IMG/VR virus record: IMGVR_UViG_2870495154_000003
Length of the DNA stretch: 60,319 nucleotides
Reading direction: 5' to 3' (one strand)
Origin: a virus
Lineage: Duplodnaviria; Heunggongvirae; Uroviricota; Caudoviricetes
This document shows, one piece after another, positions 1-60,319 of the stretch (within the stretch, counting starts at the first letter, position 1; every line of letters begins with the position of its first letter). The notes under the pieces were generated by a model. That model ran no database searches. It was not told the DNA's origin and saw nothing but the letters and a program-made list of their open reading frames with translations. The translations under genes were made by a program, and so were the position numbers.

Positions 1-90
1 GGTCATGGCCTCCATAGTGATGGCGGGTCCTCCTTGTGGGGTGCCCTGCCACGGGGCGGGAGCATCGCGGAAAAAGGCTAGTTTTTGCAT
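1..90 (-). CDS. Hypothetical protein, 5' fragment (start codon at 88..90; remainder lies before the window)
   Basis: Identical to the 5' end of ORF 10203..10577 (MQKLAFFRDAPAPW...). Confidence 0.4.
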   Translation of the reverse strand, partial: MQKLAFFRDAPAPWQGTPQGGPAITMEAMT

Positions 91-251
91 TTTTATTCGT
101 CATCACCACCAATGCAATATATTGATATGACTTGATGTTTTATTTTTCGGTGTCGATTTCGATTGTTTTTTGTTCATCACTGACGCATAACGCCCACCAG
201 CGCAACGCTGAAAGCCAGTCAGTAAACTGGCTTAGGTCATTGTGCACTACG

Positions 252-794
252 TTACTTGTCTTTATCCGACTGAAACTTATCAGGCACATTTCCGGTAGTT
301 TCCATCAGATAATCGGACAGCATTCGCGGGATGTTTTCATCAAGTTTTGTGCATGCGTTACAGGCTCTGACAACTTCTTTTTTCAGGCCATCCAGCATGG
401 CGGGGGTCATCTGTGGGAAGCTCCTTTGCATAGTAAGCGGCAGGCTGCCCATGATTGAAGAAATCTGACTCGCCAGTTTTGAAAGCGCATATATACAAAA
501 TTCCGTACTAATCACATCGCCGCGTTCGCGCTCGTTTTTAAGCTCCTGCGCCTCCGCCTGCGCTGTCAGCAATCTGATCCTGACTCGCAAAAGCTCATCA
601 TTATCAATCTCGCCTTTGTCGTCTGTAATCTGGTTAATTGCATTGCTAACCCGATTGTCTATTACGCTGGCAACATCATAAAACGCCTCGCGGCCTTTAC
701 GTTCAACGGGAGTCACTCCCCACTTGTCGAACGCTGTCGCACTTACACGGCAGCTTTGCGCCATGTTTTTTTTGTTCATCAGGTGCGATTTCAT
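252..794 (-). CDS. Terminase small subunit, lambda Nu1-like
   Basis: ORF 252..806 trimmed to the ATG at 792..794, which has a GGGGA SD 5 nt upstream (an ATG at 777..779 is an alternative). C-terminal half matches recalled lambda Nu1 (RLTxAQAxAQELKN..., FC, LPLxxQRxFP); the N-terminal DNA-binding region is diverged. Sits immediately downstream of a lambda-type cos. Confidence 0.8.
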   Translation of the reverse strand: MKSHLMNKKNMAQSCRVSATAFDKWGVTPVERKGREAFYDVASVIDNRVSNAINQITDDKGEIDNDELLRVRIRLLTAQAEAQELKNERERGDVISTEFCIYALSKLASQISSIMGSLPLTMQRSFPQMTPAMLDGLKKEVVRACNACTKLDENIPRMLSDYLMETTGNVPDKFQSDKDK

Positions 795-879
795 CAATAT
801 CCCCACTTAAGTAATGTTTCAGGTTGGTGTATTGGCTTTATCTTTTCCTTTTTATTCATAGAGATAGAGCGAACAACAA

Positions 880-995
880 AACCACCACCAGCACCCGAAA
901 AAGGCTCATAAATAGCGAAAACCCGCGAGGTCGCCGCCCCGTAACCTACCGGATCGCCGGAAAGGACCCGCCAGCCAGAACGGGCCCTAATTTCA
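880..995 (-). other. cos site region; cosN 12-nt cohesive-end sequence at 928..939
   Basis: Minus strand reads CGGGTCCTTTCCGGCGATCCGGTAGGTTACG-GGGCGGCGACCT-CGCGGGTTTTCGCTATTTATGA, matching recalled lambda cos (right end, cohesive end, left end) with a few substitutions in the cosQ-proximal part; sequence diverges beyond ~35 bp on the TerS side. Recurs in every copy (cosN at 11415, 21898, 32385, 42872, 53359). Confidence 0.8.
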
Positions 996-1379
996 TCAAC
1001 CAATCAACTTATAGCGACCATCCCGTGCATTGCGACGTACACGCTCAATCTTGAGGCATAGCGCCGCATCTGGCTTTTTTGGGACAGGTACGCGGCAATA
1101 TTCAGAAGCTCGAGGAATATTGTTTATCCAGTCGATCACTTCACTTAAATACCAGGCCTTACGCCCTTTCGTAACCTGTACGCGTTCGGGGAACTCTCCG
1201 CGAGCCTCAAGGTTTAGCAATGTGCGACGGCTAAGGGTAGTAAGTTCCATCACCTGATTCATATCAACAAGGCGTTCACTTAAACGCATTTTGTCAGCAA
1301 TAGCCTTTAATTCCTCTACTGCTGGATCCGGATACATCATTTCGGCAATTGGCTTAAGGTCATTGTAATGATTCTGCAT
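996..1379 (-). CDS. AlpA/Xis-like helix-turn-helix DNA-binding protein (127 aa)
   Basis: ORF with GGGGGA SD 5 nt upstream; central motif LTTLSRRTLLNLEARGEFPERVQVTKGRKAWYLSEVIDWI resembles AlpA-family HTH. Lies between the decoration gene and cos/TerS. Confidence 0.6.
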   Translation of the reverse strand: MQNHYNDLKPIAEMMYPDPAVEELKAIADKMRLSERLVDMNQVMELTTLSRRTLLNLEARGEFPERVQVTKGRKAWYLSEVIDWINNIPRASEYCRVPVPKKPDAALCLKIERVRRNARDGRYKLIG

Positions 1380-1390
1380 TGTATCCCCCT

Positions 1391-1732
1391 TTACACACGA
1401 GCCAGCGGCTGAACAGAAATACCTGAGCCAACAAACGCGGCAACCTTTGCCGACAGTTCTTTTACAGACTCAGGCCAGTTCAGAGCATCAACATTTAAAA
1501 CACCTGTCTTATAAACCTGTGCCTGTGTTTTTTTCGCTGTGTCGATTTGTACAGCGGAAACATAAACCGCTTTACCTACGCTCGAACCATCCCATACCAC
1601 CAGTGCACCTGTTGCATCTTCCTGCATCAGTGGCGTAAATGCAGGAATTACCCCTTTATTAGCTGAAAATATCCCCAGCGTAGTCACCAGTGCTTCAGTG
1701 CCAGCCATGAGTTCAGTGTAATGAGTAGCCAT
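1391..1732 (-). CDS. Head decoration protein, lambda gpD-like (113 aa)
   Basis: Collinear similarity to recalled lambda gpD (PAFTPLM / PAMTPLM, LVVWDG / LVAWDG, YKTG / YKSG, NWPE / LWPE, AFVGSGIS / AFAGTAIS). Starts 10 nt after the capsid gene stop. Confidence 0.75.
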   Translation of the reverse strand: MATHYTELMAGTEALVTTLGIFSANKGVIPAFTPLMQEDATGALVVWDGSSVGKAVYVSAVQIDTAKKTQAQVYKTGVLNVDALNWPESVKELSAKVAAFVGSGISVQPLARV

Positions 1733-1741
1733 TGCTCCCCC

Positions 1742-2788
1742 TTAGCCAATGCGAACGGTAACAAAACGATTGATGCGGGCCGGTATTGGCTGTGGTGCTG
1801 AATGTGTCTGCACATATTCAATAGCCGGATCACCAGGCACAATATAGTTTTTCGGTGCAAGTTCGGCTTTAGTCAGCCCCATTCGGATTAGCTCCGGATC
1901 CTGAATACCGCCATAGGCGACAATCCCCTGAAGAGCCGTATTGCCAAGCACCATCAAATCAGGATCAAGGAAATGTTTTTCTGTTCCGTCCTCGTCGGTA
2001 TAACGCCCGCTGTAAACAACAATCGCAACATCGCCCATATACCCTTTAAAACTCACCGAATCACCAAGGTCTTTAAGGGCCGTTTCCAGTTCGGAATTAG
2101 AACCACGACGGGTATCCAAAGCCTCTTTTATCGCTCTGAATGAACGGTATTTCTTCCATACATTACCACCCATAATGATGATATTAGTGACGCCCTCACT
2201 AAATTCTGCGTAGCTCTCAATATCATCATTTGGATCAAAAGTTTCTTTATCCTTACCTGACCACTCAGTACCGCCAGACTGAGTGATGATATTTTGTGGT
2301 TTTATATTCCAGTCCAGCTCATAACGTTCAATACCATCGCCCTCAATGATATTTTTCCCCGTTGTGATTGCCTGAACAGCAAGCCATTCAATACGTGCAC
2401 GAATAGCTTTAGCCTGATTTACAATCGCCTGTTTAACTTTAATATTACGCGCCCCAAAAGCATTGTATTGCTCAGGTGACACACCAGCAGGGCGCACAGC
2501 TAACTTATTTGGATCAATGCTGCTTTTCGGCTTCATATAACCTGGACGAATTGTTTTTGATTCGTATCCCTCATCTCGTGAAACTTTACTGCCCACCATA
2601 GGAGAGCAAAACGCCGCGATCGGGATATTTGGATCGTCGATCGTATCAAGAATAATGTCTCTCGATTCAAACATTACCGAGCGAGTGAAAAACAAACTGG
2701 TAAACAACGCATTTAATTTTTTTTGCACATCTTCAGCATTAGCCACCTGCACAAGCTGTGTAGGCGAATATAAATCAACCATACTCAT
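1742..2788 (-). CDS. Major capsid protein, lambda gpE-like (348 aa)
   Basis: ORF 1742..2869 trimmed to the ATG at 2786..2788 (MSMVDLY..., AAAGAGG SD adjacent; lambda E begins MSM). Motifs NIITQSGGTEWSGKDKETFDPNDDIESYA, DTRRGSNSELETALKDLG, GDVAIVVYSG, MVLGNT, QSAP match recalled lambda gpE. Confidence 0.85.
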   Translation of the reverse strand: MSMVDLYSPTQLVQVANAEDVQKKLNALFTSLFFTRSVMFESRDIILDTIDDPNIPIAAFCSPMVGSKVSRDEGYESKTIRPGYMKPKSSIDPNKLAVRPAGVSPEQYNAFGARNIKVKQAIVNQAKAIRARIEWLAVQAITTGKNIIEGDGIERYELDWNIKPQNIITQSGGTEWSGKDKETFDPNDDIESYAEFSEGVTNIIIMGGNVWKKYRSFRAIKEALDTRRGSNSELETALKDLGDSVSFKGYMGDVAIVVYSGRYTDEDGTEKHFLDPDLMVLGNTALQGIVAYGGIQDPELIRMGLTKAELAPKNYIVPGDPAIEYVQTHSAPQPIPARINRFVTVRIG

Positions 2789-2953
2789 CCTCTTTACATT
2801 CATTACAAATAATTGTGAATATATTCTATTACCGATGTCTGCTATGCGAATACATGCAACCAAGTGCAATGTTGTATAAAATATGCCGTAACAACTTCAG
2901 TGCTGATAATTCGTGTTAATGTATTTACTTCCTTTGGTCGGGATTTATGTAGC

Positions 2954-2995
2954 ATGCCGGAAAATCTATTTTTTTCCGGCATCTTTTTGTTTGCA
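2954..2995 (+). terminator. Intrinsic-terminator-like hairpin (11-bp stem ATGCCGGAAAA / TTTTCCGGCAT, 7-nt loop) followed by CTTTTTGTTTG
   Basis: Read directly from the sequence. The T-tract follows the stem only on the plus strand; on the minus (gene) strand the hairpin sits 17 nt after the ssb stop with no U-tract. Confidence 0.5.
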
Positions 2996-2999
2996 GAAT

Positions 3000-3422
3000 T
3001 TAAAACGGTATATTATCGCCGTACGGATCATCATTCCCCGACTGTTGTTTTGCCCTGTTCAGTGCGTCAGTGGCCTGCCCCTGCTGGCCTTTTTTGCCGC
3101 CCGGTCGCGCCGTTCGCGCACTGATTACACTGTCTGCGATAACCTGCCAGCCCTGCCGCGTTTCGCCGTTCTGGCCTGTCCACTGGCTTACCTGCATGTT
3201 ACCCGCCACGCTCACCAATTCGCCTTTGTGGTGTTTTGCCAGTGCGTCGGCCTGTCTGCCAAACGCCAGGACGGATAACCACATCGTCGCCGTTCCGTCA
3301 TCTGCCTGGCTGCACGGCAGGGGAACCGCCATACTCGCCATCGCCATTTGTGTCCCTTTGCTGGTGGTCTTTAACTGCGGGTCAGCCACCAGCCGCCCGT
3401 AAGCCGCTATCTGTGCTGTCAT
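3000..3422 (-). CDS. ssb: Single-stranded DNA-binding protein (140 aa)
   Basis: OB-fold-like core (WLSVLAFGRQADALAKHHKGELVSVAGNMQVSQWTGQNGETRQGWQVIADSV), Gly/Gln-rich linker and acidic C-terminal tip DDPYGDNIPF, comparable to E. coli SSB ...DFDDDIPF. ATGA overlap with the upstream ORF. Confidence 0.8.
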   Translation of the reverse strand: MTAQIAAYGRLVADPQLKTTSKGTQMAMASMAVPLPCSQADDGTATMWLSVLAFGRQADALAKHHKGELVSVAGNMQVSQWTGQNGETRQGWQVIADSVISARTARPGGKKGQQGQATDALNRAKQQSGNDDPYGDNIPF

Positions 3423-3664
3423 GCTGTCTGCTCTCCGGTTTTAACGTTGATGGTTGTCACCTGTTCCGCTTCGGCAATCTCCCGTTCTGTCAGCGTGGCA
3501 AAGTTTGCAGCTGCCGTTGTCATGAATGAGCTAATCAGTTCGGGATGTGCTTTCGCATATCCTTCCCCGGCGTTGCGGTCGATGATTTTTATCGACACCC
3601 TTAACCAGTGTTCCGTCAAATCAAGGGCGTGCGATTGTGATTTTTTTGTGTGCTTCGCTGTCAT
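3419..3664 (-). CDS. Hypothetical protein (81 aa), translationally coupled to ssb
   Basis: ORF in track; its stop overlaps the ssb start (ATGA). No recognisable motif. Confidence 0.45.
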   Translation of the reverse strand: MTAKHTKKSQSHALDLTEHWLRVSIKIIDRNAGEGYAKAHPELISSFMTTAAANFATLTEREIAEAEQVTTINVKTGEQTA

Positions 3665-3712
3665 AGGCTTTATCTCACAGCAGTAAATTAAAATTTTTGC
3701 GTTTTAACCCTT

Positions 3713-3937
3713 CACCTGTTCACCTTTTGATATTTTATCTTTTAATTCATAATGTTAAGGGGTGAACAGTTTCACAAAAACTATTCACCAACTGTTCACC
3801 ACTGTTCACCCTTGAAGCTCAATAAACAATCAAAAAGGTGAACAGTGAATAGTTTGGTGAACAGTTCATAAATAACTGTTCACCCTATAACATACTGATA
3901 CAAAAGATATTTATGACAGGGTGAACAGTGGTGAACA
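3713..3937. repeat. Iteron cluster / putative replication origin: about 9 copies of GGTGAACAG in both orientations in AT-rich DNA
   Basis: GGTGAACAG or CTGTTCACC at roughly 3716, 3762, 3793, 3803, 3838, 3859, 3877, 3919 and 3929, directly 3' of the primase-helicase gene. Recurs in every copy. Confidence 0.7.
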
Positions 3938-3951
3938 GTTATTCCATAAGT

Positions 3952-5769
3952 TTAATTTTTGCTATCGTCATTAGTGACCGATACACATGATGGCATCCAG
4001 TCTTCTGATTCCTCCGTCAGTGTCACGTTTGAACGCAAACCGTGCTTCGTTTTCCGTTTCATATACTCCCTGCCATATTCCGCCATTGCCCCCGGCATAT
4101 CTTTACCGAAGCGCGTCAGTGTTACAGGTTTACCAAACCCATGTGCCTTCATATAAGCCAGATAGGCATGATAGAGATACCTGCGCGGGCTGAATGGCAC
4201 AATTTCAGCATTACCCACTAACAGGCCATCACACATTACCGACGCCATGAGATAGCCGCAGAAGTCCACCAGCGAATCACCTTCACGCTTTATCGCGAGT
4301 GCTTCTTCTGATTTCTGCTGCTCATATAAAAGGCGTCTGGCTTCGTCCTGGTCAGCAAACCGTGTAAGCAGATGACGAATCACTACCGCCAGCTCACCTT
4401 CTATTTTTTCCGCCAGCATTGAATCGCGTTCGTTCTCCGGTACAACTTCCGAAAAATTGAATATCACCCGACGGCGCGAGATCCCCCCACTGCGGTCACT
4501 GAATGACATAGCGTTATTGTTAACCGCCAGCACTACTGCCGGGATACGCGTTGAATATGGGGCTTTATGTTTTGGGTCGATTGCCACCTTGTCACCGCCT
4601 GTAATAGCCTTAATTCCCGCCCCATCACCAGCGTAGCGGGTCATATCCGGCATGATAATCAGCGAAAAGCCAACCACTAACGCGCGTTCCCTTGCATCTT
4701 CCAGCGCCTTCATGCTCGCTGATACTGTATTAGCCTTACCCGCCAGCATGGTGCAAATCTCCGCCATCACGCTTTTACCACTTCCCCCTGGACCTGTTAC
4801 CTCAATGAATAACTGCCAGTCGTACCGGTTCGCCAGCACCATGAATAATGCAGCCAGTACGCGATCCGCCTTGCGGTCATTCTCAGCCACCGAACGGCGT
4901 AACCACTTCCAGAAATTCGGCGCATGTGTTGCCAGCGTTTCCCCCTCTGCTGGTGGGCTGAAAGGTAATTCACTGGCAATTAACAACCAGTCGTTTTTGT
5001 TATGCTCCCGAAAATTACCTGTTCTGGTATCAAATACCCCGTTACTGAATCCAATCAGGTTACGGGCTGTATTCCCCATTACAGGCAAACTTAACTTCAT
5101 GGTATCGACCGCCGATTTAATGGCGTTCTGCGAATAGCTGATCTCCGCATCAATGAAAATCTGTGCCATAGCTCGCTGTAATTCTTTATCCTGTACTGGC
5201 TCCCATACAACGCCGTTGTAATGGTGAACAGTGTCAGAGTCAGCATGAATCGCCAGTTCACCGCCATAATGTGCCAGGAGAACTTCGCCGCGTTGACTTG
5301 CTCCCATCTGGTTAAGCGCCAGTGATGAAGCGTTATCGTCTTTTACCCGCTCTTTTTTCTTTACAGGCAGTTCAACTACCTTTTTCTTTTCCGCCAGCTC
5401 TCCCCGCTCACGTTCCAGATATTCGCGCCAGTTCTCCCGTTTCTGGCTGTGCATTCCTTCAGGGTAATAATCAGCATCCCTGACACCTGCCGCTGCCAGT
5501 TTCTGCCCGATGGTATTAACAAGCCCCGGACGCAATAACCCCGCCTGGTAGAGACGCACGCGATAGCGTCCGTCCGGTACGATTTGCAGGTTGTCCAGTT
5601 CGGCAAGTTGTTGCTCTCCAAGCCAGACAGGTGGCACGTTATCGCCAGCCAGTCGCCCGTCCTGTTCCTGCCACTGCGTCGCATGTGCCCACGCATCACT
5701 ACCCGCAAAAATGATGACTTCCGTCATTTTGTCACGCGGCTGGTGTTTTAAATTTGGCGCTTTTTTCAT
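3952..5769 (-). CDS. Primase-helicase, P4-alpha / D5-type (605 aa)
   Basis: ORF 3952..5784 trimmed to the ATG at 5767..5769 (GGAGAGAG SD; ATGA overlap with upstream ORF). Walker A GPGGSGKS in the C-terminal NTPase region; overall layout typical of satellite/PICI primase-helicases. Confidence 0.85.
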   Translation of the reverse strand: MKKAPNLKHQPRDKMTEVIIFAGSDAWAHATQWQEQDGRLAGDNVPPVWLGEQQLAELDNLQIVPDGRYRVRLYQAGLLRPGLVNTIGQKLAAAGVRDADYYPEGMHSQKRENWREYLERERGELAEKKKVVELPVKKKERVKDDNASSLALNQMGASQRGEVLLAHYGGELAIHADSDTVHHYNGVVWEPVQDKELQRAMAQIFIDAEISYSQNAIKSAVDTMKLSLPVMGNTARNLIGFSNGVFDTRTGNFREHNKNDWLLIASELPFSPPAEGETLATHAPNFWKWLRRSVAENDRKADRVLAALFMVLANRYDWQLFIEVTGPGGSGKSVMAEICTMLAGKANTVSASMKALEDARERALVVGFSLIIMPDMTRYAGDGAGIKAITGGDKVAIDPKHKAPYSTRIPAVVLAVNNNAMSFSDRSGGISRRRVIFNFSEVVPENERDSMLAEKIEGELAVVIRHLLTRFADQDEARRLLYEQQKSEEALAIKREGDSLVDFCGYLMASVMCDGLLVGNAEIVPFSPRRYLYHAYLAYMKAHGFGKPVTLTRFGKDMPGAMAEYGREYMKRKTKHGLRSNVTLTEESEDWMPSCVSVTNDDSKN

Positions 5770-6059
5770 TTCTGCTCTCTCCACGCGGCAATCATGTTTT
5801 TCAGTTCCTGTAGTTTTTTATCCACACGTGACACATGGTTATTTCTGGAAAGCGGGATTTCCCGCCTGAATCTGCTAATAAAGATCTCCACGTTCAGCGA
5901 ACTATGAAATGAATAGCCATCACGAATAAAATAAACACGGTCAAACATCAGTTCTTTTACCGTTACTCTGTTACCGTTCTTATCCAGATAAATAGCGCCG
6001 GGGATAATTTTTGGGTGTGCATAACCGCTGGCAGTCAAGCCAGATAAATATGTTCTCAT
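5766..6059 (-). CDS. Hypothetical protein (97 aa), translationally coupled to primase
   Basis: ORF in track; stop overlaps the primase ATG; GGGGA SD upstream. Confidence 0.5.
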   Translation of the reverse strand: MRTYLSGLTASGYAHPKIIPGAIYLDKNGNRVTVKELMFDRVYFIRDGYSFHSSLNVEIFISRFRREIPLSRNNHVSRVDKKLQELKNMIAAWREQK

Positions 6060-6065
6060 GATTAT

Positions 6066-6386
6066 TTATCCCCGATTTGAATCAGTATTCGCTTTCTTTA
6101 TGGCATTTAATGCATCTGTGGCATTTTCAATGGTGCACCGTAACGAAATATCAAACTGCCCAAGCATTGCCAGTAACAAGCCAATATTCCCCATGTCAAT
6201 GCGCATAGCCTTTTCGTCATATTCCTCATTTTCTGACGCATGCCACATCAGGCTACCAATTGACGCAACAGCCATTGATATATTGTCAGTAGCCCCATCC
6301 GCAGCGGAATAAACCTTTTTAGCAATATCATGCTCACAGTTAAAATGCGGATTAATCAGGTACTGGTAATTTGACATATCAGGCAT
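6066..6386 (-). CDS. Hypothetical protein (106 aa, [15 protein letters not shown]...)
   Basis: C-terminal part of ORF 6066..6821; the upstream part of that ORF is Pro/Arg/Leu-rich and looks off-frame. ATG at 6384..6386 overlaps the stop of the upstream ORF (ATGCCTGA). Confidence 0.45.
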
Positions 6387-6918
6387 GGCACACCCCCTGG
6401 CGAATACGGGCGGCGAATACAGCAACACAACCGGACGGGCAGCGGTTACGCGCTTCACGTTCCGTCCAGGCGGTGACGTGGATGATTTGATGGTCTGACG
6501 CGCCAAAGATGATAAAGCGCCAGAGAAAGGCGGTTTGAGAATGTACAAGGGTAGGGATAGTAGCCATGTTGGCAGCCTCCTTTGACAGTGAAGAATTTCC
6601 ACCGCAGGAAACGCCAATTTCGCTGGCGGTGGACTGAACGGGGTTGGCGTAACCGGCGTCAAAGGGAACCGGCGCTTCCGAAGAAGCCCCCGCCCAGCCC
6701 ACCATAACTTTGATGTGAGCGAATGCGGACGATAAAAAAGACGCTGGCGCGTCATATATCGCCTTTGACATTTCCAGGACGCCAATCCCGGCACCAGATT
6801 TTGCTGGTGCGGATAAATCATAGCCCTGGCTTGCAGTGGCGATCAACTGGTTTTTTACACCCGCTTTATTCAGGTTGTGCGAGTCCCGCCCTTGCGGGTG
6901 TGTGGTATGATTTCTCAT
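6379..6918 (-). CDS. Hypothetical Ala/Gly/Ser-rich protein (179 aa; alternative 62-aa start at 6567 with AGGAGG SD)
   Basis: 3' part of the 429-aa ORF 6379..7668; in-frame ATG at 6916..6918 with GAGG SD, just beyond the divergent operator region. Confidence 0.3.
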
Positions 6919-7015
6919 AGCGACCTCGATACTATCGTTATCGTTGGTGGTTAGAAGCCCCGTTACTGCTCCAACAGTGCGGGGTTTCGTCGTTTCTGCA
7001 CCTTGCATCAACAAG

Positions 7016-7067
7016 GTGTTGAACACCAATGTAAACTCAGGTGTTGAACACGTCAAGTGTTGAACAC
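7016..7067. promoter_or_regulatory. Operator-like array: three copies of the 11-bp palindrome GTGTTGAACAC
   Basis: Sites at 7016..7026, 7041..7051 and 7057..7067, in the ~200-bp divergent intergenic region between minus-strand ORF start 6918 and plus-strand ORF start 7118. Recurs in every copy. Confidence 0.6.
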
Positions 7068-7117
7068 TTGTTTTTTTTCCTGCATACTGCATTTGTTTTT
7101 TGTGAGGGGTACACAAC

Positions 7118-7297
7118 ATGGCGACAAAAGCAGTAAACGCAAAATCACAAACAGTTGCGGCAAGGGTTCCGCATGAAGTTATGAACAATGTTGAGGCGGT
7201 AAAAATGCCTGGTGAAAGTACAGGGCAATTTGTAACAGCAGCATTAAAGCGAGAAGTTGAATACCGCCAGCGACGCAAGGCTAAAGAGCAAGAATAA
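7118..7297 (+). CDS. Small ribbon-helix-helix-like DNA-binding protein (59 aa), putative regulator
   Basis: Not in the ORF track (below 60 aa). ATG at 7118 with GAGGGG SD 7 nt upstream; translation [59 protein letters not shown]; directly downstream of the palindromic operators. Confidence 0.55.
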
Positions 7298-7354
7298 TCA
7301 CTATCAGCGCTGTGGTGTGAGGTACTCCGGCGCATTGCTTTACAGGTCGGCACT

Positions 7355-7564
7355 ATGAGCAAAAAATACCTATCCACTGAAGAGATTTTCGCAGAACAAC
7401 GAAGATTGCTTTTACAGAGCATTGTTGCACGCCAGAAAGAAAAGGCACACGCTAAACAAATGCCACCAAATACAGAACCAGCGCCTACAAAATTTGCGCT
7501 TGATGAGTTTCTCAATAAACAGCCCCGGGTAATGAAAGCTAACAGGAACCGCCCACCAGGCTGA
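7355..7564 (+). CDS. Hypothetical protein (69 aa)
   Basis: ORF in track, co-oriented with the RHH gene and followed by a plus-strand terminator. Confidence 0.4.
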
Positions 7565-7628
7565 TCACATTGCCCACCAGCCAGCAAATCGCTATGATGG
7601 CTGGGCTTATGTTTAGTGTATTCCCACT

Positions 7629-7660
7629 GGCGACCTCTGATCCGGGTCGCCTTTGTTTTA
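7629..7660 (+). terminator. Rho-independent terminator (GGCGACC-tctgatccg-GGTCGCC followed by TTTGTTTTATG)
   Basis: Read directly from the sequence; sits between the convergent plus-strand ORFs and alpA. Confidence 0.6.
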
Positions 7661-7678
7661 TGTGTCATATGCCCCCCT

Positions 7679-7888
7679 TTACGCTGCCTTGCCTGAATTA
7701 ATGCGATCCCGGCTTTTAACCCATTCCATAACCTCGGACAGCAGCCAACCTACAGAACGACCGCCCAGATTACGGCGTGACGGGAAATTCCCTTTTTTCT
7801 CCAGTTCATAGCGTGTAGTGCGACACACTCCAGTTAACTTACGACATTCATCCTCACGGATTACGCGATCTTCATTTATTTCACGCAT
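7679..7888 (-). CDS. alpA: AlpA-family prophage regulatory protein (69 aa)
   Basis: Motif [43 protein letters not shown] is typical of AlpA-family HTH regulators; lies downstream of int. Confidence 0.8.
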
Positions 7889-8307
7889 ACAAAAACCTAC
7901 ATAAAAAATTACGTATATAAACTTTTCTCTTAGCTGTAGATATATGAGATCGGATATTACTTAGATTCTTTTTTCACCTCTTAAATTAAAAACACAACCT
8001 TGCTAAAGGCTTTGTTCGCTAAGGTTCGTAGAAGCTCGTTAGTGTTTAAAATCGTGTCACGAGTTTTTAAGCGATGCAACAAAAAATGTCGTTATTTGGC
8101 ATTACGCTTGAATTATCTCATTAAAAACAAATAGATAAACCATCAAGTGTTGGAACAATCAAGAAACAGAGAATAAAAGTTCAGAAGAAGACATTCCAAT
8201 TTTTTGATGGTTGACATATATAAAGCGAAGATATTTGCAGATATTTTCCGATATTCTACGATTTATTCACGGCTGTAATCTCTTAAAGAAAAAACAGCCG
8301 TAATTTG

Positions 8308-9546
8308 TCAAGAATTTTGGGTGTAAATTCGCGGGGTCATAACAACGATTTTTTCATCATTGTTCTGGAGAAGCTCGAGACGGTCTACCCATAGATTAAG
8401 AGCATCACGTTTTGCATCAAGATAACGGGAGTGGTTATAGACTCGTTGCATCCCCGGCATCTGGTGGGCGGTAAGCTGCTCGACAATATGCGGATCCACG
8501 CCTAAATCGTTCAGCATGGTTGTAAATGTGTGCCGGATGTCATGCAACGACCAGGGGGCTTGATTAATGCGTCTGTGTGCCGTTCTTCCGTACTCTGCTA
8601 CGGATGATTGCCCTTTCAGTTCTCCAAGCAATAAGCCCGTGTGCCTGTTCTTCTCCACCAGCTTCATGACAAACGGCAAGATCGCTTCCGGTATTGGCCT
8701 GAATATTGCTACCTTCGTTTTGCTGTGTTCTTTCGGCACAGTCCAGAGCATTTCTTTAAAATCCCATTCCTGAACCTCGGAGCGTCTTAGCTCAGTGGTA
8801 CGGCATCCAAAGACAATCAGAAGGCGAATTAAGGCGCTGTAGTACGGCGGGAAAATTTTTTCATCCAGTGCGCGGAGTAGCTCGCCAAGCTCCTTGTTTG
8901 TTAGCACTCGCTCGCTTATTTCTGCTTTTTTTCCCACATCACCTACGACCATATCATCAAGAACGTTACTGACGGCGTAGCGACGTTTACGGCAGTACTT
9001 AAGCGCCTGCTTGCATACCTGCAACAAAAAGCCGGCTGATACCGGATTACGCTTAGCAAGCTGGTCAAAACAGGCCAGCCAGTGGCGTAGCTCGCATTTA
9101 TCCAGCGGCATAGCACCAATCTGGCTGATTATGTGCTTATTGATACGGCTTTTCAGTGATTCGTGGTCAGTGCGCTTTTCCTTCGCATACGACTCAAGCC
9201 AGTAAGTGAGCGCGTCCTTAACCGTCACAGGGGCTAACGCTTCCTGCACTGTGTGATTAAGCTCATGGCGTGGATTTTTCCCCTCCGCCAGCCAGGCGCG
9301 ACACTGTGCCGCTTTTTCCCTGGCTGCTTTCAGGCTCAGATCGGGATAGTTGCCCAGTCTCAGGCGTTCCGGTGATACCTGCCTGCCAGTTCCGGCCCTG
9401 TAAGTGAAATACCAGGTTAACAGGCCGCTGGTGGAATGTCTTACGCTAAGATTGCCACCGTCATTAAAAAAGGCGTTTTTTGTGGTTGGTGATCCGCTTA
9501 ATTTTCGTAAAAGAGTGTCGCTAAGTCTATGAATTGCGCTGCTCAT
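8308..9546 (-). CDS. int: Tyrosine recombinase / integrase (412 aa)
   Basis: C-terminal catalytic region with R...HxxR...Y signature (RTAHRR..., HDIRHTFTTML..., MQRVYNHSRYL); P4-like length and layout. Confidence 0.9.
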   Translation of the reverse strand: MSSAIHRLSDTLLRKLSGSPTTKNAFFNDGGNLSVRHSTSGLLTWYFTYRAGTGRQVSPERLRLGNYPDLSLKAAREKAAQCRAWLAEGKNPRHELNHTVQEALAPVTVKDALTYWLESYAKEKRTDHESLKSRINKHIISQIGAMPLDKCELRHWLACFDQLAKRNPVSAGFLLQVCKQALKYCRKRRYAVSNVLDDMVVGDVGKKAEISERVLTNKELGELLRALDEKIFPPYYSALIRLLIVFGCRTTELRRSEVQEWDFKEMLWTVPKEHSKTKVAIFRPIPEAILPFVMKLVEKNRHTGLLLGELKGQSSVAEYGRTAHRRINQAPWSLHDIRHTFTTMLNDLGVDPHIVEQLTAHQMPGMQRVYNHSRYLDAKRDALNLWVDRLELLQNNDEKIVVMTPRIYTQNS

Positions 9547-9573
9547 GTTTCGCGTTTCCGGTCATCAAAATTA

Positions 9574-9645
9574 ACTACACCATTGACTACACCGTGCATC
9601 GTACAAGGGCAAACCGTGACGAACAATATCGAACAACCGCGAACA
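9574..9645. promoter_or_regulatory. Direct repeats upstream of int: ACTACACC x2 (9574, 9586) and CGAACAA x3 at 10-bp phasing (9619, 9629, 9639)
   Basis: Read directly from the sequence, 30-100 bp upstream of the int start codon. Confidence 0.4.
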
Positions 9646-9987
9646 AAGATCAACACGCTTTAATCATTATCATTTTCCGGCTATCCGTCATGAAGCTGGT
9701 GGATGATCTGCGTGGTGATTTCCACCATTCAGAGCAGGGGCGGTCATCATGACCATGCCATAACAAAAACCCCATATTCGTGGTTTTTCTGTGTCGGGGC
9801 TATTCTGCTGTTGCCGTGCTGGTGGATATTCTCCGGTATGCGGCTCCCCATATCGGCATCAGGCCCACCAGCGTGAAGCGTTTTTCATTTTTCGCGGGTA
9901 TAAAAAATCGATGGGGCTGGCAGTCCTGAAGACGTCAGGGTACAGAGATTTGACCCGCCCCTCCCTGTGCATGAGCACAATAAGTAA

Positions 9988-10011
9988 CCGAAGGCGGAAT
10001 TCCGCCCTCGG
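9988..10011. other. Perfect 14-bp palindrome GGCGGAATTCCGCC within an imperfect 24-bp inverted repeat
   Basis: Read directly from the sequence, in the non-coding region between the 124-aa ORF and int. Confidence 0.5.
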
Positions 10012-10073
10012 TACTTACATATGAGAAACGATATTTCTTCCACCGATACCCTTTATTTGGGTATTGCGAGTAA

Positions 10074-10152
10074 GCCCCAAAATCTGGGTGTTACTCTTAC
10101 TACCCAAACTACGGGTAGTTTCCGTAGTTTCATGGTCGAGTTGCAAATCTGC
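10074..10152. other. Cluster of three consecutive stem-loops (9-bp stem AAACTACGG / CCGTAGTTT; 6-bp GTTGCA / TGCAAC; 7-bp AACGCAA / TTGCGTT)
   Basis: Read directly from the sequence; 50-130 nt beyond the stop of the minus-strand ORF 10203..10577. Confidence 0.45.
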
Positions 10153-10202
10153 AACTCACCCACCAGCCAACGCAATTTTGCGTTATCGGGAATATCAGCA
10201 AG

Positions 10203-10577
10203 TTACCGCCGCAGTCGTTCCGGCTTCTTCCACTGGTAAGTATTTTTCGCGCTCTCCCTCCGTTGTTGAGAACGGCGACGGTATGCCAGCAACTCAAGGA
10301 CTCTGGTTCGTATGTTGCGCATATCCACGCCGTTAAGCTCAATACCATCACGGCGCATCACCTCAGCAACAACACGCGCGTAATTTTCGGCTATCACGCT
10401 GTCCGGCTGCGTGGCCTCCTGTTCGCCAGCCTGCTGGCTGATTCCGGTAATACTGCGGATTATCCCGAGCGCTTCGGTCTCGGTCATGGTCATGGCCTCC
10501 ATAGTGATGGCGGGTCCTCCTTGTGGGGTGCCCTGCCACGGGGCGGGAGCATCGCGGAAAAAGGCTAGTTTTTGCAT
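10203..10577 (-). CDS. Hypothetical protein (124 aa; probable true start at 10485..10487 giving 94 aa)
   Basis: ORF in track, last gene downstream of TerS on the minus strand. GGAGG SD is best spaced (8 nt) for the third in-frame ATG (MTETEALGIIR...). Confidence 0.4.
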   Translation of the reverse strand: MQKLAFFRDAPAPWQGTPQGGPAITMEAMTMTETEALGIIRSITGISQQAGEQEATQPDSVIAENYARVVAEVMRRDGIELNGVDMRNIRTRVLELLAYRRRSQQRRESAKNTYQWKKPERLRR

Positions 10578-10738
10578 TTTTATTCGTCATCACCACCAAT
10601 GCAATATATTGATATGACTTGATGTTTTATTTTTCGGTGTCGATTTCGATTGTTTTTTGTTCATCACTGACGCATAACGCCCACCAGCGCAACGCTGAAA
10701 GCCAGTCAGTAAACTGGCTTAGGTCATTGTGCACTACG

Positions 10739-11281
10739 TTACTTGTCTTTATCCGACTGAAACTTATCAGGCACATTTCCGGTAGTTTCCATCAGATAAT
10801 CGGACAGCATTCGCGGGATGTTTTCATCAAGTTTTGTGCATGCGTTACAGGCTCTGACAACTTCTTTTTTCAGGCCATCCAGCATGGCGGGGGTCATCTG
10901 TGGGAAGCTCCTTTGCATAGTAAGCGGCAGGCTGCCCATGATTGAAGAAATCTGACTCGCCAGTTTTGAAAGCGCATATATACAAAATTCCGTACTAATC
11001 ACATCGCCGCGTTCGCGCTCGTTTTTAAGCTCCTGCGCCTCCGCCTGCGCTGTCAGCAATCTGATCCTGACTCGCAAAAGCTCATCATTATCAATCTCGC
11101 CTTTGTCGTCTGTAATCTGGTTAATTGCATTGCTAACCCGATTGTCTATTACGCTGGCAACATCATAAAACGCCTCGCGGCCTTTACGTTCAACGGGAGT
11201 CACTCCCCACTTGTCGAACGCTGTCGCACTTACACGGCAGCTTTGCGCCATGTTTTTTTTGTTCATCAGGTGCGATTTCAT
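10739..11281 (-). CDS. Terminase small subunit, Nu1-like (copy B)
   Basis: Identical translation to 252..794. Confidence 0.8.
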   Translation of the reverse strand: MKSHLMNKKNMAQSCRVSATAFDKWGVTPVERKGREAFYDVASVIDNRVSNAINQITDDKGEIDNDELLRVRIRLLTAQAEAQELKNERERGDVISTEFCIYALSKLASQISSIMGSLPLTMQRSFPQMTPAMLDGLKKEVVRACNACTKLDENIPRMLSDYLMETTGNVPDKFQSDKDK

Positions 11282-11482
11282 CAATATCCCCACTTAAGTA
11301 ATGTTTCAGGTTGGTGTATTGGCTTTATCTTTTCCTTTTTATTCATAGAGATAGAGCGAACAACAAAACCACCACCAGCACCCGAAAAAGGCTCATAAAT
11401 AGCGAAAACCCGCGAGGTCGCCGCCCCGTAACCTACCGGATCGCCGGAAAGGACCCGCCAGCCAGAACGGGCCCTAATTTCA

Positions 11483-11866
11483 TCAACCAATCAACTTATA
11501 GCGACCATCCCGTGCATTGCGACGTACACGCTCAATCTTGAGGCATAGCGCCGCATCTGGCTTTTTTGGGACAGGTACGCGGCAATATTCAGAAGCTCGA
11601 GGAATATTGTTTATCCAGTCGATCACTTCACTTAAATACCAGGCCTTACGCCCTTTCGTAACCTGTACGCGTTCGGGGAACTCTCCGCGAGCCTCAAGGT
11701 TTAGCAATGTGCGACGGCTAAGGGTAGTAAGTTCCATCACCTGATTCATATCAACAAGGCGTTCACTTAAACGCATTTTGTCAGCAATAGCCTTTAATTC
11801 CTCTACTGCTGGATCCGGATACATCATTTCGGCAATTGGCTTAAGGTCATTGTAATGATTCTGCAT
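11483..11866 (-). CDS. AlpA/Xis-like HTH protein (copy B)
   Basis: Identical translation to 996..1379. Confidence 0.6.
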   Translation of the reverse strand: MQNHYNDLKPIAEMMYPDPAVEELKAIADKMRLSERLVDMNQVMELTTLSRRTLLNLEARGEFPERVQVTKGRKAWYLSEVIDWINNIPRASEYCRVPVPKKPDAALCLKIERVRRNARDGRYKLIG

Positions 11867-11877
11867 TGTATCCCCCT

Positions 11878-12217
11878 TTACACACGAGCCAGCGGCTGAA
11901 CAGAAATACCTGAGCCAACAAACGCGGCAACCTTTGCCGACAGTTCTTTTACAGACTCAGGCCAGTTCAGAGCATCAACATTTAAAACACCTGTCTTATA
12001 AACCTGTGCCTGTGTTTTTTTCGCTGTGTCGATTTGTACAGCGGAAACATAAACCGCTTTACCTACGCTCGAACCATCCCATACCACCAGTGCACCTGTT
12101 GCATCTTCCTGCATCAGTGGCGTAAATGCAGGAATTACCCTTTATTAGCTGAAAATATCCCAGCGTAGTCACCAGTGCTTCAGTGCCAGCCATGAGTTCA
12201 GTGTAATGAGTAGCCAT
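11878..12217 (-). pseudogene. gpD-like decoration gene, frameshifted in copy B
   Basis: Two 1-bp deletions in C-runs (near 12139 and 12160) relative to other copies; the track shows only a 78-aa ORF 11878..12114. Confidence 0.6.
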
Positions 12218-12225
12218 TGCTCCCC

Positions 12226-13271
12226 TTAGCCAATGCGAACGGTAACAAAACGATTGATGCGGGCCGGTATTGGCTGTGGTGCTGAATGTGTCTGCACATA
12301 TTCAATAGCCGGATCACCAGGCACAATATAGTTTTTCGGTGCAAGTTCGGCTTTAGTCAGCCCCATTCGGATTAGCTCCGGATCCTGAATACCGCCATAG
12401 GCGACAATCCCTGAAGAGCCGTATTGCCAAGCACCATCAAATCAGGATCAAGGAAATGTTTTTCTGTTCCGTCCTCGTCGGTATAACGCCCGCTGTAAAC
12501 AACAATCGCAACATCGCCCATATACCCTTTAAAACTCACCGAATCACCAAGGTCTTTAAGGGCCGTTTCCAGTTCGGAATTAGAACCACGACGGGTATCC
12601 AAAGCCTCTTTTATCGCTCTGAATGAACGGTATTTCTTCCATACATTACCACCCATAATGATGATATTAGTGACGCCCTCACTAAATTCTGCGTAGCTCT
12701 CAATATCATCATTTGGATCAAAAGTTTCTTTATCCTTACCTGACCACTCAGTACCGCCAGACTGAGTGATGATATTTTGTGGTTTTATATTCCAGTCCAG
12801 CTCATAACGTTCAATACCATCGCCCTCAATGATATTTTTCCCCGTTGTGATTGCCTGAACAGCAAGCCATTCAATACGTGCACGAATAGCTTTAGCCTGA
12901 TTTACAATCGCCTGTTTAACTTTAATATTACGCGCCCCAAAAGCATTGTATTGCTCAGGTGACACACCAGCAGGGCGCACAGCTAACTTATTTGGATCAA
13001 TGCTGCTTTTCGGCTTCATATAACCTGGACGAATTGTTTTTGATTCGTATCCCTCATCTCGTGAAACTTTACTGCCCACCATAGGAGAGCAAAACGCCGC
13101 GATCGGGATATTTGGATCGTCGATCGTATCAAGAATAATGTCTCTCGATTCAAACATTACCGAGCGAGTGAAAAACAAACTGGTAAACAACGCATTTAAT
13201 TTTTTTTGCACATCTTCAGCATTAGCCACCTGCACAAGCTGTGTAGGCGAATATAAATCAACCATACTCAT
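12226..13271 (-). pseudogene. gpE-like major capsid gene, frameshifted near its 3' end in copy B
   Basis: 1-bp deletion in a C-run near 12419; ORF 12372..13352 has an altered C-terminus (...ALQGLSPMAVFRIRS) versus other copies. Confidence 0.6.
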
Positions 13272-13482
13272 CCTCTTTACATTCATTACAAATAATTGTG
13301 AATATATTCTATTACCGATGTCTGCTATGCGAATACATGCAACCAAGTGCAATGTTGTATAAAATATGCCGTAACAACTTCAGTGCTGATAATTCGTGTT
13401 AATGTATTTACTTCCTTTGGTCGGGATTTATGTAGCATGCCGGAAAATCTATTTTTTTCCGGCATCTTTTTGTTTGCAGAAT

Positions 13483-13905
13483 TTAAAACGGTATATTATC
13501 GCCGTACGGATCATCATTCCCCGACTGTTGTTTTGCCCTGTTCAGTGCGTCAGTGGCCTGCCCCTGCTGGCCTTTTTTGCCGCCCGGTCGCGCCGTTCGC
13601 GCACTGATTACACTGTCTGCGATAACCTGCCAGCCCTGCCGCGTTTCGCCGTTCTGGCCTGTCCACTGGCTTACCTGCATGTTACCCGCCACGCTCACCA
13701 ATTCGCCTTTGTGGTGTTTTGCCAGTGCGTCGGCCTGTCTGCCAAACGCCAGGACGGATAACCACATCGTCGCCGTTCCGTCATCTGCCTGGCTGCACGG
13801 CAGGGGAACCGCCATACTCGCCATCGCCATTTGTGTCCCTTTGCTGGTGGTCTTTAACTGCGGGTCAGCCACCAGCCGCCCGTAAGCCGCTATCTGTGCT
13901 GTCAT
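13483..13905 (-). CDS. ssb: Single-stranded DNA-binding protein (copy B)
   Basis: Identical translation to 3000..3422. Confidence 0.8.
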   Translation of the reverse strand: MTAQIAAYGRLVADPQLKTTSKGTQMAMASMAVPLPCSQADDGTATMWLSVLAFGRQADALAKHHKGELVSVAGNMQVSQWTGQNGETRQGWQVIADSVISARTARPGGKKGQQGQATDALNRAKQQSGNDDPYGDNIPF

Positions 13906-14147
13906 GCTGTCTGCTCTCCGGTTTTAACGTTGATGGTTGTCACCTGTTCCGCTTCGGCAATCTCCCGTTCTGTCAGCGTGGCAAAGTTTGCAGCTGCCGT
14001 TGTCATGAATGAGCTAATCAGTTCGGGATGTGCTTTCGCATATCCTTCCCCGGCGTTGCGGTCGATGATTTTTATCGACACCCTTAACCAGTGTTCCGTC
14101 AAATCAAGGGCGTGCGATTGTGATTTTTTTGTGTGCTTCGCTGTCAT
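13902..14147 (-). CDS. Hypothetical protein 81 aa (copy B)
   Basis: Identical translation to 3419..3664. Confidence 0.45.
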   Translation of the reverse strand: MTAKHTKKSQSHALDLTEHWLRVSIKIIDRNAGEGYAKAHPELISSFMTTAAANFATLTEREIAEAEQVTTINVKTGEQTA

Positions 14148-14434
14148 AGGCTTTATCTCACAGCAGTAAATTAAAATTTTTGCGTTTTAACCCTTCACCT
14201 GTTCACCTTTTGATATTTTATCTTTTAATTCATAATGTTAAGGGGTGAACAGTTTCACAAAAACTATTCACCAACTGTTCACCACTGTTCACCCTTGAAG
14301 CTCAATAAACAATCAAAAAGGTGAACAGTGAATAGTTTGGTGAACAGTTCATAAATAACTGTTCACCCTATAACATACTGATACAAAAGATATTTATGAC
14401 AGGGTGAACAGTGGTGAACAGTTATTCCATAAGT

Positions 14435-16252
14435 TTAATTTTTGCTATCGTCATTAGTGACCGATACACATGATGGCATCCAGTCTTCTGATTCCTCCGT
14501 CAGTGTCACGTTTGAACGCAAACCGTGCTTCGTTTTCCGTTTCATATACTCCCTGCCATATTCCGCCATTGCCCCCGGCATATCTTTACCGAAGCGCGTC
14601 AGTGTTACAGGTTTACCAAACCCATGTGCCTTCATATAAGCCAGATAGGCATGATAGAGATACCTGCGCGGGCTGAATGGCACAATTTCAGCATTACCCA
14701 CTAACAGGCCATCACACATTACCGACGCCATGAGATAGCCGCAGAAGTCCACCAGCGAATCACCTTCACGCTTTATCGCGAGTGCTTCTTCTGATTTCTG
14801 CTGCTCATATAAAAGGCGTCTGGCTTCGTCCTGGTCAGCAAACCGTGTAAGCAGATGACGAATCACTACCGCCAGCTCACCTTCTATTTTTTCCGCCAGC
14901 ATTGAATCGCGTTCGTTCTCCGGTACAACTTCCGAAAAATTGAATATCACCCGACGGCGCGAGATCCCCCCACTGCGGTCACTGAATGACATAGCGTTAT
15001 TGTTAACCGCCAGCACTACTGCCGGGATACGCGTTGAATATGGGGCTTTATGTTTTGGGTCGATTGCCACCTTGTCACCGCCTGTAATAGCCTTAATTCC
15101 CGCCCCATCACCAGCGTAGCGGGTCATATCCGGCATGATAATCAGCGAAAAGCCAACCACTAACGCGCGTTCCCTTGCATCTTCCAGCGCCTTCATGCTC
15201 GCTGATACTGTATTAGCCTTACCCGCCAGCATGGTGCAAATCTCCGCCATCACGCTTTTACCACTTCCCCCTGGACCTGTTACCTCAATGAATAACTGCC
15301 AGTCGTACCGGTTCGCCAGCACCATGAATAATGCAGCCAGTACGCGATCCGCCTTGCGGTCATTCTCAGCCACCGAACGGCGTAACCACTTCCAGAAATT
15401 CGGCGCATGTGTTGCCAGCGTTTCCCCCTCTGCTGGTGGGCTGAAAGGTAATTCACTGGCAATTAACAACCAGTCGTTTTTGTTATGCTCCCGAAAATTA
15501 CCTGTTCTGGTATCAAATACCCCGTTACTGAATCCAATCAGGTTACGGGCTGTATTCCCCATTACAGGCAAACTTAACTTCATGGTATCGACCGCCGATT
15601 TAATGGCGTTCTGCGAATAGCTGATCTCCGCATCAATGAAAATCTGTGCCATAGCTCGCTGTAATTCTTTATCCTGTACTGGCTCCCATACAACGCCGTT
15701 GTAATGGTGAACAGTGTCAGAGTCAGCATGAATCGCCAGTTCACCGCCATAATGTGCCAGGAGAACTTCGCCGCGTTGACTTGCTCCCATCTGGTTAAGC
15801 GCCAGTGATGAAGCGTTATCGTCTTTTACCCGCTCTTTTTTCTTTACAGGCAGTTCAACTACCTTTTTCTTTTCCGCCAGCTCTCCCCGCTCACGTTCCA
15901 GATATTCGCGCCAGTTCTCCCGTTTCTGGCTGTGCATTCCTTCAGGGTAATAATCAGCATCCCTGACACCTGCCGCTGCCAGTTTCTGCCCGATGGTATT
16001 AACAAGCCCCGGACGCAATAACCCCGCCTGGTAGAGACGCACGCGATAGCGTCCGTCCGGTACGATTTGCAGGTTGTCCAGTTCGGCAAGTTGTTGCTCT
16101 CCAAGCCAGACAGGTGGCACGTTATCGCCAGCCAGTCGCCCGTCCTGTTCCTGCCACTGCGTCGCATGTGCCCACGCATCACTACCCGCAAAAATGATGA
16201 CTTCCGTCATTTTGTCACGCGGCTGGTGTTTTAAATTTGGCGCTTTTTTCAT
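14435..16252 (-). CDS. Primase-helicase (copy B)
   Basis: Identical translation to 3952..5769. Confidence 0.85.
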   Translation of the reverse strand: MKKAPNLKHQPRDKMTEVIIFAGSDAWAHATQWQEQDGRLAGDNVPPVWLGEQQLAELDNLQIVPDGRYRVRLYQAGLLRPGLVNTIGQKLAAAGVRDADYYPEGMHSQKRENWREYLERERGELAEKKKVVELPVKKKERVKDDNASSLALNQMGASQRGEVLLAHYGGELAIHADSDTVHHYNGVVWEPVQDKELQRAMAQIFIDAEISYSQNAIKSAVDTMKLSLPVMGNTARNLIGFSNGVFDTRTGNFREHNKNDWLLIASELPFSPPAEGETLATHAPNFWKWLRRSVAENDRKADRVLAALFMVLANRYDWQLFIEVTGPGGSGKSVMAEICTMLAGKANTVSASMKALEDARERALVVGFSLIIMPDMTRYAGDGAGIKAITGGDKVAIDPKHKAPYSTRIPAVVLAVNNNAMSFSDRSGGISRRRVIFNFSEVVPENERDSMLAEKIEGELAVVIRHLLTRFADQDEARRLLYEQQKSEEALAIKREGDSLVDFCGYLMASVMCDGLLVGNAEIVPFSPRRYLYHAYLAYMKAHGFGKPVTLTRFGKDMPGAMAEYGREYMKRKTKHGLRSNVTLTEESEDWMPSCVSVTNDDSKN

Positions 16253-16542
16253 TTCTGCTCTCTCCACGCGGCAATCATGTTTTTCAGTTCCTGTAGTTTT
16301 TTATCCACACGTGACACATGGTTATTTCTGGAAAGCGGGATTTCCCGCCTGAATCTGCTAATAAAGATCTCCACGTTCAGCGAACTATGAAATGAATAGC
16401 CATCACGAATAAAATAAACACGGTCAAACATCAGTTCTTTTACCGTTACTCTGTTACCGTTCTTATCCAGATAAATAGCGCCGGGGATAATTTTTGGGTG
16501 TGCATAACCGCTGGCAGTCAAGCCAGATAAATATGTTCTCAT
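16249..16542 (-). CDS. Hypothetical protein 97 aa (copy B)
   Basis: Identical translation to 5766..6059. Confidence 0.5.
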   Translation of the reverse strand: MRTYLSGLTASGYAHPKIIPGAIYLDKNGNRVTVKELMFDRVYFIRDGYSFHSSLNVEIFISRFRREIPLSRNNHVSRVDKKLQELKNMIAAWREQK

Positions 16543-16548
16543 GATTAT

Positions 16549-16869
16549 TTATCCCCGATTTGAATCAGTATTCGCTTTCTTTATGGCATTTAATGCATCT
16601 GTGGCATTTTCAATGGTGCACCGTAACGAAATATCAAACTGCCCAAGCATTGCCAGTAACAAGCCAATATTCCCCATGTCAATGCGCATAGCCTTTTCGT
16701 CATATTCCTCATTTTCTGACGCATGCCACATCAGGCTACCAATTGACGCAACAGCCATTGATATATTGTCAGTAGCCCCATCCGCAGCGGAATAAACCTT
16801 TTTAGCAATATCATGCTCACAGTTAAAATGCGGATTAATCAGGTACTGGTAATTTGACATATCAGGCAT
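16549..16869 (-). CDS. Hypothetical protein 106 aa (copy B)
   Basis: Identical to 6066..6386. Confidence 0.45.
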
Positions 16870-17401
16870 GGCACACCCCCTGGCGAATACGGGCGGCGAA
16901 TACAGCAACACAACCGGACGGGCAGCGGTTACGCGCTTCACGTTCCGTCCAGGCGGTGACGTGGATGATTTGATGGTCTGACGCGCCAAAGATGATAAAG
17001 CGCCAGAGAAAGGCGGTTTGAGAATGTACAAGGGTAGGGATAGTAGCCATGTTGGCAGCCTCCTTTGACAGTGAAGAATTTCCACCGCAGGAAACGCCAA
17101 TTTCGCTGGCGGTGGACTGAACGGGGTTGGCGTAACCGGCGTCAAAGGGAACCGGCGCTTCCGAAGAAGCCCCCGCCCAGCCCACCATAACTTTGATGTG
17201 AGCGAATGCGGACGATAAAAAAGACGCTGGCGCGTCATATATCGCCTTTGACATTTCCAGGACGCCAATCCCGGCACCAGATTTTGCTGGTGCGGATAAA
17301 TCATAGCCCTGGCTTGCAGTGGCGATCAACTGGTTTTTTACACCCGCTTTATTCAGGTTGTGCGAGTCCCGCCCTTGCGGGTGTGTGGTATGATTTCTCA
17401 T
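16862..17401 (-). CDS. Hypothetical Ala/Gly/Ser-rich protein (copy B)
   Basis: Identical to 6379..6918. Confidence 0.3.
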
Positions 17402-17600
17402 AGCGACCTCGATACTATCGTTATCGTTGGTGGTTAGAAGCCCCGTTACTGCTCCAACAGTGCGGGGTTTCGTCGTTTCTGCACCTTGCATCAACAAGGT
17501 GTTGAACACCAATGTAAACTCAGGTGTTGAACACGTCAAGTGTTGAACACTTGTTTTTTTTCCTGCATACTGCATTTGTTTTTTGTGAGGGGTACACAAC

Positions 17601-17780
17601 ATGGCGACAAAAGCAGTAAACGCAAAATCACAAACAGTTGCGGCAAGGGTTCCGCATGAAGTTATGAACAATGTTGAGGCGGTAAAAATGCCTGGTGAAA
17701 GTACAGGGCAATTTGTAACAGCAGCATTAAAGCGAGAAGTTGAATACCGCCAGCGACGCAAGGCTAAAGAGCAAGAATAA
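17601..17780 (+). CDS. RHH-like small regulator (copy B)
   Basis: Identical to 7118..7297. Confidence 0.55.
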
Positions 17781-17837
17781 TCACTATCAGCGCTGTGGTG
17801 TGAGGTACTCCGGCGCATTGCTTTACAGGTCGGCACT

Positions 17838-18047
17838 ATGAGCAAAAAATACCTATCCACTGAAGAGATTTTCGCAGAACAACGAAGATTGCTTTTACAG
17901 AGCATTGTTGCACGCCAGAAAGAAAAGGCACACGCTAAACAAATGCCACCAAATACAGAACCAGCGCCTACAAAATTTGCGCTTGATGAGTTTCTCAATA
18001 AACAGCCCCGGGTAATGAAAGCTAACAGGAACCGCCCACCAGGCTGA
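17838..18047 (+). CDS. Hypothetical protein 69 aa (copy B)
   Basis: Identical to 7355..7564. Confidence 0.4.
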
Positions 18048-18161
18048 TCACATTGCCCACCAGCCAGCAAATCGCTATGATGGCTGGGCTTATGTTTAGT
18101 GTATTCCCACTGGCGACCTCTGATCCGGGTCGCCTTTGTTTTATGTGTCATATGCCCCCCT

Positions 18162-18371
18162 TTACGCTGCCTTGCCTGAATTAATGCGATCCCGGCTTTT
18201 AACCCATTCCATAACCTCGGACAGCAGCCAACCTACAGAACGACCGCCCAGATTACGGCGTGACGGGAAATTCCCTTTTTTCTCCAGTTCATAGCGTGTA
18301 GTGCGACACACTCCAGTTAACTTACGACATTCATCCTCACGGATTACGCGATCTTCATTTATTTCACGCAT
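18162..18371 (-). CDS. alpA: AlpA-family regulator (copy B)
   Basis: Identical to 7679..7888. Confidence 0.8.
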
Positions 18372-18790
18372 ACAAAAACCTACATAAAAAATTACGTATA
18401 TAAACTTTTCTCTTAGCTGTAGATATATGAGATCGGATATTACTTAGATTCTTTTTTCACCTCTTAAATTAAAAACACAACCTTGCTAAAGGCTTTGTTC
18501 GCTAAGGTTCGTAGAAGCTCGTTAGTGTTTAAAATCGTGTCACGAGTTTTTAAGCGATGCAACAAAAAATGTCGTTATTTGGCATTACGCTTGAATTATC
18601 TCATTAAAAACAAATAGATAAACCATCAAGTGTTGGAACAATCAAGAAACAGAGAATAAAAGTTCAGAAGAAGACATTCCAATTTTTTGATGGTTGACAT
18701 ATATAAAGCGAAGATATTTGCAGATATTTTCCGATATTCTACGATTTATTCACGGCTGTAATCTCTTAAAGAAAAAACAGCCGTAATTTG

Positions 18791-20029
18791 TCAAGAATTT
18801 TGGGTGTAAATTCGCGGGGTCATAACAACGATTTTTTCATCATTGTTCTGGAGAAGCTCGAGACGGTCTACCCATAGATTAAGAGCATCACGTTTTGCAT
18901 CAAGATAACGGGAGTGGTTATAGACTCGTTGCATCCCCGGCATCTGGTGGGCGGTAAGCTGCTCGACAATATGCGGATCCACGCCTAAATCGTTCAGCAT
19001 GGTTGTAAATGTGTGCCGGATGTCATGCAACGACCAGGGGGCTTGATTAATGCGTCTGTGTGCCGTTCTTCCGTACTCTGCTACGGATGATTGCCCTTTC
19101 AGTTCTCCAAGCAATAAGCCCGTGTGCCTGTTCTTCTCCACCAGCTTCATGACAAACGGCAAGATCGCTTCCGGTATTGGCCTGAATATTGCTACCTTCG
19201 TTTTGCTGTGTTCTTTCGGCACAGTCCAGAGCATTTCTTTAAAATCCCATTCCTGAACCTCGGAGCGTCTTAGCTCAGTGGTACGGCATCCAAAGACAAT
19301 CAGAAGGCGAATTAAGGCGCTGTAGTACGGCGGGAAAATTTTTTCATCCAGTGCGCGGAGTAGCTCGCCAAGCTCCTTGTTTGTTAGCACTCGCTCGCTT
19401 ATTTCTGCTTTTTTTCCCACATCACCTACGACCATATCATCAAGAACGTTACTGACGGCGTAGCGACGTTTACGGCAGTACTTAAGCGCCTGCTTGCATA
19501 CCTGCAACAAAAAGCCGGCTGATACCGGATTACGCTTAGCAAGCTGGTCAAAACAGGCCAGCCAGTGGCGTAGCTCGCATTTATCCAGCGGCATAGCACC
19601 AATCTGGCTGATTATGTGCTTATTGATACGGCTTTTCAGTGATTCGTGGTCAGTGCGCTTTTCCTTCGCATACGACTCAAGCCAGTAAGTGAGCGCGTCC
19701 TTAACCGTCACAGGGGCTAACGCTTCCTGCACTGTGTGATTAAGCTCATGGCGTGGATTTTTCCCCTCCGCCAGCCAGGCGCGACACTGTGCCGCTTTTT
19801 CCCTGGCTGCTTTCAGGCTCAGATCGGGATAGTTGCCCAGTCTCAGGCGTTCCGGTGATACCTGCCTGCCAGTTCCGGCCCTGTAAGTGAAATACCAGGT
19901 TAACAGGCCGCTGGTGGAATGTCTTACGCTAAGATTGCCACCGTCATTAAAAAAGGCGTTTTTTGTGGTTGGTGATCCGCTTAATTTTCGTAAAAGAGTG
20001 TCGCTAAGTCTATGAATTGCGCTGCTCAT
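18791..20029 (-). CDS. int: Tyrosine integrase (copy B)
   Basis: Identical to 8308..9546. Confidence 0.9.
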   Translation of the reverse strand: MSSAIHRLSDTLLRKLSGSPTTKNAFFNDGGNLSVRHSTSGLLTWYFTYRAGTGRQVSPERLRLGNYPDLSLKAAREKAAQCRAWLAEGKNPRHELNHTVQEALAPVTVKDALTYWLESYAKEKRTDHESLKSRINKHIISQIGAMPLDKCELRHWLACFDQLAKRNPVSAGFLLQVCKQALKYCRKRRYAVSNVLDDMVVGDVGKKAEISERVLTNKELGELLRALDEKIFPPYYSALIRLLIVFGCRTTELRRSEVQEWDFKEMLWTVPKEHSKTKVAIFRPIPEAILPFVMKLVEKNRHTGLLLGELKGQSSVAEYGRTAHRRINQAPWSLHDIRHTFTTMLNDLGVDPHIVEQLTAHQMPGMQRVYNHSRYLDAKRDALNLWVDRLELLQNNDEKIVVMTPRIYTQNS

Positions 20030-20685
20030 GTTTCGCGTTTCCGGTCATCAAAATTAACTACACCATTGACTACACCGTGCATCGTACAAGGGCAAACCGT
20101 GACGAACAATATCGAACAACCGCGAACAAAGATCAACACGCTTTAATCATTATCATTTTCCGGCTATCCGTCATGAAGCTGGTGGATGATCTGCGTGGTG
20201 ATTTCCACCATTCAGAGCAGGGGCGGTCATCATGACCATGCCATAACAAAAACCCCATATTCGTGGTTTTTCTGTGTCGGGGCTATTCTGCTGTTGCCGT
20301 GCTGGTGGATATTCTCCGGTATGCGGCTCCCCATATCGGCATCAGGCCCACCAGCGTGAAGCGTTTTTCATTTTTCGCGGGTATAAAAAATCGATGGGGC
20401 TGGCAGTCCTGAAGACGTCAGGGTACAGAGATTTGACCCGCCCCTCCCTGTGCATGAGCACAATAAGTAACCGAAGGCGGAATTCCGCCCTCGGTACTTA
20501 CATATGAGAAACGATATTTCTTCCACCGATACCCTTTATTTGGGTATTGCGAGTAAGCCCCAAAATCTGGGTGTTACTCTTACTACCCAAACTACGGGTA
20601 GTTTCCGTAGTTTCATGGTCGAGTTGCAAATCTGCAACTCACCCACCAGCCAACGCAATTTTGCGTTATCGGGAATATCAGCAAG

Positions 20686-21060
20686 TTACCGCCGCAGTCG
20701 TTCCGGCTTCTTCCACTGGTAAGTATTTTTCGCGCTCTCCCTCCGTTGTTGAGAACGGCGACGGTATGCCAGCAACTCAAGGACTCTGGTTCGTATGTTG
20801 CGCATATCCACGCCGTTAAGCTCAATACCATCACGGCGCATCACCTCAGCAACAACACGCGCGTAATTTTCGGCTATCACGCTGTCCGGCTGCGTGGCCT
20901 CCTGTTCGCCAGCCTGCTGGCTGATTCCGGTAATACTGCGGATTATCCCGAGCGCTTCGGTCTCGGTCATGGTCATGGCCTCCATAGTGATGGCGGGTCC
21001 TCCTTGTGGGGTGCCCTGCCACGGGGCGGGAGCATCGCGGAAAAAGGCTAGTTTTTGCAT
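20686..21060 (-). CDS. Hypothetical protein 124 aa (copy B/C junction)
   Basis: Identical to 10203..10577. Confidence 0.4.
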   Translation of the reverse strand: MQKLAFFRDAPAPWQGTPQGGPAITMEAMTMTETEALGIIRSITGISQQAGEQEATQPDSVIAENYARVVAEVMRRDGIELNGVDMRNIRTRVLELLAYRRRSQQRRESAKNTYQWKKPERLRR

Positions 21061-21221
21061 TTTTATTCGTCATCACCACCAATGCAATATATTGATATGA
21101 CTTGATGTTTTATTTTTCGGTGTCGATTTCGATTGTTTTTTGTTCATCACTGACGCATAACGCCCACCAGCGCAACGCTGAAAGCCAGTCAGTAAACTGG
21201 CTTAGGTCATTGTGCACTACG

Positions 21222-21764
21222 TTACTTGTCTTTATCCGACTGAAACTTATCAGGCACATTTCCGGTAGTTTCCATCAGATAATCGGACAGCATTCGCGGG
21301 ATGTTTTCATCAAGTTTTGTGCATGCGTTACAGGCTCTGACAACTTCTTTTTTCAGGCCATCCAGCATGGCGGGGGTCATCTGTGGGAAGCTCCTTTGCA
21401 TAGTAAGCGGCAGGCTGCCCATGATTGAAGAAATCTGACTCGCCAGTTTTGAAAGCGCATATATACAAAATTCCGTACTAATCACATCGCCGCGTTCGCG
21501 CTCGTTTTTAAGCTCCTGCGCCTCCGCCTGCGCTGTCAGCAATCTGATCCTGACTCGCAAAAGCTCATCATTATCAATCTCGCCTTTGTCGTCTGTAATC
21601 TGGTTAATTGCATTGCTAACCCGATTGTCTATTACGCTGGCAACATCATAAAACGCCTCGCGGCCTTTACGTTCAACGGGAGTCACTCCCCACTTGTCGA
21701 ACGCTGTCGCACTTACACGGCAGCTTTGCGCCATGTTTTTTTTGTTCATCAGGTGCGATTTCAT
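21222..21764 (-). CDS. Terminase small subunit, Nu1-like (copy C)
   Basis: Identical to 252..794. Confidence 0.8.
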   Translation of the reverse strand: MKSHLMNKKNMAQSCRVSATAFDKWGVTPVERKGREAFYDVASVIDNRVSNAINQITDDKGEIDNDELLRVRIRLLTAQAEAQELKNERERGDVISTEFCIYALSKLASQISSIMGSLPLTMQRSFPQMTPAMLDGLKKEVVRACNACTKLDENIPRMLSDYLMETTGNVPDKFQSDKDK

Positions 21765-21965
21765 CAATATCCCCACTTAAGTAATGTTTCAGGTTGGTGT
21801 ATTGGCTTTATCTTTTCCTTTTTATTCATAGAGATAGAGCGAACAACAAAACCACCACCAGCACCCGAAAAAGGCTCATAAATAGCGAAAACCCGCGAGG
21901 TCGCCGCCCCGTAACCTACCGGATCGCCGGAAAGGACCCGCCAGCCAGAACGGGCCCTAATTTCA

Positions 21966-22349
21966 TCAACCAATCAACTTATAGCGACCATCCCGTGCAT
22001 TGCGACGTACACGCTCAATCTTGAGGCATAGCGCCGCATCTGGCTTTTTTGGGACAGGTACGCGGCAATATTCAGAAGCTCGAGGAATATTGTTTATCCA
22101 GTCGATCACTTCACTTAAATACCAGGCCTTACGCCCTTTCGTAACCTGTACGCGTTCGGGGAACTCTCCGCGAGCCTCAAGGTTTAGCAATGTGCGACGG
22201 CTAAGGGTAGTAAGTTCCATCACCTGATTCATATCAACAAGGCGTTCACTTAAACGCATTTTGTCAGCAATAGCCTTTAATTCCTCTACTGCTGGATCCG
22301 GATACATCATTTCGGCAATTGGCTTAAGGTCATTGTAATGATTCTGCAT
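21966..22349 (-). CDS. AlpA/Xis-like HTH protein (copy C)
   Basis: Identical to 996..1379. Confidence 0.6.
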   Translation of the reverse strand: MQNHYNDLKPIAEMMYPDPAVEELKAIADKMRLSERLVDMNQVMELTTLSRRTLLNLEARGEFPERVQVTKGRKAWYLSEVIDWINNIPRASEYCRVPVPKKPDAALCLKIERVRRNARDGRYKLIG

Positions 22350-22360
22350 TGTATCCCCCT

Positions 22361-22702
22361 TTACACACGAGCCAGCGGCTGAACAGAAATACCTGAGCCA
22401 ACAAACGCGGCAACCTTTGCCGACAGTTCTTTTACAGACTCAGGCCAGTTCAGAGCATCAACATTTAAAACACCTGTCTTATAAACCTGTGCCTGTGTTT
22501 TTTTCGCTGTGTCGATTTGTACAGCGGAAACATAAACCGCTTTACCTACGCTCGAACCATCCCATACCACCAGTGCACCTGTTGCATCTTCCTGCATCAG
22601 TGGCGTAAATGCAGGAATTACCCCTTTATTAGCTGAAAATATCCCCAGCGTAGTCACCAGTGCTTCAGTGCCAGCCATGAGTTCAGTGTAATGAGTAGCC
22701 AT
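22361..22702 (-). CDS. gpD-like head decoration protein (copy C)
   Basis: Identical to 1391..1732. Confidence 0.75.
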   Translation of the reverse strand: MATHYTELMAGTEALVTTLGIFSANKGVIPAFTPLMQEDATGALVVWDGSSVGKAVYVSAVQIDTAKKTQAQVYKTGVLNVDALNWPESVKELSAKVAAFVGSGISVQPLARV

Positions 22703-22711
22703 TGCTCCCCC

Positions 22712-23758
22712 TTAGCCAATGCGAACGGTAACAAAACGATTGATGCGGGCCGGTATTGGCTGTGGTGCTGAATGTGTCTGCACATATTCAATAGCCGGAT
22801 CACCAGGCACAATATAGTTTTTCGGTGCAAGTTCGGCTTTAGTCAGCCCCATTCGGATTAGCTCCGGATCCTGAATACCGCCATAGGCGACAATCCCCTG
22901 AAGAGCCGTATTGCCAAGCACCATCAAATCAGGATCAAGGAAATGTTTTTCTGTTCCGTCCTCGTCGGTATAACGCCCGCTGTAAACAACAATCGCAACA
23001 TCGCCCATATACCCTTTAAAACTCACCGAATCACCAAGGTCTTTAAGGGCCGTTTCCAGTTCGGAATTAGAACCACGACGGGTATCCAAAGCCTCTTTTA
23101 TCGCTCTGAATGAACGGTATTTCTTCCATACATTACCACCCATAATGATGATATTAGTGACGCCCTCACTAAATTCTGCGTAGCTCTCAATATCATCATT
23201 TGGATCAAAAGTTTCTTTATCCTTACCTGACCACTCAGTACCGCCAGACTGAGTGATGATATTTTGTGGTTTTATATTCCAGTCCAGCTCATAACGTTCA
23301 ATACCATCGCCCTCAATGATATTTTTCCCCGTTGTGATTGCCTGAACAGCAAGCCATTCAATACGTGCACGAATAGCTTTAGCCTGATTTACAATCGCCT
23401 GTTTAACTTTAATATTACGCGCCCCAAAAGCATTGTATTGCTCAGGTGACACACCAGCAGGGCGCACAGCTAACTTATTTGGATCAATGCTGCTTTTCGG
23501 CTTCATATAACCTGGACGAATTGTTTTTGATTCGTATCCCTCATCTCGTGAAACTTTACTGCCCACCATAGGAGAGCAAAACGCCGCGATCGGGATATTT
23601 GGATCGTCGATCGTATCAAGAATAATGTCTCTCGATTCAAACATTACCGAGCGAGTGAAAAACAAACTGGTAAACAACGCATTTAATTTTTTTTGCACAT
23701 CTTCAGCATTAGCCACCTGCACAAGCTGTGTAGGCGAATATAAATCAACCATACTCAT
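22712..23758 (-). CDS. gpE-like major capsid protein (copy C)
   Basis: Identical to 1742..2788. Confidence 0.85.
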   Translation of the reverse strand: MSMVDLYSPTQLVQVANAEDVQKKLNALFTSLFFTRSVMFESRDIILDTIDDPNIPIAAFCSPMVGSKVSRDEGYESKTIRPGYMKPKSSIDPNKLAVRPAGVSPEQYNAFGARNIKVKQAIVNQAKAIRARIEWLAVQAITTGKNIIEGDGIERYELDWNIKPQNIITQSGGTEWSGKDKETFDPNDDIESYAEFSEGVTNIIIMGGNVWKKYRSFRAIKEALDTRRGSNSELETALKDLGDSVSFKGYMGDVAIVVYSGRYTDEDGTEKHFLDPDLMVLGNTALQGIVAYGGIQDPELIRMGLTKAELAPKNYIVPGDPAIEYVQTHSAPQPIPARINRFVTVRIG

Positions 23759-23969
23759 CCTCTTTACATTCATTACAAATAATTGTGAATATATTCTATT
23801 ACCGATGTCTGCTATGCGAATACATGCAACCAAGTGCAATGTTGTATAAAATATGCCGTAACAACTTCAGTGCTGATAATTCGTGTTAATGTATTTACTT
23901 CCTTTGGTCGGGATTTATGTAGCATGCCGGAAAATCTATTTTTTTCCGGCATCTTTTTGTTTGCAGAAT

Positions 23970-24392
23970 TTAAAACGGTATATTATCGCCGTACGGATCA
24001 TCATTCCCCGACTGTTGTTTTGCCCTGTTCAGTGCGTCAGTGGCCTGCCCCTGCTGGCCTTTTTTGCCGCCCGGTCGCGCCGTTCGCGCACTGATTACAC
24101 TGTCTGCGATAACCTGCCAGCCCTGCCGCGTTTCGCCGTTCTGGCCTGTCCACTGGCTTACCTGCATGTTACCCGCCACGCTCACCAATTCGCCTTTGTG
24201 GTGTTTTGCCAGTGCGTCGGCCTGTCTGCCAAACGCCAGGACGGATAACCACATCGTCGCCGTTCCGTCATCTGCCTGGCTGCACGGCAGGGGAACCGCC
24301 ATACTCGCCATCGCCATTTGTGTCCCTTTGCTGGTGGTCTTTAACTGCGGGTCAGCCACCAGCCGCCCGTAAGCCGCTATCTGTGCTGTCAT
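23970..24392 (-). CDS. ssb: Single-stranded DNA-binding protein (copy C)
   Basis: Identical to 3000..3422. Confidence 0.8.
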   Translation of the reverse strand: MTAQIAAYGRLVADPQLKTTSKGTQMAMASMAVPLPCSQADDGTATMWLSVLAFGRQADALAKHHKGELVSVAGNMQVSQWTGQNGETRQGWQVIADSVISARTARPGGKKGQQGQATDALNRAKQQSGNDDPYGDNIPF

Positions 24393-24634
24393 GCTGTCTG
24401 CTCTCCGGTTTTAACGTTGATGGTTGTCACCTGTTCCGCTTCGGCAATCTCCCGTTCTGTCAGCGTGGCAAAGTTTGCAGCTGCCGTTGTCATGAATGAG
24501 CTAATCAGTTCGGGATGTGCTTTCGCATATCCTTCCCCGGCGTTGCGGTCGATGATTTTTATCGACACCCTTAACCAGTGTTCCGTCAAATCAAGGGCGT
24601 GCGATTGTGATTTTTTTGTGTGCTTCGCTGTCAT
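24389..24634 (-). CDS. Hypothetical protein 81 aa (copy C)
   Basis: Identical to 3419..3664. Confidence 0.45.
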   Translation of the reverse strand: MTAKHTKKSQSHALDLTEHWLRVSIKIIDRNAGEGYAKAHPELISSFMTTAAANFATLTEREIAEAEQVTTINVKTGEQTA

Positions 24635-24921
24635 AGGCTTTATCTCACAGCAGTAAATTAAAATTTTTGCGTTTTAACCCTTCACCTGTTCACCTTTTGA
24701 TATTTTATCTTTTAATTCATAATGTTAAGGGGTGAACAGTTTCACAAAAACTATTCACCAACTGTTCACCACTGTTCACCCTTGAAGCTCAATAAACAAT
24801 CAAAAAGGTGAACAGTGAATAGTTTGGTGAACAGTTCATAAATAACTGTTCACCCTATAACATACTGATACAAAAGATATTTATGACAGGGTGAACAGTG
24901 GTGAACAGTTATTCCATAAGT

Positions 24922-26739
24922 TTAATTTTTGCTATCGTCATTAGTGACCGATACACATGATGGCATCCAGTCTTCTGATTCCTCCGTCAGTGTCACGTTT
25001 GAACGCAAACCGTGCTTCGTTTTCCGTTTCATATACTCCCTGCCATATTCCGCCATTGCCCCCGGCATATCTTTACCGAAGCGCGTCAGTGTTACAGGTT
25101 TACCAAACCCATGTGCCTTCATATAAGCCAGATAGGCATGATAGAGATACCTGCGCGGGCTGAATGGCACAATTTCAGCATTACCCACTAACAGGCCATC
25201 ACACATTACCGACGCCATGAGATAGCCGCAGAAGTCCACCAGCGAATCACCTTCACGCTTTATCGCGAGTGCTTCTTCTGATTTCTGCTGCTCATATAAA
25301 AGGCGTCTGGCTTCGTCCTGGTCAGCAAACCGTGTAAGCAGATGACGAATCACTACCGCCAGCTCACCTTCTATTTTTTCCGCCAGCATTGAATCGCGTT
25401 CGTTCTCCGGTACAACTTCCGAAAAATTGAATATCACCCGACGGCGCGAGATCCCCCCACTGCGGTCACTGAATGACATAGCGTTATTGTTAACCGCCAG
25501 CACTACTGCCGGGATACGCGTTGAATATGGGGCTTTATGTTTTGGGTCGATTGCCACCTTGTCACCGCCTGTAATAGCCTTAATTCCCGCCCCATCACCA
25601 GCGTAGCGGGTCATATCCGGCATGATAATCAGCGAAAAGCCAACCACTAACGCGCGTTCCCTTGCATCTTCCAGCGCCTTCATGCTCGCTGATACTGTAT
25701 TAGCCTTACCCGCCAGCATGGTGCAAATCTCCGCCATCACGCTTTTACCACTTCCCCCTGGACCTGTTACCTCAATGAATAACTGCCAGTCGTACCGGTT
25801 CGCCAGCACCATGAATAATGCAGCCAGTACGCGATCCGCCTTGCGGTCATTCTCAGCCACCGAACGGCGTAACCACTTCCAGAAATTCGGCGCATGTGTT
25901 GCCAGCGTTTCCCCCTCTGCTGGTGGGCTGAAAGGTAATTCACTGGCAATTAACAACCAGTCGTTTTTGTTATGCTCCCGAAAATTACCTGTTCTGGTAT
26001 CAAATACCCCGTTACTGAATCCAATCAGGTTACGGGCTGTATTCCCCATTACAGGCAAACTTAACTTCATGGTATCGACCGCCGATTTAATGGCGTTCTG
26101 CGAATAGCTGATCTCCGCATCAATGAAAATCTGTGCCATAGCTCGCTGTAATTCTTTATCCTGTACTGGCTCCCATACAACGCCGTTGTAATGGTGAACA
26201 GTGTCAGAGTCAGCATGAATCGCCAGTTCACCGCCATAATGTGCCAGGAGAACTTCGCCGCGTTGACTTGCTCCCATCTGGTTAAGCGCCAGTGATGAAG
26301 CGTTATCGTCTTTTACCCGCTCTTTTTTCTTTACAGGCAGTTCAACTACCTTTTTCTTTTCCGCCAGCTCTCCCCGCTCACGTTCCAGATATTCGCGCCA
26401 GTTCTCCCGTTTCTGGCTGTGCATTCCTTCAGGGTAATAATCAGCATCCCTGACACCTGCCGCTGCCAGTTTCTGCCCGATGGTATTAACAAGCCCCGGA
26501 CGCAATAACCCCGCCTGGTAGAGACGCACGCGATAGCGTCCGTCCGGTACGATTTGCAGGTTGTCCAGTTCGGCAAGTTGTTGCTCTCCAAGCCAGACAG
26601 GTGGCACGTTATCGCCAGCCAGTCGCCCGTCCTGTTCCTGCCACTGCGTCGCATGTGCCCACGCATCACTACCCGCAAAAATGATGACTTCCGTCATTTT
26701 GTCACGCGGCTGGTGTTTTAAATTTGGCGCTTTTTTCAT
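24922..26739 (-). CDS. Primase-helicase (copy C)
   Basis: Identical to 3952..5769. Confidence 0.85.
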   Translation of the reverse strand: MKKAPNLKHQPRDKMTEVIIFAGSDAWAHATQWQEQDGRLAGDNVPPVWLGEQQLAELDNLQIVPDGRYRVRLYQAGLLRPGLVNTIGQKLAAAGVRDADYYPEGMHSQKRENWREYLERERGELAEKKKVVELPVKKKERVKDDNASSLALNQMGASQRGEVLLAHYGGELAIHADSDTVHHYNGVVWEPVQDKELQRAMAQIFIDAEISYSQNAIKSAVDTMKLSLPVMGNTARNLIGFSNGVFDTRTGNFREHNKNDWLLIASELPFSPPAEGETLATHAPNFWKWLRRSVAENDRKADRVLAALFMVLANRYDWQLFIEVTGPGGSGKSVMAEICTMLAGKANTVSASMKALEDARERALVVGFSLIIMPDMTRYAGDGAGIKAITGGDKVAIDPKHKAPYSTRIPAVVLAVNNNAMSFSDRSGGISRRRVIFNFSEVVPENERDSMLAEKIEGELAVVIRHLLTRFADQDEARRLLYEQQKSEEALAIKREGDSLVDFCGYLMASVMCDGLLVGNAEIVPFSPRRYLYHAYLAYMKAHGFGKPVTLTRFGKDMPGAMAEYGREYMKRKTKHGLRSNVTLTEESEDWMPSCVSVTNDDSKN

Positions 26740-27029
26740 TTCTGCTCTCTCCACGCGGCAATCATGTTTTTCAGTTCCTGTAGTTTTTTATCCACACGTG
26801 ACACATGGTTATTTCTGGAAAGCGGGATTTCCCGCCTGAATCTGCTAATAAAGATCTCCACGTTCAGCGAACTATGAAATGAATAGCCATCACGAATAAA
26901 ATAAACACGGTCAAACATCAGTTCTTTTACCGTTACTCTGTTACCGTTCTTATCCAGATAAATAGCGCCGGGGATAATTTTTGGGTGTGCATAACCGCTG
27001 GCAGTCAAGCCAGATAAATATGTTCTCAT
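26736..27029 (-). CDS. Hypothetical protein 97 aa (copy C)
   Basis: Identical to 5766..6059. Confidence 0.5.
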   Translation of the reverse strand: MRTYLSGLTASGYAHPKIIPGAIYLDKNGNRVTVKELMFDRVYFIRDGYSFHSSLNVEIFISRFRREIPLSRNNHVSRVDKKLQELKNMIAAWREQK

Positions 27030-27035
27030 GATTAT

Positions 27036-27356
27036 TTATCCCCGATTTGAATCAGTATTCGCTTTCTTTATGGCATTTAATGCATCTGTGGCATTTTCAA
27101 TGGTGCACCGTAACGAAATATCAAACTGCCCAAGCATTGCCAGTAACAAGCCAATATTCCCCATGTCAATGCGCATAGCCTTTTCGTCATATTCCTCATT
27201 TTCTGACGCATGCCACATCAGGCTACCAATTGACGCAACAGCCATTGATATATTGTCAGTAGCCCCATCCGCAGCGGAATAAACCTTTTTAGCAATATCA
27301 TGCTCACAGTTAAAATGCGGATTAATCAGGTACTGGTAATTTGACATATCAGGCAT
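27036..27356 (-). CDS. Hypothetical protein 106 aa (copy C)
   Basis: Identical to 6066..6386. Confidence 0.45.
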
Positions 27357-27888
27357 GGCACACCCCCTGGCGAATACGGGCGGCGAATACAGCAACACAA
27401 CCGGACGGGCAGCGGTTACGCGCTTCACGTTCCGTCCAGGCGGTGACGTGGATGATTTGATGGTCTGACGCGCCAAAGATGATAAAGCGCCAGAGAAAGG
27501 CGGTTTGAGAATGTACAAGGGTAGGGATAGTAGCCATGTTGGCAGCCTCCTTTGACAGTGAAGAATTTCCACCGCAGGAAACGCCAATTTCGCTGGCGGT
27601 GGACTGAACGGGGTTGGCGTAACCGGCGTCAAAGGGAACCGGCGCTTCCGAAGAAGCCCCCGCCCAGCCCACCATAACTTTGATGTGAGCGAATGCGGAC
27701 GATAAAAAAGACGCTGGCGCGTCATATATCGCCTTTGACATTTCCAGGACGCCAATCCCGGCACCAGATTTTGCTGGTGCGGATAAATCATAGCCCTGGC
27801 TTGCAGTGGCGATCAACTGGTTTTTTACACCCGCTTTATTCAGGTTGTGCGAGTCCCGCCCTTGCGGGTGTGTGGTATGATTTCTCAT
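27349..27888 (-). CDS. Hypothetical Ala/Gly/Ser-rich protein (copy C)
   Basis: Identical to 6379..6918. Confidence 0.3.
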
Positions 27889-28087
27889 AGCGACCTCGAT
27901 ACTATCGTTATCGTTGGTGGTTAGAAGCCCCGTTACTGCTCCAACAGTGCGGGGTTTCGTCGTTTCTGCACCTTGCATCAACAAGGTGTTGAACACCAAT
28001 GTAAACTCAGGTGTTGAACACGTCAAGTGTTGAACACTTGTTTTTTTTCCTGCATACTGCATTTGTTTTTTGTGAGGGGTACACAAC

Positions 28088-28267
28088 ATGGCGACAAAAG
28101 CAGTAAACGCAAAATCACAAACAGTTGCGGCAAGGGTTCCGCATGAAGTTATGAACAATGTTGAGGCGGTAAAAATGCCTGGTGAAAGTACAGGGCAATT
28201 TGTAACAGCAGCATTAAAGCGAGAAGTTGAATACCGCCAGCGACGCAAGGCTAAAGAGCAAGAATAA
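28088..28267 (+). CDS. RHH-like small regulator (copy C)
   Basis: Identical to 7118..7297. Confidence 0.55.
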
Positions 28268-28324
28268 TCACTATCAGCGCTGTGGTGTGAGGTACTCCGG
28301 CGCATTGCTTTACAGGTCGGCACT

Positions 28325-28534
28325 ATGAGCAAAAAATACCTATCCACTGAAGAGATTTTCGCAGAACAACGAAGATTGCTTTTACAGAGCATTGTTGCAC
28401 GCCAGAAAGAAAAGGCACACGCTAAACAAATGCCACCAAATACAGAACCAGCGCCTACAAAATTTGCGCTTGATGAGTTTCTCAATAAACAGCCCCGGGT
28501 AATGAAAGCTAACAGGAACCGCCCACCAGGCTGA
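28325..28534 (+). CDS. Hypothetical protein 69 aa (copy C)
   Basis: Identical to 7355..7564. Confidence 0.4.
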
Positions 28535-28648
28535 TCACATTGCCCACCAGCCAGCAAATCGCTATGATGGCTGGGCTTATGTTTAGTGTATTCCCACTGG
28601 CGACCTCTGATCCGGGTCGCCTTTGTTTTATGTGTCATATGCCCCCCT

Positions 28649-28858
28649 TTACGCTGCCTTGCCTGAATTAATGCGATCCCGGCTTTTAACCCATTCCATA
28701 ACCTCGGACAGCAGCCAACCTACAGAACGACCGCCCAGATTACGGCGTGACGGGAAATTCCCTTTTTTCTCCAGTTCATAGCGTGTAGTGCGACACACTC
28801 CAGTTAACTTACGACATTCATCCTCACGGATTACGCGATCTTCATTTATTTCACGCAT
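28649..28858 (-). CDS. alpA: AlpA-family regulator (copy C)
   Basis: Identical to 7679..7888. Confidence 0.8.
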
Positions 28859-29277
28859 ACAAAAACCTACATAAAAAATTACGTATATAAACTTTTCTCT
28901 TAGCTGTAGATATATGAGATCGGATATTACTTAGATTCTTTTTTCACCTCTTAAATTAAAAACACAACCTTGCTAAAGGCTTTGTTCGCTAAGGTTCGTA
29001 GAAGCTCGTTAGTGTTTAAAATCGTGTCACGAGTTTTTAAGCGATGCAACAAAAAATGTCGTTATTTGGCATTACGCTTGAATTATCTCATTAAAAACAA
29101 ATAGATAAACCATCAAGTGTTGGAACAATCAAGAAACAGAGAATAAAAGTTCAGAAGAAGACATTCCAATTTTTTGATGGTTGACATATATAAAGCGAAG
29201 ATATTTGCAGATATTTTCCGATATTCTACGATTTATTCACGGCTGTAATCTCTTAAAGAAAAAACAGCCGTAATTTG

Positions 29278-30516
29278 TCAAGAATTTTGGGTGTAAATTC
29301 GCGGGGTCATAACAACGATTTTTTCATCATTGTTCTGGAGAAGCTCGAGACGGTCTACCCATAGATTAAGAGCATCACGTTTTGCATCAAGATAACGGGA
29401 GTGGTTATAGACTCGTTGCATCCCCGGCATCTGGTGGGCGGTAAGCTGCTCGACAATATGCGGATCCACGCCTAAATCGTTCAGCATGGTTGTAAATGTG
29501 TGCCGGATGTCATGCAACGACCAGGGGGCTTGATTAATGCGTCTGTGTGCCGTTCTTCCGTACTCTGCTACGGATGATTGCCCTTTCAGTTCTCCAAGCA
29601 ATAAGCCCGTGTGCCTGTTCTTCTCCACCAGCTTCATGACAAACGGCAAGATCGCTTCCGGTATTGGCCTGAATATTGCTACCTTCGTTTTGCTGTGTTC
29701 TTTCGGCACAGTCCAGAGCATTTCTTTAAAATCCCATTCCTGAACCTCGGAGCGTCTTAGCTCAGTGGTACGGCATCCAAAGACAATCAGAAGGCGAATT
29801 AAGGCGCTGTAGTACGGCGGGAAAATTTTTTCATCCAGTGCGCGGAGTAGCTCGCCAAGCTCCTTGTTTGTTAGCACTCGCTCGCTTATTTCTGCTTTTT
29901 TTCCCACATCACCTACGACCATATCATCAAGAACGTTACTGACGGCGTAGCGACGTTTACGGCAGTACTTAAGCGCCTGCTTGCATACCTGCAACAAAAA
30001 GCCGGCTGATACCGGATTACGCTTAGCAAGCTGGTCAAAACAGGCCAGCCAGTGGCGTAGCTCGCATTTATCCAGCGGCATAGCACCAATCTGGCTGATT
30101 ATGTGCTTATTGATACGGCTTTTCAGTGATTCGTGGTCAGTGCGCTTTTCCTTCGCATACGACTCAAGCCAGTAAGTGAGCGCGTCCTTAACCGTCACAG
30201 GGGCTAACGCTTCCTGCACTGTGTGATTAAGCTCATGGCGTGGATTTTTCCCCTCCGCCAGCCAGGCGCGACACTGTGCCGCTTTTTCCCTGGCTGCTTT
30301 CAGGCTCAGATCGGGATAGTTGCCCAGTCTCAGGCGTTCCGGTGATACCTGCCTGCCAGTTCCGGCCCTGTAAGTGAAATACCAGGTTAACAGGCCGCTG
30401 GTGGAATGTCTTACGCTAAGATTGCCACCGTCATTAAAAAAGGCGTTTTTTGTGGTTGGTGATCCGCTTAATTTTCGTAAAAGAGTGTCGCTAAGTCTAT
30501 GAATTGCGCTGCTCAT
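29278..30516 (-). CDS. int: Tyrosine integrase (copy C)
   Basis: Identical to 8308..9546. Confidence 0.9.
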   Translation of the reverse strand: MSSAIHRLSDTLLRKLSGSPTTKNAFFNDGGNLSVRHSTSGLLTWYFTYRAGTGRQVSPERLRLGNYPDLSLKAAREKAAQCRAWLAEGKNPRHELNHTVQEALAPVTVKDALTYWLESYAKEKRTDHESLKSRINKHIISQIGAMPLDKCELRHWLACFDQLAKRNPVSAGFLLQVCKQALKYCRKRRYAVSNVLDDMVVGDVGKKAEISERVLTNKELGELLRALDEKIFPPYYSALIRLLIVFGCRTTELRRSEVQEWDFKEMLWTVPKEHSKTKVAIFRPIPEAILPFVMKLVEKNRHTGLLLGELKGQSSVAEYGRTAHRRINQAPWSLHDIRHTFTTMLNDLGVDPHIVEQLTAHQMPGMQRVYNHSRYLDAKRDALNLWVDRLELLQNNDEKIVVMTPRIYTQNS

Positions 30517-31172
30517 GTTTCGCGTTTCCGGTCATCAAAATTAACTACACCATTGACTACACCGTGCATCGTACAAGGGCAAACCGTGACGAACAATATC
30601 GAACAACCGCGAACAAAGATCAACACGCTTTAATCATTATCATTTTCCGGCTATCCGTCATGAAGCTGGTGGATGATCTGCGTGGTGATTTCCACCATTC
30701 AGAGCAGGGGCGGTCATCATGACCATGCCATAACAAAAACCCCATATTCGTGGTTTTTCTGTGTCGGGGCTATTCTGCTGTTGCCGTGCTGGTGGATATT
30801 CTCCGGTATGCGGCTCCCCATATCGGCATCAGGCCCACCAGCGTGAAGCGTTTTTCATTTTTCGCGGGTATAAAAAATCGATGGGGCTGGCAGTCCTGAA
30901 GACGTCAGGGTACAGAGATTTGACCCGCCCCTCCCTGTGCATGAGCACAATAAGTAACCGAAGGCGGAATTCCGCCCTCGGTACTTACATATGAGAAACG
31001 ATATTTCTTCCACCGATACCCTTTATTTGGGTATTGCGAGTAAGCCCCAAAATCTGGGTGTTACTCTTACTACCCAAACTACGGGTAGTTTCCGTAGTTT
31101 CATGGTCGAGTTGCAAATCTGCAACTCACCCACCAGCCAACGCAATTTTGCGTTATCGGGAATATCAGCAAG

Positions 31173-31547
31173 TTACCGCCGCAGTCGTTCCGGCTTCTTC
31201 CACTGGTAAGTATTTTTCGCGCTCTCCCTCCGTTGTTGAGAACGGCGACGGTATGCCAGCAACTCAAGGACTCTGGTTCGTATGTTGCGCATATCCACGC
31301 CGTTAAGCTCAATACCATCACGGCGCATCACCTCAGCAACAACACGCGCGTAATTTTCGGCTATCACGCTGTCCGGCTGCGTGGCCTCCTGTTCGCCAGC
31401 CTGCTGGCTGATTCCGGTAATACTGCGGATTATCCCGAGCGCTTCGGTCTCGGTCATGGTCATGGCCTCCATAGTGATGGCGGGTCCTCCTTGTGGGGTG
31501 CCCTGCCACGGGGCGGGAGCATCGCGGAAAAAGGCTAGTTTTTGCAT
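31173..31547 (-). CDS. Hypothetical protein 124 aa (copy C/D junction)
   Basis: Identical to 10203..10577. Confidence 0.4.
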   Translation of the reverse strand: MQKLAFFRDAPAPWQGTPQGGPAITMEAMTMTETEALGIIRSITGISQQAGEQEATQPDSVIAENYARVVAEVMRRDGIELNGVDMRNIRTRVLELLAYRRRSQQRRESAKNTYQWKKPERLRR

Positions 31548-31708
31548 TTTTATTCGTCATCACCACCAATGCAATATATTGATATGACTTGATGTTTTAT
31601 TTTTCGGTGTCGATTTCGATTGTTTTTTGTTCATCACTGACGCATAACGCCCACCAGCGCAACGCTGAAAGCCAGTCAGTAAACTGGCTTAGGTCATTGT
31701 GCACTACG

Positions 31709-32251
31709 TTACTTGTCTTTATCCGACTGAAACTTATCAGGCACATTTCCGGTAGTTTCCATCAGATAATCGGACAGCATTCGCGGGATGTTTTCATCAA
31801 GTTTTGTGCATGCGTTACAGGCTCTGACAACTTCTTTTTTCAGGCCATCCAGCATGGCGGGGGTCATCTGTGGGAAGCTCCTTTGCATAGTAAGCGGCAG
31901 GCTGCCCATGATTGAAGAAATCTGACTCGCCAGTTTTGAAAGCGCATATATACAAAATTCCGTACTAATCACATCGCCGCGTTCGCGCTCGTTTTTAAGC
32001 TCCTGCGCCTCCGCCTGCGCTGTCAGCAATCTGATCCTGACTCGCAAAAGCTCATCATTATCAATCTCGCCTTTGTCGTCTGTAATCTGGTTAATTGCAT
32101 TGCTAACCCGATTGTCTATTACGCTGGCAACATCATAAAACGCCTCGCGGCCTTTACGTTCAACGGGAGTCACTCCCCACTTGTCGAACGCTGTCGCACT
32201 TACACGGCAGCTTTGCGCCATGTTTTTTTTGTTCATCAGGTGCGATTTCAT
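31709..32251 (-). CDS. Terminase small subunit, Nu1-like (copy D)
   Basis: Identical to 252..794. Confidence 0.8.
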   Translation of the reverse strand: MKSHLMNKKNMAQSCRVSATAFDKWGVTPVERKGREAFYDVASVIDNRVSNAINQITDDKGEIDNDELLRVRIRLLTAQAEAQELKNERERGDVISTEFCIYALSKLASQISSIMGSLPLTMQRSFPQMTPAMLDGLKKEVVRACNACTKLDENIPRMLSDYLMETTGNVPDKFQSDKDK

Positions 32252-32452
32252 CAATATCCCCACTTAAGTAATGTTTCAGGTTGGTGTATTGGCTTTATCT
32301 TTTCCTTTTTATTCATAGAGATAGAGCGAACAACAAAACCACCACCAGCACCCGAAAAAGGCTCATAAATAGCGAAAACCCGCGAGGTCGCCGCCCCGTA
32401 ACCTACCGGATCGCCGGAAAGGACCCGCCAGCCAGAACGGGCCCTAATTTCA

Positions 32453-32836
32453 TCAACCAATCAACTTATAGCGACCATCCCGTGCATTGCGACGTACACG
32501 CTCAATCTTGAGGCATAGCGCCGCATCTGGCTTTTTTGGGACAGGTACGCGGCAATATTCAGAAGCTCGAGGAATATTGTTTATCCAGTCGATCACTTCA
32601 CTTAAATACCAGGCCTTACGCCCTTTCGTAACCTGTACGCGTTCGGGGAACTCTCCGCGAGCCTCAAGGTTTAGCAATGTGCGACGGCTAAGGGTAGTAA
32701 GTTCCATCACCTGATTCATATCAACAAGGCGTTCACTTAAACGCATTTTGTCAGCAATAGCCTTTAATTCCTCTACTGCTGGATCCGGATACATCATTTC
32801 GGCAATTGGCTTAAGGTCATTGTAATGATTCTGCAT
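32453..32836 (-). CDS. AlpA/Xis-like HTH protein (copy D)
   Basis: Identical to 996..1379. Confidence 0.6.
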   Translation of the reverse strand: MQNHYNDLKPIAEMMYPDPAVEELKAIADKMRLSERLVDMNQVMELTTLSRRTLLNLEARGEFPERVQVTKGRKAWYLSEVIDWINNIPRASEYCRVPVPKKPDAALCLKIERVRRNARDGRYKLIG

Positions 32837-32847
32837 TGTATCCCCCT

Positions 32848-33189
32848 TTACACACGAGCCAGCGGCTGAACAGAAATACCTGAGCCAACAAACGCGGCAA
32901 CCTTTGCCGACAGTTCTTTTACAGACTCAGGCCAGTTCAGAGCATCAACATTTAAAACACCTGTCTTATAAACCTGTGCCTGTGTTTTTTTCGCTGTGTC
33001 GATTTGTACAGCGGAAACATAAACCGCTTTACCTACGCTCGAACCATCCCATACCACCAGTGCACCTGTTGCATCTTCCTGCATCAGTGGCGTAAATGCA
33101 GGAATTACCCCTTTATTAGCTGAAAATATCCCCAGCGTAGTCACCAGTGCTTCAGTGCCAGCCATGAGTTCAGTGTAATGAGTAGCCAT
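32848..33189 (-). CDS. gpD-like head decoration protein (copy D)
   Basis: Identical to 1391..1732. Confidence 0.75.
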   Translation of the reverse strand: MATHYTELMAGTEALVTTLGIFSANKGVIPAFTPLMQEDATGALVVWDGSSVGKAVYVSAVQIDTAKKTQAQVYKTGVLNVDALNWPESVKELSAKVAAFVGSGISVQPLARV

Positions 33190-33198
33190 TGCTCCCCC

Positions 33199-34245
33199 TT
33201 AGCCAATGCGAACGGTAACAAAACGATTGATGCGGGCCGGTATTGGCTGTGGTGCTGAATGTGTCTGCACATATTCAATAGCCGGATCACCAGGCACAAT
33301 ATAGTTTTTCGGTGCAAGTTCGGCTTTAGTCAGCCCCATTCGGATTAGCTCCGGATCCTGAATACCGCCATAGGCGACAATCCCCTGAAGAGCCGTATTG
33401 CCAAGCACCATCAAATCAGGATCAAGGAAATGTTTTTCTGTTCCGTCCTCGTCGGTATAACGCCCGCTGTAAACAACAATCGCAACATCGCCCATATACC
33501 CTTTAAAACTCACCGAATCACCAAGGTCTTTAAGGGCCGTTTCCAGTTCGGAATTAGAACCACGACGGGTATCCAAAGCCTCTTTTATCGCTCTGAATGA
33601 ACGGTATTTCTTCCATACATTACCACCCATAATGATGATATTAGTGACGCCCTCACTAAATTCTGCGTAGCTCTCAATATCATCATTTGGATCAAAAGTT
33701 TCTTTATCCTTACCTGACCACTCAGTACCGCCAGACTGAGTGATGATATTTTGTGGTTTTATATTCCAGTCCAGCTCATAACGTTCAATACCATCGCCCT
33801 CAATGATATTTTTCCCCGTTGTGATTGCCTGAACAGCAAGCCATTCAATACGTGCACGAATAGCTTTAGCCTGATTTACAATCGCCTGTTTAACTTTAAT
33901 ATTACGCGCCCCAAAAGCATTGTATTGCTCAGGTGACACACCAGCAGGGCGCACAGCTAACTTATTTGGATCAATGCTGCTTTTCGGCTTCATATAACCT
34001 GGACGAATTGTTTTTGATTCGTATCCCTCATCTCGTGAAACTTTACTGCCCACCATAGGAGAGCAAAACGCCGCGATCGGGATATTTGGATCGTCGATCG
34101 TATCAAGAATAATGTCTCTCGATTCAAACATTACCGAGCGAGTGAAAAACAAACTGGTAAACAACGCATTTAATTTTTTTTGCACATCTTCAGCATTAGC
34201 CACCTGCACAAGCTGTGTAGGCGAATATAAATCAACCATACTCAT
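33199..34245 (-). CDS. gpE-like major capsid protein (copy D)
   Basis: Identical to 1742..2788. Confidence 0.85.
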   Translation of the reverse strand: MSMVDLYSPTQLVQVANAEDVQKKLNALFTSLFFTRSVMFESRDIILDTIDDPNIPIAAFCSPMVGSKVSRDEGYESKTIRPGYMKPKSSIDPNKLAVRPAGVSPEQYNAFGARNIKVKQAIVNQAKAIRARIEWLAVQAITTGKNIIEGDGIERYELDWNIKPQNIITQSGGTEWSGKDKETFDPNDDIESYAEFSEGVTNIIIMGGNVWKKYRSFRAIKEALDTRRGSNSELETALKDLGDSVSFKGYMGDVAIVVYSGRYTDEDGTEKHFLDPDLMVLGNTALQGIVAYGGIQDPELIRMGLTKAELAPKNYIVPGDPAIEYVQTHSAPQPIPARINRFVTVRIG

Positions 34246-34456
34246 CCTCTTTACATTCATTACAAATAATTGTGAATATATTCTATTACCGATGTCTGCT
34301 ATGCGAATACATGCAACCAAGTGCAATGTTGTATAAAATATGCCGTAACAACTTCAGTGCTGATAATTCGTGTTAATGTATTTACTTCCTTTGGTCGGGA
34401 TTTATGTAGCATGCCGGAAAATCTATTTTTTTCCGGCATCTTTTTGTTTGCAGAAT

Positions 34457-34879
34457 TTAAAACGGTATATTATCGCCGTACGGATCATCATTCCCCGACT
34501 GTTGTTTTGCCCTGTTCAGTGCGTCAGTGGCCTGCCCCTGCTGGCCTTTTTTGCCGCCCGGTCGCGCCGTTCGCGCACTGATTACACTGTCTGCGATAAC
34601 CTGCCAGCCCTGCCGCGTTTCGCCGTTCTGGCCTGTCCACTGGCTTACCTGCATGTTACCCGCCACGCTCACCAATTCGCCTTTGTGGTGTTTTGCCAGT
34701 GCGTCGGCCTGTCTGCCAAACGCCAGGACGGATAACCACATCGTCGCCGTTCCGTCATCTGCCTGGCTGCACGGCAGGGGAACCGCCATACTCGCCATCG
34801 CCATTTGTGTCCCTTTGCTGGTGGTCTTTAACTGCGGGTCAGCCACCAGCCGCCCGTAAGCCGCTATCTGTGCTGTCAT
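34457..34879 (-). CDS. ssb: Single-stranded DNA-binding protein (copy D)
   Basis: Identical to 3000..3422. Confidence 0.8.
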   Translation of the reverse strand: MTAQIAAYGRLVADPQLKTTSKGTQMAMASMAVPLPCSQADDGTATMWLSVLAFGRQADALAKHHKGELVSVAGNMQVSQWTGQNGETRQGWQVIADSVISARTARPGGKKGQQGQATDALNRAKQQSGNDDPYGDNIPF

Positions 34880-35121
34880 GCTGTCTGCTCTCCGGTTTTA
34901 ACGTTGATGGTTGTCACCTGTTCCGCTTCGGCAATCTCCCGTTCTGTCAGCGTGGCAAAGTTTGCAGCTGCCGTTGTCATGAATGAGCTAATCAGTTCGG
35001 GATGTGCTTTCGCATATCCTTCCCCGGCGTTGCGGTCGATGATTTTTATCGACACCCTTAACCAGTGTTCCGTCAAATCAAGGGCGTGCGATTGTGATTT
35101 TTTTGTGTGCTTCGCTGTCAT
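34876..35121 (-). CDS. Hypothetical protein 81 aa (copy D)
   Basis: Identical to 3419..3664. Confidence 0.45.
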   Translation of the reverse strand: MTAKHTKKSQSHALDLTEHWLRVSIKIIDRNAGEGYAKAHPELISSFMTTAAANFATLTEREIAEAEQVTTINVKTGEQTA

Positions 35122-35409
35122 AGGCTTTATCTCACAGCAGTAAATTAAAATTTTTGCGTTTTAACCCTTCACCTGTTCACCTTTTGATATTTTATCTTTT
35201 AATTCATAATGTTAAGGGGTGAACAGTTTCACAAAAAACTATTCACCAACTGTTCACCACTGTTCACCCTTGAAGCTCAATAAACAATCAAAAAGGTGAA
35301 CAGTGAATAGTTTGGTGAACAGTTCATAAATAACTGTTCACCCTATAACATACTGATACAAAAGATATTTATGACAGGGTGAACAGTGGTGAACAGTTAT
35401 TCCATAAGT

Positions 35410-37227
35410 TTAATTTTTGCTATCGTCATTAGTGACCGATACACATGATGGCATCCAGTCTTCTGATTCCTCCGTCAGTGTCACGTTTGAACGCAAACCG
35501 TGCTTCGTTTTCCGTTTCATATACTCCCTGCCATATTCCGCCATTGCCCCCGGCATATCTTTACCGAAGCGCGTCAGTGTTACAGGTTTACCAAACCCAT
35601 GTGCCTTCATATAAGCCAGATAGGCATGATAGAGATACCTGCGCGGGCTGAATGGCACAATTTCAGCATTACCCACTAACAGGCCATCACACATTACCGA
35701 CGCCATGAGATAGCCGCAGAAGTCCACCAGCGAATCACCTTCACGCTTTATCGCGAGTGCTTCTTCTGATTTCTGCTGCTCATATAAAAGGCGTCTGGCT
35801 TCGTCCTGGTCAGCAAACCGTGTAAGCAGATGACGAATCACTACCGCCAGCTCACCTTCTATTTTTTCCGCCAGCATTGAATCGCGTTCGTTCTCCGGTA
35901 CAACTTCCGAAAAATTGAATATCACCCGACGGCGCGAGATCCCCCCACTGCGGTCACTGAATGACATAGCGTTATTGTTAACCGCCAGCACTACTGCCGG
36001 GATACGCGTTGAATATGGGGCTTTATGTTTTGGGTCGATTGCCACCTTGTCACCGCCTGTAATAGCCTTAATTCCCGCCCCATCACCAGCGTAGCGGGTC
36101 ATATCCGGCATGATAATCAGCGAAAAGCCAACCACTAACGCGCGTTCCCTTGCATCTTCCAGCGCCTTCATGCTCGCTGATACTGTATTAGCCTTACCCG
36201 CCAGCATGGTGCAAATCTCCGCCATCACGCTTTTACCACTTCCCCCTGGACCTGTTACCTCAATGAATAACTGCCAGTCGTACCGGTTCGCCAGCACCAT
36301 GAATAATGCAGCCAGTACGCGATCCGCCTTGCGGTCATTCTCAGCCACCGAACGGCGTAACCACTTCCAGAAATTCGGCGCATGTGTTGCCAGCGTTTCC
36401 CCCTCTGCTGGTGGGCTGAAAGGTAATTCACTGGCAATTAACAACCAGTCGTTTTTGTTATGCTCCCGAAAATTACCTGTTCTGGTATCAAATACCCCGT
36501 TACTGAATCCAATCAGGTTACGGGCTGTATTCCCCATTACAGGCAAACTTAACTTCATGGTATCGACCGCCGATTTAATGGCGTTCTGCGAATAGCTGAT
36601 CTCCGCATCAATGAAAATCTGTGCCATAGCTCGCTGTAATTCTTTATCCTGTACTGGCTCCCATACAACGCCGTTGTAATGGTGAACAGTGTCAGAGTCA
36701 GCATGAATCGCCAGTTCACCGCCATAATGTGCCAGGAGAACTTCGCCGCGTTGACTTGCTCCCATCTGGTTAAGCGCCAGTGATGAAGCGTTATCGTCTT
36801 TTACCCGCTCTTTTTTCTTTACAGGCAGTTCAACTACCTTTTTCTTTTCCGCCAGCTCTCCCCGCTCACGTTCCAGATATTCGCGCCAGTTCTCCCGTTT
36901 CTGGCTGTGCATTCCTTCAGGGTAATAATCAGCATCCCTGACACCTGCCGCTGCCAGTTTCTGCCCGATGGTATTAACAAGCCCCGGACGCAATAACCCC
37001 GCCTGGTAGAGACGCACGCGATAGCGTCCGTCCGGTACGATTTGCAGGTTGTCCAGTTCGGCAAGTTGTTGCTCTCCAAGCCAGACAGGTGGCACGTTAT
37101 CGCCAGCCAGTCGCCCGTCCTGTTCCTGCCACTGCGTCGCATGTGCCCACGCATCACTACCCGCAAAAATGATGACTTCCGTCATTTTGTCACGCGGCTG
37201 GTGTTTTAAATTTGGCGCTTTTTTCAT
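35410..37227 (-). CDS. Primase-helicase (copy D)
   Basis: Identical to 3952..5769. Confidence 0.85.
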   Translation of the reverse strand: MKKAPNLKHQPRDKMTEVIIFAGSDAWAHATQWQEQDGRLAGDNVPPVWLGEQQLAELDNLQIVPDGRYRVRLYQAGLLRPGLVNTIGQKLAAAGVRDADYYPEGMHSQKRENWREYLERERGELAEKKKVVELPVKKKERVKDDNASSLALNQMGASQRGEVLLAHYGGELAIHADSDTVHHYNGVVWEPVQDKELQRAMAQIFIDAEISYSQNAIKSAVDTMKLSLPVMGNTARNLIGFSNGVFDTRTGNFREHNKNDWLLIASELPFSPPAEGETLATHAPNFWKWLRRSVAENDRKADRVLAALFMVLANRYDWQLFIEVTGPGGSGKSVMAEICTMLAGKANTVSASMKALEDARERALVVGFSLIIMPDMTRYAGDGAGIKAITGGDKVAIDPKHKAPYSTRIPAVVLAVNNNAMSFSDRSGGISRRRVIFNFSEVVPENERDSMLAEKIEGELAVVIRHLLTRFADQDEARRLLYEQQKSEEALAIKREGDSLVDFCGYLMASVMCDGLLVGNAEIVPFSPRRYLYHAYLAYMKAHGFGKPVTLTRFGKDMPGAMAEYGREYMKRKTKHGLRSNVTLTEESEDWMPSCVSVTNDDSKN

Positions 37228-37517
37228 TTCTGCTCTCTCCACGCGGCAATCATGTTTTTCAGTTCCTGTAGTTTTTTATCCACACGTGACACATGGTTAT
37301 TTCTGGAAAGCGGGATTTCCCGCCTGAATCTGCTAATAAAGATCTCCACGTTCAGCGAACTATGAAATGAATAGCCATCACGAATAAAATAAACACGGTC
37401 AAACATCAGTTCTTTTACCGTTACTCTGTTACCGTTCTTATCCAGATAAATAGCGCCGGGGATAATTTTTGGGTGTGCATAACCGCTGGCAGTCAAGCCA
37501 GATAAATATGTTCTCAT
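37224..37517 (-). CDS. Hypothetical protein 97 aa (copy D)
   Basis: Identical to 5766..6059. Confidence 0.5.
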   Translation of the reverse strand: MRTYLSGLTASGYAHPKIIPGAIYLDKNGNRVTVKELMFDRVYFIRDGYSFHSSLNVEIFISRFRREIPLSRNNHVSRVDKKLQELKNMIAAWREQK

Positions 37518-37523
37518 GATTAT

Positions 37524-37844
37524 TTATCCCCGATTTGAATCAGTATTCGCTTTCTTTATGGCATTTAATGCATCTGTGGCATTTTCAATGGTGCACCGTA
37601 ACGAAATATCAAACTGCCCAAGCATTGCCAGTAACAAGCCAATATTCCCCATGTCAATGCGCATAGCCTTTTCGTCATATTCCTCATTTTCTGACGCATG
37701 CCACATCAGGCTACCAATTGACGCAACAGCCATTGATATATTGTCAGTAGCCCCATCCGCAGCGGAATAAACCTTTTTAGCAATATCATGCTCACAGTTA
37801 AAATGCGGATTAATCAGGTACTGGTAATTTGACATATCAGGCAT
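37524..37844 (-). CDS. Hypothetical protein 106 aa (copy D)
   Basis: Identical to 6066..6386. Confidence 0.45.
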
Positions 37845-38376
37845 GGCACACCCCCTGGCGAATACGGGCGGCGAATACAGCAACACAACCGGACGGGCAG
37901 CGGTTACGCGCTTCACGTTCCGTCCAGGCGGTGACGTGGATGATTTGATGGTCTGACGCGCCAAAGATGATAAAGCGCCAGAGAAAGGCGGTTTGAGAAT
38001 GTACAAGGGTAGGGATAGTAGCCATGTTGGCAGCCTCCTTTGACAGTGAAGAATTTCCACCGCAGGAAACGCCAATTTCGCTGGCGGTGGACTGAACGGG
38101 GTTGGCGTAACCGGCGTCAAAGGGAACCGGCGCTTCCGAAGAAGCCCCCGCCCAGCCCACCATAACTTTGATGTGAGCGAATGCGGACGATAAAAAAGAC
38201 GCTGGCGCGTCATATATCGCCTTTGACATTTCCAGGACGCCAATCCCGGCACCAGATTTTGCTGGTGCGGATAAATCATAGCCCTGGCTTGCAGTGGCGA
38301 TCAACTGGTTTTTTACACCCGCTTTATTCAGGTTGTGCGAGTCCCGCCCTTGCGGGTGTGTGGTATGATTTCTCAT
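37837..38376 (-). CDS. Hypothetical Ala/Gly/Ser-rich protein (copy D)
   Basis: Identical to 6379..6918. Confidence 0.3.
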
Positions 38377-38575
38377 AGCGACCTCGATACTATCGTTATC
38401 GTTGGTGGTTAGAAGCCCCGTTACTGCTCCAACAGTGCGGGGTTTCGTCGTTTCTGCACCTTGCATCAACAAGGTGTTGAACACCAATGTAAACTCAGGT
38501 GTTGAACACGTCAAGTGTTGAACACTTGTTTTTTTTCCTGCATACTGCATTTGTTTTTTGTGAGGGGTACACAAC

Positions 38576-38755
38576 ATGGCGACAAAAGCAGTAAACGCAA
38601 AATCACAAACAGTTGCGGCAAGGGTTCCGCATGAAGTTATGAACAATGTTGAGGCGGTAAAAATGCCTGGTGAAAGTACAGGGCAATTTGTAACAGCAGC
38701 ATTAAAGCGAGAAGTTGAATACCGCCAGCGACGCAAGGCTAAAGAGCAAGAATAA
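38576..38755 (+). CDS. RHH-like small regulator (copy D)
   Basis: Identical to 7118..7297. Confidence 0.55.
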
Positions 38756-38812
38756 TCACTATCAGCGCTGTGGTGTGAGGTACTCCGGCGCATTGCTTTA
38801 CAGGTCGGCACT

Positions 38813-39022
38813 ATGAGCAAAAAATACCTATCCACTGAAGAGATTTTCGCAGAACAACGAAGATTGCTTTTACAGAGCATTGTTGCACGCCAGAAAGAAA
38901 AGGCACACGCTAAACAAATGCCACCAAATACAGAACCAGCGCCTACAAAATTTGCGCTTGATGAGTTTCTCAATAAACAGCCCCGGGTAATGAAAGCTAA
39001 CAGGAACCGCCCACCAGGCTGA
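38813..39022 (+). CDS. Hypothetical protein 69 aa (copy D)
   Basis: Identical to 7355..7564. Confidence 0.4.
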
Positions 39023-39135
39023 TCACATTGCCCACCAGCCAGCAAATCGCTATGATGGCTGGGCTTATGTTTAGTGTATTCCCACTGGCGACCTCTGATC
39101 CGGGTCGCCTTTGTTTTATGTGTCATATGCCCCCT

Positions 39136-39345
39136 TTACGCTGCCTTGCCTGAATTAATGCGATCCCGGCTTTTAACCCATTCCATAACCTCGGACAGCA
39201 GCCAACCTACAGAACGACCGCCCAGATTACGGCGTGACGGGAAATTCCCTTTTTTCTCCAGTTCATAGCGTGTAGTGCGACACACTCCAGTTAACTTACG
39301 ACATTCATCCTCACGGATTACGCGATCTTCATTTATTTCACGCAT
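39136..39345 (-). CDS. alpA: AlpA-family regulator (copy D)
   Basis: Identical to 7679..7888. Confidence 0.8.
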   Translation of the reverse strand: MREINEDRVIREDECRKLTGVCRTTRYELEKKGNFPSRRNLGGRSVGWLLSEVMEWVKSRDRINSGKAA

Positions 39346-39764
39346 ACAAAAACCTACATAAAAAATTACGTATATAAACTTTTCTCTTAGCTGTAGATAT
39401 ATGAGATCGGATATTACTTAGATTCTTTTTTCACCTCTTAAATTAAAAACACAACCTTGCTAAAGGCTTTGTTCGCTAAGGTTCGTAGAAGCTCGTTAGT
39501 GTTTAAAATCGTGTCACGAGTTTTTAAGCGATGCAACAAAAAATGTCGTTATTTGGCATTACGCTTGAATTATCTCATTAAAAACAAATAGATAAACCAT
39601 CAAGTGTTGGAACAATCAAGAAACAGAGAATAAAAGTTCAGAAGAAGACATTCCAATTTTTTGATGGTTGACATATATAAAGCGAAGATATTTGCAGATA
39701 TTTTCCGATATTCTACGATTTATTCACGGCTGTAATCTCTTAAAGAAAAAACAGCCGTAATTTG

Positions 39765-41003
39765 TCAAGAATTTTGGGTGTAAATTCGCGGGGTCATAAC
39801 AACGATTTTTTCATCATTGTTCTGGAGAAGCTCGAGACGGTCTACCCATAGATTAAGAGCATCACGTTTTGCATCAAGATAACGGGAGTGGTTATAGACT
39901 CGTTGCATCCCCGGCATCTGGTGGGCGGTAAGCTGCTCGACAATATGCGGATCCACGCCTAAATCGTTCAGCATGGTTGTAAATGTGTGCCGGATGTCAT
40001 GCAACGACCAGGGGGCTTGATTAATGCGTCTGTGTGCCGTTCTTCCGTACTCTGCTACGGATGATTGCCCTTTCAGTTCTCCAAGCAATAAGCCCGTGTG
40101 CCTGTTCTTCTCCACCAGCTTCATGACAAACGGCAAGATCGCTTCCGGTATTGGCCTGAATATTGCTACCTTCGTTTTGCTGTGTTCTTTCGGCACAGTC
40201 CAGAGCATTTCTTTAAAATCCCATTCCTGAACCTCGGAGCGTCTTAGCTCAGTGGTACGGCATCCAAAGACAATCAGAAGGCGAATTAAGGCGCTGTAGT
40301 ACGGCGGGAAAATTTTTTCATCCAGTGCGCGGAGTAGCTCGCCAAGCTCCTTGTTTGTTAGCACTCGCTCGCTTATTTCTGCTTTTTTTCCCACATCACC
40401 TACGACCATATCATCAAGAACGTTACTGACGGCGTAGCGACGTTTACGGCAGTACTTAAGCGCCTGCTTGCATACCTGCAACAAAAAGCCGGCTGATACC
40501 GGATTACGCTTAGCAAGCTGGTCAAAACAGGCCAGCCAGTGGCGTAGCTCGCATTTATCCAGCGGCATAGCACCAATCTGGCTGATTATGTGCTTATTGA
40601 TACGGCTTTTCAGTGATTCGTGGTCAGTGCGCTTTTCCTTCGCATACGACTCAAGCCAGTAAGTGAGCGCGTCCTTAACCGTCACAGGGGCTAACGCTTC
40701 CTGCACTGTGTGATTAAGCTCATGGCGTGGATTTTTCCCCTCCGCCAGCCAGGCGCGACACTGTGCCGCTTTTTCCCTGGCTGCTTTCAGGCTCAGATCG
40801 GGATAGTTGCCCAGTCTCAGGCGTTCCGGTGATACCTGCCTGCCAGTTCCGGCCCTGTAAGTGAAATACCAGGTTAACAGGCCGCTGGTGGAATGTCTTA
40901 CGCTAAGATTGCCACCGTCATTAAAAAAGGCGTTTTTTGTGGTTGGTGATCCGCTTAATTTTCGTAAAAGAGTGTCGCTAAGTCTATGAATTGCGCTGCT
41001 CAT
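39765..41003 (-). CDS. int: Tyrosine integrase (copy D)
   Basis: Identical to 8308..9546. Confidence 0.9.
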   Translation of the reverse strand: MSSAIHRLSDTLLRKLSGSPTTKNAFFNDGGNLSVRHSTSGLLTWYFTYRAGTGRQVSPERLRLGNYPDLSLKAAREKAAQCRAWLAEGKNPRHELNHTVQEALAPVTVKDALTYWLESYAKEKRTDHESLKSRINKHIISQIGAMPLDKCELRHWLACFDQLAKRNPVSAGFLLQVCKQALKYCRKRRYAVSNVLDDMVVGDVGKKAEISERVLTNKELGELLRALDEKIFPPYYSALIRLLIVFGCRTTELRRSEVQEWDFKEMLWTVPKEHSKTKVAIFRPIPEAILPFVMKLVEKNRHTGLLLGELKGQSSVAEYGRTAHRRINQAPWSLHDIRHTFTTMLNDLGVDPHIVEQLTAHQMPGMQRVYNHSRYLDAKRDALNLWVDRLELLQNNDEKIVVMTPRIYTQNS

Positions 41004-41659
41004 GTTTCGCGTTTCCGGTCATCAAAATTAACTACACCATTGACTACACCGTGCATCGTACAAGGGCAAACCGTGACGAACAATATCGAACAACCGCGAA
41101 CAAAGATCAACACGCTTTAATCATTATCATTTTCCGGCTATCCGTCATGAAGCTGGTGGATGATCTGCGTGGTGATTTCCACCATTCAGAGCAGGGGCGG
41201 TCATCATGACCATGCCATAACAAAAACCCCATATTCGTGGTTTTTCTGTGTCGGGGCTATTCTGCTGTTGCCGTGCTGGTGGATATTCTCCGGTATGCGG
41301 CTCCCCATATCGGCATCAGGCCCACCAGCGTGAAGCGTTTTTCATTTTTCGCGGGTATAAAAAATCGATGGGGCTGGCAGTCCTGAAGACGTCAGGGTAC
41401 AGAGATTTGACCCGCCCCTCCCTGTGCATGAGCACAATAAGTAACCGAAGGCGGAATTCCGCCCTCGGTACTTACATATGAGAAACGATATTTCTTCCAC
41501 CGATACCCTTTATTTGGGTATTGCGAGTAAGCCCCAAAATCTGGGTGTTACTCTTACTACCCAAACTACGGGTAGTTTCCGTAGTTTCATGGTCGAGTTG
41601 CAAATCTGCAACTCACCCACCAGCCAACGCAATTTTGCGTTATCGGGAATATCAGCAAG

Positions 41660-42034
41660 TTACCGCCGCAGTCGTTCCGGCTTCTTCCACTGGTAAGTAT
41701 TTTTCGCGCTCTCCCTCCGTTGTTGAGAACGGCGACGGTATGCCAGCAACTCAAGGACTCTGGTTCGTATGTTGCGCATATCCACGCCGTTAAGCTCAAT
41801 ACCATCACGGCGCATCACCTCAGCAACAACACGCGCGTAATTTTCGGCTATCACGCTGTCCGGCTGCGTGGCCTCCTGTTCGCCAGCCTGCTGGCTGATT
41901 CCGGTAATACTGCGGATTATCCCGAGCGCTTCGGTCTCGGTCATGGTCATGGCCTCCATAGTGATGGCGGGTCCTCCTTGTGGGGTGCCCTGCCACGGGG
42001 CGGGAGCATCGCGGAAAAAGGCTAGTTTTTGCAT
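41660..42034 (-). CDS. Hypothetical protein 124 aa (copy D/E junction)
   Basis: Identical to 10203..10577. Confidence 0.4.
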   Translation of the reverse strand: MQKLAFFRDAPAPWQGTPQGGPAITMEAMTMTETEALGIIRSITGISQQAGEQEATQPDSVIAENYARVVAEVMRRDGIELNGVDMRNIRTRVLELLAYRRRSQQRRESAKNTYQWKKPERLRR

Positions 42035-42195
42035 TTTTATTCGTCATCACCACCAATGCAATATATTGATATGACTTGATGTTTTATTTTTCGGTGTCGA
42101 TTTCGATTGTTTTTTGTTCATCACTGACGCATAACGCCCACCAGCGCAACGCTGAAAGCCAGTCAGTAAACTGGCTTAGGTCATTGTGCACTACG

Positions 42196-42738
42196 TTACT
42201 TGTCTTTATCCGACTGAAACTTATCAGGCACATTTCCGGTAGTTTCCATCAGATAATCGGACAGCATTCGCGGGATGTTTTCATCAAGTTTTGTGCATGC
42301 GTTACAGGCTCTGACAACTTCTTTTTTCAGGCCATCCAGCATGGCGGGGGTCATCTGTGGGAAGCTCCTTTGCATAGTAAGCGGCAGGCTGCCCATGATT
42401 GAAGAAATCTGACTCGCCAGTTTTGAAAGCGCATATATACAAAATTCCGTACTAATCACATCGCCGCGTTCGCGCTCGTTTTTAAGCTCCTGCGCCTCCG
42501 CCTGCGCTGTCAGCAATCTGATCCTGACTCGCAAAAGCTCATCATTATCAATCTCGCCTTTGTCGTCTGTAATCTGGTTAATTGCATTGCTAACCCGATT
42601 GTCTATTACGCTGGCAACATCATAAAACGCCTCGCGGCCTTTACGTTCAACGGGAGTCACTCCCCACTTGTCGAACGCTGTCGCACTTACACGGCAGCTT
42701 TGCGCCATGTTTTTTTTGTTCATCAGGTGCGATTTCAT
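42196..42738 (-). CDS. Terminase small subunit, Nu1-like (copy E)
   Basis: Identical to 252..794. Confidence 0.8.
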   Translation of the reverse strand: MKSHLMNKKNMAQSCRVSATAFDKWGVTPVERKGREAFYDVASVIDNRVSNAINQITDDKGEIDNDELLRVRIRLLTAQAEAQELKNERERGDVISTEFCIYALSKLASQISSIMGSLPLTMQRSFPQMTPAMLDGLKKEVVRACNACTKLDENIPRMLSDYLMETTGNVPDKFQSDKDK

Positions 42739-42939
42739 CAATATCCCCACTTAAGTAATGTTTCAGGTTGGTGTATTGGCTTTATCTTTTCCTTTTTATT
42801 CATAGAGATAGAGCGAACAACAAAACCACCACCAGCACCCGAAAAAGGCTCATAAATAGCGAAAACCCGCGAGGTCGCCGCCCCGTAACCTACCGGATCG
42901 CCGGAAAGGACCCGCCAGCCAGAACGGGCCCTAATTTCA

Positions 42940-43323
42940 TCAACCAATCAACTTATAGCGACCATCCCGTGCATTGCGACGTACACGCTCAATCTTGAGG
43001 CATAGCGCCGCATCTGGCTTTTTTGGGACAGGTACGCGGCAATATTCAGAAGCTCGAGGAATATTGTTTATCCAGTCGATCACTTCACTTAAATACCAGG
43101 CCTTACGCCCTTTCGTAACCTGTACGCGTTCGGGGAACTCTCCGCGAGCCTCAAGGTTTAGCAATGTGCGACGGCTAAGGGTAGTAAGTTCCATCACCTG
43201 ATTCATATCAACAAGGCGTTCACTTAAACGCATTTTGTCAGCAATAGCCTTTAATTCCTCTACTGCTGGATCCGGATACATCATTTCGGCAATTGGCTTA
43301 AGGTCATTGTAATGATTCTGCAT
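42940..43323 (-). CDS. AlpA/Xis-like HTH protein (copy E)
   Basis: Identical to 996..1379. Confidence 0.6.
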   Translation of the reverse strand: MQNHYNDLKPIAEMMYPDPAVEELKAIADKMRLSERLVDMNQVMELTTLSRRTLLNLEARGEFPERVQVTKGRKAWYLSEVIDWINNIPRASEYCRVPVPKKPDAALCLKIERVRRNARDGRYKLIG

Positions 43324-43334
43324 TGTATCCCCCT

Positions 43335-43676
43335 TTACACACGAGCCAGCGGCTGAACAGAAATACCTGAGCCAACAAACGCGGCAACCTTTGCCGACAG
43401 TTCTTTTACAGACTCAGGCCAGTTCAGAGCATCAACATTTAAAACACCTGTCTTATAAACCTGTGCCTGTGTTTTTTTCGCTGTGTCGATTTGTACAGCG
43501 GAAACATAAACCGCTTTACCTACGCTCGAACCATCCCATACCACCAGTGCACCTGTTGCATCTTCCTGCATCAGTGGCGTAAATGCAGGAATTACCCCTT
43601 TATTAGCTGAAAATATCCCCAGCGTAGTCACCAGTGCTTCAGTGCCAGCCATGAGTTCAGTGTAATGAGTAGCCAT
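43335..43676 (-). CDS. gpD-like head decoration protein (copy E)
   Basis: Identical to 1391..1732. Confidence 0.75.
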   Translation of the reverse strand: MATHYTELMAGTEALVTTLGIFSANKGVIPAFTPLMQEDATGALVVWDGSSVGKAVYVSAVQIDTAKKTQAQVYKTGVLNVDALNWPESVKELSAKVAAFVGSGISVQPLARV

Positions 43677-43685
43677 TGCTCCCCC

Positions 43686-44732
43686 TTAGCCAATGCGAAC
43701 GGTAACAAAACGATTGATGCGGGCCGGTATTGGCTGTGGTGCTGAATGTGTCTGCACATATTCAATAGCCGGATCACCAGGCACAATATAGTTTTTCGGT
43801 GCAAGTTCGGCTTTAGTCAGCCCCATTCGGATTAGCTCCGGATCCTGAATACCGCCATAGGCGACAATCCCCTGAAGAGCCGTATTGCCAAGCACCATCA
43901 AATCAGGATCAAGGAAATGTTTTTCTGTTCCGTCCTCGTCGGTATAACGCCCGCTGTAAACAACAATCGCAACATCGCCCATATACCCTTTAAAACTCAC
44001 CGAATCACCAAGGTCTTTAAGGGCCGTTTCCAGTTCGGAATTAGAACCACGACGGGTATCCAAAGCCTCTTTTATCGCTCTGAATGAACGGTATTTCTTC
44101 CATACATTACCACCCATAATGATGATATTAGTGACGCCCTCACTAAATTCTGCGTAGCTCTCAATATCATCATTTGGATCAAAAGTTTCTTTATCCTTAC
44201 CTGACCACTCAGTACCGCCAGACTGAGTGATGATATTTTGTGGTTTTATATTCCAGTCCAGCTCATAACGTTCAATACCATCGCCCTCAATGATATTTTT
44301 CCCCGTTGTGATTGCCTGAACAGCAAGCCATTCAATACGTGCACGAATAGCTTTAGCCTGATTTACAATCGCCTGTTTAACTTTAATATTACGCGCCCCA
44401 AAAGCATTGTATTGCTCAGGTGACACACCAGCAGGGCGCACAGCTAACTTATTTGGATCAATGCTGCTTTTCGGCTTCATATAACCTGGACGAATTGTTT
44501 TTGATTCGTATCCCTCATCTCGTGAAACTTTACTGCCCACCATAGGAGAGCAAAACGCCGCGATCGGGATATTTGGATCGTCGATCGTATCAAGAATAAT
44601 GTCTCTCGATTCAAACATTACCGAGCGAGTGAAAAACAAACTGGTAAACAACGCATTTAATTTTTTTTGCACATCTTCAGCATTAGCCACCTGCACAAGC
44701 TGTGTAGGCGAATATAAATCAACCATACTCAT
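43686..44732 (-). CDS. gpE-like major capsid protein (copy E)
   Basis: Identical to 1742..2788. Confidence 0.85.
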   Translation of the reverse strand: MSMVDLYSPTQLVQVANAEDVQKKLNALFTSLFFTRSVMFESRDIILDTIDDPNIPIAAFCSPMVGSKVSRDEGYESKTIRPGYMKPKSSIDPNKLAVRPAGVSPEQYNAFGARNIKVKQAIVNQAKAIRARIEWLAVQAITTGKNIIEGDGIERYELDWNIKPQNIITQSGGTEWSGKDKETFDPNDDIESYAEFSEGVTNIIIMGGNVWKKYRSFRAIKEALDTRRGSNSELETALKDLGDSVSFKGYMGDVAIVVYSGRYTDEDGTEKHFLDPDLMVLGNTALQGIVAYGGIQDPELIRMGLTKAELAPKNYIVPGDPAIEYVQTHSAPQPIPARINRFVTVRIG

Positions 44733-44943
44733 CCTCTTTACATTCATTACAAATAATTGTGAATATATTCTATTACCGATGTCTGCTATGCGAATACATG
44801 CAACCAAGTGCAATGTTGTATAAAATATGCCGTAACAACTTCAGTGCTGATAATTCGTGTTAATGTATTTACTTCCTTTGGTCGGGATTTATGTAGCATG
44901 CCGGAAAATCTATTTTTTTCCGGCATCTTTTTGTTTGCAGAAT

Positions 44944-45366
44944 TTAAAACGGTATATTATCGCCGTACGGATCATCATTCCCCGACTGTTGTTTTGCCCT
45001 GTTCAGTGCGTCAGTGGCCTGCCCCTGCTGGCCTTTTTTGCCGCCCGGTCGCGCCGTTCGCGCACTGATTACACTGTCTGCGATAACCTGCCAGCCCTGC
45101 CGCGTTTCGCCGTTCTGGCCTGTCCACTGGCTTACCTGCATGTTACCCGCCACGCTCACCAATTCGCCTTTGTGGTGTTTTGCCAGTGCGTCGGCCTGTC
45201 TGCCAAACGCCAGGACGGATAACCACATCGTCGCCGTTCCGTCATCTGCCTGGCTGCACGGCAGGGGAACCGCCATACTCGCCATCGCCATTTGTGTCCC
45301 TTTGCTGGTGGTCTTTAACTGCGGGTCAGCCACCAGCCGCCCGTAAGCCGCTATCTGTGCTGTCAT
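44944..45366 (-). CDS. ssb: Single-stranded DNA-binding protein (copy E)
   Basis: Identical to 3000..3422. Confidence 0.8.
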   Translation of the reverse strand: MTAQIAAYGRLVADPQLKTTSKGTQMAMASMAVPLPCSQADDGTATMWLSVLAFGRQADALAKHHKGELVSVAGNMQVSQWTGQNGETRQGWQVIADSVISARTARPGGKKGQQGQATDALNRAKQQSGNDDPYGDNIPF

Positions 45367-45608
45367 GCTGTCTGCTCTCCGGTTTTAACGTTGATGGTTG
45401 TCACCTGTTCCGCTTCGGCAATCTCCCGTTCTGTCAGCGTGGCAAAGTTTGCAGCTGCCGTTGTCATGAATGAGCTAATCAGTTCGGGATGTGCTTTCGC
45501 ATATCCTTCCCCGGCGTTGCGGTCGATGATTTTTATCGACACCCTTAACCAGTGTTCCGTCAAATCAAGGGCGTGCGATTGTGATTTTTTTGTGTGCTTC
45601 GCTGTCAT
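45363..45608 (-). CDS. Hypothetical protein 81 aa (copy E)
   Basis: Identical to 3419..3664. Confidence 0.45.
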   Translation of the reverse strand: MTAKHTKKSQSHALDLTEHWLRVSIKIIDRNAGEGYAKAHPELISSFMTTAAANFATLTEREIAEAEQVTTINVKTGEQTA

Positions 45609-45895
45609 AGGCTTTATCTCACAGCAGTAAATTAAAATTTTTGCGTTTTAACCCTTCACCTGTTCACCTTTTGATATTTTATCTTTTAATTCATAATGTT
45701 AAGGGGTGAACAGTTTCACAAAAACTATTCACCAACTGTTCACCACTGTTCACCCTTGAAGCTCAATAAACAATCAAAAAGGTGAACAGTGAATAGTTTG
45801 GTGAACAGTTCATAAATAACTGTTCACCCTATAACATACTGATACAAAAGATATTTATGACAGGGTGAACAGTGGTGAACAGTTATTCCATAAGT

Positions 45896-47713
45896 TTAAT
45901 TTTTGCTATCGTCATTAGTGACCGATACACATGATGGCATCCAGTCTTCTGATTCCTCCGTCAGTGTCACGTTTGAACGCAAACCGTGCTTCGTTTTCCG
46001 TTTCATATACTCCCTGCCATATTCCGCCATTGCCCCCGGCATATCTTTACCGAAGCGCGTCAGTGTTACAGGTTTACCAAACCCATGTGCCTTCATATAA
46101 GCCAGATAGGCATGATAGAGATACCTGCGCGGGCTGAATGGCACAATTTCAGCATTACCCACTAACAGGCCATCACACATTACCGACGCCATGAGATAGC
46201 CGCAGAAGTCCACCAGCGAATCACCTTCACGCTTTATCGCGAGTGCTTCTTCTGATTTCTGCTGCTCATATAAAAGGCGTCTGGCTTCGTCCTGGTCAGC
46301 AAACCGTGTAAGCAGATGACGAATCACTACCGCCAGCTCACCTTCTATTTTTTCCGCCAGCATTGAATCGCGTTCGTTCTCCGGTACAACTTCCGAAAAA
46401 TTGAATATCACCCGACGGCGCGAGATCCCCCCACTGCGGTCACTGAATGACATAGCGTTATTGTTAACCGCCAGCACTACTGCCGGGATACGCGTTGAAT
46501 ATGGGGCTTTATGTTTTGGGTCGATTGCCACCTTGTCACCGCCTGTAATAGCCTTAATTCCCGCCCCATCACCAGCGTAGCGGGTCATATCCGGCATGAT
46601 AATCAGCGAAAAGCCAACCACTAACGCGCGTTCCCTTGCATCTTCCAGCGCCTTCATGCTCGCTGATACTGTATTAGCCTTACCCGCCAGCATGGTGCAA
46701 ATCTCCGCCATCACGCTTTTACCACTTCCCCCTGGACCTGTTACCTCAATGAATAACTGCCAGTCGTACCGGTTCGCCAGCACCATGAATAATGCAGCCA
46801 GTACGCGATCCGCCTTGCGGTCATTCTCAGCCACCGAACGGCGTAACCACTTCCAGAAATTCGGCGCATGTGTTGCCAGCGTTTCCCCCTCTGCTGGTGG
46901 GCTGAAAGGTAATTCACTGGCAATTAACAACCAGTCGTTTTTGTTATGCTCCCGAAAATTACCTGTTCTGGTATCAAATACCCCGTTACTGAATCCAATC
47001 AGGTTACGGGCTGTATTCCCCATTACAGGCAAACTTAACTTCATGGTATCGACCGCCGATTTAATGGCGTTCTGCGAATAGCTGATCTCCGCATCAATGA
47101 AAATCTGTGCCATAGCTCGCTGTAATTCTTTATCCTGTACTGGCTCCCATACAACGCCGTTGTAATGGTGAACAGTGTCAGAGTCAGCATGAATCGCCAG
47201 TTCACCGCCATAATGTGCCAGGAGAACTTCGCCGCGTTGACTTGCTCCCATCTGGTTAAGCGCCAGTGATGAAGCGTTATCGTCTTTTACCCGCTCTTTT
47301 TTCTTTACAGGCAGTTCAACTACCTTTTTCTTTTCCGCCAGCTCTCCCCGCTCACGTTCCAGATATTCGCGCCAGTTCTCCCGTTTCTGGCTGTGCATTC
47401 CTTCAGGGTAATAATCAGCATCCCTGACACCTGCCGCTGCCAGTTTCTGCCCGATGGTATTAACAAGCCCCGGACGCAATAACCCCGCCTGGTAGAGACG
47501 CACGCGATAGCGTCCGTCCGGTACGATTTGCAGGTTGTCCAGTTCGGCAAGTTGTTGCTCTCCAAGCCAGACAGGTGGCACGTTATCGCCAGCCAGTCGC
47601 CCGTCCTGTTCCTGCCACTGCGTCGCATGTGCCCACGCATCACTACCCGCAAAAATGATGACTTCCGTCATTTTGTCACGCGGCTGGTGTTTTAAATTTG
47701 GCGCTTTTTTCAT
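45896..47713 (-). CDS. Primase-helicase (copy E)
   Basis: Identical to 3952..5769. Confidence 0.85.
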   Translation of the reverse strand: MKKAPNLKHQPRDKMTEVIIFAGSDAWAHATQWQEQDGRLAGDNVPPVWLGEQQLAELDNLQIVPDGRYRVRLYQAGLLRPGLVNTIGQKLAAAGVRDADYYPEGMHSQKRENWREYLERERGELAEKKKVVELPVKKKERVKDDNASSLALNQMGASQRGEVLLAHYGGELAIHADSDTVHHYNGVVWEPVQDKELQRAMAQIFIDAEISYSQNAIKSAVDTMKLSLPVMGNTARNLIGFSNGVFDTRTGNFREHNKNDWLLIASELPFSPPAEGETLATHAPNFWKWLRRSVAENDRKADRVLAALFMVLANRYDWQLFIEVTGPGGSGKSVMAEICTMLAGKANTVSASMKALEDARERALVVGFSLIIMPDMTRYAGDGAGIKAITGGDKVAIDPKHKAPYSTRIPAVVLAVNNNAMSFSDRSGGISRRRVIFNFSEVVPENERDSMLAEKIEGELAVVIRHLLTRFADQDEARRLLYEQQKSEEALAIKREGDSLVDFCGYLMASVMCDGLLVGNAEIVPFSPRRYLYHAYLAYMKAHGFGKPVTLTRFGKDMPGAMAEYGREYMKRKTKHGLRSNVTLTEESEDWMPSCVSVTNDDSKN

Positions 47714-48003
47714 TTCTGCTCTCTCCACGCGGCAATCATGTTTTTCAGTTCCTGTAGTTTTTTATCCACACGTGACACATGGTTATTTCTGGAAAGCGGG
47801 ATTTCCCGCCTGAATCTGCTAATAAAGATCTCCACGTTCAGCGAACTATGAAATGAATAGCCATCACGAATAAAATAAACACGGTCAAACATCAGTTCTT
47901 TTACCGTTACTCTGTTACCGTTCTTATCCAGATAAATAGCGCCGGGGATAATTTTTGGGTGTGCATAACCGCTGGCAGTCAAGCCAGATAAATATGTTCT
48001 CAT
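47710..48003 (-). CDS. Hypothetical protein 97 aa (copy E)
   Basis: Identical to 5766..6059. Confidence 0.5.
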   Translation of the reverse strand: MRTYLSGLTASGYAHPKIIPGAIYLDKNGNRVTVKELMFDRVYFIRDGYSFHSSLNVEIFISRFRREIPLSRNNHVSRVDKKLQELKNMIAAWREQK

Positions 48004-48009
48004 GATTAT

Positions 48010-48330
48010 TTATCCCCGATTTGAATCAGTATTCGCTTTCTTTATGGCATTTAATGCATCTGTGGCATTTTCAATGGTGCACCGTAACGAAATATCAAAC
48101 TGCCCAAGCATTGCCAGTAACAAGCCAATATTCCCCATGTCAATGCGCATAGCCTTTTCGTCATATTCCTCATTTTCTGACGCATGCCACATCAGGCTAC
48201 CAATTGACGCAACAGCCATTGATATATTGTCAGTAGCCCCATCCGCAGCGGAATAAACCTTTTTAGCAATATCATGCTCACAGTTAAAATGCGGATTAAT
48301 CAGGTACTGGTAATTTGACATATCAGGCAT
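48010..48330 (-). CDS. Hypothetical protein 106 aa (copy E)
   Basis: Identical to 6066..6386. Confidence 0.45.
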
Positions 48331-48862
48331 GGCACACCCCCTGGCGAATACGGGCGGCGAATACAGCAACACAACCGGACGGGCAGCGGTTACGCGCTTC
48401 ACGTTCCGTCCAGGCGGTGACGTGGATGATTTGATGGTCTGACGCGCCAAAGATGATAAAGCGCCAGAGAAAGGCGGTTTGAGAATGTACAAGGGTAGGG
48501 ATAGTAGCCATGTTGGCAGCCTCCTTTGACAGTGAAGAATTTCCACCGCAGGAAACGCCAATTTCGCTGGCGGTGGACTGAACGGGGTTGGCGTAACCGG
48601 CGTCAAAGGGAACCGGCGCTTCCGAAGAAGCCCCCGCCCAGCCCACCATAACTTTGATGTGAGCGAATGCGGACGATAAAAAAGACGCTGGCGCGTCATA
48701 TATCGCCTTTGACATTTCCAGGACGCCAATCCCGGCACCAGATTTTGCTGGTGCGGATAAATCATAGCCCTGGCTTGCAGTGGCGATCAACTGGTTTTTT
48801 ACACCCGCTTTATTCAGGTTGTGCGAGTCCCGCCCTTGCGGGTGTGTGGTATGATTTCTCAT
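48323..48862 (-). CDS. Hypothetical Ala/Gly/Ser-rich protein (copy E)
   Basis: Identical to 6379..6918. Confidence 0.3.
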
Positions 48863-49061
48863 AGCGACCTCGATACTATCGTTATCGTTGGTGGTTAGAA
48901 GCCCCGTTACTGCTCCAACAGTGCGGGGTTTCGTCGTTTCTGCACCTTGCATCAACAAGGTGTTGAACACCAATGTAAACTCAGGTGTTGAACACGTCAA
49001 GTGTTGAACACTTGTTTTTTTTCCTGCATACTGCATTTGTTTTTTGTGAGGGGTACACAAC

Positions 49062-49241
49062 ATGGCGACAAAAGCAGTAAACGCAAAATCACAAACAGTT
49101 GCGGCAAGGGTTCCGCATGAAGTTATGAACAATGTTGAGGCGGTAAAAATGCCTGGTGAAAGTACAGGGCAATTTGTAACAGCAGCATTAAAGCGAGAAG
49201 TTGAATACCGCCAGCGACGCAAGGCTAAAGAGCAAGAATAA
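49062..49241 (+). CDS. RHH-like small regulator (copy E)
   Basis: Identical to 7118..7297. Confidence 0.55.
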
Positions 49242-49298
49242 TCACTATCAGCGCTGTGGTGTGAGGTACTCCGGCGCATTGCTTTACAGGTCGGCACT

Positions 49299-49508
49299 AT
49301 GAGCAAAAAATACCTATCCACTGAAGAGATTTTCGCAGAACAACGAAGATTGCTTTTACAGAGCATTGTTGCACGCCAGAAAGAAAAGGCACACGCTAAA
49401 CAAATGCCACCAAATACAGAACCAGCGCCTACAAAATTTGCGCTTGATGAGTTTCTCAATAAACAGCCCCGGGTAATGAAAGCTAACAGGAACCGCCCAC
49501 CAGGCTGA
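49299..49508 (+). CDS. Hypothetical protein 69 aa (copy E)
   Basis: Identical to 7355..7564. Confidence 0.4.
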
Positions 49509-49622
49509 TCACATTGCCCACCAGCCAGCAAATCGCTATGATGGCTGGGCTTATGTTTAGTGTATTCCCACTGGCGACCTCTGATCCGGGTCGCCTTTGT
49601 TTTATGTGTCATATGCCCCCCT

Positions 49623-49832
49623 TTACGCTGCCTTGCCTGAATTAATGCGATCCCGGCTTTTAACCCATTCCATAACCTCGGACAGCAGCCAACCTACAGA
49701 ACGACCGCCCAGATTACGGCGTGACGGGAAATTCCCTTTTTTCTCCAGTTCATAGCGTGTAGTGCGACACACTCCAGTTAACTTACGACATTCATCCTCA
49801 CGGATTACGCGATCTTCATTTATTTCACGCAT
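49623..49832 (-). CDS. alpA: AlpA-family regulator (copy E)
   Basis: Identical to 7679..7888. Confidence 0.8.
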
Positions 49833-50251
49833 ACAAAAACCTACATAAAAAATTACGTATATAAACTTTTCTCTTAGCTGTAGATATATGAGATCGGATA
49901 TTACTTAGATTCTTTTTTCACCTCTTAAATTAAAAACACAACCTTGCTAAAGGCTTTGTTCGCTAAGGTTCGTAGAAGCTCGTTAGTGTTTAAAATCGTG
50001 TCACGAGTTTTTAAGCGATGCAACAAAAAATGTCGTTATTTGGCATTACGCTTGAATTATCTCATTAAAAACAAATAGATAAACCATCAAGTGTTGGAAC
50101 AATCAAGAAACAGAGAATAAAAGTTCAGAAGAAGACATTCCAATTTTTTGATGGTTGACATATATAAAGCGAAGATATTTGCAGATATTTTCCGATATTC
50201 TACGATTTATTCACGGCTGTAATCTCTTAAAGAAAAAACAGCCGTAATTTG

Positions 50252-51490
50252 TCAAGAATTTTGGGTGTAAATTCGCGGGGTCATAACAACGATTTTTTCA
50301 TCATTGTTCTGGAGAAGCTCGAGACGGTCTACCCATAGATTAAGAGCATCACGTTTTGCATCAAGATAACGGGAGTGGTTATAGACTCGTTGCATCCCCG
50401 GCATCTGGTGGGCGGTAAGCTGCTCGACAATATGCGGATCCACGCCTAAATCGTTCAGCATGGTTGTAAATGTGTGCCGGATGTCATGCAACGACCAGGG
50501 GGCTTGATTAATGCGTCTGTGTGCCGTTCTTCCGTACTCTGCTACGGATGATTGCCCTTTCAGTTCTCCAAGCAATAAGCCCGTGTGCCTGTTCTTCTCC
50601 ACCAGCTTCATGACAAACGGCAAGATCGCTTCCGGTATTGGCCTGAATATTGCTACCTTCGTTTTGCTGTGTTCTTTCGGCACAGTCCAGAGCATTTCTT
50701 TAAAATCCCATTCCTGAACCTCGGAGCGTCTTAGCTCAGTGGTACGGCATCCAAAGACAATCAGAAGGCGAATTAAGGCGCTGTAGTACGGCGGGAAAAT
50801 TTTTTCATCCAGTGCGCGGAGTAGCTCGCCAAGCTCCTTGTTTGTTAGCACTCGCTCGCTTATTTCTGCTTTTTTTCCCACATCACCTACGACCATATCA
50901 TCAAGAACGTTACTGACGGCGTAGCGACGTTTACGGCAGTACTTAAGCGCCTGCTTGCATACCTGCAACAAAAAGCCGGCTGATACCGGATTACGCTTAG
51001 CAAGCTGGTCAAAACAGGCCAGCCAGTGGCGTAGCTCGCATTTATCCAGCGGCATAGCACCAATCTGGCTGATTATGTGCTTATTGATACGGCTTTTCAG
51101 TGATTCGTGGTCAGTGCGCTTTTCCTTCGCATACGACTCAAGCCAGTAAGTGAGCGCGTCCTTAACCGTCACAGGGGCTAACGCTTCCTGCACTGTGTGA
51201 TTAAGCTCATGGCGTGGATTTTTCCCCTCCGCCAGCCAGGCGCGACACTGTGCCGCTTTTTCCCTGGCTGCTTTCAGGCTCAGATCGGGATAGTTGCCCA
51301 GTCTCAGGCGTTCCGGTGATACCTGCCTGCCAGTTCCGGCCCTGTAAGTGAAATACCAGGTTAACAGGCCGCTGGTGGAATGTCTTACGCTAAGATTGCC
51401 ACCGTCATTAAAAAAGGCGTTTTTTGTGGTTGGTGATCCGCTTAATTTTCGTAAAAGAGTGTCGCTAAGTCTATGAATTGCGCTGCTCAT
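50252..51490 (-). CDS. int: Tyrosine integrase (copy E)
   Basis: Identical to 8308..9546. Confidence 0.9.
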   Translation of the reverse strand: MSSAIHRLSDTLLRKLSGSPTTKNAFFNDGGNLSVRHSTSGLLTWYFTYRAGTGRQVSPERLRLGNYPDLSLKAAREKAAQCRAWLAEGKNPRHELNHTVQEALAPVTVKDALTYWLESYAKEKRTDHESLKSRINKHIISQIGAMPLDKCELRHWLACFDQLAKRNPVSAGFLLQVCKQALKYCRKRRYAVSNVLDDMVVGDVGKKAEISERVLTNKELGELLRALDEKIFPPYYSALIRLLIVFGCRTTELRRSEVQEWDFKEMLWTVPKEHSKTKVAIFRPIPEAILPFVMKLVEKNRHTGLLLGELKGQSSVAEYGRTAHRRINQAPWSLHDIRHTFTTMLNDLGVDPHIVEQLTAHQMPGMQRVYNHSRYLDAKRDALNLWVDRLELLQNNDEKIVVMTPRIYTQNS

Positions 51491-52146
51491 GTTTCGCGTT
51501 TCCGGTCATCAAAATTAACTACACCATTGACTACACCGTGCATCGTACAAGGGCAAACCGTGACGAACAATATCGAACAACCGCGAACAAAGATCAACAC
51601 GCTTTAATCATTATCATTTTCCGGCTATCCGTCATGAAGCTGGTGGATGATCTGCGTGGTGATTTCCACCATTCAGAGCAGGGGCGGTCATCATGACCAT
51701 GCCATAACAAAAACCCCATATTCGTGGTTTTTCTGTGTCGGGGCTATTCTGCTGTTGCCGTGCTGGTGGATATTCTCCGGTATGCGGCTCCCCATATCGG
51801 CATCAGGCCCACCAGCGTGAAGCGTTTTTCATTTTTCGCGGGTATAAAAAATCGATGGGGCTGGCAGTCCTGAAGACGTCAGGGTACAGAGATTTGACCC
51901 GCCCCTCCCTGTGCATGAGCACAATAAGTAACCGAAGGCGGAATTCCGCCCTCGGTACTTACATATGAGAAACGATATTTCTTCCACCGATACCCTTTAT
52001 TTGGGTATTGCGAGTAAGCCCCAAAATCTGGGTGTTACTCTTACTACCCAAACTACGGGTAGTTTCCGTAGTTTCATGGTCGAGTTGCAAATCTGCAACT
52101 CACCCACCAGCCAACGCAATTTTGCGTTATCGGGAATATCAGCAAG

Positions 52147-52521
52147 TTACCGCCGCAGTCGTTCCGGCTTCTTCCACTGGTAAGTATTTTTCGCGCTCTC
52201 CCTCCGTTGTTGAGAACGGCGACGGTATGCCAGCAACTCAAGGACTCTGGTTCGTATGTTGCGCATATCCACGCCGTTAAGCTCAATACCATCACGGCGC
52301 ATCACCTCAGCAACAACACGCGCGTAATTTTCGGCTATCACGCTGTCCGGCTGCGTGGCCTCCTGTTCGCCAGCCTGCTGGCTGATTCCGGTAATACTGC
52401 GGATTATCCCGAGCGCTTCGGTCTCGGTCATGGTCATGGCCTCCATAGTGATGGCGGGTCCTCCTTGTGGGGTGCCCTGCCACGGGGCGGGAGCATCGCG
52501 GAAAAAGGCTAGTTTTTGCAT
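52147..52521 (-). CDS. Hypothetical protein 124 aa (copy E/F junction)
   Basis: Identical to 10203..10577. Confidence 0.4.
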   Translation of the reverse strand: MQKLAFFRDAPAPWQGTPQGGPAITMEAMTMTETEALGIIRSITGISQQAGEQEATQPDSVIAENYARVVAEVMRRDGIELNGVDMRNIRTRVLELLAYRRRSQQRRESAKNTYQWKKPERLRR

Positions 52522-52682
52522 TTTTATTCGTCATCACCACCAATGCAATATATTGATATGACTTGATGTTTTATTTTTCGGTGTCGATTTCGATTGTTTT
52601 TTGTTCATCACTGACGCATAACGCCCACCAGCGCAACGCTGAAAGCCAGTCAGTAAACTGGCTTAGGTCATTGTGCACTACG

Positions 52683-53225
52683 TTACTTGTCTTTATCCGA
52701 CTGAAACTTATCAGGCACATTTCCGGTAGTTTCCATCAGATAATCGGACAGCATTCGCGGGATGTTTTCATCAAGTTTTGTGCATGCGTTACAGGCTCTG
52801 ACAACTTCTTTTTTCAGGCCATCCAGCATGGCGGGGGTCATCTGTGGGAAGCTCCTTTGCATAGTAAGCGGCAGGCTGCCCATGATTGAAGAAATCTGAC
52901 TCGCCAGTTTTGAAAGCGCATATATACAAAATTCCGTACTAATCACATCGCCGCGTTCGCGCTCGTTTTTAAGCTCCTGCGCCTCCGCCTGCGCTGTCAG
53001 CAATCTGATCCTGACTCGCAAAAGCTCATCATTATCAATCTCGCCTTTGTCGTCTGTAATCTGGTTAATTGCATTGCTAACCCGATTGTCTATTACGCTG
53101 GCAACATCATAAAACGCCTCGCGGCCTTTACGTTCAACGGGAGTCACTCCCCACTTGTCGAACGCTGTCGCACTTACACGGCAGCTTTGCGCCATGTTTT
53201 TTTTGTTCATCAGGTGCGATTTCAT
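52683..53225 (-). CDS. Terminase small subunit, Nu1-like (copy F)
   Basis: Identical to 252..794. Confidence 0.8.
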   Translation of the reverse strand: MKSHLMNKKNMAQSCRVSATAFDKWGVTPVERKGREAFYDVASVIDNRVSNAINQITDDKGEIDNDELLRVRIRLLTAQAEAQELKNERERGDVISTEFCIYALSKLASQISSIMGSLPLTMQRSFPQMTPAMLDGLKKEVVRACNACTKLDENIPRMLSDYLMETTGNVPDKFQSDKDK

Positions 53226-53426
53226 CAATATCCCCACTTAAGTAATGTTTCAGGTTGGTGTATTGGCTTTATCTTTTCCTTTTTATTCATAGAGATAGAG
53301 CGAACAACAAAACCACCACCAGCACCCGAAAAAGGCTCATAAATAGCGAAAACCCGCGAGGTCGCCGCCCCGTAACCTACCGGATCGCCGGAAAGGACCC
53401 GCCAGCCAGAACGGGCCCTAATTTCA

Positions 53427-53810
53427 TCAACCAATCAACTTATAGCGACCATCCCGTGCATTGCGACGTACACGCTCAATCTTGAGGCATAGCGCCGCAT
53501 CTGGCTTTTTTGGGACAGGTACGCGGCAATATTCAGAAGCTCGAGGAATATTGTTTATCCAGTCGATCACTTCACTTAAATACCAGGCCTTACGCCCTTT
53601 CGTAACCTGTACGCGTTCGGGGAACTCTCCGCGAGCCTCAAGGTTTAGCAATGTGCGACGGCTAAGGGTAGTAAGTTCCATCACCTGATTCATATCAACA
53701 AGGCGTTCACTTAAACGCATTTTGTCAGCAATAGCCTTTAATTCCTCTACTGCTGGATCCGGATACATCATTTCGGCAATTGGCTTAAGGTCATTGTAAT
53801 GATTCTGCAT
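53427..53810 (-). CDS. AlpA/Xis-like HTH protein (copy F)
   Basis: Identical to 996..1379. Confidence 0.6.
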   Translation of the reverse strand: MQNHYNDLKPIAEMMYPDPAVEELKAIADKMRLSERLVDMNQVMELTTLSRRTLLNLEARGEFPERVQVTKGRKAWYLSEVIDWINNIPRASEYCRVPVPKKPDAALCLKIERVRRNARDGRYKLIG

Positions 53811-53821
53811 TGTATCCCCCT

Positions 53822-54163
53822 TTACACACGAGCCAGCGGCTGAACAGAAATACCTGAGCCAACAAACGCGGCAACCTTTGCCGACAGTTCTTTTACAGAC
53901 TCAGGCCAGTTCAGAGCATCAACATTTAAAACACCTGTCTTATAAACCTGTGCCTGTGTTTTTTTCGCTGTGTCGATTTGTACAGCGGAAACATAAACCG
54001 CTTTACCTACGCTCGAACCATCCCATACCACCAGTGCACCTGTTGCATCTTCCTGCATCAGTGGCGTAAATGCAGGAATTACCCCTTTATTAGCTGAAAA
54101 TATCCCCAGCGTAGTCACCAGTGCTTCAGTGCCAGCCATGAGTTCAGTGTAATGAGTAGCCAT
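53822..54163 (-). CDS. gpD-like head decoration protein (copy F)
   Basis: Identical to 1391..1732. Confidence 0.75.
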   Translation of the reverse strand: MATHYTELMAGTEALVTTLGIFSANKGVIPAFTPLMQEDATGALVVWDGSSVGKAVYVSAVQIDTAKKTQAQVYKTGVLNVDALNWPESVKELSAKVAAFVGSGISVQPLARV

Positions 54164-54172
54164 TGCTCCCCC

Positions 54173-55219
54173 TTAGCCAATGCGAACGGTAACAAAACGA
54201 TTGATGCGGGCCGGTATTGGCTGTGGTGCTGAATGTGTCTGCACATATTCAATAGCCGGATCACCAGGCACAATATAGTTTTTCGGTGCAAGTTCGGCTT
54301 TAGTCAGCCCCATTCGGATTAGCTCCGGATCCTGAATACCGCCATAGGCGACAATCCCCTGAAGAGCCGTATTGCCAAGCACCATCAAATCAGGATCAAG
54401 GAAATGTTTTTCTGTTCCGTCCTCGTCGGTATAACGCCCGCTGTAAACAACAATCGCAACATCGCCCATATACCCTTTAAAACTCACCGAATCACCAAGG
54501 TCTTTAAGGGCCGTTTCCAGTTCGGAATTAGAACCACGACGGGTATCCAAAGCCTCTTTTATCGCTCTGAATGAACGGTATTTCTTCCATACATTACCAC
54601 CCATAATGATGATATTAGTGACGCCCTCACTAAATTCTGCGTAGCTCTCAATATCATCATTTGGATCAAAAGTTTCTTTATCCTTACCTGACCACTCAGT
54701 ACCGCCAGACTGAGTGATGATATTTTGTGGTTTTATATTCCAGTCCAGCTCATAACGTTCAATACCATCGCCCTCAATGATATTTTTCCCCGTTGTGATT
54801 GCCTGAACAGCAAGCCATTCAATACGTGCACGAATAGCTTTAGCCTGATTTACAATCGCCTGTTTAACTTTAATATTACGCGCCCCAAAAGCATTGTATT
54901 GCTCAGGTGACACACCAGCAGGGCGCACAGCTAACTTATTTGGATCAATGCTGCTTTTCGGCTTCATATAACCTGGACGAATTGTTTTTGATTCGTATCC
55001 CTCATCTCGTGAAACTTTACTGCCCACCATAGGAGAGCAAAACGCCGCGATCGGGATATTTGGATCGTCGATCGTATCAAGAATAATGTCTCTCGATTCA
55101 AACATTACCGAGCGAGTGAAAAACAAACTGGTAAACAACGCATTTAATTTTTTTTGCACATCTTCAGCATTAGCCACCTGCACAAGCTGTGTAGGCGAAT
55201 ATAAATCAACCATACTCAT
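54173..55219 (-). CDS. gpE-like major capsid protein (copy F)
   Basis: Identical to 1742..2788. Confidence 0.85.
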   Translation of the reverse strand: MSMVDLYSPTQLVQVANAEDVQKKLNALFTSLFFTRSVMFESRDIILDTIDDPNIPIAAFCSPMVGSKVSRDEGYESKTIRPGYMKPKSSIDPNKLAVRPAGVSPEQYNAFGARNIKVKQAIVNQAKAIRARIEWLAVQAITTGKNIIEGDGIERYELDWNIKPQNIITQSGGTEWSGKDKETFDPNDDIESYAEFSEGVTNIIIMGGNVWKKYRSFRAIKEALDTRRGSNSELETALKDLGDSVSFKGYMGDVAIVVYSGRYTDEDGTEKHFLDPDLMVLGNTALQGIVAYGGIQDPELIRMGLTKAELAPKNYIVPGDPAIEYVQTHSAPQPIPARINRFVTVRIG

Positions 55220-55430
55220 CCTCTTTACATTCATTACAAATAATTGTGAATATATTCTATTACCGATGTCTGCTATGCGAATACATGCAACCAAGTGCAA
55301 TGTTGTATAAAATATGCCGTAACAACTTCAGTGCTGATAATTCGTGTTAATGTATTTACTTCCTTTGGTCGGGATTTATGTAGCATGCCGGAAAATCTAT
55401 TTTTTTCCGGCATCTTTTTGTTTGCAGAAT

Positions 55431-55853
55431 TTAAAACGGTATATTATCGCCGTACGGATCATCATTCCCCGACTGTTGTTTTGCCCTGTTCAGTGCGTCA
55501 GTGGCCTGCCCCTGCTGGCCTTTTTTGCCGCCCGGTCGCGCCGTTCGCGCACTGATTACACTGTCTGCGATAACCTGCCAGCCCTGCCGCGTTTCGCCGT
55601 TCTGGCCTGTCCACTGGCTTACCTGCATGTTACCCGCCACGCTCACCAATTCGCCTTTGTGGTGTTTTGCCAGTGCGTCGGCCTGTCTGCCAAACGCCAG
55701 GACGGATAACCACATCGTCGCCGTTCCGTCATCTGCCTGGCTGCACGGCAGGGGAACCGCCATACTCGCCATCGCCATTTGTGTCCCTTTGCTGGTGGTC
55801 TTTAACTGCGGGTCAGCCACCAGCCGCCCGTAAGCCGCTATCTGTGCTGTCAT
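55431..55853 (-). CDS. ssb: Single-stranded DNA-binding protein (copy F)
   Basis: Identical to 3000..3422. Confidence 0.8.
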   Translation of the reverse strand: MTAQIAAYGRLVADPQLKTTSKGTQMAMASMAVPLPCSQADDGTATMWLSVLAFGRQADALAKHHKGELVSVAGNMQVSQWTGQNGETRQGWQVIADSVISARTARPGGKKGQQGQATDALNRAKQQSGNDDPYGDNIPF

Positions 55854-56095
55854 GCTGTCTGCTCTCCGGTTTTAACGTTGATGGTTGTCACCTGTTCCGC
55901 TTCGGCAATCTCCCGTTCTGTCAGCGTGGCAAAGTTTGCAGCTGCCGTTGTCATGAATGAGCTAATCAGTTCGGGATGTGCTTTCGCATATCCTTCCCCG
56001 GCGTTGCGGTCGATGATTTTTATCGACACCCTTAACCAGTGTTCCGTCAAATCAAGGGCGTGCGATTGTGATTTTTTTGTGTGCTTCGCTGTCAT
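55850..56095 (-). CDS. Hypothetical protein 81 aa (copy F)
   Basis: Identical to 3419..3664. Confidence 0.45.
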   Translation of the reverse strand: MTAKHTKKSQSHALDLTEHWLRVSIKIIDRNAGEGYAKAHPELISSFMTTAAANFATLTEREIAEAEQVTTINVKTGEQTA

Positions 56096-56382
56096 AGGCT
56101 TTATCTCACAGCAGTAAATTAAAATTTTTGCGTTTTAACCCTTCACCTGTTCACCTTTTGATATTTTATCTTTTAATTCATAATGTTAAGGGGTGAACAG
56201 TTTCACAAAAACTATTCACCAACTGTTCACCACTGTTCACCCTTGAAGCTCAATAAACAATCAAAAAGGTGAACAGTGAATAGTTTGGTGAACAGTTCAT
56301 AAATAACTGTTCACCCTATAACATACTGATACAAAAGATATTTATGACAGGGTGAACAGTGGTGAACAGTTATTCCATAAGT

Positions 56383-58200
56383 TTAATTTTTGCTATCGTC
56401 ATTAGTGACCGATACACATGATGGCATCCAGTCTTCTGATTCCTCCGTCAGTGTCACGTTTGAACGCAAACCGTGCTTCGTTTTCCGTTTCATATACTCC
56501 CTGCCATATTCCGCCATTGCCCCCGGCATATCTTTACCGAAGCGCGTCAGTGTTACAGGTTTACCAAACCCATGTGCCTTCATATAAGCCAGATAGGCAT
56601 GATAGAGATACCTGCGCGGGCTGAATGGCACAATTTCAGCATTACCCACTAACAGGCCATCACACATTACCGACGCCATGAGATAGCCGCAGAAGTCCAC
56701 CAGCGAATCACCTTCACGCTTTATCGCGAGTGCTTCTTCTGATTTCTGCTGCTCATATAAAAGGCGTCTGGCTTCGTCCTGGTCAGCAAACCGTGTAAGC
56801 AGATGACGAATCACTACCGCCAGCTCACCTTCTATTTTTTCCGCCAGCATTGAATCGCGTTCGTTCTCCGGTACAACTTCCGAAAAATTGAATATCACCC
56901 GACGGCGCGAGATCCCCCCACTGCGGTCACTGAATGACATAGCGTTATTGTTAACCGCCAGCACTACTGCCGGGATACGCGTTGAATATGGGGCTTTATG
57001 TTTTGGGTCGATTGCCACCTTGTCACCGCCTGTAATAGCCTTAATTCCCGCCCCATCACCAGCGTAGCGGGTCATATCCGGCATGATAATCAGCGAAAAG
57101 CCAACCACTAACGCGCGTTCCCTTGCATCTTCCAGCGCCTTCATGCTCGCTGATACTGTATTAGCCTTACCCGCCAGCATGGTGCAAATCTCCGCCATCA
57201 CGCTTTTACCACTTCCCCCTGGACCTGTTACCTCAATGAATAACTGCCAGTCGTACCGGTTCGCCAGCACCATGAATAATGCAGCCAGTACGCGATCCGC
57301 CTTGCGGTCATTCTCAGCCACCGAACGGCGTAACCACTTCCAGAAATTCGGCGCATGTGTTGCCAGCGTTTCCCCCTCTGCTGGTGGGCTGAAAGGTAAT
57401 TCACTGGCAATTAACAACCAGTCGTTTTTGTTATGCTCCCGAAAATTACCTGTTCTGGTATCAAATACCCCGTTACTGAATCCAATCAGGTTACGGGCTG
57501 TATTCCCCATTACAGGCAAACTTAACTTCATGGTATCGACCGCCGATTTAATGGCGTTCTGCGAATAGCTGATCTCCGCATCAATGAAAATCTGTGCCAT
57601 AGCTCGCTGTAATTCTTTATCCTGTACTGGCTCCCATACAACGCCGTTGTAATGGTGAACAGTGTCAGAGTCAGCATGAATCGCCAGTTCACCGCCATAA
57701 TGTGCCAGGAGAACTTCGCCGCGTTGACTTGCTCCCATCTGGTTAAGCGCCAGTGATGAAGCGTTATCGTCTTTTACCCGCTCTTTTTTCTTTACAGGCA
57801 GTTCAACTACCTTTTTCTTTTCCGCCAGCTCTCCCCGCTCACGTTCCAGATATTCGCGCCAGTTCTCCCGTTTCTGGCTGTGCATTCCTTCAGGGTAATA
57901 ATCAGCATCCCTGACACCTGCCGCTGCCAGTTTCTGCCCGATGGTATTAACAAGCCCCGGACGCAATAACCCCGCCTGGTAGAGACGCACGCGATAGCGT
58001 CCGTCCGGTACGATTTGCAGGTTGTCCAGTTCGGCAAGTTGTTGCTCTCCAAGCCAGACAGGTGGCACGTTATCGCCAGCCAGTCGCCCGTCCTGTTCCT
58101 GCCACTGCGTCGCATGTGCCCACGCATCACTACCCGCAAAAATGATGACTTCCGTCATTTTGTCACGCGGCTGGTGTTTTAAATTTGGCGCTTTTTTCAT
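56383..58200 (-). CDS. Primase-helicase (copy F)
   Basis: Identical to 3952..5769. Confidence 0.85.
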   Translation of the reverse strand: MKKAPNLKHQPRDKMTEVIIFAGSDAWAHATQWQEQDGRLAGDNVPPVWLGEQQLAELDNLQIVPDGRYRVRLYQAGLLRPGLVNTIGQKLAAAGVRDADYYPEGMHSQKRENWREYLERERGELAEKKKVVELPVKKKERVKDDNASSLALNQMGASQRGEVLLAHYGGELAIHADSDTVHHYNGVVWEPVQDKELQRAMAQIFIDAEISYSQNAIKSAVDTMKLSLPVMGNTARNLIGFSNGVFDTRTGNFREHNKNDWLLIASELPFSPPAEGETLATHAPNFWKWLRRSVAENDRKADRVLAALFMVLANRYDWQLFIEVTGPGGSGKSVMAEICTMLAGKANTVSASMKALEDARERALVVGFSLIIMPDMTRYAGDGAGIKAITGGDKVAIDPKHKAPYSTRIPAVVLAVNNNAMSFSDRSGGISRRRVIFNFSEVVPENERDSMLAEKIEGELAVVIRHLLTRFADQDEARRLLYEQQKSEEALAIKREGDSLVDFCGYLMASVMCDGLLVGNAEIVPFSPRRYLYHAYLAYMKAHGFGKPVTLTRFGKDMPGAMAEYGREYMKRKTKHGLRSNVTLTEESEDWMPSCVSVTNDDSKN

Positions 58201-58490
58201 TTCTGCTCTCTCCACGCGGCAATCATGTTTTTCAGTTCCTGTAGTTTTTTATCCACACGTGACACATGGTTATTTCTGGAAAGCGGGATTTCCCGCCTGA
58301 ATCTGCTAATAAAGATCTCCACGTTCAGCGAACTATGAAATGAATAGCCATCACGAATAAAATAAACACGGTCAAACATCAGTTCTTTTACCGTTACTCT
58401 GTTACCGTTCTTATCCAGATAAATAGCGCCGGGGATAATTTTTGGGTGTGCATAACCGCTGGCAGTCAAGCCAGATAAATATGTTCTCAT
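58197..58490 (-). CDS. Hypothetical protein 97 aa (copy F)
   Basis: Identical to 5766..6059. Confidence 0.5.
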   Translation of the reverse strand: MRTYLSGLTASGYAHPKIIPGAIYLDKNGNRVTVKELMFDRVYFIRDGYSFHSSLNVEIFISRFRREIPLSRNNHVSRVDKKLQELKNMIAAWREQK

Positions 58491-58496
58491 GATTAT

Positions 58497-58817
58497 TTAT
58501 CCCCGATTTGAATCAGTATTCGCTTTCTTTATGGCATTTAATGCATCTGTGGCATTTTCAATGGTGCACCGTAACGAAATATCAAACTGCCCAAGCATTG
58601 CCAGTAACAAGCCAATATTCCCCATGTCAATGCGCATAGCCTTTTCGTCATATTCCTCATTTTCTGACGCATGCCACATCAGGCTACCAATTGACGCAAC
58701 AGCCATTGATATATTGTCAGTAGCCCCATCCGCAGCGGAATAAACCTTTTTAGCAATATCATGCTCACAGTTAAAATGCGGATTAATCAGGTACTGGTAA
58801 TTTGACATATCAGGCAT
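58497..58817 (-). CDS. Hypothetical protein 106 aa (copy F)
   Basis: Identical to 6066..6386. Confidence 0.45.
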
Positions 58818-59349
58818 GGCACACCCCCTGGCGAATACGGGCGGCGAATACAGCAACACAACCGGACGGGCAGCGGTTACGCGCTTCACGTTCCGTCCAG
58901 GCGGTGACGTGGATGATTTGATGGTCTGACGCGCCAAAGATGATAAAGCGCCAGAGAAAGGCGGTTTGAGAATGTACAAGGGTAGGGATAGTAGCCATGT
59001 TGGCAGCCTCCTTTGACAGTGAAGAATTTCCACCGCAGGAAACGCCAATTTCGCTGGCGGTGGACTGAACGGGGTTGGCGTAACCGGCGTCAAAGGGAAC
59101 CGGCGCTTCCGAAGAAGCCCCCGCCCAGCCCACCATAACTTTGATGTGAGCGAATGCGGACGATAAAAAAGACGCTGGCGCGTCATATATCGCCTTTGAC
59201 ATTTCCAGGACGCCAATCCCGGCACCAGATTTTGCTGGTGCGGATAAATCATAGCCCTGGCTTGCAGTGGCGATCAACTGGTTTTTTACACCCGCTTTAT
59301 TCAGGTTGTGCGAGTCCCGCCCTTGCGGGTGTGTGGTATGATTTCTCAT
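58810..59349 (-). CDS. Hypothetical Ala/Gly/Ser-rich protein (copy F)
   Basis: Identical to 6379..6918. Confidence 0.3.
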
Positions 59350-59548
59350 AGCGACCTCGATACTATCGTTATCGTTGGTGGTTAGAAGCCCCGTTACTGC
59401 TCCAACAGTGCGGGGTTTCGTCGTTTCTGCACCTTGCATCAACAAGGTGTTGAACACCAATGTAAACTCAGGTGTTGAACACGTCAAGTGTTGAACACTT
59501 GTTTTTTTTCCTGCATACTGCATTTGTTTTTTGTGAGGGGTACACAAC

Positions 59549-59728
59549 ATGGCGACAAAAGCAGTAAACGCAAAATCACAAACAGTTGCGGCAAGGGTTC
59601 CGCATGAAGTTATGAACAATGTTGAGGCGGTAAAAATGCCTGGTGAAAGTACAGGGCAATTTGTAACAGCAGCATTAAAGCGAGAAGTTGAATACCGCCA
59701 GCGACGCAAGGCTAAAGAGCAAGAATAA
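59549..59728 (+). CDS. RHH-like small regulator (copy F)
   Basis: Identical to 7118..7297. Confidence 0.55.
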
Positions 59729-59785
59729 TCACTATCAGCGCTGTGGTGTGAGGTACTCCGGCGCATTGCTTTACAGGTCGGCACT

Positions 59786-59995
59786 ATGAGCAAAAAATAC
59801 CTATCCACTGAAGAGATTTTCGCAGAACAACGAAGATTGCTTTTACAGAGCATTGTTGCACGCCAGAAAGAAAAGGCACACGCTAAACAAATGCCACCAA
59901 ATACAGAACCAGCGCCTACAAAATTTGCGCTTGATGAGTTTCTCAATAAACAGCCCCGGGTAATGAAAGCTAACAGGAACCGCCCACCAGGCTGA
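59786..59995 (+). CDS. Hypothetical protein 69 aa (copy F)
   Basis: Identical to 7355..7564. Confidence 0.4.
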
Positions 59996-60109
59996 TCACA
60001 TTGCCCACCAGCCAGCAAATCGCTATGATGGCTGGGCTTATGTTTAGTGTATTCCCACTGGCGACCTCTGATCCGGGTCGCCTTTGTTTTATGTGTCATA
60101 TGCCCCCCT

Positions 60110-60319
60110 TTACGCTGCCTTGCCTGAATTAATGCGATCCCGGCTTTTAACCCATTCCATAACCTCGGACAGCAGCCAACCTACAGAACGACCGCCCAGA
60201 TTACGGCGTGACGGGAAATTCCCTTTTTTCTCCAGTTCATAGCGTGTAGTGCGACACACTCCAGTTAACTTACGACATTCATCCTCACGGATTACGCGAT
60301 CTTCATTTATTTCACGCAT
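60110..60319 (-). CDS. alpA: AlpA-family regulator (copy F; window ends at its start codon)
   Basis: Identical to 7679..7888. Confidence 0.8.

Follow-up and report, generated by a model that had tools for sequence, protein, structure and literature searches.

What do the three small reading frames that precede the primase gene of this element encode, and are they, as a preliminary description of the locus supposed from their position, uncharacterised proteins with which a satellite manipulates its helper? The window is the whole 60,319-nucleotide stretch held as IMG/VR record IMGVR_UViG_2870495154_000003. Within it lies a PICI / P4-like phage satellite of about 10.5 kb, in which int, alpA and a P4-type primase share one orientation and which otherwise carries only an SSB, a major capsid, a decoration protein and a small terminase gene; in E. 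coli CREC-532 the island is located between clpS and yljB/cspD, without a full phage gene set. The three frames were found at the sizes and positions originally given, all on the minus strand: ORF1 (179 aa, 6379–6918, with its ATG at 6918 and a nested ATG at 6567 that gives 62 aa), ORF2 (106 aa, 6066–6386) and ORF3 (97 aa, 5766–6059). They are followed on the same strand by a primase/helicase of the P4-alpha type (3952–5769, with D5_N, DUF5906 and Pox_D5 domains), the last gene of the coupled chain. The frames had been described as chained throughout by overlapping stop and start codons, which is accurate for ORF1/ORF2, where the start of ORF2 overlaps the stop by 8 nt (ATGCCTGA), and for ORF3/primase, where stop and ATG overlap by 4 nt (ATGA), but not for ORF2/ORF3, where 6 nt lie between the TAA stop of the one and the ATG of the other. 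None of the frames had been thought to possess a recognisable motif. However, ORF1 matches Pfam Phage_ASH (68.1 bits against a cut-off of 26, 1e-18) and, over residues 131–174, the NCBIfam Icd-like model NF033153 (56 bits against a cut-off of 25, 3e-15), and ORF3 matches Pfam DUF4222 (PF13973; residues 16–67, 61.2 bits against a cut-off of 27, 7e-17). All of the frames are kept in related elements, the long frame of ORF1 in its openness only and not in its protein sequence.

ORF1 can be withdrawn from the list of uncharacterised helper-manipulation candidates, as it corresponds to the nested Eta/Kil pair, with the accompanying isrK (seqA) and C4 (CI) RNAs, that has been characterised in P4 and P1 (PMC10111431, Mageeney et al. 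2023). To judge from its sequence, the 62-aa ORF (6379–6567, minus strand; Shine-Dalgarno (SD) AAGGAGG at 6582–6576) is a Kil/Icd-like gene that forms the in-frame tail of a longer ORF spanning the RNA genes. The coding signal within ORF1 is confined to this part (pN/pS 0.34, versus 1.83 and 0.92 in the shifted frames), PGAP labels it Icd-like, and a proximal ATG with GGAGG yields a product of 61–66 aa in 79 of 80 loci, whilst in locus L035 it extends to 88 aa. P4 Kil (65 aa) matches NF033153 at 1.6e-21, and homology with Kil is indicated by this shared NCBIfam model together with a MAFFT alignment at 34% identity; BLASTP returned no alignment between the two proteins, whose relation lies at the profile level only. 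A tblastn search of 50,697 phage records found no P1 match to the 62-aa protein and matched one satellite-like record. The term 'icd' in PMC10111431 was considered as a lead and set aside, since there it means isocitrate dehydrogenase. Because phage P4 shows the same layout and family matches, the 179-aa ORF as a whole is Eta-like, a frame that is kept open whilst its amino acids are unconstrained.

Two RNA genes, both on the minus strand, are located inside the first two-thirds of ORF1. An isrK-type sRNA, the equivalent of P4 seqA and P1 a1b1, occupies 6734–6810 (Rfam RF01394, 75.1 bits against a cut-off of 50) and is composed of a 5' hairpin, box a1 (6785–6779, TTGGCGT), box b1 (6769–6762, GTCAAAGG) and an intrinsic terminator (6753–6740 plus a T run). 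A C4/CI-type antisense immunity RNA occupies 6622–6709 (Rfam RF01695, 82 bits; gathering score, 45), with box b' in the loop of hairpin 2 (6665–6658, CCUUUGAC) and box a' in the 3' single strand (6650–6644, ACGCCAA). The mRNA target region (6576–6617, minus strand) contains boxes a2 (6617–6611, TTGGCGT) and b2 (6586–6579, GUCAAAGG), the second of which overlaps the kil Shine-Dalgarno sequence. Both RNA genes had been overlooked in the preliminary description.

Among 19 distinct leaders, the a'/a2 and b'/b2 pairings are each 100% paired, with two-sided changes at five of seven and six of eight pairs, respectively, and at least eight box combinations occur. For the isrK boxes, pairing with the C4 boxes holds in 100% (a1) and 96.7% (b1) of cells, again with two-sided changes. 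When the C4 fold and the intermolecular pairings are considered together, 99.7% is paired and 18 pairs are changed on both sides, a result that none of 500 shuffles matched; versions slid by 1–3 columns were only 30–52% paired. The C4 stems are 99–100% paired, and all five pairs of hairpin 1 show two-sided changes. These patterns show that the ORF1 region carries a C4/CI-type RNA with the fold of its family, two target-complementary boxes and an upstream copy of the target. In many relatives no C4 could be detected upstream of the Icd-like gene, so that the gene chain does not always come with the RNA switch.

Promoters were assigned by a consensus scan only, which found seven sites where shuffling predicts 3.4. 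A predicted constitutive promoter resembling P4 PLE (TTGATC-18-TATGAT, 6817–6846, minus strand) lies inside the 179-aa ORF and ends 7 nt before the 5' end of isrK, and alignment of the leaders shows the TGAT of its -10 element to be conserved; the 62-aa gene would be the first translated gene downstream of it. A second predicted promoter, putatively regulated (TTGACG-17-TACATT at 7056–7028, within a region at 7010–7067, minus strand), is flanked by three GGTGTTGAACAC operator-like repeats and is divergent from a YlcI/YnfO gene. This gene and a 69-aa ORF, both on the plus strand and neither with a PADLOC match, lie together with the three repeats between alpA and the leader.

Most probably, the three small genes constitute the 5' part of the early immunity and replication operon of the satellite, under the control of a P4-type RNA switch. 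By analogy with P1 and P4, transcripts from the internal promoter (about 6846–6817) would yield a stable C4 RNA, which would pair with a2/b2 and thereby block the translation of kil. With kil untranslated, the downstream message would likewise be left untranslated and would terminate prematurely, keeping the primase off and so producing the satellite's 'immunity'; ORF2, DUF4222 and the primase would follow kil by way of the 8-nt overlap, the 6-nt gap and the 4-nt overlap. Transcripts from the upstream promoter (7056–7028), or from an alpA promoter, would instead be translated through the Eta-like frame, and ribosomes that pass over both RNA genes and the target would keep C4 and Rho off the message, such that the operon is expressed on induction. 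The Eta-like frame would on this model be kept open for the act of translation and not for a protein product. For Rho-dependent termination, RNase P processing and kil toxicity, the model borrows from P4 and P1.

The P4 eta/kil/CI mechanism, including the work of Forti et al. 1999, is summarised in PMC10111431, according to which translation of Eta prevents termination, whilst expression of Kil either kills the cell or inhibits its division. The left operon of P4 is arranged in the order PLE, seqA, CI RNA, seqC, the nested eta/kil genes, epsilon, orf151, orf106 and alpha. As in P4, an AlpA/Vis homologue precedes the genes of the present element, which follow this order on a single strand, and in both a P4-alpha-type primase closes the operon. 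The isrK (seqA) and C4 (CI) RNAs of the two are found by the same Rfam models (the P4 CI RNA at 74.9 bits), the 199-aa eta ORF of P4 also matches Phage_ASH (3.8e-23), with its last 65 aa (kil) matching the Icd-like model, and epsilon overlaps kil by the same 8 nt as ORF2 does here. Unlike in P4, two plus-strand genes and three operator repeats intervene between alpA and the leader, and lambda-type capsid, decoration and small-terminase genes are present in place of sid/delta/psu. The downstream small genes of the two elements are unrelated (ORF2 versus epsilon/orf151 and DUF4222 versus DUF5375). The box sequences also differ, and the specificity of immunity must therefore differ as well.

A similar arrangement is found in the immI region of P1/P7 (c4, icd, ant1/ant2; the P1 c4-icd-ant operon is described in PMC8198154), where the antisense RNA is likewise made from the operon that it controls and two complementary boxes are found both upstream (a1b1) and over the ribosome-binding site of a small gene of the Icd type (a2b2). 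The genes that come after it there depend on icd translation, as would be expected by analogy here, and C4 and c4-a1b1 belong to one Rfam clan. However, the cargo is an antirepressor in P1/P7 and a primase operon in this element, and the 62-aa protein is linked to P1 Icd by the name of the NCBIfam family only. The isrK-orf45-anrP region of Salmonella Gifsy-1 (PMC4825925) also has an isrK sRNA with its own terminator. Read-through enters a small ORF, orf45, which is conserved in nucleotides but variable in amino acids and is joined to the following gene by AUGA coupling, and the orf45 region gives rise to a short, processed RNA. In Gifsy-1, IsrK activates antirepressor translation in trans, whereas the cargo here consists of replication genes.

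In overall layout the element matches the four-zone organisation with a 'Bro/dynamic zone' set out for Gram-negative PICIs in the available sections of PMC10111431: int and alpA; a dynamic zone with C4/isrK relatives in an eta-like gene; primase and SSB; and a late zone where capsid genes have been captured. Several of these PICIs are matched by the Rfam C4 and isrK models (Mageeney et al. 2023), and the system is thus of an already known kind; covariation of the boxes, statistics on the eta frame, ORF2 and the coupling of DUF4222 to the primase were not found in those sections. The present results leave the current understanding of P4-type immunity unchanged, and what they correct is how a very common E. 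coli island region, partly present in 1844 of 5426 complete genomes, is annotated. Its regulatory logic is that of an RNA immunity switch whose specificity takes at least eight exchangeable forms and which probably decides which co-resident satellites repress each other's replication. The uncharacterised part of the region is narrowed to the small proteins of the ORF2 family and DUF4222, neither of which shows homology to a characterised protein.

The coupling of the chain, which the preliminary description had supposed, is retained in relatives both from icd to the next gene and from DUF4222 to the primase. Comparison of 64 distinct related segments from icd to the primase shows that, whichever family supplies the next gene, it overlaps the stop of the Icd-like ORF by 4, 8 or 11 nt, and the ATGA overlap of DUF4222 and primase is kept in nearly all. 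Because these overlaps are conserved across the 64 segments, the chain of overlapping genes exceeds chance, and the DUF4222 protein behaves as a fixed partner of the primase gene. A profile search with ORF3 recovered 632 relatives annotated DUF4222, and structure prediction from an alignment of database homologues gives a Tudor-like barrel; comparison of the DUF4222 profile with PDB sequences gave weak chance matches only, and neither ORF3 nor ORF1 had a PADLOC match. As its coupling to the primase start is almost invariable, the earlier nomination of ORF3 for helper interference is weakened, and the replication module becomes the better address for this protein. It is quite plausible, albeit somewhat short of an even chance, that ORF3, possibly with ORF2, is an accessory of the primase/helicase (e.g. 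its loader, or an adaptor that links it to a host protein of replication or transcription) whose stoichiometry with the primase is set by the ATGA overlap.

ORF2 is a coding, narrowly distributed protein, two-helical in its predicted structure, in the slot held in P4 by epsilon. Its pN/pS is 0.33, versus 1.28 and 2.33 in the shifted frames. A word-indexed search of 5.8e9 proteins retrieved 19 clusters, nearly all from E. coli, and a full HMMER scan of 1.8e9 representatives identified only four true distant relatives, with 30–67% identity; TPR-repeat and Ig-repeat proteins, which also reached high HMMER scores, were rejected as relatives because these scores are spurious and inflated by the repeats. 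The AF2 model (pLDDT 77.9) contains two helices, 19–51 and 58–104, for which Foldseek searches of PDB and BFVD returned generic helical hairpins only (E > 0.1). ORF2 belongs to phrog_15327, which is labelled as of unknown function, it has no match in Pfam or NCBIfam, and comparison with P4 orf151 by hhalign gave nothing. Homology with epsilon was rejected as well (no match to Pfam Derepression, PF25738; hhalign probability 0.2%).

The guess of helper manipulation, drawn from position, is therefore borne out for ORF2 in part: it occupies the same slot as P4 epsilon, as the first gene after kil and with an identical 8-nt overlap with the kil stop, but it is not an epsilon homologue. It is possible, although we would not expect it, that ORF2 and perhaps ORF3 are effectors that manipulate the helper or host as P4 epsilon does, made only once immunity is lifted and acting by binding a helper or host protein. 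Besides the shared slot, this would suit the predicted helical hairpin, a shape apt for protein binding, and the variability of the site, as among relatives the slot between kil and DUF4222 holds at least six mutually unrelated small-protein families, of which ORF2 is one (hhalign probability between the ORF2 family and families F2–F5 of the slot, 1.1% or less). Relatives of ORF2 also occur in similar chains of satellites with three other replicases (AAA_25, DUF927 and an unassigned type), and ORF2 is hence not tied to one replicase. Against such a role, ORF2 is similar neither to epsilon nor to any characterised protein and has no PADLOC match, and we know of no need for helper derepression in lambda-dependent PICIs. 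Furthermore, 12 of 13 ORF2 loci share one divergent DUF4222 allele and usually also the same primase N-terminus, a pattern that would suit a part in the replication module equally well.

More speculatively, and we think it unlikely in this full form, the slot between kil and DUF4222 could be a cassette site that families enter by recombination at the conserved kil stop/start junction. The cassettes would be translationally slaved to Kil and to the RNA switch and would serve as helper- or host-specific manipulation factors, analogous to epsilon for helpers other than P2, whilst DUF4222, acting as a Tudor-like adaptor, would connect the satellite primase with host machinery such as RNA polymerase. 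The slot is in any event a place in which to seek new satellite-helper or satellite-host factors.

For ORF1, it could be argued that the 179-aa product is a genuine Ash-Icd fusion protein, a transcriptional regulator whose sequence matters, and that the RNA matches are incidental; we regard this as very unlikely. Over its full length it matches phrog_29966 (9e-83), there are further matches to several PHROGs with the label transcriptional regulator or repressor, Phage_ASH is listed as a protein family in Pfam, and the frame is open, with a good SD and ATG, in 26 of 27 distinct leaders. However, pN/pS gives no sign of purifying selection on the Phage_ASH amino acids: in-frame values for the Ash part (0.81–1.03) are indistinguishable from those of the shifted frames (0.64–1.32), whereas that of the adjoining Icd part is 0.34. 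Variation is concentrated in the boxes and stems of the RNAs, where one change compensates for another in the RNA. The Ash part is a pseudogene fragment according to PGAP, whose annotations often leave it out, and the close relative L010 has lost the intact frame through a 1-nt deletion. The PHROG 'repressor' label is a relic of an older protein interpretation of P4 cI. The product of P4 cI is an RNA (PMC10111431).

The name 'Ash family protein' is thus best read as denoting an open frame over two regulatory RNAs and not a protein domain. The idea that conservation of the RNAs alone accounts for the 179-aa ORF was rejected, since the long frame has no stops in those 26 leaders, the other two frames having 1–11, and its SD and ATG (here GAGG-N5-ATG at 6918, upstream of the predicted internal promoter) are conserved across leaders, which argues that the long frame is translated, as P4 eta is.

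Overlaps of 4 and 8 nt are common in phage operons, and those of this chain might be ascribed to compact gene packing without regulatory meaning. We consider this very unlikely, as the icd overlap survives exchange of the downstream gene among at least six families, and functional coupling has been demonstrated in the homologous P1, P4 and Gifsy-1 systems (PMC8198154, PMC4825925 and PMC10111431). The maximal in-frame extension of ORF1 is a candidate ORF of 429 aa (6379–7668, minus strand; SD AGGGGGG) whose start lies 11 nt past the alpA stop and which, antisense to the two plus-strand genes, continues across them into eta/kil. A similar long frame, starting 10–19 nt past the alpA stop, is present in ten other distinct related loci, and relatives L084 and L085 have a 427-aa ORF at the equivalent position.

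The chain of three small reading frames upstream of the primase gene is real but largely explained: the region is a P4-type eta/kil and isrK/C4 RNA immunity leader, linked gene by gene to the primase through translational coupling, and the host element is a capsid-gene-bearing PICI/P4-like satellite of roughly 10.5 kb. All genes of the chain lie on the minus strand. ORF1 (6918 to 6379) encodes 179 aa, or 62 aa from an internal in-frame ATG at 6567, ORF2 (6386 to 6066) encodes 106 aa and ORF3 (6059 to 5766) 97 aa, whilst the primase begins with the ATG at 5769. ORF1 and ORF2 overlap by 8 nt (tgcc-ATG-cc-TGA), the TAA of ORF2 is followed by a 6-nt spacer and the ATG of ORF3, and ORF3 overlaps the primase by 4 nt (ATGA). 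The preliminary description of these frames was essentially right but misplaced ATGA, which belongs to the ORF3/primase junction, there being no overlap between ORF2 and ORF3. The three-ORF region is identical in its six copies within the window. Contrary to the initial impression that none of the frames carries a recognised motif, two of them have matches in curated libraries: Pfam Phage_ASH matches residues 34-127 of ORF1 (1e-18), the NCBIfam "Icd-like" model NF033153 matches its residues 131-174 (3e-15) and DUF4222 matches ORF3 (7e-17). The sole library match of ORF2 is an unnamed PHROG. Escherichia coli CREC-532 carries a 100% identical island, in which the NCBI pipeline labels window 6379-6567 "Icd-like", the RNA region an "ash family" pseudogene fragment, ORF2 hypothetical and ORF3 DUF4222.

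The original account of ORF1 also missed two RNA genes inside its Ash part, the upstream portion matching Phage_ASH. Rfam identifies isrK at 6810-6734 (minus strand; 75 bits, gathering score 50) and the C4 antisense RNA at 6709-6622 (minus strand; 82 bits, gathering score 45). C4 exposes two boxes, b' (CCUUUGAC, 6665-6658) and a' (ACGCCAA, 6650-6644), and the complements of both are present twice on the same, minus, strand. One set comprises a2 (6617-6611) and b2 (6586-6579), the latter overlapping the Shine-Dalgarno AAGGAGG of the 62-aa ORF; the other, a1 (6785-6779) and b1 (6769-6762), lies inside isrK. Through the Icd-like protein 80 related loci were gathered, and 19 distinct leaders (the region upstream of the 62-aa ORF, or kil) of the window's type were aligned. 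Across these, the C4 fold and the a'/a2 and b'/b2 pairings are 99.7% paired, with two-sided changes at 18 pairs, values that none of 500 shuffles matched; control slides of 1-3 columns gave 30-52% paired. Covariation is seen at five of seven positions of a'/a2 and six of eight of b'/b2. The isrK boxes a1 and b1 are 100% and 96.7% paired with the same C4 boxes, two-sided changes again being present, and the leader as a whole gives a far better fold than do shuffles of it (z = -5.0). Boxes of at least five a-types and at least six b-types are combined in at least eight ways, which are distinct antisense specificities.

Both forms of ORF1 seem genuine in the way that eta and kil of P4 are. The 62-aa ORF has a pN/pS of 0.34, versus 1.83 and 0.92 in the shifted frames, and a GGAGG-N7-ATG start leads into an ORF of 61-66 aa in 79 of the 80 loci, the exception (L035) extending to 88 aa; it is a protein-coding gene. 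The upstream 117 codons are without amino-acid constraint, their pN/pS of 0.81-1.03 falling in the same range as the shifted frames. The Eta-like frame is nevertheless free of stops in 26 of 27 distinct leaders, whilst the other two frames hold 1-11; an indel that distinguishes leader types is exactly 3 nt, and most of the 27 carry a start of the form GAGG-N5-ATG or GGAG-N6-ATG 348-369 nt ahead of the ATG of kil. By analogy with P4, this frame is probably kept open for the act of translation. One locus, L010, is a natural eta-minus variant: loss of 1 nt from the isrK region (at about 2720; column 30 of leader alignment A1) closes the frame, putting two stops into frame 0, and leaves both RNAs and kil intact. 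The match to Phage_ASH (PF10554; window 6537-6819) coincides with the isrK and C4 genes and has a pN/pS near 1; what this family records as conserved protein is apparently conserved RNA, read in a single frame. Where PHROG labels the Ash region a "transcriptional repressor", the name probably goes back to the time when P4 cI was taken for a protein.

The P4 genome encodes, on one strand, ORF88 (AlpA/Vis-like), the old "cI ORF", epsilon, ORF151, ORF106 and the alpha primase, and the start of epsilon overlaps the stop of the "cI ORF" by 8 nt, as ORF2 does with ORF1. The Rfam isrK and C4 models match P4 in the same order as in the window. A 199-aa P4 frame ending at 8168 matches Phage_ASH (3.8e-23) and its last 65 residues the Icd-like model (1.6e-21); frame and tail are the nested genes eta and kil. 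According to Mageeney et al. (PMC10111431), a transcript of this P4 region is processed into the CI RNA, and Kil is translated on read-through only. Translation of full-length Eta needs a transcript begun at a late promoter further upstream and is coupled to the alpA homologue; translating Eta prevents termination, which allows the downstream genes to be expressed. The same paper describes matches of the C4 and isrK models to several Gram-negative PICIs, and the module was therefore already known in such elements. The other characterised relative is the P1 c4-icd-ant operon (PMC8198154), and the isrK-orf45-anrP locus of Gifsy-1 shows the same AUGA coupling, with an orf45 conserved in nucleotides and variable in amino acids (PMC4825925).

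Two promoter-like sites lie on the minus strand upstream of kil. The first (6846-6817; TTGATC-18-TATGAT), which ends 7 nt before the 5' end of isrK, is downstream of the ATG at 6918, and its transcripts cannot encode the 179-aa form. Transcripts from the second (7056-7028), flanked by three GGTGTTGAACAC repeats, could do so. These operator-like (A/G)GGTGTTGAACAC copies (7012-7067), each a near-palindrome, bracket its -35 and -10 and separate this site from the divergent YlcI/YnfO gene (7118-7297, plus strand); the protein regulator of the element probably binds to this array. The kil frame itself stays open up to an ATG at 7668, giving a 429-aa open frame (6379-7668, minus strand) whose start lies 11 nt past the alpA stop and is preceded by an AGGGGGG Shine-Dalgarno. 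It crosses two apparently real plus-strand genes antisense, YlcI/YnfO and a 69-aa ORF (7355-7564), into eta/kil. A start 10-19 nt past the alpA stop is also found in 10 other distinct related loci, two relatives (L084 and L085) have a 427-aa ORF at the same position, and icd-frame open stretches of 1000-2270 nt occur in many relatives, that of L015 measuring 2271 nt.

A same-strand primase lies 680-2345 nt downstream of the Icd-like gene in 77 of the 80 loci. In a comparison of 64 distinct segments, the gene following icd can be ORF2, a second Ash-Icd module or one of families F2-F5, among which, ORF2 included, hhalign found no mutual relation; regardless of family, it overlaps the icd stop by 4, 8 or 11 nt. 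In nearly all segments DUF4222 stands immediately upstream of the primase with an ATGA overlap. The retention of the first overlap across families, together with this ATGA junction, makes coupling a conserved property of the operon, which would carry control of one ribosome-binding site through to the primase. The second module (L019 3066-3530, L028 3225-3689, likewise L038 and L068) is complete, its parts being a c4-a1b1 target, C4 and another Icd-like tail. It takes the form of a 153-168-aa "Ash-Icd" ORF coupled by 8-nt overlaps on both sides, and amounts to tandem immunity modules in these relatives.

The ORF2 family and DUF4222 flank a cassette slot. ORF3 is coding; it has a Pfam match, 632 relatives in a profile search and a pN/pS of 0.57. 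The structure predicted for it (pLDDT 73.7) has a Tudor/SH3-like barrel of four strands and, after this, a long helix. The near-obligate ATGA overlap with the primase speaks for its membership of the replication module. ORF2 is also coding (pN/pS 0.33, versus 1.28 and 2.33 in shifted frames) and is rare: 19 clusters stand among 5.8e9 proteins, and a full HMMER scan yielded a further four relatives, distant ones of 30-67% identity. It occurs in 13 of the 80 loci, in 12 accompanied by the window's divergent DUF4222 allele. The distant relatives sit in comparable runs of short, overlapping ORFs, with AlpA/Bro-N genes on one side and a different replicase on the other: an AAA_25 helicase in one, where an Icd-like gene precedes with the same 8-nt overlap, a DUF927 replicase in another and a protein without a family label in one more. 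The AlphaFold model of ORF2 is a two-helix hairpin (pLDDT 77.9), for which a structural search gave no informative neighbours and a defence library no match. ORF2 is unrelated to P4 epsilon, as compared by hhalign. Residues of about 50-85 (window 6129-6236) resemble a single TPR-like helix pair (YDEK...GN-IG-LLL..LGQF), which inflates HMMER scores against an NB-ARC/TPR repeat protein (P0021); the likeness is probably convergent. Our tentative best guess is that ORF2 is a candidate protein-binding factor of the epsilon-slot kind.

One element of ~10.5 kb, repeated head to tail about 5.75 times, makes up the window; its units measure 10483-10488 nt and differ by a few indels, and C4 and isrK are each present six times. 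Such an array may represent a concatemer formed by the satellite as an intermediate of replication or packaging; alternatively, a circular molecule may have been turned into repeats by a long-read or assembly error. Elsewhere the element (window 3000-3664; L001 3017-6083) encodes an SSB, an 81-aa PHROG-1231 protein, an HTH regulator, a small terminase, a lambda-type major capsid protein and a head decoration protein; portal, protease and large terminase are absent. In E. coli CREC-532 the element is integrated between clpS and yljB/cspD.

Follow-up and report, generated by a model that had tools for sequence, protein, structure and literature searches.

The window (the whole stretch of DNA that was analysed, 60,319 nucleotides) consists of approximately 5.75 head-to-tail copies of one 10,486-bp unit, with copies differing by only 4-5 single-base indels; it is a tandem concatemer and not a stretch of chromosome. 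[quoted passage not shown] Its minus strand carries genes for an integrase, AlpA, an ash/icd-like open reading frame (ORF), DUF4222, a D5-type primase, SSB, a major capsid protein, decoration proteins, a second AlpA-like protein and a terS-like protein, and the gene order, single orientation, length (approximately 10-12 kb) and specific chromosomal site are those of Gram-negative PICIs of the EcCICFT073 type. Many E. coli genomes carry copies between clpS and cspD that are 100% identical over the compared region.

The region of interest (positions 6919-7117, 199 bp) had been described in an initial annotation as holding three identical 11-bp palindromes, spaced by 25 and 16 bp, between a minus-strand operon start and a plus-strand ORF of 59 codons with a good Shine-Dalgarno (SD) sequence. 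Exact counting confirmed this description: the 11-mer GTGTTGAACAC occurs exactly three times (start-to-start distances of 25 and 16 bp; Table 1), between the minus-strand ATG at 6918 (CAT 6916-6918, with GAGG before it) and the small plus-strand gene, which has the expected SD sequence. All three sites consist of 5-bp arms (GTGTT/AACAC) in inverted orientation on either side of a central G; the first grows to a 13-bp palindrome (GGTGTTGAACACC) and the third to a perfect one of 17 bp (CAAGTGTTGAACACTTG), followed by T8. No further exact copy was present on either strand of the 10.5-kb unit, and when the 199 bp were shuffled 20,000 times with dinucleotide composition preserved, only 5 shuffles contained any 11-mer three or more times. 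In further copies of the unit the triplet reappears at 17499, 27986, 38474, 48960 and 59447, but these recurrences carry no independent weight because the window is a tandem concatemer.

Table 1 Features of the module and its surroundings, in window coordinates
Feature	Position	Strand	Remarks
Nested short ORF, 179 aa	6379..6918	-	ATG 6918; Icd-like C-terminus, 'Ash' region overlapping the RNA genes
Eta-like long ORF, 429 aa	6379..7668	-	SD and ATG at 7668, 11 nt after the alpA stop
C4 / P4-CI-type antisense immunity RNA	6622..6709	-	Rfam RF01695, 82 bits (gathering score 45), E 2e-15
isrK / c4-a1b1 target-site element (P4 seqA-like)	6734..6823	-	Rfam isrK, 75.1 bits (gathering score 50)
Predicted structured 5' leader of P_L transcripts	6948..6984	-	Hairpin 6958-6984, then near-invariant UCUAACCA (6955-6948)
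Candidate operator O1, GTGTTGAACAC	7016..7026		Just downstream of the -10 of the predicted minus promoter, over the expected transcription start
Predicted internal promoter P_L (P4 P_LE analogue)	7028..7056	-	Sigma-70-like; consensus scan
Candidate operator O2, GTGTTGAACAC	7041..7051		Fills the -35/-10 spacer of the predicted minus promoter; abuts conserved CGTCAA
Candidate operator O3' (core 7057-7067)	7054..7070		17-bp perfect palindrome
Predicted promoter P_R of the small gene	7060..7088	+	Read from the sequence
59-aa YlcI/YnfO-family ribbon-helix-helix protein, proposed repressor	7118..7297	+	SD GAGGGG 7104-7109, 8 nt before the ATG
69-aa ORF, co-oriented with the small gene	7355..7564	+	Not an obligate partner
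Intrinsic terminator of the small-gene transcript	7629..7651	+	T-tract on the plus strand only
alpA	7679..7888	-	Pfam Phage_AlpA, E 3e-16; transcript would run into the eta-like ORF

The small protein, the predicted promoters and the overlapping frame

The 59-aa protein passed the NCBIfam model of the YlcI/YnfO family (NF041551; 59.7 bits against a cut-off of 30, E 2e-16, residues 9-50) and also matched PHROG phrog_949 (E 5e-22); a literature search found no functional study of this family. Across the family alignment, N7, S10, R16, H19, G32-E33-S34 and Q37-F38 were invariant and variation was concentrated at residues 11-15, and the C-terminus is a basic tail without a toxin-binding or other extra domain. 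The protein had initially been labelled ribbon-helix-helix (RHH)-like, which held for the fold but not for sequence similarity. It has a strand-helix-helix organization, with a confident helical model whose structural neighbours were RHH domains and with hydrophobic residues alternating at positions 13, 15 and 17, the pattern of an RHH strand. In contrast, no RHH family in Pfam matched at E values up to 10, a PDB profile search and Foldseek returned nothing significant, and hhalign against Arc and Mnt gave an alignment that was in the expected register, with residues 12, 14 and 16 placed on the DNA-reading Q9, N11 and R13 of Arc, but was not significant (E 0.05, probability 1%). Positions 12 and 14 are variable and polar in the family, and R16 is invariant. 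A tblastn search of 50,697 phage records found no homologue of the protein, leaving the idea that helper phages encode close homologues without support; only distant family members adjoin cos/terS, and K-12 ylcI has no obvious triple repeat upstream.

Promoter prediction on both strands had been suggested as a check, and a consensus scan recovered a promoter on the minus strand (P_L, 9/12 matches), composed of TTGACG (-35, 7056-7051), a 17-nt spacer and TACATT (-10, 7033-7028). Its counterpart in EcCICFT073 (TTGACG-18-TATAGT, 10/12) has the same place and arrangement, and TTGA next to O2 is conserved in nearly all loci. The plus-strand promoter of the small gene (P_R), by contrast, reached 8/12 matches, under the scan threshold (-35 TTGAAC, 7060-7065; 17-nt T-rich spacer, with T8 at 7071-7078; -10 CATACT, 7083-7088); relatives keep this -10, as TATACT or CATACT, at -41 to -36. 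O3' lies upstream of the P_L -35 and overlaps the -35 (TTGAAC) of P_R. Relative to these predicted promoters, the arrangement of the three sites is the layout of an autoregulated repressor that keeps a divergent promoter off. Transcripts from P_L would carry the predicted leader, in which 12 of the 14 hairpin pairs showed compensatory double changes (RNAalifold, 18 loci). In relatives, the long minus ORF begins with a conserved 'KTKA', which is encoded by the reverse complement of the terminator beyond the small gene; EcCICFT073 has a strong equivalent of this terminator.

On the opposite strand, the 429-aa frame runs antisense to both plus-strand genes and to the operator region and ends as an icd-like (kil-like) gene. 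A comparable arrangement has been described in P4, in which the long ORF eta is coupled in translation to the alpA homologue and contains an internal constitutive promoter, Kil is the nested C-terminal part of eta, and translation of eta on late-promoter transcripts prevents termination (PMC10111431, Mageeney and Williams); here, too, we found a long ORF beside alpA, a nested short ORF at its end and a predicted internal promoter. The nested 179-aa ORF matched Pfam Phage_ASH (residues 34-127) and NCBIfam Icd-like (residues 131-174), and relatives have a 66-68-aa icd-like gene from the same ATG. No stop interrupted the minus frame opposite the small gene in any of 32 loci, nor across the 200-bp operator region in 26 of these 32, compared with 2-13 stops per segment in the other two minus frames, and open stretches of 340-435 codons were found in E. 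coli, Kosakonia, Pectobacterium, Leclercia, Xenorhabdus and Klebsiella. The translation of this frame is Cys-rich, junk-like and unconserved beyond what DNA constraint imposes, with Bro-N-like N-termini in some loci, and residues 1-226 of the 429-aa ORF matched no protein family. Because this conserved, selected frame spans it, the operator region is not truly intergenic.

Just downstream of the ATG at 6918, inside the Phage_ASH ORF, the window's element carries a C4/isrK RNA cassette. The isrK element also matched c4-a1b1 (43.8 bits, just under the gathering score of 46.7), and it ends in a hairpin and U6 terminator (6740-6753; terminator scan). An antisense RNA and its targets thus lie upstream of icd/kil, as in P4 CI and P1 C4 immunity. 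The cassette is inserted in frame and adds approximately 111 codons compared with the 66-68-aa icd-like genes of relatives, and it was absent from all 20 relatives scanned at the Rfam gathering threshold and apparently also from EcCICFT073. Given that none of these 20 relatives carries it, the cassette would be an extra lock in the window's element and the RHH module the shared feature. The cassette is also a point against the repressor proposal made below: P4-type systems make their immunity RNA from an internal promoter that has to be active, and a tightly repressed P_L fits poorly with this in a C4-bearing element.

Palindromes and protein across related islands

To test comparatively whether the protein binds the repeats, we examined 35 loci of other Enterobacterales alongside 6 E. 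coli islands that had diverged from the window's; within E. coli, the module was matched in more than 1,000 of 5,426 complete genomes. EcCICFT073, which sits between roxA and phoQ in strain CFT073, carries the same module, with a YlcI/YnfO protein (WP_000190587), two GTGTGGCCCAC operators and a degenerate third, and a frame that stays open for 433 codons, beginning just after alpA and closing with the icd-like gene. Nearly every locus had its own 11-mer, usually of the form GTG-N5-CAC, at the same offsets from the small-gene start codon: approximately -102, approximately -77 (directly beside the conserved CGTCAA) and, for the third site, -32 or, in the window's class, -61. The equivalent of O1 was found near -102 in 30 relatives and was 100% conserved within specificity classes across genera; for O2, identity within a class was 95-98%, against 67-72% for neighbouring spacer DNA. 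The -61 position of the third site was restricted to the window's class (the window's element, L008 and L012), whereas in most relatives this site, at -32, lies over the -10/+1 of the small-gene promoter. Most relatives combine perfect operators at P_L with a degenerate third site on the small gene's own promoter.

The 11-mers paired with residues of the predicted N-terminal strand in at least 8 classes, which included QT[VLI]AAR with GTGTTGAACAC (the window's operator), KKLEAR with GTGTCAGCCAC, KR[IF]D[AV]R with GTGTC[GC]GACAC, Q[SA]LK[SA]R with GTGTGGCCCAC, QS[VL]TAR with GTGTAAGACAC, QKMSAR with CTGGCACCCAG, and QK[LIV]Q[AT]R with GTGGACTCCAC, GTGGAGTACAC or CTGGATTCCAG. Operators differed by 0.4 nt between loci that agree in residues 11-15, compared with 3.4 nt between loci that do not, and the contrast persisted when divergence elsewhere in the protein was matched (0.1 versus 3.4 nt). 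Within a class, across several genera, operators were 95-100% identical and the DNA between them 67-75%. The rank correlation between operator distance and strand distance was weak (rho 0.15), as operator distance is already saturated between any two classes; the same-versus-different contrast is therefore the informative statistic.

Individual islands separated the small protein from other candidate partners of the repeats. L002 shares identical AlpA and integrase with L007 and EcCICFT073 but differs from them in operators and strand residues, whereas L003 matches L002 in operator and strand despite a different AlpA and replicase; in addition, each of two Xenorhabdus genomes holds two modules, and the co-resident modules belong to different classes. 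These comparisons show that, across the loci sampled, operators change with strand residues at approximately 11-15 and not with AlpA, integrase or replicase, such that specificity appears to track residues of the N-terminal strand, as in RHH repressors. Operators and strand codons are separated by only approximately 150 bp, and linkage could account for some of the covariation; linkage cannot, however, explain the concerted change of three sites or their conservation far above that of the flanks. Together, the data support the view that the three repeats behave as operators of the 59-aa protein, which would bind them directly.

A proposed repressor switch and its alternatives

[quoted passage not shown] The 59-aa gene is unmentioned in that paper, in the Bro-zone paper and in the SatelliteFinder paper. 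The 59-aa protein and the three sites probably form a repressor switch that published PICI work does not identify.

Specifically, we propose that the island's early operon, for replication and packaging, is controlled from the 199-bp region. The 59-aa protein, made from the rightward promoter, would bind as dimers at the three GTGTTGAACAC sites, with O2 in the P_L spacer, O1 over the start site and O3' over the upstream A-tract and the P_R -35, and this occupancy would therefore shut P_L and limit the protein's own synthesis. Through P_L, the icd-like gene, DUF4222, the primase gene and genes beyond would be silenced, keeping the integrated island quiet, with specificity set by strand residues at approximately 11-15 and at least 8 classes shuffled among islands in the manner of phage immunity regions. 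When a helper switches on alpA, transcripts from the alpA promoter would read through the module, protected from premature termination by translation in the eta-like frame; running antisense across the repressor gene, over the operators and on to the replication genes, they would bypass repression and then erode it, and the falling repressor level would free P_L. In the window's element, C4/isrK would add a second, RNA-based lock downstream of P_L. Because AlpA overexpression alone induces EcCICFT073, the repressor would not be an absolute lock.

This combination, in which an RHH autorepressor acts on P_L, alpA transcripts read through in an eta-like frame and an RNA adds an extra lock, is in our estimate the best explanation of the locus as a whole (probability of roughly 0.65). 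It is weakened by the non-significant outcome of the RHH searches, by the 8/12 score of P_R, by the possible linkage of operators and strand codons, and by the induction of EcCICFT073 through AlpA overexpression alone. The repressor/operator switch of the initial annotation is retained to the extent that the 11-mers covary with the protein and the sites bracket the minus promoter; the rank of master repressor is unproven, and the C4/isrK cassette and the eta-like character of the long frame had been missed. Its suggestion that helper induction is sensed at this region is likewise unproven, and published work on EcCICFT073, which has the same module, points elsewhere, to alpA expression (PMC6092414).

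A broader version of this proposal would make YlcI/YnfO-type RHH proteins the maintenance repressors of enterobacterial PICIs, EcCICFT073 included, with AlpA-driven transcription bypassing the operators and convergently silencing the repressor gene (a bistable switch on opposite strands) and with the strand/operator classes serving as PICI immunity groups. We regard this generalization as tentative, and would bet against it in its full form.

Among the alternatives, the one that survives best accepts that the RHH protein binds the sites but gives it a Cro-like, anti-immunity role, either lowering C4 RNA by acting on P_L or serving as a roadblock that tunes alpA read-through. The internal promoter supplies immunity RNA in P4 and P1 (PMC10111431), C4/isrK lies directly downstream of P_L in the window's element, and the 59-aa protein has no sensor domain, all of which would suit such a role. 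However, the relatives that keep the module without the cassette (the 20 scanned and apparently EcCICFT073) make the module's general role independent of the C4/isrK RNA, and the prevailing combination of perfect P_L operators with a degenerate own-promoter site is the design of a steady-state repressor of P_L. We therefore consider a Cro-like role improbable.

Still less probable is that the region merely encodes the 429-aa minus-strand gene (a Bro-network, eta-like gene), with the 59-aa ORF as its shadow and the repeats as coding or RNA features. This reading draws on the absence of stops from the minus frame in nearly all relatives, on the minus-strand 'ash family' or 'Icd-like' (pseudo)genes that PGAP calls across the region, and on shared wobble positions, which make both frames look constrained and, because they coincide, prevent codon-position periodicity from separating the overlapping frames. 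The separation by pN/pS was modest (0.29 in the plus frame versus 0.39 in the minus frame), but the plus frame had the lower value in 271 of 281 pairs. Moreover, the plus ORF has its own SD sequence, promoter-like elements, terminator and curated family model, as well as a confident helical model with RHH neighbours and residues that are invariant across genera, whereas the minus translation is unconserved and lacks a family match over its first 226 residues; the concerted change of the three sites between loci also requires a common binder. We conclude that both strands are likely to be functional, with the minus frame kept open for translated read-through and the plus gene encoding an RHH protein. 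The possibility, raised initially, that the 429-aa ORF is the real gene here thus holds insofar as the frame is conserved, selected and open, but it would coexist with the small gene and not replace it.

Three further readings of the repeats, as AlpA sites, as the operator of a toxin-antitoxin pair or as origin iterons, were rejected. AlpA might activate the early operon directly from the 11-mers, given that it activates island genes and is required for induction (PMC6092414) and that alpA lies approximately 600 bp away. This is very unlikely, as islands with identical AlpA have different 11-mers (WP_000953274 in L002, L007 and EcCICFT073; WP_000953271 in L005 and L006), L002 and L003 share an 11-mer despite different AlpA, and sites inside and downstream of a core promoter have the geometry of a repressor and not of an activator. 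Equally hard to sustain is a type II antitoxin role for the 59-aa protein, paired with the 69-aa ORF and using the repeats only as its autoregulatory operator. Weakly homologous ORFs accompany the gene in E. coli islands but are missing from about half of the loci in other genera, and the 69-aa ORF is not downstream of the identical protein in Edwardsiella; it has no match in Pfam, NCBIfam, PHROG or PADLOC, including any toxin or defence family, the basic tail of the 59-aa protein is no toxin-binding domain, and two of the three sites are on the promoter of the divergent operon and not on the protein's own. Finally, replication-origin iterons bound by the primase/helicase can be dismissed almost entirely: although the 11-mer is similar to the GGTGAACA octamer, from which it departs at one position (TTGAACA versus GTGAACA), nine exact GGTGAACA copies lie at 3717-3937 beside the primase gene and none in 6919-7117, L002 (RepA-type helicase) and L003 (DUF927) share an 11-mer despite different replicases, and L002 and L005 have the same replicase type but different 11-mers.

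Returning to the proposed autorepressor, what is new here is an RHH protein of an uncharacterised family whose gene lies antisense in a read-through frame of P4 type and seems to have escaped notice in the model system. The published AlpA-only model would gain a specific repressor candidate with defined candidate operators, in the experimental island itself, and the approximately eight pairs of protein strand and operator constitute a natural table of potentially orthogonal repressor-operator parts. A regulator gene and its candidate operators lying antisense in another gene are an unusual arrangement, in which a seemingly 'intergenic' control region falls in a conserved open frame. Annotation is affected, because PGAP calls pseudogenes at the region, as is island engineering, because edits must respect both strands; Gram-negative PICIs are under development as delivery and diagnostic tools.

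Relation to known systems

The initial annotation had likened the switch to Stl or cI. With SaPI Stl and lambda cI the module shares divergent transcription, multiple operators between back-to-back promoters and many specificity variants, but the 59-aa RHH protein has neither the fold nor the domain layout of these helix-turn-helix (HTH) proteins, which have partner-binding or autocleavage domains, and the analogy was not supported. No HTH homology to Stl/Rpr was found (RHH fold neighbours, no Pfam HTH match), and for lambda cI only the operator layout is alike, as the 59-aa protein lacks an HTH or LexA-like autocleavage domain.

Parallels are also found among RHH repressors. Like Arc/Mnt, CopG, omega and AmrZ, the candidate is a very small protein with short repeated operators over a core promoter and probable autoregulation; the Arc signature R-x-P-x-E-V ... 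G-x-S is in register with it, and specificity would lie, judging by the covariation, in alternate residues of the N-terminal strand. It differs from these repressors in having no significant similarity to any RHH entry in Pfam or PDB, in its 11-bp GTG-N5-CAC units, which are 16-25 bp apart instead of adjacent half-sites, and in the nesting of its gene antisense inside another reading frame.

The immI region of P1/P7 (Op51/C1 - c4 - icd - ant) contains a C4 RNA with a1/b1 targets followed by icd, with a protein operator at the operon promoter. The window's element resembles it through its Rfam C4 and c4-a1b1 matches and its NCBIfam Icd-like match, but has a local divergent RHH gene in place of the distant C1 repressor, and replication genes in place of ant.

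The P4 left operon (vis - P_LL - eta/kil - P_LE - CI RNA/seqA) is similar in the succession of an alpA/vis homologue and a coupled long ORF, in an internal promoter (predicted here), in a nested short ORF of toxic type at the end of the long ORF and, for the window's element, in CI/C4 and seqA/isrK RNAs inside the long ORF. Unlike the island, P4 has no homologue of the 59-aa protein (in the same tblastn search), and its internal promoter is described as constitutive and its immunity as purely RNA-based, whereas the internal promoter here has a candidate protein repressor-operator set and most relatives lack the RNA.

EcCICFT073, among Gram-negative PICIs, shares the nested module and has its genes in the same order (int, alpA, ..., DUF4222, primase, SSB, capsid, decoration, terS-like); the window's island differs from it in operator class and in the added C4/isrK cassette.

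The proposed repressor–operator module in other genera

The module, comprising the gene for the 59-aa ribbon-helix-helix protein (the proposed repressor) and its three putative operators, was also found in a different genus: in Edwardsiella hoshinae NBRC 105699 (L008), the 59-aa protein is 100% identical to that of the window and the operator region is near-identical, with a single mismatch, in O2. Neither the downstream 69-aa open reading frame nor the C4 cassette is present at that locus. This pattern suggests that the module has spread or been exchanged between genera. Two modules per genome were observed in Xenorhabdus innexi (L024/L035) and X. mauleonii (L026/L037), in each case of two different strand/operator classes (protein residues 11–15 paired with the operator 11-mer), as expected, in these two cases only, if classes define immunity groups.

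RNA elements and annotation of the antisense strand

Upstream of ATG 6918, the start nested in the antisense 429-aa eta-like frame, lies a conserved leader hairpin with compensatory changes in 12 of its 14 pairs (18 loci); next comes a near-invariant UCUAACCA, which loosely resembles boxA, and a second, small hairpin immediately precedes the Shine–Dalgarno sequence. In the E. coli copy of the island (L001) and in three diverged E. coli islands (L005, L006 and L007), the RefSeq PGAP annotation has 'incomplete' pseudogenes on the minus strand (named ash family, Icd-like or hypothetical), both across the operator region and antisense to the small gene. Such calls are probably due to the eta-like frame being conserved as an open frame, and not to gene decay. 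Further along this strand, the Pfam Phage_ASH match (nucleotides 6816–6537) coincides with the C4 and isrK RNA genes, so this protein family may represent, for the most part, translated RNA genes. The C4/isrK cassette was found in none of 20 relatives.

Coordinates of features in the window and in compared loci
Feature	Locus and position	Strand	Context
Terminase small subunit (terS)-like gene	window 252-806	minus	
Second AlpA-like gene	window 996-1379	minus	directly upstream of terS-like gene
GGTGAACA cluster	window 3717-3937	both orientations	between primase gene and next gene
C4 antisense RNA	window 6622-6709	minus	inside PGAP 'ash family protein' ORF
isrK / c4-a1b1 target element with terminator	window 6734-6823	minus	inside same ORF
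PGAP pseudogene stretch	L001 8899-9420 (window 6598-7119)	minus	
Leader hairpin	window 6948-6984	minus (RNA)	between operators and ATG 6918
Module	L008 2800-3180		Edwardsiella hoshinae
int-alpA RNA motif (RF02996)	L009 5853-5921; L013 5893-5961; L031 5519-5587		between int and alpA
ylcI	L045 8252-8446		K-12 DLP12 prophage
ynfO	L046 2101-2334		CFT073 prophage

Island architecture and lambdoid namesakes

The entire window (1–60319) consists of a 10,486-bp island in ~5.75 head-to-tail copies (repeat anchors at 7016, 17499, 27986, 38474, 48960 and 59447), which differ only by 4–5 single-base indels, with no substitutions; the pattern resembles long-read sequencing noise on a concatemer, either replicative or packaged, or on an assembly of one. 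Nine exact copies of the octamer GGTGAACA, which is identical to the P4 type I iteron, form a cluster that is probably the replication origin. Beyond the capsid and decoration genes that the island itself carries, the late region encodes a second AlpA-like protein of 127 aa, which PHROG describes as 'excisionase and transcriptional regulator'. Some relatives have the int-alpA RNA motif of Rfam, but it was not detected in the window.

The family's namesakes, ylcI and ynfO, reside in lambdoid prophages, where they are divergent from the small terminase/Nu1 gene and adjoin cos, a context unlike that of the family in PICIs.

Follow-up and report, generated by a model that had tools for sequence, protein, structure and literature searches.

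Fused attP arms, a predicted helper-type cos, a Chi cluster and a conserved block of hairpins in the probable end-joining region of a concatemeric EcCICFT073-type PICI

The stretch of viral DNA analyzed here (hereinafter the window; 60,319 nucleotides) is made up of units of an EcCICFT073-type phage-inducible chromosomal island (PICI), each 10.49 kb long and repeated head to tail about 5.75 times. The periods of its repeat unit are 10483-10487 bp, and the only differences between copies are six homopolymer indels. The island codes for int, alpA, the C4/isrK RNAs, a D5-type primase, an SSB, a gpE-like capsid protein, a gpD-like decoration protein and a Nu1-like small terminase subunit (TerS). 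Its assignment to the EcCICFT073 type is based on the int-alpA pair, the primase/replication module, the capsid and decoration homologs, a lambda-like cosQ/cosN and a foreign cosB. The subject of this analysis is the 656-bp spacer lying between the start of int (9546, minus strand) and the stop codon of a 94-aa ORF (10203, minus strand); each unit along the concatemer carries this spacer. The original prediction had described it as a non-coding region devoid of a convincing ORF, and this is borne out by RefSeq, which annotates no CDS in the spacer in the 100%-identical chromosomal copies. The account of it as structured likewise stands with slight corrections to the coordinates: the repeats, the palindrome and a dense run of hairpins are all present and non-random.

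On one side the spacer is bordered by the gene for Int, a tyrosine recombinase of 412 aa (8308-9546, minus strand), in which an N-terminal arm-DNA-binding domain (Pfam PF13356; E = 1.2e-16) is combined with the PF00589 domain. The exact Int protein adjoins cspD in many E. coli chromosomes. Upstream of int, two 12-bp direct repeats, ATTAACTACACC and ATTGACTACACC (9570-9593, plus strand), each enclose a copy of ACTACACC (9574-9581 and 9586-9593); the latter motif has 10 matches in the window against 1.0 expected, with none elsewhere in the repeat unit. They are followed by three copies of CGAACAA (9620-9646, plus strand) starting at 9620, 9630 and 9640, that is, phased at exactly 10 bp, of which the first is the recombinant one. 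In intact attP sites (L006, L056, L068 and L069) modules with two copies of ACTACACC and two to three of CGAACAA are found on either side of the core, and in related satellites these arm modules keep an equal distance from three different cores. The ACTACACC pair and the CGAACAA triplet are, as far as can be read from the sequence, arm-type repeats of attP, the former being int-proximal and the latter int-distal. The proposal that attP or integrase sites are to be found beside int is thus upheld for the direct repeats by the recurrence of the same modules around the core of intact attP and by the PF13356 domain of Int. Through this N-terminal domain Int would assemble the recombination complex on the arm repeats, where AlpA or host factors probably join it.

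The crossover core ATGATARATAACTATCAT was defined by comparing an empty site with occupied sites and is present in the intact relatives. The integration target is intergenic, between clpS and cspD: ATGATAAATAACTATCATCTAT occurs once in the empty site (L005) and twice, at a separation of 10,700 bp, where the site is occupied. This intergenic target agrees with the earlier remark that no tRNA-like core could be recognized; moreover, a tRNA/tmRNA search of the window with ARAGORN was empty. In integrated copies, and in four records with an intact arm-core-arm attP (L006, L068, L069 and L056, the last corresponding to the circular 'plasmid' NZ_CP148328.1), the core ATGATAAATAACTATCAT is flanked on both sides by arm modules. 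In the window the core is absent throughout, even when 3 mismatches are allowed. The segments 9619-18789 and 8300-9636 match an integrated copy at 99.9%, one at each of its ends, and where they meet lies a deletion joint, ACGAACAA (9619-9626, plus strand), at which the int-proximal arm on the left is fused to the int-distal arm on the right. Comparison with L001, at both of its junctions between chromosome and element, and with the empty site L005 shows that 213 bp carrying the core are missing at this joint. The junction string recurs at 9619, 20102, 30589, 41076 and 51563, all five junctions being identical. Since the core is deleted between the arm modules, the attP copy in the window is predicted to be non-functional. 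The spacer had been put forward as the place of the att core, to be sought by comparison with empty-site genomes; this comparison did yield the core (L005 against the occupied sites), but not in the spacer, from which, as from the rest of the window, it has been removed by the deletion between the arms.

Another reading, in substance that of the original prediction, would make the spacer an intact and functional attP, with the CGAACAA tract as the core and the crossover in the 18-bp ACGAACAATATCGAACAA. It derives from the BLAST segments against the integrated copy, which overlap by 18 bp (9619-9636) in a manner resembling an att core. This overlap was discarded as an att core once both junctions and the empty site were read: the cspD-side junction is ACGAACAAGAGCGAACAA and the clpS-side junction ACGAACAATATCGAACAA, so that the true sharing is of 8 bp only. 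Neither junction sequence occurs in the empty site, and the duplicated target ATGATAAATAACTATCATCTAT lies 94-119 bp further out on each side. A 'scar-only' chromosomal site, in which the 190-bp flank is present without the island, was encountered in 0 of 5426 genomes, and the arm-core-arm arrangement is seen at four independent circular or tandem junctions. We therefore give this reading almost no credence.

The fused arms are better explained if the two arm modules recombined at the 8-bp ACGAACAA and thereby removed the core. A molecule that lost its core in this way cannot integrate by the normal reaction, and presumably the core-less form could not be resolved to monomers by Int either. One might suppose that the core-less junction was created by long-read assembly or amplification in vitro, with the real molecules retaining an intact attP. 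The homopolymer indels, as the sole differences between copies, are a signature of long-read error, and the canonical junction was met four times while the core-less one is known from no other collection: its string has no exact match in IMG/VR, JGI metagenomes or GTDB genomes, and junction-spanning BLAST queries gave no contiguous match in E. coli complete genomes or PLSDB plasmids. An artefact would nevertheless have to account for five identical junctions in the window and for a joint placed exactly in an 8-bp direct repeat, as is expected of a true slippage or illegitimate-recombination deletion. Further, the lost segment is 213 bp of unique sequence between 57-bp modules of approximately 80% similarity, unlike the repeats that long-read assemblers collapse. 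Hence, we regard an artefact as decidedly improbable. As the core-less junction has been seen only once, it may be a rare product of replication slippage without a biological role.

Further into the spacer lies a cos site that the original prediction had passed over. The segment 9883-9965 (minus strand) is 90-94% identical to cos or genome-end sequences of the HNH-dependent cos phages SfII, ST64B, SfV, SfI, SfIV, phiP27 and vB_EcoM-720R4. Of the 125 bp that separate HNH from terS in the phages, the homology takes in 83, including both sides of the nick, and in phages and prophages alike the homologous site lies between these two genes. A 10-nt cohesive end is predicted at 9913-9922 (minus strand), reading GGGGCTGGCA on the plus strand and TGCCAGCCCC in the phage orientation, in alignment with the cos-site, likewise of 10 nt, annotated in phiP27. 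It is identical in 9 of 10 bases to the experimentally determined end of SfI, TGCCCGCCCC (PMC3636060); one base of the cohesive end differs from SfV/SfI and a second difference is situated 5 nt outside it. Many satellites share the G-to-T variant of this end. We conclude that 9883-9965 is, on the strength of this homology, a helper-type cos copied from HNH-dependent P27/SfV/HK97-like cos phages. The island encodes neither the cognate HNH nor a P27-type TerS, and use of this cos would thus depend wholly on a helper. The TerS-TerL-HNH terminase of such a helper is predicted, by homology, to cut the concatemer at the P27-type cos, and the orientation of the site suggests that packaging would proceed from it toward int. 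No second copy of the P27-type cos was found in the genome of CREC-532, an island-bearing host. The ends of the window (unit positions 10484 and 7892) coincide with neither this cos nor the lambda-type one described below, which indicates that what was sampled here was not virion DNA cut at cos.

The P27-type cos is part of a cassette of about 290 bp that is bounded by a direct repeat, CCCACCAGC, and also holds a palindrome and a hairpin block. This cassette is missing from the satellite of Nissle 1917, in which 9872 is joined directly to 10159. The palindrome and hairpins had been offered as att or Int/AlpA binding sites; they are not such sites and belong to a separate mosaic unit together with the helper-type cos. 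Both copies of the bounding repeat are Chi sites (9865-9872 on the left and 10160-10167 on the right, both minus strand). On the plus strand, Chi (GCTGGTGG) is found at 9695-9702, at 9818-9825 and, inside int, at 9427-9434. In the window as a whole there are 72 Chi sites against 2.07 expected, an approximately 35-fold enrichment corresponding to a density of about 13 per 10.5 kb. The polarity of Chi switches at the P27-type cos, as it also does in L006, L051 and L056, an argument that turns on about 7 sites. In E. coli, properly oriented Chi near double-strand ends protects linear or rolling-circle DNA from RecBCD. By this logic, RecBCD entering either end of cos-cut DNA would soon reach a correctly oriented Chi, and the Chi sites flanking the cos may serve to protect linear or concatemeric DNA.

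These data also bear on whether the P27-type cos is merely a non-functional scar of recombination with an HK97/P27-type prophage, with packaging proceeding solely via the lambda-type cos. The region is mosaic, the cassette is absent in the Nissle 1917 relative, the cohesive end departs from that of SfV/SfI by a substitution, and the island has a lambda-type TerS beside its lambda-type cos while lacking an HNH or P27-type terminase. However, the homology is confined to the phage intergenic region, with 90-94% identity on both sides of the nick and unrelated flanks, and the recurrence of the G-to-T variant in many satellites is unlike random decay. The cos keeps its position across satellites that differ in capsid module and integration site, and it is here, rather than at the lambda-type cos, that the Chi polarity switches. 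Satellites with a helper cos also have precedents in P4 and SaPIbov5 (10.1101/2022.09.08.507074). A scar is therefore unlikely in our assessment, and we retain the reading of 9883-9965 as a helper-type cos.

The second cos of the island lies beyond the spacer at 11382-11458 (minus strand) and was recognized by sequence match as lambda-type, with a cosQ, a perfect cosN, GGGCGGCGACCT (11415-11426), and a cosB that has diverged. Its orientation is that of the P27-type cos, and it lies upstream of the satellite TerS, a lambda Nu1-type protein of 184 aa (10739-11293, minus strand; Pfam PF07471, phrog_57) that aligns over its full length with the TerS of a lambda-type phage at 34% identity. Neither this full-length Nu1 homolog nor the 127-aa protein, which belongs to the AlpA family (8c3t), gave a match to RppC in a PDB sequence search limited to RppC. 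The lambda-type cos, with the island's own Nu1-like TerS and private cosB, would serve lambda-like helpers. Possessing both a P27-type and a lambda-type cos, the island appears equipped for two unrelated terminase families. A third cos had been considered because 10508-10672 is homologous to the right-end region of phage mEp460; it was rejected, as this homology ends about 30 nt before the phage terminus and leaves the terminus out. Likewise, NZ_CP148328.1 had been considered as an element with only the P27-type cos, and it proved to contain a lambda cosN with 1 mismatch.

Next to the P27-type cos is a GC-rich palindromic hairpin (9981-10017; DNA fold z = -5.3) centered on GGCGGAATTCCGCC. The perfect 14-bp palindrome reported earlier does exist, with 0 expected by chance, but at 9993-10006, one base away from the 9994-10007 first given. 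It was the only match in the region in a terminator scan, on the minus strand, at a count of 1 against 0.9 expected from shuffles. Its minus-strand stem of 11 pairs (8 GC) is followed by TACTTATTGT, with a weak T tail. The same palindrome is found in cf-PICI-type relatives on the opposite side of the hairpin block. Its most likely role might be to stop transcription of the late operon before the P27-type cos, a suggestion we make with little confidence.

The remainder of the cassette is largely made up of a satellite-specific block of about 120 bp with four stem-loops (10040-10162). The original prediction had three tandem stem-loops at 10074-10152; hairpins there are real, but their number exceeds three and they extend over about 10045-10184 (10045-10065; 10068-10096; 10106-10130, or alternatively 10099-10119; 10138-10157; 10169-10184), with individual z-scores from -2.9 to -7.1. 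For the fold of 9975-10205 the z-scores are -9.7 (minus strand) and -8.5 (plus strand), and 0 of 200 shuffles were as stable. The block is nearly invariant in 38 IMG/VR loci having at least 3 different left flanks and is present in 708 of 5426 E. coli genomes (13%), with no match among 50,697 phage records; a literature search for its sequence found no paper. It always lies 37-250 bp 3' of the gene for a phrog_1561 protein, here the 94-aa product of the last gene of the late operon (10203-10487, minus strand), whose AlphaFold model (three helices; pLDDT 66) was too weak for a fold search. Just 3' of the stop codon of this gene is the short hairpin ACGCAA-TTTT-TTGCGT (10169-10184), the stem of which varies in sequence among relatives while still pairing (ACGCAA/TTGCGT, GTGCA/TGCAC, CCCA/TGGG).

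The block might serve to bind a protein, or it might work as an RNA element. In the latter case it would act, alone or with the palindrome, as a small regulatory RNA or as a processing, stability or termination element in the 3'-UTR of the late operon. The very strong predicted folding on both strands points in this direction, as do the near-invariance amid mosaic flanks at a fixed place 3' of the phrog_1561 gene, the pairing maintained in the 10169-10184 hairpin despite different stem sequences, and compensatory changes in the block itself. These double changes are seen at 3 of 39 pairs, all in helix 1; helices 2-4 are almost invariant and so give no covariation signal. The covariation score of the block is 0.070 against 0.058 for shuffles, a value reached by 16 of 500 shuffles. 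Against an RNA, helix 2 is broken and half of helix 3 is deleted in the sole diverged copy (L058; 78% identity), a promoter scan of the region detected no promoter-like site, and Rfam searches of 9450-10350 at the gathering threshold and at E<=5 returned no relevant family. An apparent plus-strand bias of the putative RNA vanished once one invariant pair was set aside, the counts of G.U versus A.C showing no strand preference. Further, invariance at the level of sequence suits a protein-binding DNA site at least equally well. Thus, we hold a structured RNA to be possible but doubtful. The more specific suggestion of a small RNA as in P4 immunity is not supported for the spacer: the immunity-type RNAs C4/isrK were assigned by Rfam to 6622-6810, and to the equivalent place in each unit.

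Taken together, these observations make it likely that the spacer is the end-joining region of a concatemeric EcCICFT073-type PICI, built as a mosaic of five cis elements. The fused attP arms, the helper-type cos and the Chi cluster are of known kinds, the exception being the hairpin block. For a satellite family found in hundreds of E. coli genomes, the arms and core of attP are now mapped, as are the clpS-cspD target and two cos sites. More speculatively, and with odds we rate as low, the island might be a satellite of two helpers with an exchangeable cassette of P27-type cos, palindrome and block, in which the block and phrog_1561 form an undescribed cis element and the core-less concatemer is a real replicative form. 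If so, the cassette would allow unrelated HK97-like helpers to package the island while the lambda-type cos is served by its own TerS. The block and phrog_1561 gene would then constitute a satellite-specific protein-binding site or RNA in at least 4 satellite body plans, and the core-less, Chi-rich concatemer would be a non-integrating form, unresolvable by Int, that arises from recombination of the attP arm repeats.

Why some PICIs have two cos sites has been posed as a question (PMC6739421). Two cos of different terminase families offer a testable answer, namely one island and two classes of helper. A Pfam scan of part of the ORFs found no Gam-like RecBCD inhibitor in the island, and the clustering of Chi around the cos suggests how such a satellite might guard its linear DNA. 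In 13% of complete E. coli genomes the 120-bp block forms a highly conserved element that lacks annotation. The core-less junction also signals to annotation pipelines that a head-to-tail satellite contig may be without a usable attP.

In its intact form the element resembles the attP of lambda and P4 in having helically phased arm repeats around an inverted-repeat core, ATGATA-N6-TATCAT, and an Int with an arm-binding domain; as in P4, int lies immediately beside attP. The copies in the window depart from this plan in that the arms are fused and 213 bp with the core deleted, and the target, unlike the tRNA gene used by P4, is the clpS-cspD intergenic region. With Chi-mediated protection it shares oriented GCTGGTGG close to double-strand ends, differing in the very high density and in the polarity switch at a satellite cos. 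P4, with the cos of P2, and SaPIbov5, with that of phi12/phiSLT, likewise carry a near-exact helper cos without the relevant terminase, and helpers of the SaPIbov5 type package the satellite through the copied cos by means of a terminase with HNH. Here the satellite is an E. coli island in which the copied cos belongs to a heterologous pair of cos sites, and homology is what points to the use of this copy. The closest parallel is with the cos PICIs of the EcCICFT073 type; EcCICFT073 itself has capsid and decoration homologs and two cos sites, with a lambda-like cosQ/cosN and a foreign cosB (PMC6092414; PMC6739421). The present island is similar in its int-alpA at one end, primase/replication module and gpE-like and gpD-like homologs, in having two cos sites and a lambda-like cosQ/cosN with a non-phage cosB, and in concatemeric replication, with units amounting to a fraction of the helper genome in size. 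It differs in that a full-length Nu1-like TerS takes the place of an Rpp homolog, none of which was found in the RppC sequence search, and in that its second cos is not lambda-like but of the P27/SfV type and is placed in the att-proximal spacer.

The ORF table of the window has a period of 10,483-10,487 bp, and the window comprises about 5.75 head-to-tail copies of one 10.49-kb satellite unit. Its ends lie at unit positions 10484 and 7892, neither coinciding with a cos site. The four aligned full units show six differences in all, which are single-base indels in runs of C or A, a pattern of long-read error and not of biological divergence. Four C's missing from the first full unit (12137, 12158, 12221 and 12408), which break its decoration and capsid frames (326 aa vs 375 aa; 78 aa vs 113 aa), are probably also long-read errors. 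Each unit encodes a 412-aa tyrosine integrase (Int) with an arm-binding domain, a 69-aa AlpA, a DUF4222 protein, a D5-type primase-helicase, an SSB, a lambda gpE-like capsid protein, a gpD-like decoration protein, a second AlpA-family protein of 127 aa, a Nu1-like small terminase (TerS) of 184 aa and a 94-aa phrog_1561 protein with no assigned function, in addition to a C4-type antisense RNA and isrK with Icd/Ash-like genes. This gene plan is the same as that of the 'classical' E. coli cos PICIs such as EcCICFT073, which likewise encodes homologues of the capsid and decoration proteins and has a pair of cos sites (PMC6092414; PMC6739421).

The region 9547-10202 is bounded by the int start (9546) and the phrog_1561 stop (10203), both on the minus strand. 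All the features listed for it in the original prediction are present, and RefSeq places no CDS in the identical chromosomal copies. The only copies of the direct repeat ACTACACC in the unit are those at 9574 and 9586 (10 matches across the window as against 1.0 expected); CGAACAA is found at 9620, 9630 and 9640. The perfect 14-bp palindrome, of which none is expected by chance, proved to lie one base away from its first placement, at 9993-10006, where it forms the centre of a 37-nt hairpin; the run of hairpins extends further than first described, from about 10045 to 10184. Folding of 9975-10205 is far beyond that of shuffled sequences on both strands (z = -9.7 and -8.5). A search of 9547-10202 for promoter-like sites gave none, and the sole terminator-like site in the region is the minus-strand reading of the palindrome, whose T tail is weak and whose frequency is that expected by chance. 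An immunity-type RNA, once suggested for this spacer, instead maps elsewhere: in every unit Rfam models detect the C4 antisense RNA (6622-6709, 82 bits) and isrK (6734-6810, 75 bits) on the minus strand, upstream of or overlapping the Icd/Ash-like ORFs. The stretch 6622-6810 is a P1/P4-style immunity module and the true map position of the immunity RNA.

Complete E. coli genomes contain integrated copies at 99.8-99.9% identity in BLAST searches, with window segments 9619-18789 and 8300-9636 corresponding to opposite ends of an island that is inserted between clpS and yljB/cspD. The 18-bp overlap of these segments was rejected as the att core because the junction sequences, ACGAACAAGAGCGAACAA on the cspD side and ACGAACAATATCGAACAA on the clpS side, have just ACGAACAA in common. 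The empty site of strain EF7-18-51 has neither of these sequences and a single copy of the 22-mer ATGATAAATAACTATCATCTAT, which in the occupied chromosome occurs twice, 10,700 bp apart, its copies lying 119 and 94 bp further out than ACGAACAA. Hence, the integrated island measures 10,700 bp, and the duplication identifies the true core as ATGATA-N6-TATCAT, an inverted repeat matching the expectation for core-type sites. The extra ~190 bp thereby included was found without the island in none of 5,426 genomes and so belongs to the island. The core has no match anywhere in the window, even with three mismatches allowed.

The canonical join of int-proximal arm, core and int-distal arm is seen in four independent records: an IMG/VR contig (L006); NZ_CP148328.1 (L056), a circular 'plasmid' of 10,790 bp that represents an excised satellite sharing the Int but differing in its capsid module; and one Logan and one ENA metagenome contig, in both of which 868 bp separate the phrog_1561 gene from int, vs 656 bp in the window. 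The same module recurs in each arm of all four. The int-proximal arm reads ATTAACTACACC ATTGACTACACC, 25 nt, then ACGAACAA GAG CGAACAA, and additionally carries CGAACAC CCG CGAACAC adjoining the core; the int-distal arm reads ATTAACTACACC ATTAACTACACC, 5 nt, then ACGAACAA TAT CGAACAA CCG CGAACAA. In satellites with two other cores, the spacing between the core and both motif types is unchanged, the behavior expected of arm-type protein-binding sites. On this comparative ground we accept the direct repeats as putative attP arm sites, which would be bound by Int, AlpA or another factor. The earlier proposal of attP in this spacer thus holds for the repeats; the core is missing and the hairpins are unrelated to att.

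In the window the int-proximal arm runs up to ACGAACAA and is followed directly by the int-distal arm from ACGAACAA, which amounts to a 213-bp deletion between these 8-bp direct repeats that removed the core. This junction has no match in IMG/VR, JGI metagenomes, GTDB genomes, complete E. coli genomes or PLSDB. It bears no resemblance to the core, and was therefore rejected as a secondary Int site. An assembly artefact is possible but unlikely because all five junctions in the window agree and the lost segment consists of single-copy sequence. The deletion is explained most simply by slippage or illegitimate recombination that joined the arm repeats while the molecule was replicating. Lacking its core, the product cannot integrate canonically and would presumably not be resolved to monomers by Int, consistent with the long concatemer seen.

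A sensitive BLAST search of 9547-10202 against 50,697 phage records returned matches confined to 9883-9965 (90-94% identity), revealing a cos site that the original prediction had overlooked. These matches fall at the extreme ends of the linear records of SfII, ST64B, SfV, SfI and SfIV, and in phiP27 overlie the annotated 'cos-site'. The neighbors of the segment in these phages and in E. coli prophages are an HNH endonuclease gene on one side and a P27-family terS on the other; of the 125 intergenic bp, 83 are covered by the homology. The cohesive end of SfI has been determined experimentally as 5'-TGCCCGCCCC-3' (PMC3636060); GGGGCTGGCA at 9913-9922 (plus strand) aligns with it and with the 10-nt phiP27 cos feature with one substitution. 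In phage orientation this P27-type cos reads along the minus strand of the window, so that packaging would run from the nick toward int. Satellites that differ in capsid module and integration site have it in the same position, flanked by the int-distal arm and the hairpin block, and many of these share the G-to-T variant in the cohesive end. This fixed place and common variant favor maintenance of the site over gradual decay of a scar. In a relative from Nissle 1917 (L008), 9872 is fused straight to 10159 with a single CCCACCAGC; hence, 9873-10158 behaves as an insertion/deletion cassette bounded by this 9-bp repeat and comprising the cos, the palindrome and the hairpin block. The palindrome and hairpins are therefore part of a cos cassette and not of att.

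The hairpin block (10040-10162) is nearly invariant across 38 IMG/VR loci, in which at least three unrelated sequences adjoin it on the left and several on the right; it is duplicated in some elements. Of the 5,426 E. coli genomes 708 contain it, and none of the 50,697 phage records does. Its place is always 37-250 bp 3' of a phrog_1561 gene. At least four satellite body plans contain it, namely the window type, an island at tqsA that resembles cf-PICIs, a type with a ClpP-capsid fusion and a satellite lying within a prophage capsid gene. Compensatory changes are restricted to helix 1 (three pairs), helices 2-4 hardly varying; the sole diverged copy disrupts helix 2, and counts of G.U vs A.C in the block gave no strand preference. 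The block is thus a discrete, conserved, satellite-specific element, which may act as DNA or as RNA. The diverged copy (78% identity) belongs to E. coli STEC711 (NZ_CP041416.1, 3107982-3114103), in a satellite with the same capsid, decoration, AlpA-like, TerS and phrog_1561 module that adjoins a truncated prophage major capsid gene, a helper-embedded configuration as in PMC10111431. In three IMG/VR loci (L020, L028 and L042) the block occurs twice at a separation of ~435 bp, with three TAACCCGCAA iterons and a cosN-like GAGGCGGGCACTCC in the intervening stretch. A cf-PICI-like island at tqsA lies in CP088587.1, a 32,560-bp 'E. coli plasmid' that also holds ~18 kb of ordinary genes of the chromosome (mlc, asr, mdtIJ, pntAB); the record is either a piece of the chromosome wrongly deposited as a plasmid or a chromosomal segment that was excised or amplified.

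A GAAAATATCAAC(C/G)(A/G)GTTA(C/G)(C/G) motif, which may be a protein-binding site, overlaps the phrog_1561 3' end (10185-10210, one copy in the window); three copies ~80 bp apart occur in the Nissle relative (6230-6420) and in a cf-PICI-type relative (L007, 6230-6380). Between terS and the phrog_1561 gene, 10508-10672 is 86-88% identical to the right-end region of the lambdoid phage mEp460 and relatives, partly annotated in phages as 'putative late gene regulator'; it was rejected as a third cos since the homology stops short of the phage terminus. Its minus strand has, by eye, a good sigma-70-like promoter (TTGCAT, 17 nt, TAAAAT) just upstream of phrog_1561. Directly after the terS stop lies a canonical intrinsic terminator (10698-10720, minus strand; AAGCCAGT-ttactg-ACTGGCTT, then T's), so the phrog_1561 gene may be its own transcription unit.

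Every unit also has a lambda-type cos (11382-11458, minus strand) with a perfect lambda cosN, GGGCGGCGACCT, at 11415-11426, a lambda-like cosQ and a diverged cosB. A stretch of about 63 nt, from cosQ through cosN and slightly past it, is near-identical to lambda-type phages, and the likeness stops where the phage R sites start. It is co-oriented with the P27-type cos and lies directly upstream of the satellite's TerS gene (10739-11293), whose product is 34% identical to lambda-type Nu1 over its full length. EcCICFT073 likewise joins phage cosQ/cosN to a foreign cosB; differing from it, the island carries a complete TerS, and no Rpp homologue was found in it. Other combinations in relatives include lambda-type plus P27-type cos and two inverted lambda cosN sites, the latter being seen in Nissle 1917 (6765, plus strand; 7643, minus strand).

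The window has 72 Chi sites (GCTGGTGG) where 2.07 would be expected, a ~35-fold excess at about 13 per unit (e.g. at 9427, 9695, 9818, 9865, 10160, 10681, 11372, 13843, 13869, 14749, 15432, 18057 and 19138), with four copies within 9547-10202. The orientation of Chi flips at the P27-type cos: to the left are first one wrongly oriented Chi and then three on the plus strand, and to the right are three on the minus strand. The same pattern is present in L006, L056 and a further compared record, L051. These orientations are those that RecBCD would recognize from either cos-cut end. Chi protects DNA ends from RecBCD in E. coli, and by analogy we infer that it might protect the cos-cut ends of this satellite.

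Only the hairpin block falls outside the known kinds of element. Arm-dependent attP sites, here crippled by deletion, and Chi sites are familiar; P4 and SaPIbov5 also carry a helper-derived cos; and EcCICFT073 also has a lambda-type cos with a private cosB. Less ordinary are the presence in one PICI of two cos sites of unrelated terminase families, the switch of Chi polarity at a cos, the unique core-less concatemer and the unannotated conserved block.

Follow-up and report, generated by a model that had tools for sequence, protein, structure and literature searches.

Phage-inducible chromosomal islands (PICIs), a group of phage satellites, rank as major carriers of virulence and defence genes in Enterobacteriaceae. 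In the island considered here, the gene for a small terminase is followed by one last ORF before the attachment site. This arrangement raises the questions of whether the ORF is a gene at all and of what a protein encoded at this position could do for the island. A preliminary description presented it as an uncharacterised ORF of 94-124 aa, co-transcribed with the packaging operon, which might serve in packaging, in helper interference or as cargo. We conclude with high confidence that the ORF is a real, conserved and non-essential PICI gene. The overall best explanation, to which we assign a probability of about 0.3, is that this backbone gene encodes a nucleic-acid-binding accessory working near the repeat units at its own 3' end.

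The ORF and its reading frame in a tandem PICI

The window, that is, the whole 60,319-nt stretch of DNA analysed (IMG/VR record IMGVR_UViG_2870495154_000003), consists of 5.75 head-to-tail copies of one 10,487-bp E. coli PICI, forming a tandem concatemer. Repeat analysis found six in-register copies at spacings of 10,483-10,488 bp, and Rfam matches recur every ~10.49 kb along the window. The copies differ from one another only by six single-base indels in homopolymers, of which five affect C runs and one an A run. These indels look like long-read error on a concatemeric or circular template; four of them frameshift the gpD/gpE-like genes of the second copy. The cos sites are not at the contig ends. 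The same element resides in E. coli chromosomes between clpS and cspD/yljB (locus L001), and its head-to-tail arrangement in the window may be an indirect sign of helper-phage induction, packaging or transfer.

As marks of a PICI we took a size of ~10-15 kb, int, alpA, primase or replication genes, packaging-hijack genes and att repeats, together with the lack of tail and lysis genes. The 10,487-bp unit carries int, two AlpA-type genes, a primase, an SSB, gpE- and gpD-like genes, TerS and cos. All island genes lie on the minus strand and include int, an AlpA-type regulator, a region of C4-antisense/isrK RNA matches and an Icd-like gene; the order continues with the primase, the SSB, lambda gpE-like and gpD-like head genes, a second AlpA-like gene, cosN, a Nu1-type TerS and the ORF under study. 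This gene set fits the Gram-negative PICIs of Fillol-Salom et al. in their TerS-encoding variety (PMC6092414, PMC6739421), and TerS-type islands of E. coli were reported to transfer poorly (PMC6092414). The features that surround the ORF are the following.

8308-9546, minus strand: int, just beyond the att core
9619-9636, no strand: att core, the 18-bp overlap of the two chromosomal junctions and the joint of the excised or concatemeric island
10203-10487, minus strand: gene proper, encoding the 94-aa protein (MTETEALG...YQWKKPERLRR) plus stop, PHROG 1561 / EcCICFT073 c1505 family
10482-10493, minus strand: (ATGACC)2 hexamer repeat over the start codon
10496-10500, minus strand: Shine-Dalgarno sequence GGAGG, 8 nt upstream of the ATG at 10487, as read from the sequence
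10488-10577, minus strand: in-frame extension behind the 124-aa reading, with a cos remnant on the other strand
10509-10557, plus strand: decayed inverted second cos, alignable to both the cos of the island itself and EcCICFT073 cos2
10739-11293, minus strand: Nu1-type small terminase (TerS), the upstream neighbour of the ORF (RefSeq start 11281)
11415-11426, minus strand: functional cos with an exact lambda-type cosN, GGGCGGCGACCT, upstream of terS
20686-20970, 31173-31457, 41660-41944 and 52147-52431: further copies of the ORF, identical

The ORF is open on the minus strand from 10577 to 10203, and its stop codon, TAA, occupies 10203-10205. Because the window is a tandem concatemer, the ORF recurs identically in all five complete copies. 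It comprises 124 codons when read from the ATG at 10577 and 94 codons when read from the ATG at 10487. Of the size range given in the preliminary description, the shorter form stood, with its start as first written (MTETEALGIIRSITG) and on the minus strand, and the 124-aa form did not. Translation from the distal ATG would use a frame that is indeed open, and several gene callers output forms of 122-133 aa, but we consider such a product very unlikely. Residues 1-30 of the extension show no protein-level conservation among relatives, in which the open stretch upstream measures between 2 and 73 codons, and this DNA is the reverse strand of the cos remnant. In addition, the GGAGG stands before the proximal ATG, and RefSeq holds the same 285-nt, 94-aa form with 100% identity (WP_001710151.1, hypothetical). 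The first 31 residues of the 124-aa form match another family, PHROG 35283. The homologues of capsid-forming islands (cf-PICIs) begin at the equivalent of M31, 9-17 nt past terL, as do homologues at this distance behind terS, and a length of 91-94 aa is kept by all cf-PICI and closely spaced homologues. The extension at 10488-10577 is thus probably outside the translated protein. The hexamer over the start codon is expanded to 3-5 copies in three relatives (L011, L012 and L014), giving an (MT)n N-terminus.

The upstream neighbour is a clear small terminase (Pfam Phage_Nu1, E=1.2e-21; PHROG 57, E=1.5e-50), in agreement with the reported placement of the ORF downstream of TerS (10739-11281 or 11293, depending on the start) and as the last ORF before the att core. 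The two genes are separated by a minus-strand spacer of 251 nt, in which neither a sigma-70-like promoter nor a terminator was found. Moreover, a gap of only 9-17 nt separates the homologue from terL, terS or an Rpp-like gene in many relatives. Judging from these spacers, co-transcription with TerS and the packaging operon, as proposed earlier, is probable.

Within this spacer and the extension lies the decayed inverted cos, the counterpart of the intact cos2 of EcCICFT073. It has retained a cosQ-like sequence (GGCGGGTCCTCC; kept as GGCGGGTCC) and a cosN-like sequence (GGGCGGGAGCAT), the latter with mismatches at 4 of 12 positions. The cos2 sequence of EcCICFT073 has been published (supplement, PMC6739421), and this site is functional (PMC6092414). 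In EcCICFT073, and likewise in many Rpp- and TerS-type islands, the start of the homologue is preceded at a distance of 65-76 nt by an intact inverted cosN.

Conservation and context across PICI classes

PHROG 1561, a family of unknown function, matches the protein end to end (E=1.1e-50; residues 31-124 of the long form against positions 1-93 of the 93-position profile). The homologues fall into 981 clusters at 90% identity and only 37 at 50%, all of them enterobacterial; the names given to the 981 clusters are hypothetical or prophage protein throughout. The ORF product shares 84-100% identity with hundreds of proteins from E. coli and Shigella, and of 5426 complete E. coli genomes, 1595 contain DNA of the family. 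When 1.84 billion representatives were searched exhaustively with HMMER, only 37 clusters were returned, most of which represent fragments or frame variants of this one family; remote homologues that could suggest a function are thus lacking. A tblastn search of a phage collection gave one weak, unannotated match, in a Klebsiella 'phage' record, and a scan of GTDB species representatives one locus only, in Shigella. Based on the search of the phage collection, the family is essentially satellite-borne and nearly absent from phage genomes. The gene is already catalogued, as WP_001710151.1, PHROG 1561 and EcCICFT073 c1505; it is annotated as hypothetical and has no demonstrated phenotype.

Conserved non-coding elements flank the region, and the protein has no domain or fold match and no known function. 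One could thus argue that the frame is a mere by-product of conserved cos- or att-associated DNA. Selection on the frame speaks against this notion, as pairwise dN/dS values across nine loci of three island types range from 0.17 to 0.46 (dS up to 0.77), with synonymous change 2-6-fold above non-synonymous change. Furthermore, of 92 homologue copies in the 94 loci fetched, two are truncated at a contig edge, and each of the 90 that can be assessed encodes an intact protein of 91-94 aa. Protein-level conservation reaches other genera, where Citrobacter and Salmonella relatives with 41-49% identity retain the core and the C-terminal motif. A non-gene origin is effectively refuted, and the claim that the ORF exists is upheld by its open frame, its family and its intact copies; no disrupted copy was seen in the sampled relatives. 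ORFs on the opposite strand overlap the gene, for example at 10263-10568 on the plus strand, and were set aside because the selection signature fits the minus-strand frame.

The ORF is the last gene before att in three architectures, namely TerS-type islands, the Rpp-type EcCICFT073 and cf-PICIs. In the window, 567 bp (9637-10202) lie between the stop codon and the att core, and the distal position is likewise found in loci L002-L009. The TerS-type islands that carry a homologue sit at clpS|cspD. In EcCICFT073, located by phoQ, the homologue c1505 comes straight after rppA and cos2, and in cf-PICIs at phoQ, allC and tqsA it is found 5-13 nt past an HK97-type terL. The upstream neighbour in 80 IMG/VR loci was most often a cf-type TerL (30) or a Nu1-type TerS (28), with Rpp or a c1501-like gene in 12; in a Citrobacter island, the homologue lies 15 nt behind a 153-aa gene. 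One island type (L093 and L094) has no terminase or capsid genes, and there the homologue is upstream of a Q-like antiterminator and so is not the last gene. The ORF follows whichever packaging-specificity gene is present: TerS here, Rpp in EcCICFT073 and TerL in cf-PICIs. The module around it is firmly supported: the specificity gene comes first, then the inverted cos2 (or what remains of it), the ORF, the IHF-like/hairpin units and finally att. Judged from these genomes, the ORF is a PICI backbone gene, independent of integrase, att site and packaging system. Since it is conserved across such differing PICI types, it is better regarded as a backbone gene than as variable cargo, and the cargo role proposed earlier loses ground.

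The c1505 gene (WP_000133413.1) belongs to EcCICFT073, the prototype Gram-negative PICI, and is homologous to the ORF over its full length (93 vs 94 aa; DNA identity about 78-80%). It is also the last gene before att, its product ends in YxWKKPERLRR, and IHF-like/hairpin units extend from its stop codon. The two genes differ in their setting, as c1505 lies behind rppA and an intact inverted cos2 in an island at phoQ, whereas the window's ORF lies behind terS and a decayed cos2 in an island at clpS|cspD. The C-terminal helix variant is also different (NRRVALYRETEKITYH vs RRRSQQRRESAKNTYQ). The terminal ORF of cf-PICIs of the EcCIEDL933 type is likewise a homologue (~79% DNA identity), last before att and followed by the same units, but it is coupled to an HK97-type terL at a gap of 5-17 nt, its island builds its own capsids, and no cos2 lies between.

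Published constructs touch the homologue in EcCICFT073 (PMC6739421), and we located the primers given in the supplement to that paper on the CFT073 sequence (locus L009). The c1504-07::cat allele replaces L009 3104-4001, which removes the whole homologue and ~350 bp downstream. The island carrying this allele is called wild type or reference in transfer assays (PMC6739421), and the c1504-07::cat strains are apparently those lambda and phi80 lysogens that served as the transfer reference. Because the reference island lacks the homologue, this gene is not essential for transfer. Altogether, literature and primer mapping imply that it is inessential for lambda- and phi80-mediated induction, packaging, transfer and transductant recovery in the laboratory. 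In cf-PICIs, the loss of 'hypothetical gene 1792' severely reduces transfer. This gene is not our ORF: the capsid is gene 1786, so 1792 is the 60-aa ORF between HNH and terS. Counting gene order from the capsid gene, we infer that the terminal ORF is gene 1795, which is apparently outside the published cf-PICI mutant series; we found no report of a test of gene 1795.

These data bear on the possibility that the protein is an inessential packaging efficiency cofactor, which would aid cos recognition or cleavage, terminase assembly or cos-proximal DNA handling. The location of the gene is in line with such a role. Its close spacing behind terL, terS or Rpp-like genes suggests translational coupling, in lambda-type islands it lies 65-76 nt from an inverted cosN or its remnant, and it is always ~0.1-2.2 kb from the cos/terminase region. 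On the other hand, a transfer-proficient reference island does without the homologue, and the gene is apparently absent from the reported mutants of the cf-PICI packaging module. Moreover, it accompanies three unrelated systems (a Nu1-type TerS; Rpp with the helper TerS; a P27-type TerS with an HK97-type TerL and HNH) and is also present in the terminase-less islands. A specific partner of the packaging motor is hard to picture under these circumstances. Taken together, the packaging role suggested earlier is weakened, and a cofactor role seems to us unlikely, while being one of the two main rivals of the preferred reading.

In SaPI operon I, ppi adjoins terS, as is also mentioned in PMC6739421. 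A third possibility is that the protein acts like SaPI Ppi and blocks the helper small terminase to favour the island TerS. The ORF adjoins the island terS as ppi does in SaPIs, and an island that encodes its own TerS would benefit from this kind of interference. SaPI Ppi and E. coli Rpp, which act on the helper small terminase, also resemble the ORF product in being small helical proteins encoded beside a satellite packaging-specificity gene; however, there is no sequence similarity, and RppA is a separate upstream gene in EcCICFT073. An assignment to Rpp (redirecting phage packaging) itself was rejected, as the ORF product is an unrelated protein of 94 aa vs the 144-153 aa of Rpp, which has a TerS-like DNA-binding domain and is encoded just past cos1. 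The structure of RppC has been solved (Rpp paper). By primer mapping, the pBAD18-'c1505' insert corresponds to L009 3317-3690 and brackets the homologue ORF (3374-3655). Since this insert contains the homologue and only c1503 (rppA) reduced lambda plaques (PMC6739421), the cloned homologue, expressed alone, leaves lambda unaffected. Moreover, Rpp islands carry the gene although interference is already performed there by Rpp, and so do cf-PICIs, which are reported to reproduce at no cost to the helper. Hence, the helper-interference role envisaged earlier is weakened and a Ppi-like function is disfavoured, being highly improbable in our estimation. The constructs that touch the homologue are to be read as markers, not as function tests.

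Repeat units and the structured 3' region

The DNA downstream of the ORF in the window contains two further features.

10164-10205, minus strand: repeat unit starting with the ORF stop codon, composed of TAACTTGCTGATA, the hairpin ACGCAAAATTGCGT and then TGGCTGG
9987-10163, minus strand: hairpin-rich 3' region, ending in a terminator-like stem-loop at 10012-9987

Each unit consists of the sequence TAAC-nnn-YTGATA, a short hairpin ~10 nt on, and GGCTGG or GTCGG, with the TAA stop codon serving as the first triplet of the first unit. The reverse complement of TAAC-nnn-YTGATA fits the IHF consensus WATCAAnnnnTTR (WATCAANNNNTTR). A hand count on the alignment of 36 distinct units gave ~14 perfect matches to this consensus and ~11 with one mismatch. 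The unit of the window is IHF-consensus-like with one mismatch (TATCAGCAAGTTA), and binding by IHF is a prediction. The hairpins are longer than expected by chance: the mean perfect stem is 4.25 bp vs 2.75 bp in shuffles (maximum 3.22 in 1000). Complementarity is kept among at least 10 different stem sequences, such as CGCAA/TTGCG, CCTCA/TGAGG, CAGCC/GGCTG, CCCCC/GGGGG and GTGCA/TGCAC.

The window island carries a single unit per copy (10205-10164), and up to 4-6 units stand in tandem in other islands, where the later units echo the ...GGCG(C)GG-TAAC junction of the ORF end. Recognisable units are absent after some homologues, and the type of the first unit showed no covariation with the variant of the C-terminal helix. 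In all loci examined (up to 45 kb), the strict unit motif occurs only downstream of the ORF and on the same strand. Units were found in 957 of 5426 genomes, at a median of 1 place per genome and a maximum of 5. We considered whether they are ordinary dispersed REP/BIME repeats and rejected this on the median of one place per genome. RIP/BIME elements do share with the units an IHF-like site next to palindromic hairpins, the head-to-tail arrangement and the non-coding position at an operon end, but the units are not dispersed, and in the fetched loci they occur only downstream of the ORF. Their palindromes do not correspond to known REP sequences.

In the window lineage, the unit is followed by ~190 nt that form a chain of further hairpins, and the RNA fold of 9960-10215 (256 nt) reaches -114.5 kcal/mol (z=-9.8). 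The fold of the 3' region is less extreme in other lineages (median z -2.2 vs -0.3 in controls). An Rfam search at gathering and permissive thresholds returned no family for the structured 3' region. In the excised form of the island, the ORF is followed in line by the hairpins, attP and int, all on the same strand, and no promoter-like site was predicted between them.

The C-terminal basic tail and candidate roles of the protein

The 94-aa protein is predicted to consist of three alpha-helices (residues 3-14, 29-46 and 53-83 in the AlphaFold2 model). The helical-hairpin core has a pLDDT of 84-89, and the linker at residues 15-28 and the tail are of low confidence. The model displays an acidic front and a strongly basic rear. 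Counted from the sequence, the net charge is about -5 for residues 1-58 and about +10 for residues 59-94. The family end follows the pattern Y-x-W-K/R-K-P-E-R/H-L-R-R, and the form YQ/HWKKPERLRR closes 79 of the 90 copies, with protein lengths of 91-94 aa. Residues Y84 and W86 do not vary, and the KKPERLRR end hardly does, even in the Citrobacter and Salmonella relatives of 41-49% identity. Invariant or near-invariant positions comprise Y36, V39, V40, A41, M44, G48, N52, D55, I59, R60 and R62 in the core and R70-R72, R76, Y84, W86, K88, P89, L92 and R93 in the basic tail.

Homology and structure searches thus yielded a family (PHROG 1561/c1505) but no function, which agrees with the earlier statement that the ORF is uncharacterised and resembles no head or packaging protein of lambda. 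When the ORF and 28 family members were scanned against Pfam, NCBIfam and PADLOC, nothing exceeded the threshold, no Pfam family reached E<=0.03 for any member of the family alignment, and a PDB sequence search with the ORF protein gave no match. Fold searches with the model were uninformative and pointed to no function. PADLOC returned a sub-threshold match to the BREX accessory DNA-binding protein BrxA (E=0.0093, 13.9 bits, 50 of 200 positions), and similar weak matches were obtained with 17 of 28 close relatives. An identity with BrxA was rejected, since the two-domain profile of ~200 residues is not covered and BrxA is absent among the fold matches listed.

The pattern RRR..RR..K...QWK in the tail visually resembles the arginine-rich motif of lambda N, which we note as a lead only. 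The analogy with N and boxB concerns function: an Arg-rich helix ends in Q/H-W-K, and the gene lies beside an array of short hairpins on the same strand. The N motif is, however, N-terminal, whereas the basic segment of the ORF product is C-terminal, and the hairpins of the ORF are downstream at the operon end rather than in a leader, with no boxA-like element identified. BLASTP against a manually entered lambda N sequence gave no alignment. For these reasons, we do not regard the protein as an N-type ARM antiterminator.

The other main rival is that the protein is an establishment, anti-defence or host-modulating factor, conditionally useful in natural recipients or lysogens and irrelevant in K-12 crosses. 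The protein is of small size and acidic in its N-terminal half, crosses with K-12, C600 and 594 succeed without it, and its gene is confined to mobile islands of Enterobacteriaceae. In addition, if packaging starts at cos2, the gene would be the last packaged and the first injected, reading inwards, an orientation that we infer. However, its high conservation differs from the usual variability of defence and counter-defence hotspots, and PADLOC gave only the sub-threshold BrxA match. Furthermore, there is no promoter-like site upstream, and cos2 has decayed in the window lineage while the gene has remained intact. We therefore consider such a role improbable.

The preferred reading, a nucleic-acid-binding accessory near its 3' units, draws on several observations. 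The only invariant surface of the protein is the basic Trp/Tyr tail, which favours nucleic-acid binding. A partner specific to the motor is unlikely, since the gene occurs beside packaging machineries that are unrelated to each other and also in islands that have none. Finally, an action at the 3' end or close to att is favoured because the stop codon is fused to a structured repeat found nowhere else, and because the ORF, the hairpins, attP and int are collinear without a predicted promoter between them. As to the specific mechanism, the protein would bind nucleic acid on the segment that begins at its own stop codon, a proposal that we hold as tentative and rather doubtful in its details. 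The basic C-terminal third (residues 59-94, with the end Y-x-W-KKPERLRR) would be the binding part, and the target would be this segment either as an RNA 3'UTR or as DNA. The segment contains the IHF-like sites, each with a covarying hairpin, and further along the same strand come the terminator-like hairpin, attP and int. When the island is excised or concatemeric, the protein could tune 3'-end formation or read-through towards int or, alternatively, affect the architecture of the DNA adjoining attP. Under this reading, the protein does not belong to the packaging motor.

A further extension of this proposal, which we regard as a long shot, is that the protein and the IHF-like/hairpin array are a single module across PICI classes. 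The Arg-rich Trp tail would bind the hairpins, as RNA or extruded DNA. In the excised, circular or concatemeric island, it would in this way control either whether late-operon transcription reads across attP into int or the IHF-bent DNA architecture beside attP. If true, this would be a satellite-specific switch that ties late expression to integration competence, without a described counterpart.

The packaging tricks of PICIs, such as Rpp and the capsids of cf-PICIs, have been dissected gene by gene, and the ORF described here is among the few genes common to the three classes. Any function it has would thus belong to the common satellite life cycle and not to one hijacking mechanism. A conserved gene under selection, paired with a peculiar repeat, represents a defined target for a knockout, and its interest would rise if the ORF and its repeat were a satellite-wide regulatory device.

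Concatemeric structure of the window

Repeat analysis revealed that window positions 1-60319 comprise 5.75 copies, arranged head-to-tail, of a single 10,487-bp PICI, with a copy-to-copy spacing of 10,483-10,488 bp. The copies differ from each other only by homopolymer indels, and four of these indels affect runs of C in the second copy. The cos site is not found at the ends of the contig. The window looks like an over-assembled circle or a long-read concatemer, rather than a single packaged molecule.

The four C-run indels affect the following head genes:

11878-13352, minus strand: gpD-like and gpE-like head genes of the second copy, apparently truncated or frameshifted

In this copy, the gpD-like gene encodes 78 aa (113 aa in RefSeq) and the gpE-like gene 326 aa (346 aa in RefSeq), owing to single-C deletions at about 12134, 12156, 12220, and 12408. 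The deletions are absent from the remaining copies. The frameshifts are a sequencing artefact and do not reflect pseudogenization.

Sequences flanking the ORF and two further arrangements in relatives

Repeated or structured sequences were found at both ends of the 94-aa ORF:

10482-10493, minus strand: (ATGACC)n hexanucleotide repeat at the start codon
10164-10205, minus strand: repeat unit starting at the stop codon
L002 (related locus), about 6600-7003, and L009 (EcCICFT073 region), 3653-3900: the same stop-codon repeat units in relatives
9960-10215, minus strand: highly structured 3' region

The hexanucleotide is present in two copies in the window and in three to five in near-identical islands (L011, L012, and L014). 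This variation gives the ORF product a variable (Met-Thr)n N-terminus and also changes the distance from the Shine-Dalgarno site to the possible start codons.

The stop-codon unit combines an IHF-consensus-like site, a hairpin with a covarying stem, and GGCTGG or GTCGG. It occurs once in the window and in tandem arrays of up to 4-6 copies in other islands. Among the fetched loci it was seen only downstream of the ORF. The unit is not a dispersed genomic element and has no counterpart among Rfam families. The 3' region is exceptionally structured as RNA (-114.5 kcal/mol, z=-9.8) and contains several perfect or near-perfect palindromes, as well as a terminator-like hairpin (10012-9987) about 350 bp ahead of the att core and int.

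Two further arrangements were seen among the relatives. Locus L049 (5986-7526) carries two ORF homologues separated by about 1 kb, and a TerS-like fragment lies between them, which suggests tandem or nested remnants of island right ends. In L093 and L094 (8001-9130), the homologue is 105 aa long, differs at its N-terminus, and is followed by a Q-type antiterminator gene. These islands have no capsid or terminase genes and encode AntA, Ash, a DUF927 primase, SSB, a ProQ-like protein, and PerC.

A putative antisense RNA module

6622-6810, minus strand, every 10,487 bp: adjacent Rfam matches, at 82 bits to C4 antisense RNA and at 75 bits to isrK Hfq-binding RNA

Both matches fall within DNA that is annotated as the gene for an Icd-like cell-division inhibitor, and suggest that this PICI carries a P1/P4-style antisense-RNA immunity module.

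TerS and the inverted second cos

10509-10557, plus strand: decayed, inverted second cos with the TerS/Rpp gene on one side and the ORF on the other, cosN-like GGGCGGGAGCAT
L009 3298-3309, minus strand: intact inverted second cos, the published cos2 of EcCICFT073

EcCICFT073 and many islands of the Rpp and TerS types retain an intact inverted second cos, but that of the window has decayed. Given its position, an inverted cos pair brackets the packaging-specificity gene in much of the family. In the island TerS (10739-11293, minus strand), the Pfam Phage_Nu1 match is confined to the C-terminal part (profile positions 78-161), and the N-terminal ~65 residues show no match to the Nu1 DNA-binding domain. 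This pattern is compatible with a swap in cosB specificity.

Follow-up and report, generated by a model that had tools for sequence, protein, structure and literature searches.

The 60,319-base stretch of DNA analysed here (the window) consists of a 10,487-bp unit repeated head to tail 5.75 times, with spacings of 10,483 to 10,488 bp between corresponding positions. The six copies, five complete and one partial, were aligned with MAFFT and their boundaries and lengths are listed in Table 1; the length of 10,483 bp that an initial annotation of this DNA had given for copy B was recovered in that alignment. One end of the unit carries a tyrosine integrase of 412 aa (phrog_1) together with an AlpA protein (PF05930), and the att core is 18 bp long. 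The Icd/ash region comes next in the order, followed by a zone with DUF4222, a D5-type primase-helicase, an iteron origin and SSB. The primase has 610 aa and D5_N, DUF5906 and Pox_D5 matches, and at least 11 iterons lie immediately 3′ of it. The last part of the unit is a late zone that encodes an E-like and a D-like protein, a second AlpA-like protein, a homologue of the Nu1-type small terminase and a phrog_1561 protein.

The E-like and D-like genes had been named as such in the initial annotation, and the names are borne out by matches of their products to PF03864 and PF02924, respectively. The stop codon of the former and the start codon of the latter are separated by a 9-nt spacer, TAAGGGGGAGCAATG, which is the Shine-Dalgarno sequence of the D-like gene. 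Together with the Nu1-like gene, these are the only helper-type late genes in the unit, which does not hold a full virion gene set. Neither the ORFs of the unit nor the RefSeq genes annotated in an identical island include a portal, protease or connector gene, so the satellite is not a capsid-forming PICI (cf-PICI). Only 0.14 exact matches to the cosN dodecamer would be expected by chance. Given the cos-to-cos spacing of 10.5 kb, a lambda-sized head would take about four units (42 kb). In the Icd/ash region, a minus-strand ORF of 429 aa (27349-28638) spans the C4 and isrK RNAs; RefSeq places a partial ash pseudogene there, and the ORF is probably not a real protein.

Position 1 of the window lies a single base beyond the start codon of a 94-aa CDS, and the alpA start codon has its first base at position 60319. 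Both ends of the window fall at gene boundaries and not at cosN, which makes it likely that a longer record was trimmed to give the window; the real copy number may be higher than that seen here. A packaged cos-to-cos molecule was also considered, and was rejected because the ends do not lie at cosN and, if the window was cut out, would be uninformative in any case.

Table 1. Positions in the window of the repeat copies, of selected features of the unit and of the six run-length differences between copies.
Feature	Position	Strand	Remarks
Copy A	1-10487		10,487 bp
Copy B	10488-20970		10,483 bp
Copy C	20971-31457		10,487 bp
Copy D	31458-41944		10,487 bp
Copy E	41945-52431		10,487 bp
Copy F	52432-60319		partial, 7,888 bp
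E-like major capsid gene, intact	22712-23752	minus	346 aa; PF03864 Phage_cap_E, E = 3.8e-41; phrog_29; lambda gpE family
D-like head decoration gene, intact	22361-22702	minus	113 aa; PF02924 HDPD; phrog_49
E-like capsid gene, copy B	12372-13265	minus	as read, early stop at 12372; 297 aa
D-like gene, copy B	11878-12217	minus	as read, broken into ORFs of 52 aa and 78 aa
Predicted replication origin, copy C	24676-24914		at least 11 copies of 10-nt iteron GGTGAACAGT/ACTGTTCACC, in both orientations
Lambda-type cosN dodecamer GGGCGGCGACCT	11415-11426; 21898-21909	minus	exact; once per unit; upstream of Nu1-like gene
attP core ACGAACAATATCGAACAA	20102-20119; 30589-30606		18 bp; in every unit; attR-left arm joined to attL-right arm
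C4 antisense RNA	27592-27679	minus	Rfam 82 bits; with isrK, P4-type immunity RNA pair in Icd/ash region
isrK RNA	27704-27780	minus	Rfam 75 bits
C3 run, copy B	12138-12140		C4 in the five other copies; -1 in D-like gene, G-run on coding minus strand
C3 run, copy B	12159-12161		C4 elsewhere; -1 in D-like gene, near codon 20
C4 run, copy B	12222-12225		C5 elsewhere; -1 in Shine-Dalgarno spacer between E stop and D start; coding unchanged
C3 run, copy B	12409-12411		C4 elsewhere; -1, ~61 codons before end of E-like capsid gene
A6 run, copy D	35233-35238		A5 elsewhere; between inverted iterons GGTGAACAGT; intergenic, 3′ of primase gene
C5 run, copy D	39130-39134		C6 elsewhere; intergenic, 1 nt past alpA stop
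Shortened-run alleles, examples			...GGAATTACCCTTTATT..., ...AATATCCCAGCG..., ...TTGCTCCCCTTAGCC..., ...CAATCCCTGAAG...

E. coli CREC-532 (NZ_CP024830, 2648838-2659342) has an integrated counterpart of the unit between its clpS and cspD genes, and the same island is listed at 100.0% identity in many ST167-type genomes. Over 10,505 bp, the CREC-532 island and the unit differ by three mismatches, namely one SNP by cosN and two att-repeat bases. The SNP, which is the sole true one between the two, is at window position 21914, 5 nt from cosN, with A here and G in CREC-532. The unit boundary joins the attR-left and attL-right arms over the 18-bp core, and so the array represents the excised, circularised attP form of this island. 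An intact attP junction was absent from the complete E. coli genomes and the phage and plasmid collections searched, and no exact match to it was obtained among the viral, genome or metagenome contigs searched.

The unit belongs, by its sequence, to a described family, that of E. coli cos-type PICI or helper-embedded-type satellites, and represents the excised, attP-joined form. Gram-negative PICIs (GN-PICIs) and helper-embedded satellites (HES) share a plan of four zones (Tommasini, Mageeney & Williams, 2022, bioRxiv 10.1101/2022.07.18.500453), and the unit resembles them in its four ordered zones, C4/isrK immunity RNAs, D5-type primase, iteron ori and lambda cosN. It differs in integrating between clpS and cspD and not at fis or hpt or within a late gene of a prophage. 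The arrangement of cos and the Nu1-like gene recalls the Rpp-type cos PICIs of the EcCICFT073 type (Fillol-Salom, 2019, PMC6739421).

Several natural relatives (loci L002-L005, L007, L010 and L011) encode an identical 346-aa capsid protein, and in these the satellite sits inside the portal gene of a lambdoid prophage, splitting PF05136 in two. Such portal-gene insertion is the helper-embedded configuration of Tommasini et al. (2022). A lambdoid prophage hosting one of the relatives has its own major capsid and D-like proteins, to which those of the satellite are only 41% and 38% identical, respectively. At a further locus (L008, 9033-14413) only the late zone is present between two portal fragments, comprising the E-like capsid, HDPD, AlpA-like, Nu1-like and a 93-aa protein; the locus, which lacks both integrase and primase, has the look of a helper-embedded satellite of which a remnant was left stranded.

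The tandem arrangement also has a precedent. Long reads of DNA from virions have revealed molecules of 33-66 kb that consist purely of head-to-tail repeats, with units of 5-13 kb that carry an integrase and a primase (Beaulaurier et al., 2020, PMC7111524). The array described here, which fits 5.75 units of 10.5 kb into 60.3 kb, is similar to these concatemers, although marine bacteria were the hosts there and E. coli is the host here, and although the window ends at gene boundaries rather than at cos. Both the satellite and its concatemeric state are therefore of described kinds.

Between the copies there are exactly six variable alignment columns, every one a change of ±1 in a run of 4-6 nt (affected tracts of 4, 4, 5, 4, 5 and 6 nt). 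Five are deletions and one is an insertion, and not a single substitution separates the copies in 60,319 bases, in agreement with the initial annotation, which had described everything outside the altered runs as identical. Its positions for three of the copy-B deletions (near 12139, 12160 and 12225) proved right; the fourth, which it placed near 12419, is present too, but 8-10 nt away, at 12409-12411. Both changes in copy D, an additional A and a missing C, were likewise confirmed in the alignment, and the A-run does belong to the origin iterons, GGTGAACAGT being repeated at least 11 times. A comparison of run lengths across all copies showed the differences to be real in the sequence and each confined to one copy.

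Taken as read, copy B has suffered in both genes of its capsid module. Two deletions near codons 20 and 27 split the D-like gene, the third takes one G from the Shine-Dalgarno run TAAGGGGGAGCAATG and the fourth brings about the early stop in the E-like gene. On the minus strand, the shortened C-run of copy D forms a G-run that resembles a Shine-Dalgarno sequence for the ORF that follows. A database search for the frameshifted copy-B capsid protein found no such protein on record.

The natural copies of the element give a consistent picture of what these runs look like elsewhere. At all six sites the CREC-532 island agrees in run length with the majority of the copies, and 10 further loci keep the majority lengths as well; the four copy-B sites read G4/G5/G4/G4 in each of 11 natural loci. 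Alleles were further sought with a 341-bp copy-B segment, at a threshold of at least 99% identity, in 394 complete E. coli genomes carrying the segment, not even one of which had the copy-B deletions. None of the matches reached 99%; the best, at 98.8%, corresponds to exactly four gaps, which means that no copy-B deletion is present in nature, even singly, as far as these genomes represent it. The majority version of the same 341 bp gave 210 matches of at least 99%, many of them at 100%. The way in which relatives diverge from the unit is also different, since L006 has 113 mismatches and 2 gap openings and L010 has 63 and 3, with natural relatives accumulating about 20-55 substitutions per indel, compared with zero substitutions and six indels between the copies of the array.

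The distribution of the six differences is far from random. All six differences lie in homopolymers of 4 nt or more, although such runs account for just 8.9% of the bases (P about 5e-7). The four in copy B fall within about 272 bp, and the clustering, which the initial annotation had singled out, is statistically real: with five events placed at random among 222 C-run sites, the probability of finding four within 275 bp is about 2e-6. Copy B has lost a base from four of the five C-runs of 4 nt or more located between unit positions 1640 and 1935, implying a local failure of ~80% per run. There is also a preference for C-runs (five of six events, P = 0.0013), while the T7, T8 and A6 runs, the longest that the unit has, are unaffected. 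This pattern is not one of more errors in longer runs, and it is unexplained except by a base-specific calling bias. All five events in G:C runs are in C-runs on the plus strand; a strand bias was nevertheless rejected as not significant (P = 0.17), given that the unit has 222 C-runs and 96 G-runs. Two other candidate sources were discarded. A methylation-motif artefact was rejected on inspection of the six contexts, which contain neither Dcm CCWGG nor Dam GATC, and gene conversion or recombination with helper D and E genes was rejected as the source of the cluster, as the homologues are only 38-41% identical and copy B is without substitutions.

We consider it very probable, from the sequence pattern set out above, that all six differences are residual homopolymer-length errors in a consensus derived from long reads. 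The overall rate of 6/60,319, about 1e-4 or ~1 per 10 kb, equals Q40, and polished long-read assemblies usually retain errors at about Q40. Reads could not be placed uniquely in a region repeated so perfectly, and polishing with short reads would be ineffective there, while the true sequence of all copies would be the 10,487-bp majority version. The cluster in copy B would then mark a stretch of consensus of ~270 bp that rested on few or poor reads, in which C-runs were under-called. Here we infer both the platform that was used and a loss of read support at this stretch. For the latter, the argument is that the cluster needs a failure of ~80% per run, a level easily reached where a consensus is built on a handful of bad long reads, which points to locally failing read support rather than to biology. 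Moreover, each event occurs in one copy only, so the errors would be stochastic and not systematic in their context, and stochastic, copy-specific errors in turn require a low effective coverage.

Errors that remain in long-read assemblies are mostly in homopolymer length, and they survive in repeats, as short reads cannot be assigned a position there (Wick & Holt, Polypolish, PMC8812927); a perfect six-fold tandem repeat is an extreme case of this situation. The differences resemble residual ONT or PacBio consensus errors in being confined to ±1 homopolymer changes, in their bias towards deletion and in their frequency. As is the case for such errors in repeats, they generate spurious frameshifts and apparent pseudogenes that are contradicted by independent references. 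They are unlike typical long-read consensus errors in that each affects one copy, that short C-runs are hit in preference to longer T- and A-runs and that four of them are clustered.

The best of the alternatives is that the differences are genuine mutations, with copy B pseudogenised by four independent -1 slippages in its capsid module and copy D carrying two further changes. The differences are, after all, truly in the deposited sequence. The element exists in an excised, attP-joined form for which multimerisation is expected, and in a multicopy array the neighbours would complement a defective copy, so that selection would not purge it. We nonetheless regard this as improbable. It calls for four independent slippages in 272 bp, in four of the five local C-runs and with zero substitutions in 60 kb, and the clustering probability of about 2e-6 applies precisely under such independence. 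The natural spectrum in the family is dominated by substitutions and the alleles are absent from the 394 genomes. Differences of 1e-4 per base between sister copies of one template are, furthermore, orders of magnitude above the error of in-vivo replication.

Less probable still, and in our view very unlikely, is a real patch of error-prone synthesis on a single molecule, laid down by a Pol IV/DinB-like polymerase during replication of an SOS-induced satellite, with the contig derived from one concatemeric molecule. This would account for the observation that all copy-B events are -1 changes in G:C runs within ~270 bp, as Pol IV/DinB makes -1 frameshifts in G:C runs, the span resembles the processivity of clamp-bound Pol IV, and satellites of such a type are induced along with SOS-inducible lambdoid helpers. 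Were it true, the patch in copy B would be the single-molecule footprint of a translesion polymerase in a rolling-circle satellite concatemer. However, four of the five local runs (~80%) are hit, whereas frameshift rates of Pol IV are ~1e-4 to 1e-3 per site, and we know of no replication-slippage process that reaches ~80% failure per run. The copy-D events are isolated, one of them being an insertion of A. The presence of only six errors in the contig also implies a consensus of many reads, in which a lesion on one molecule would be outvoted.

Slipped-strand phase variation, in which the C/G runs would be contingency tracts turning expression of the capsid and decoration genes on and off, is the least credible of the three: the differences do resemble contingency changes in that ±1 shifts in homopolymers alter frames or RBS spacing (three of the six frameshift the D-like and E-like genes and two lie in Shine-Dalgarno-type G-runs), but the mononucleotide contingency tracts that are known mostly measure at least 7-8 nt, against only 4-6 nt here, no length polymorphism exists at the 11 natural loci or in the 394 genomes, and several tracts are changed together in one copy, where a switch would have no need of four simultaneous changes and the two -1 deletions in the D-like gene leave its frame unrestored. 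The shortness of the tracts and the absence of the alleles from the population eliminate this explanation. The preference of the initial annotation for sequencing error over phase variation is thus supported, by a spectrum of ±1 changes only, by natural loci that keep the majority lengths and by the lack of copy-B deletions in any of the 394 genomes.

If, as residual consensus error would have it, every copy truly has the majority sequence, the disrupted capsid and decoration genes would be artefacts of annotation. The disruption claimed for copy B by the initial annotation accordingly stands on paper, where the D-like gene is split and the E-like gene truncated, and would fall as biology. Annotation of copy B at face value would produce a falsely pseudogenised capsid module, and with it stories of phase variation or decay in this satellite. 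Before genes are called, the concatemer should instead be reduced to the 10,487-bp majority unit or corrected against it.
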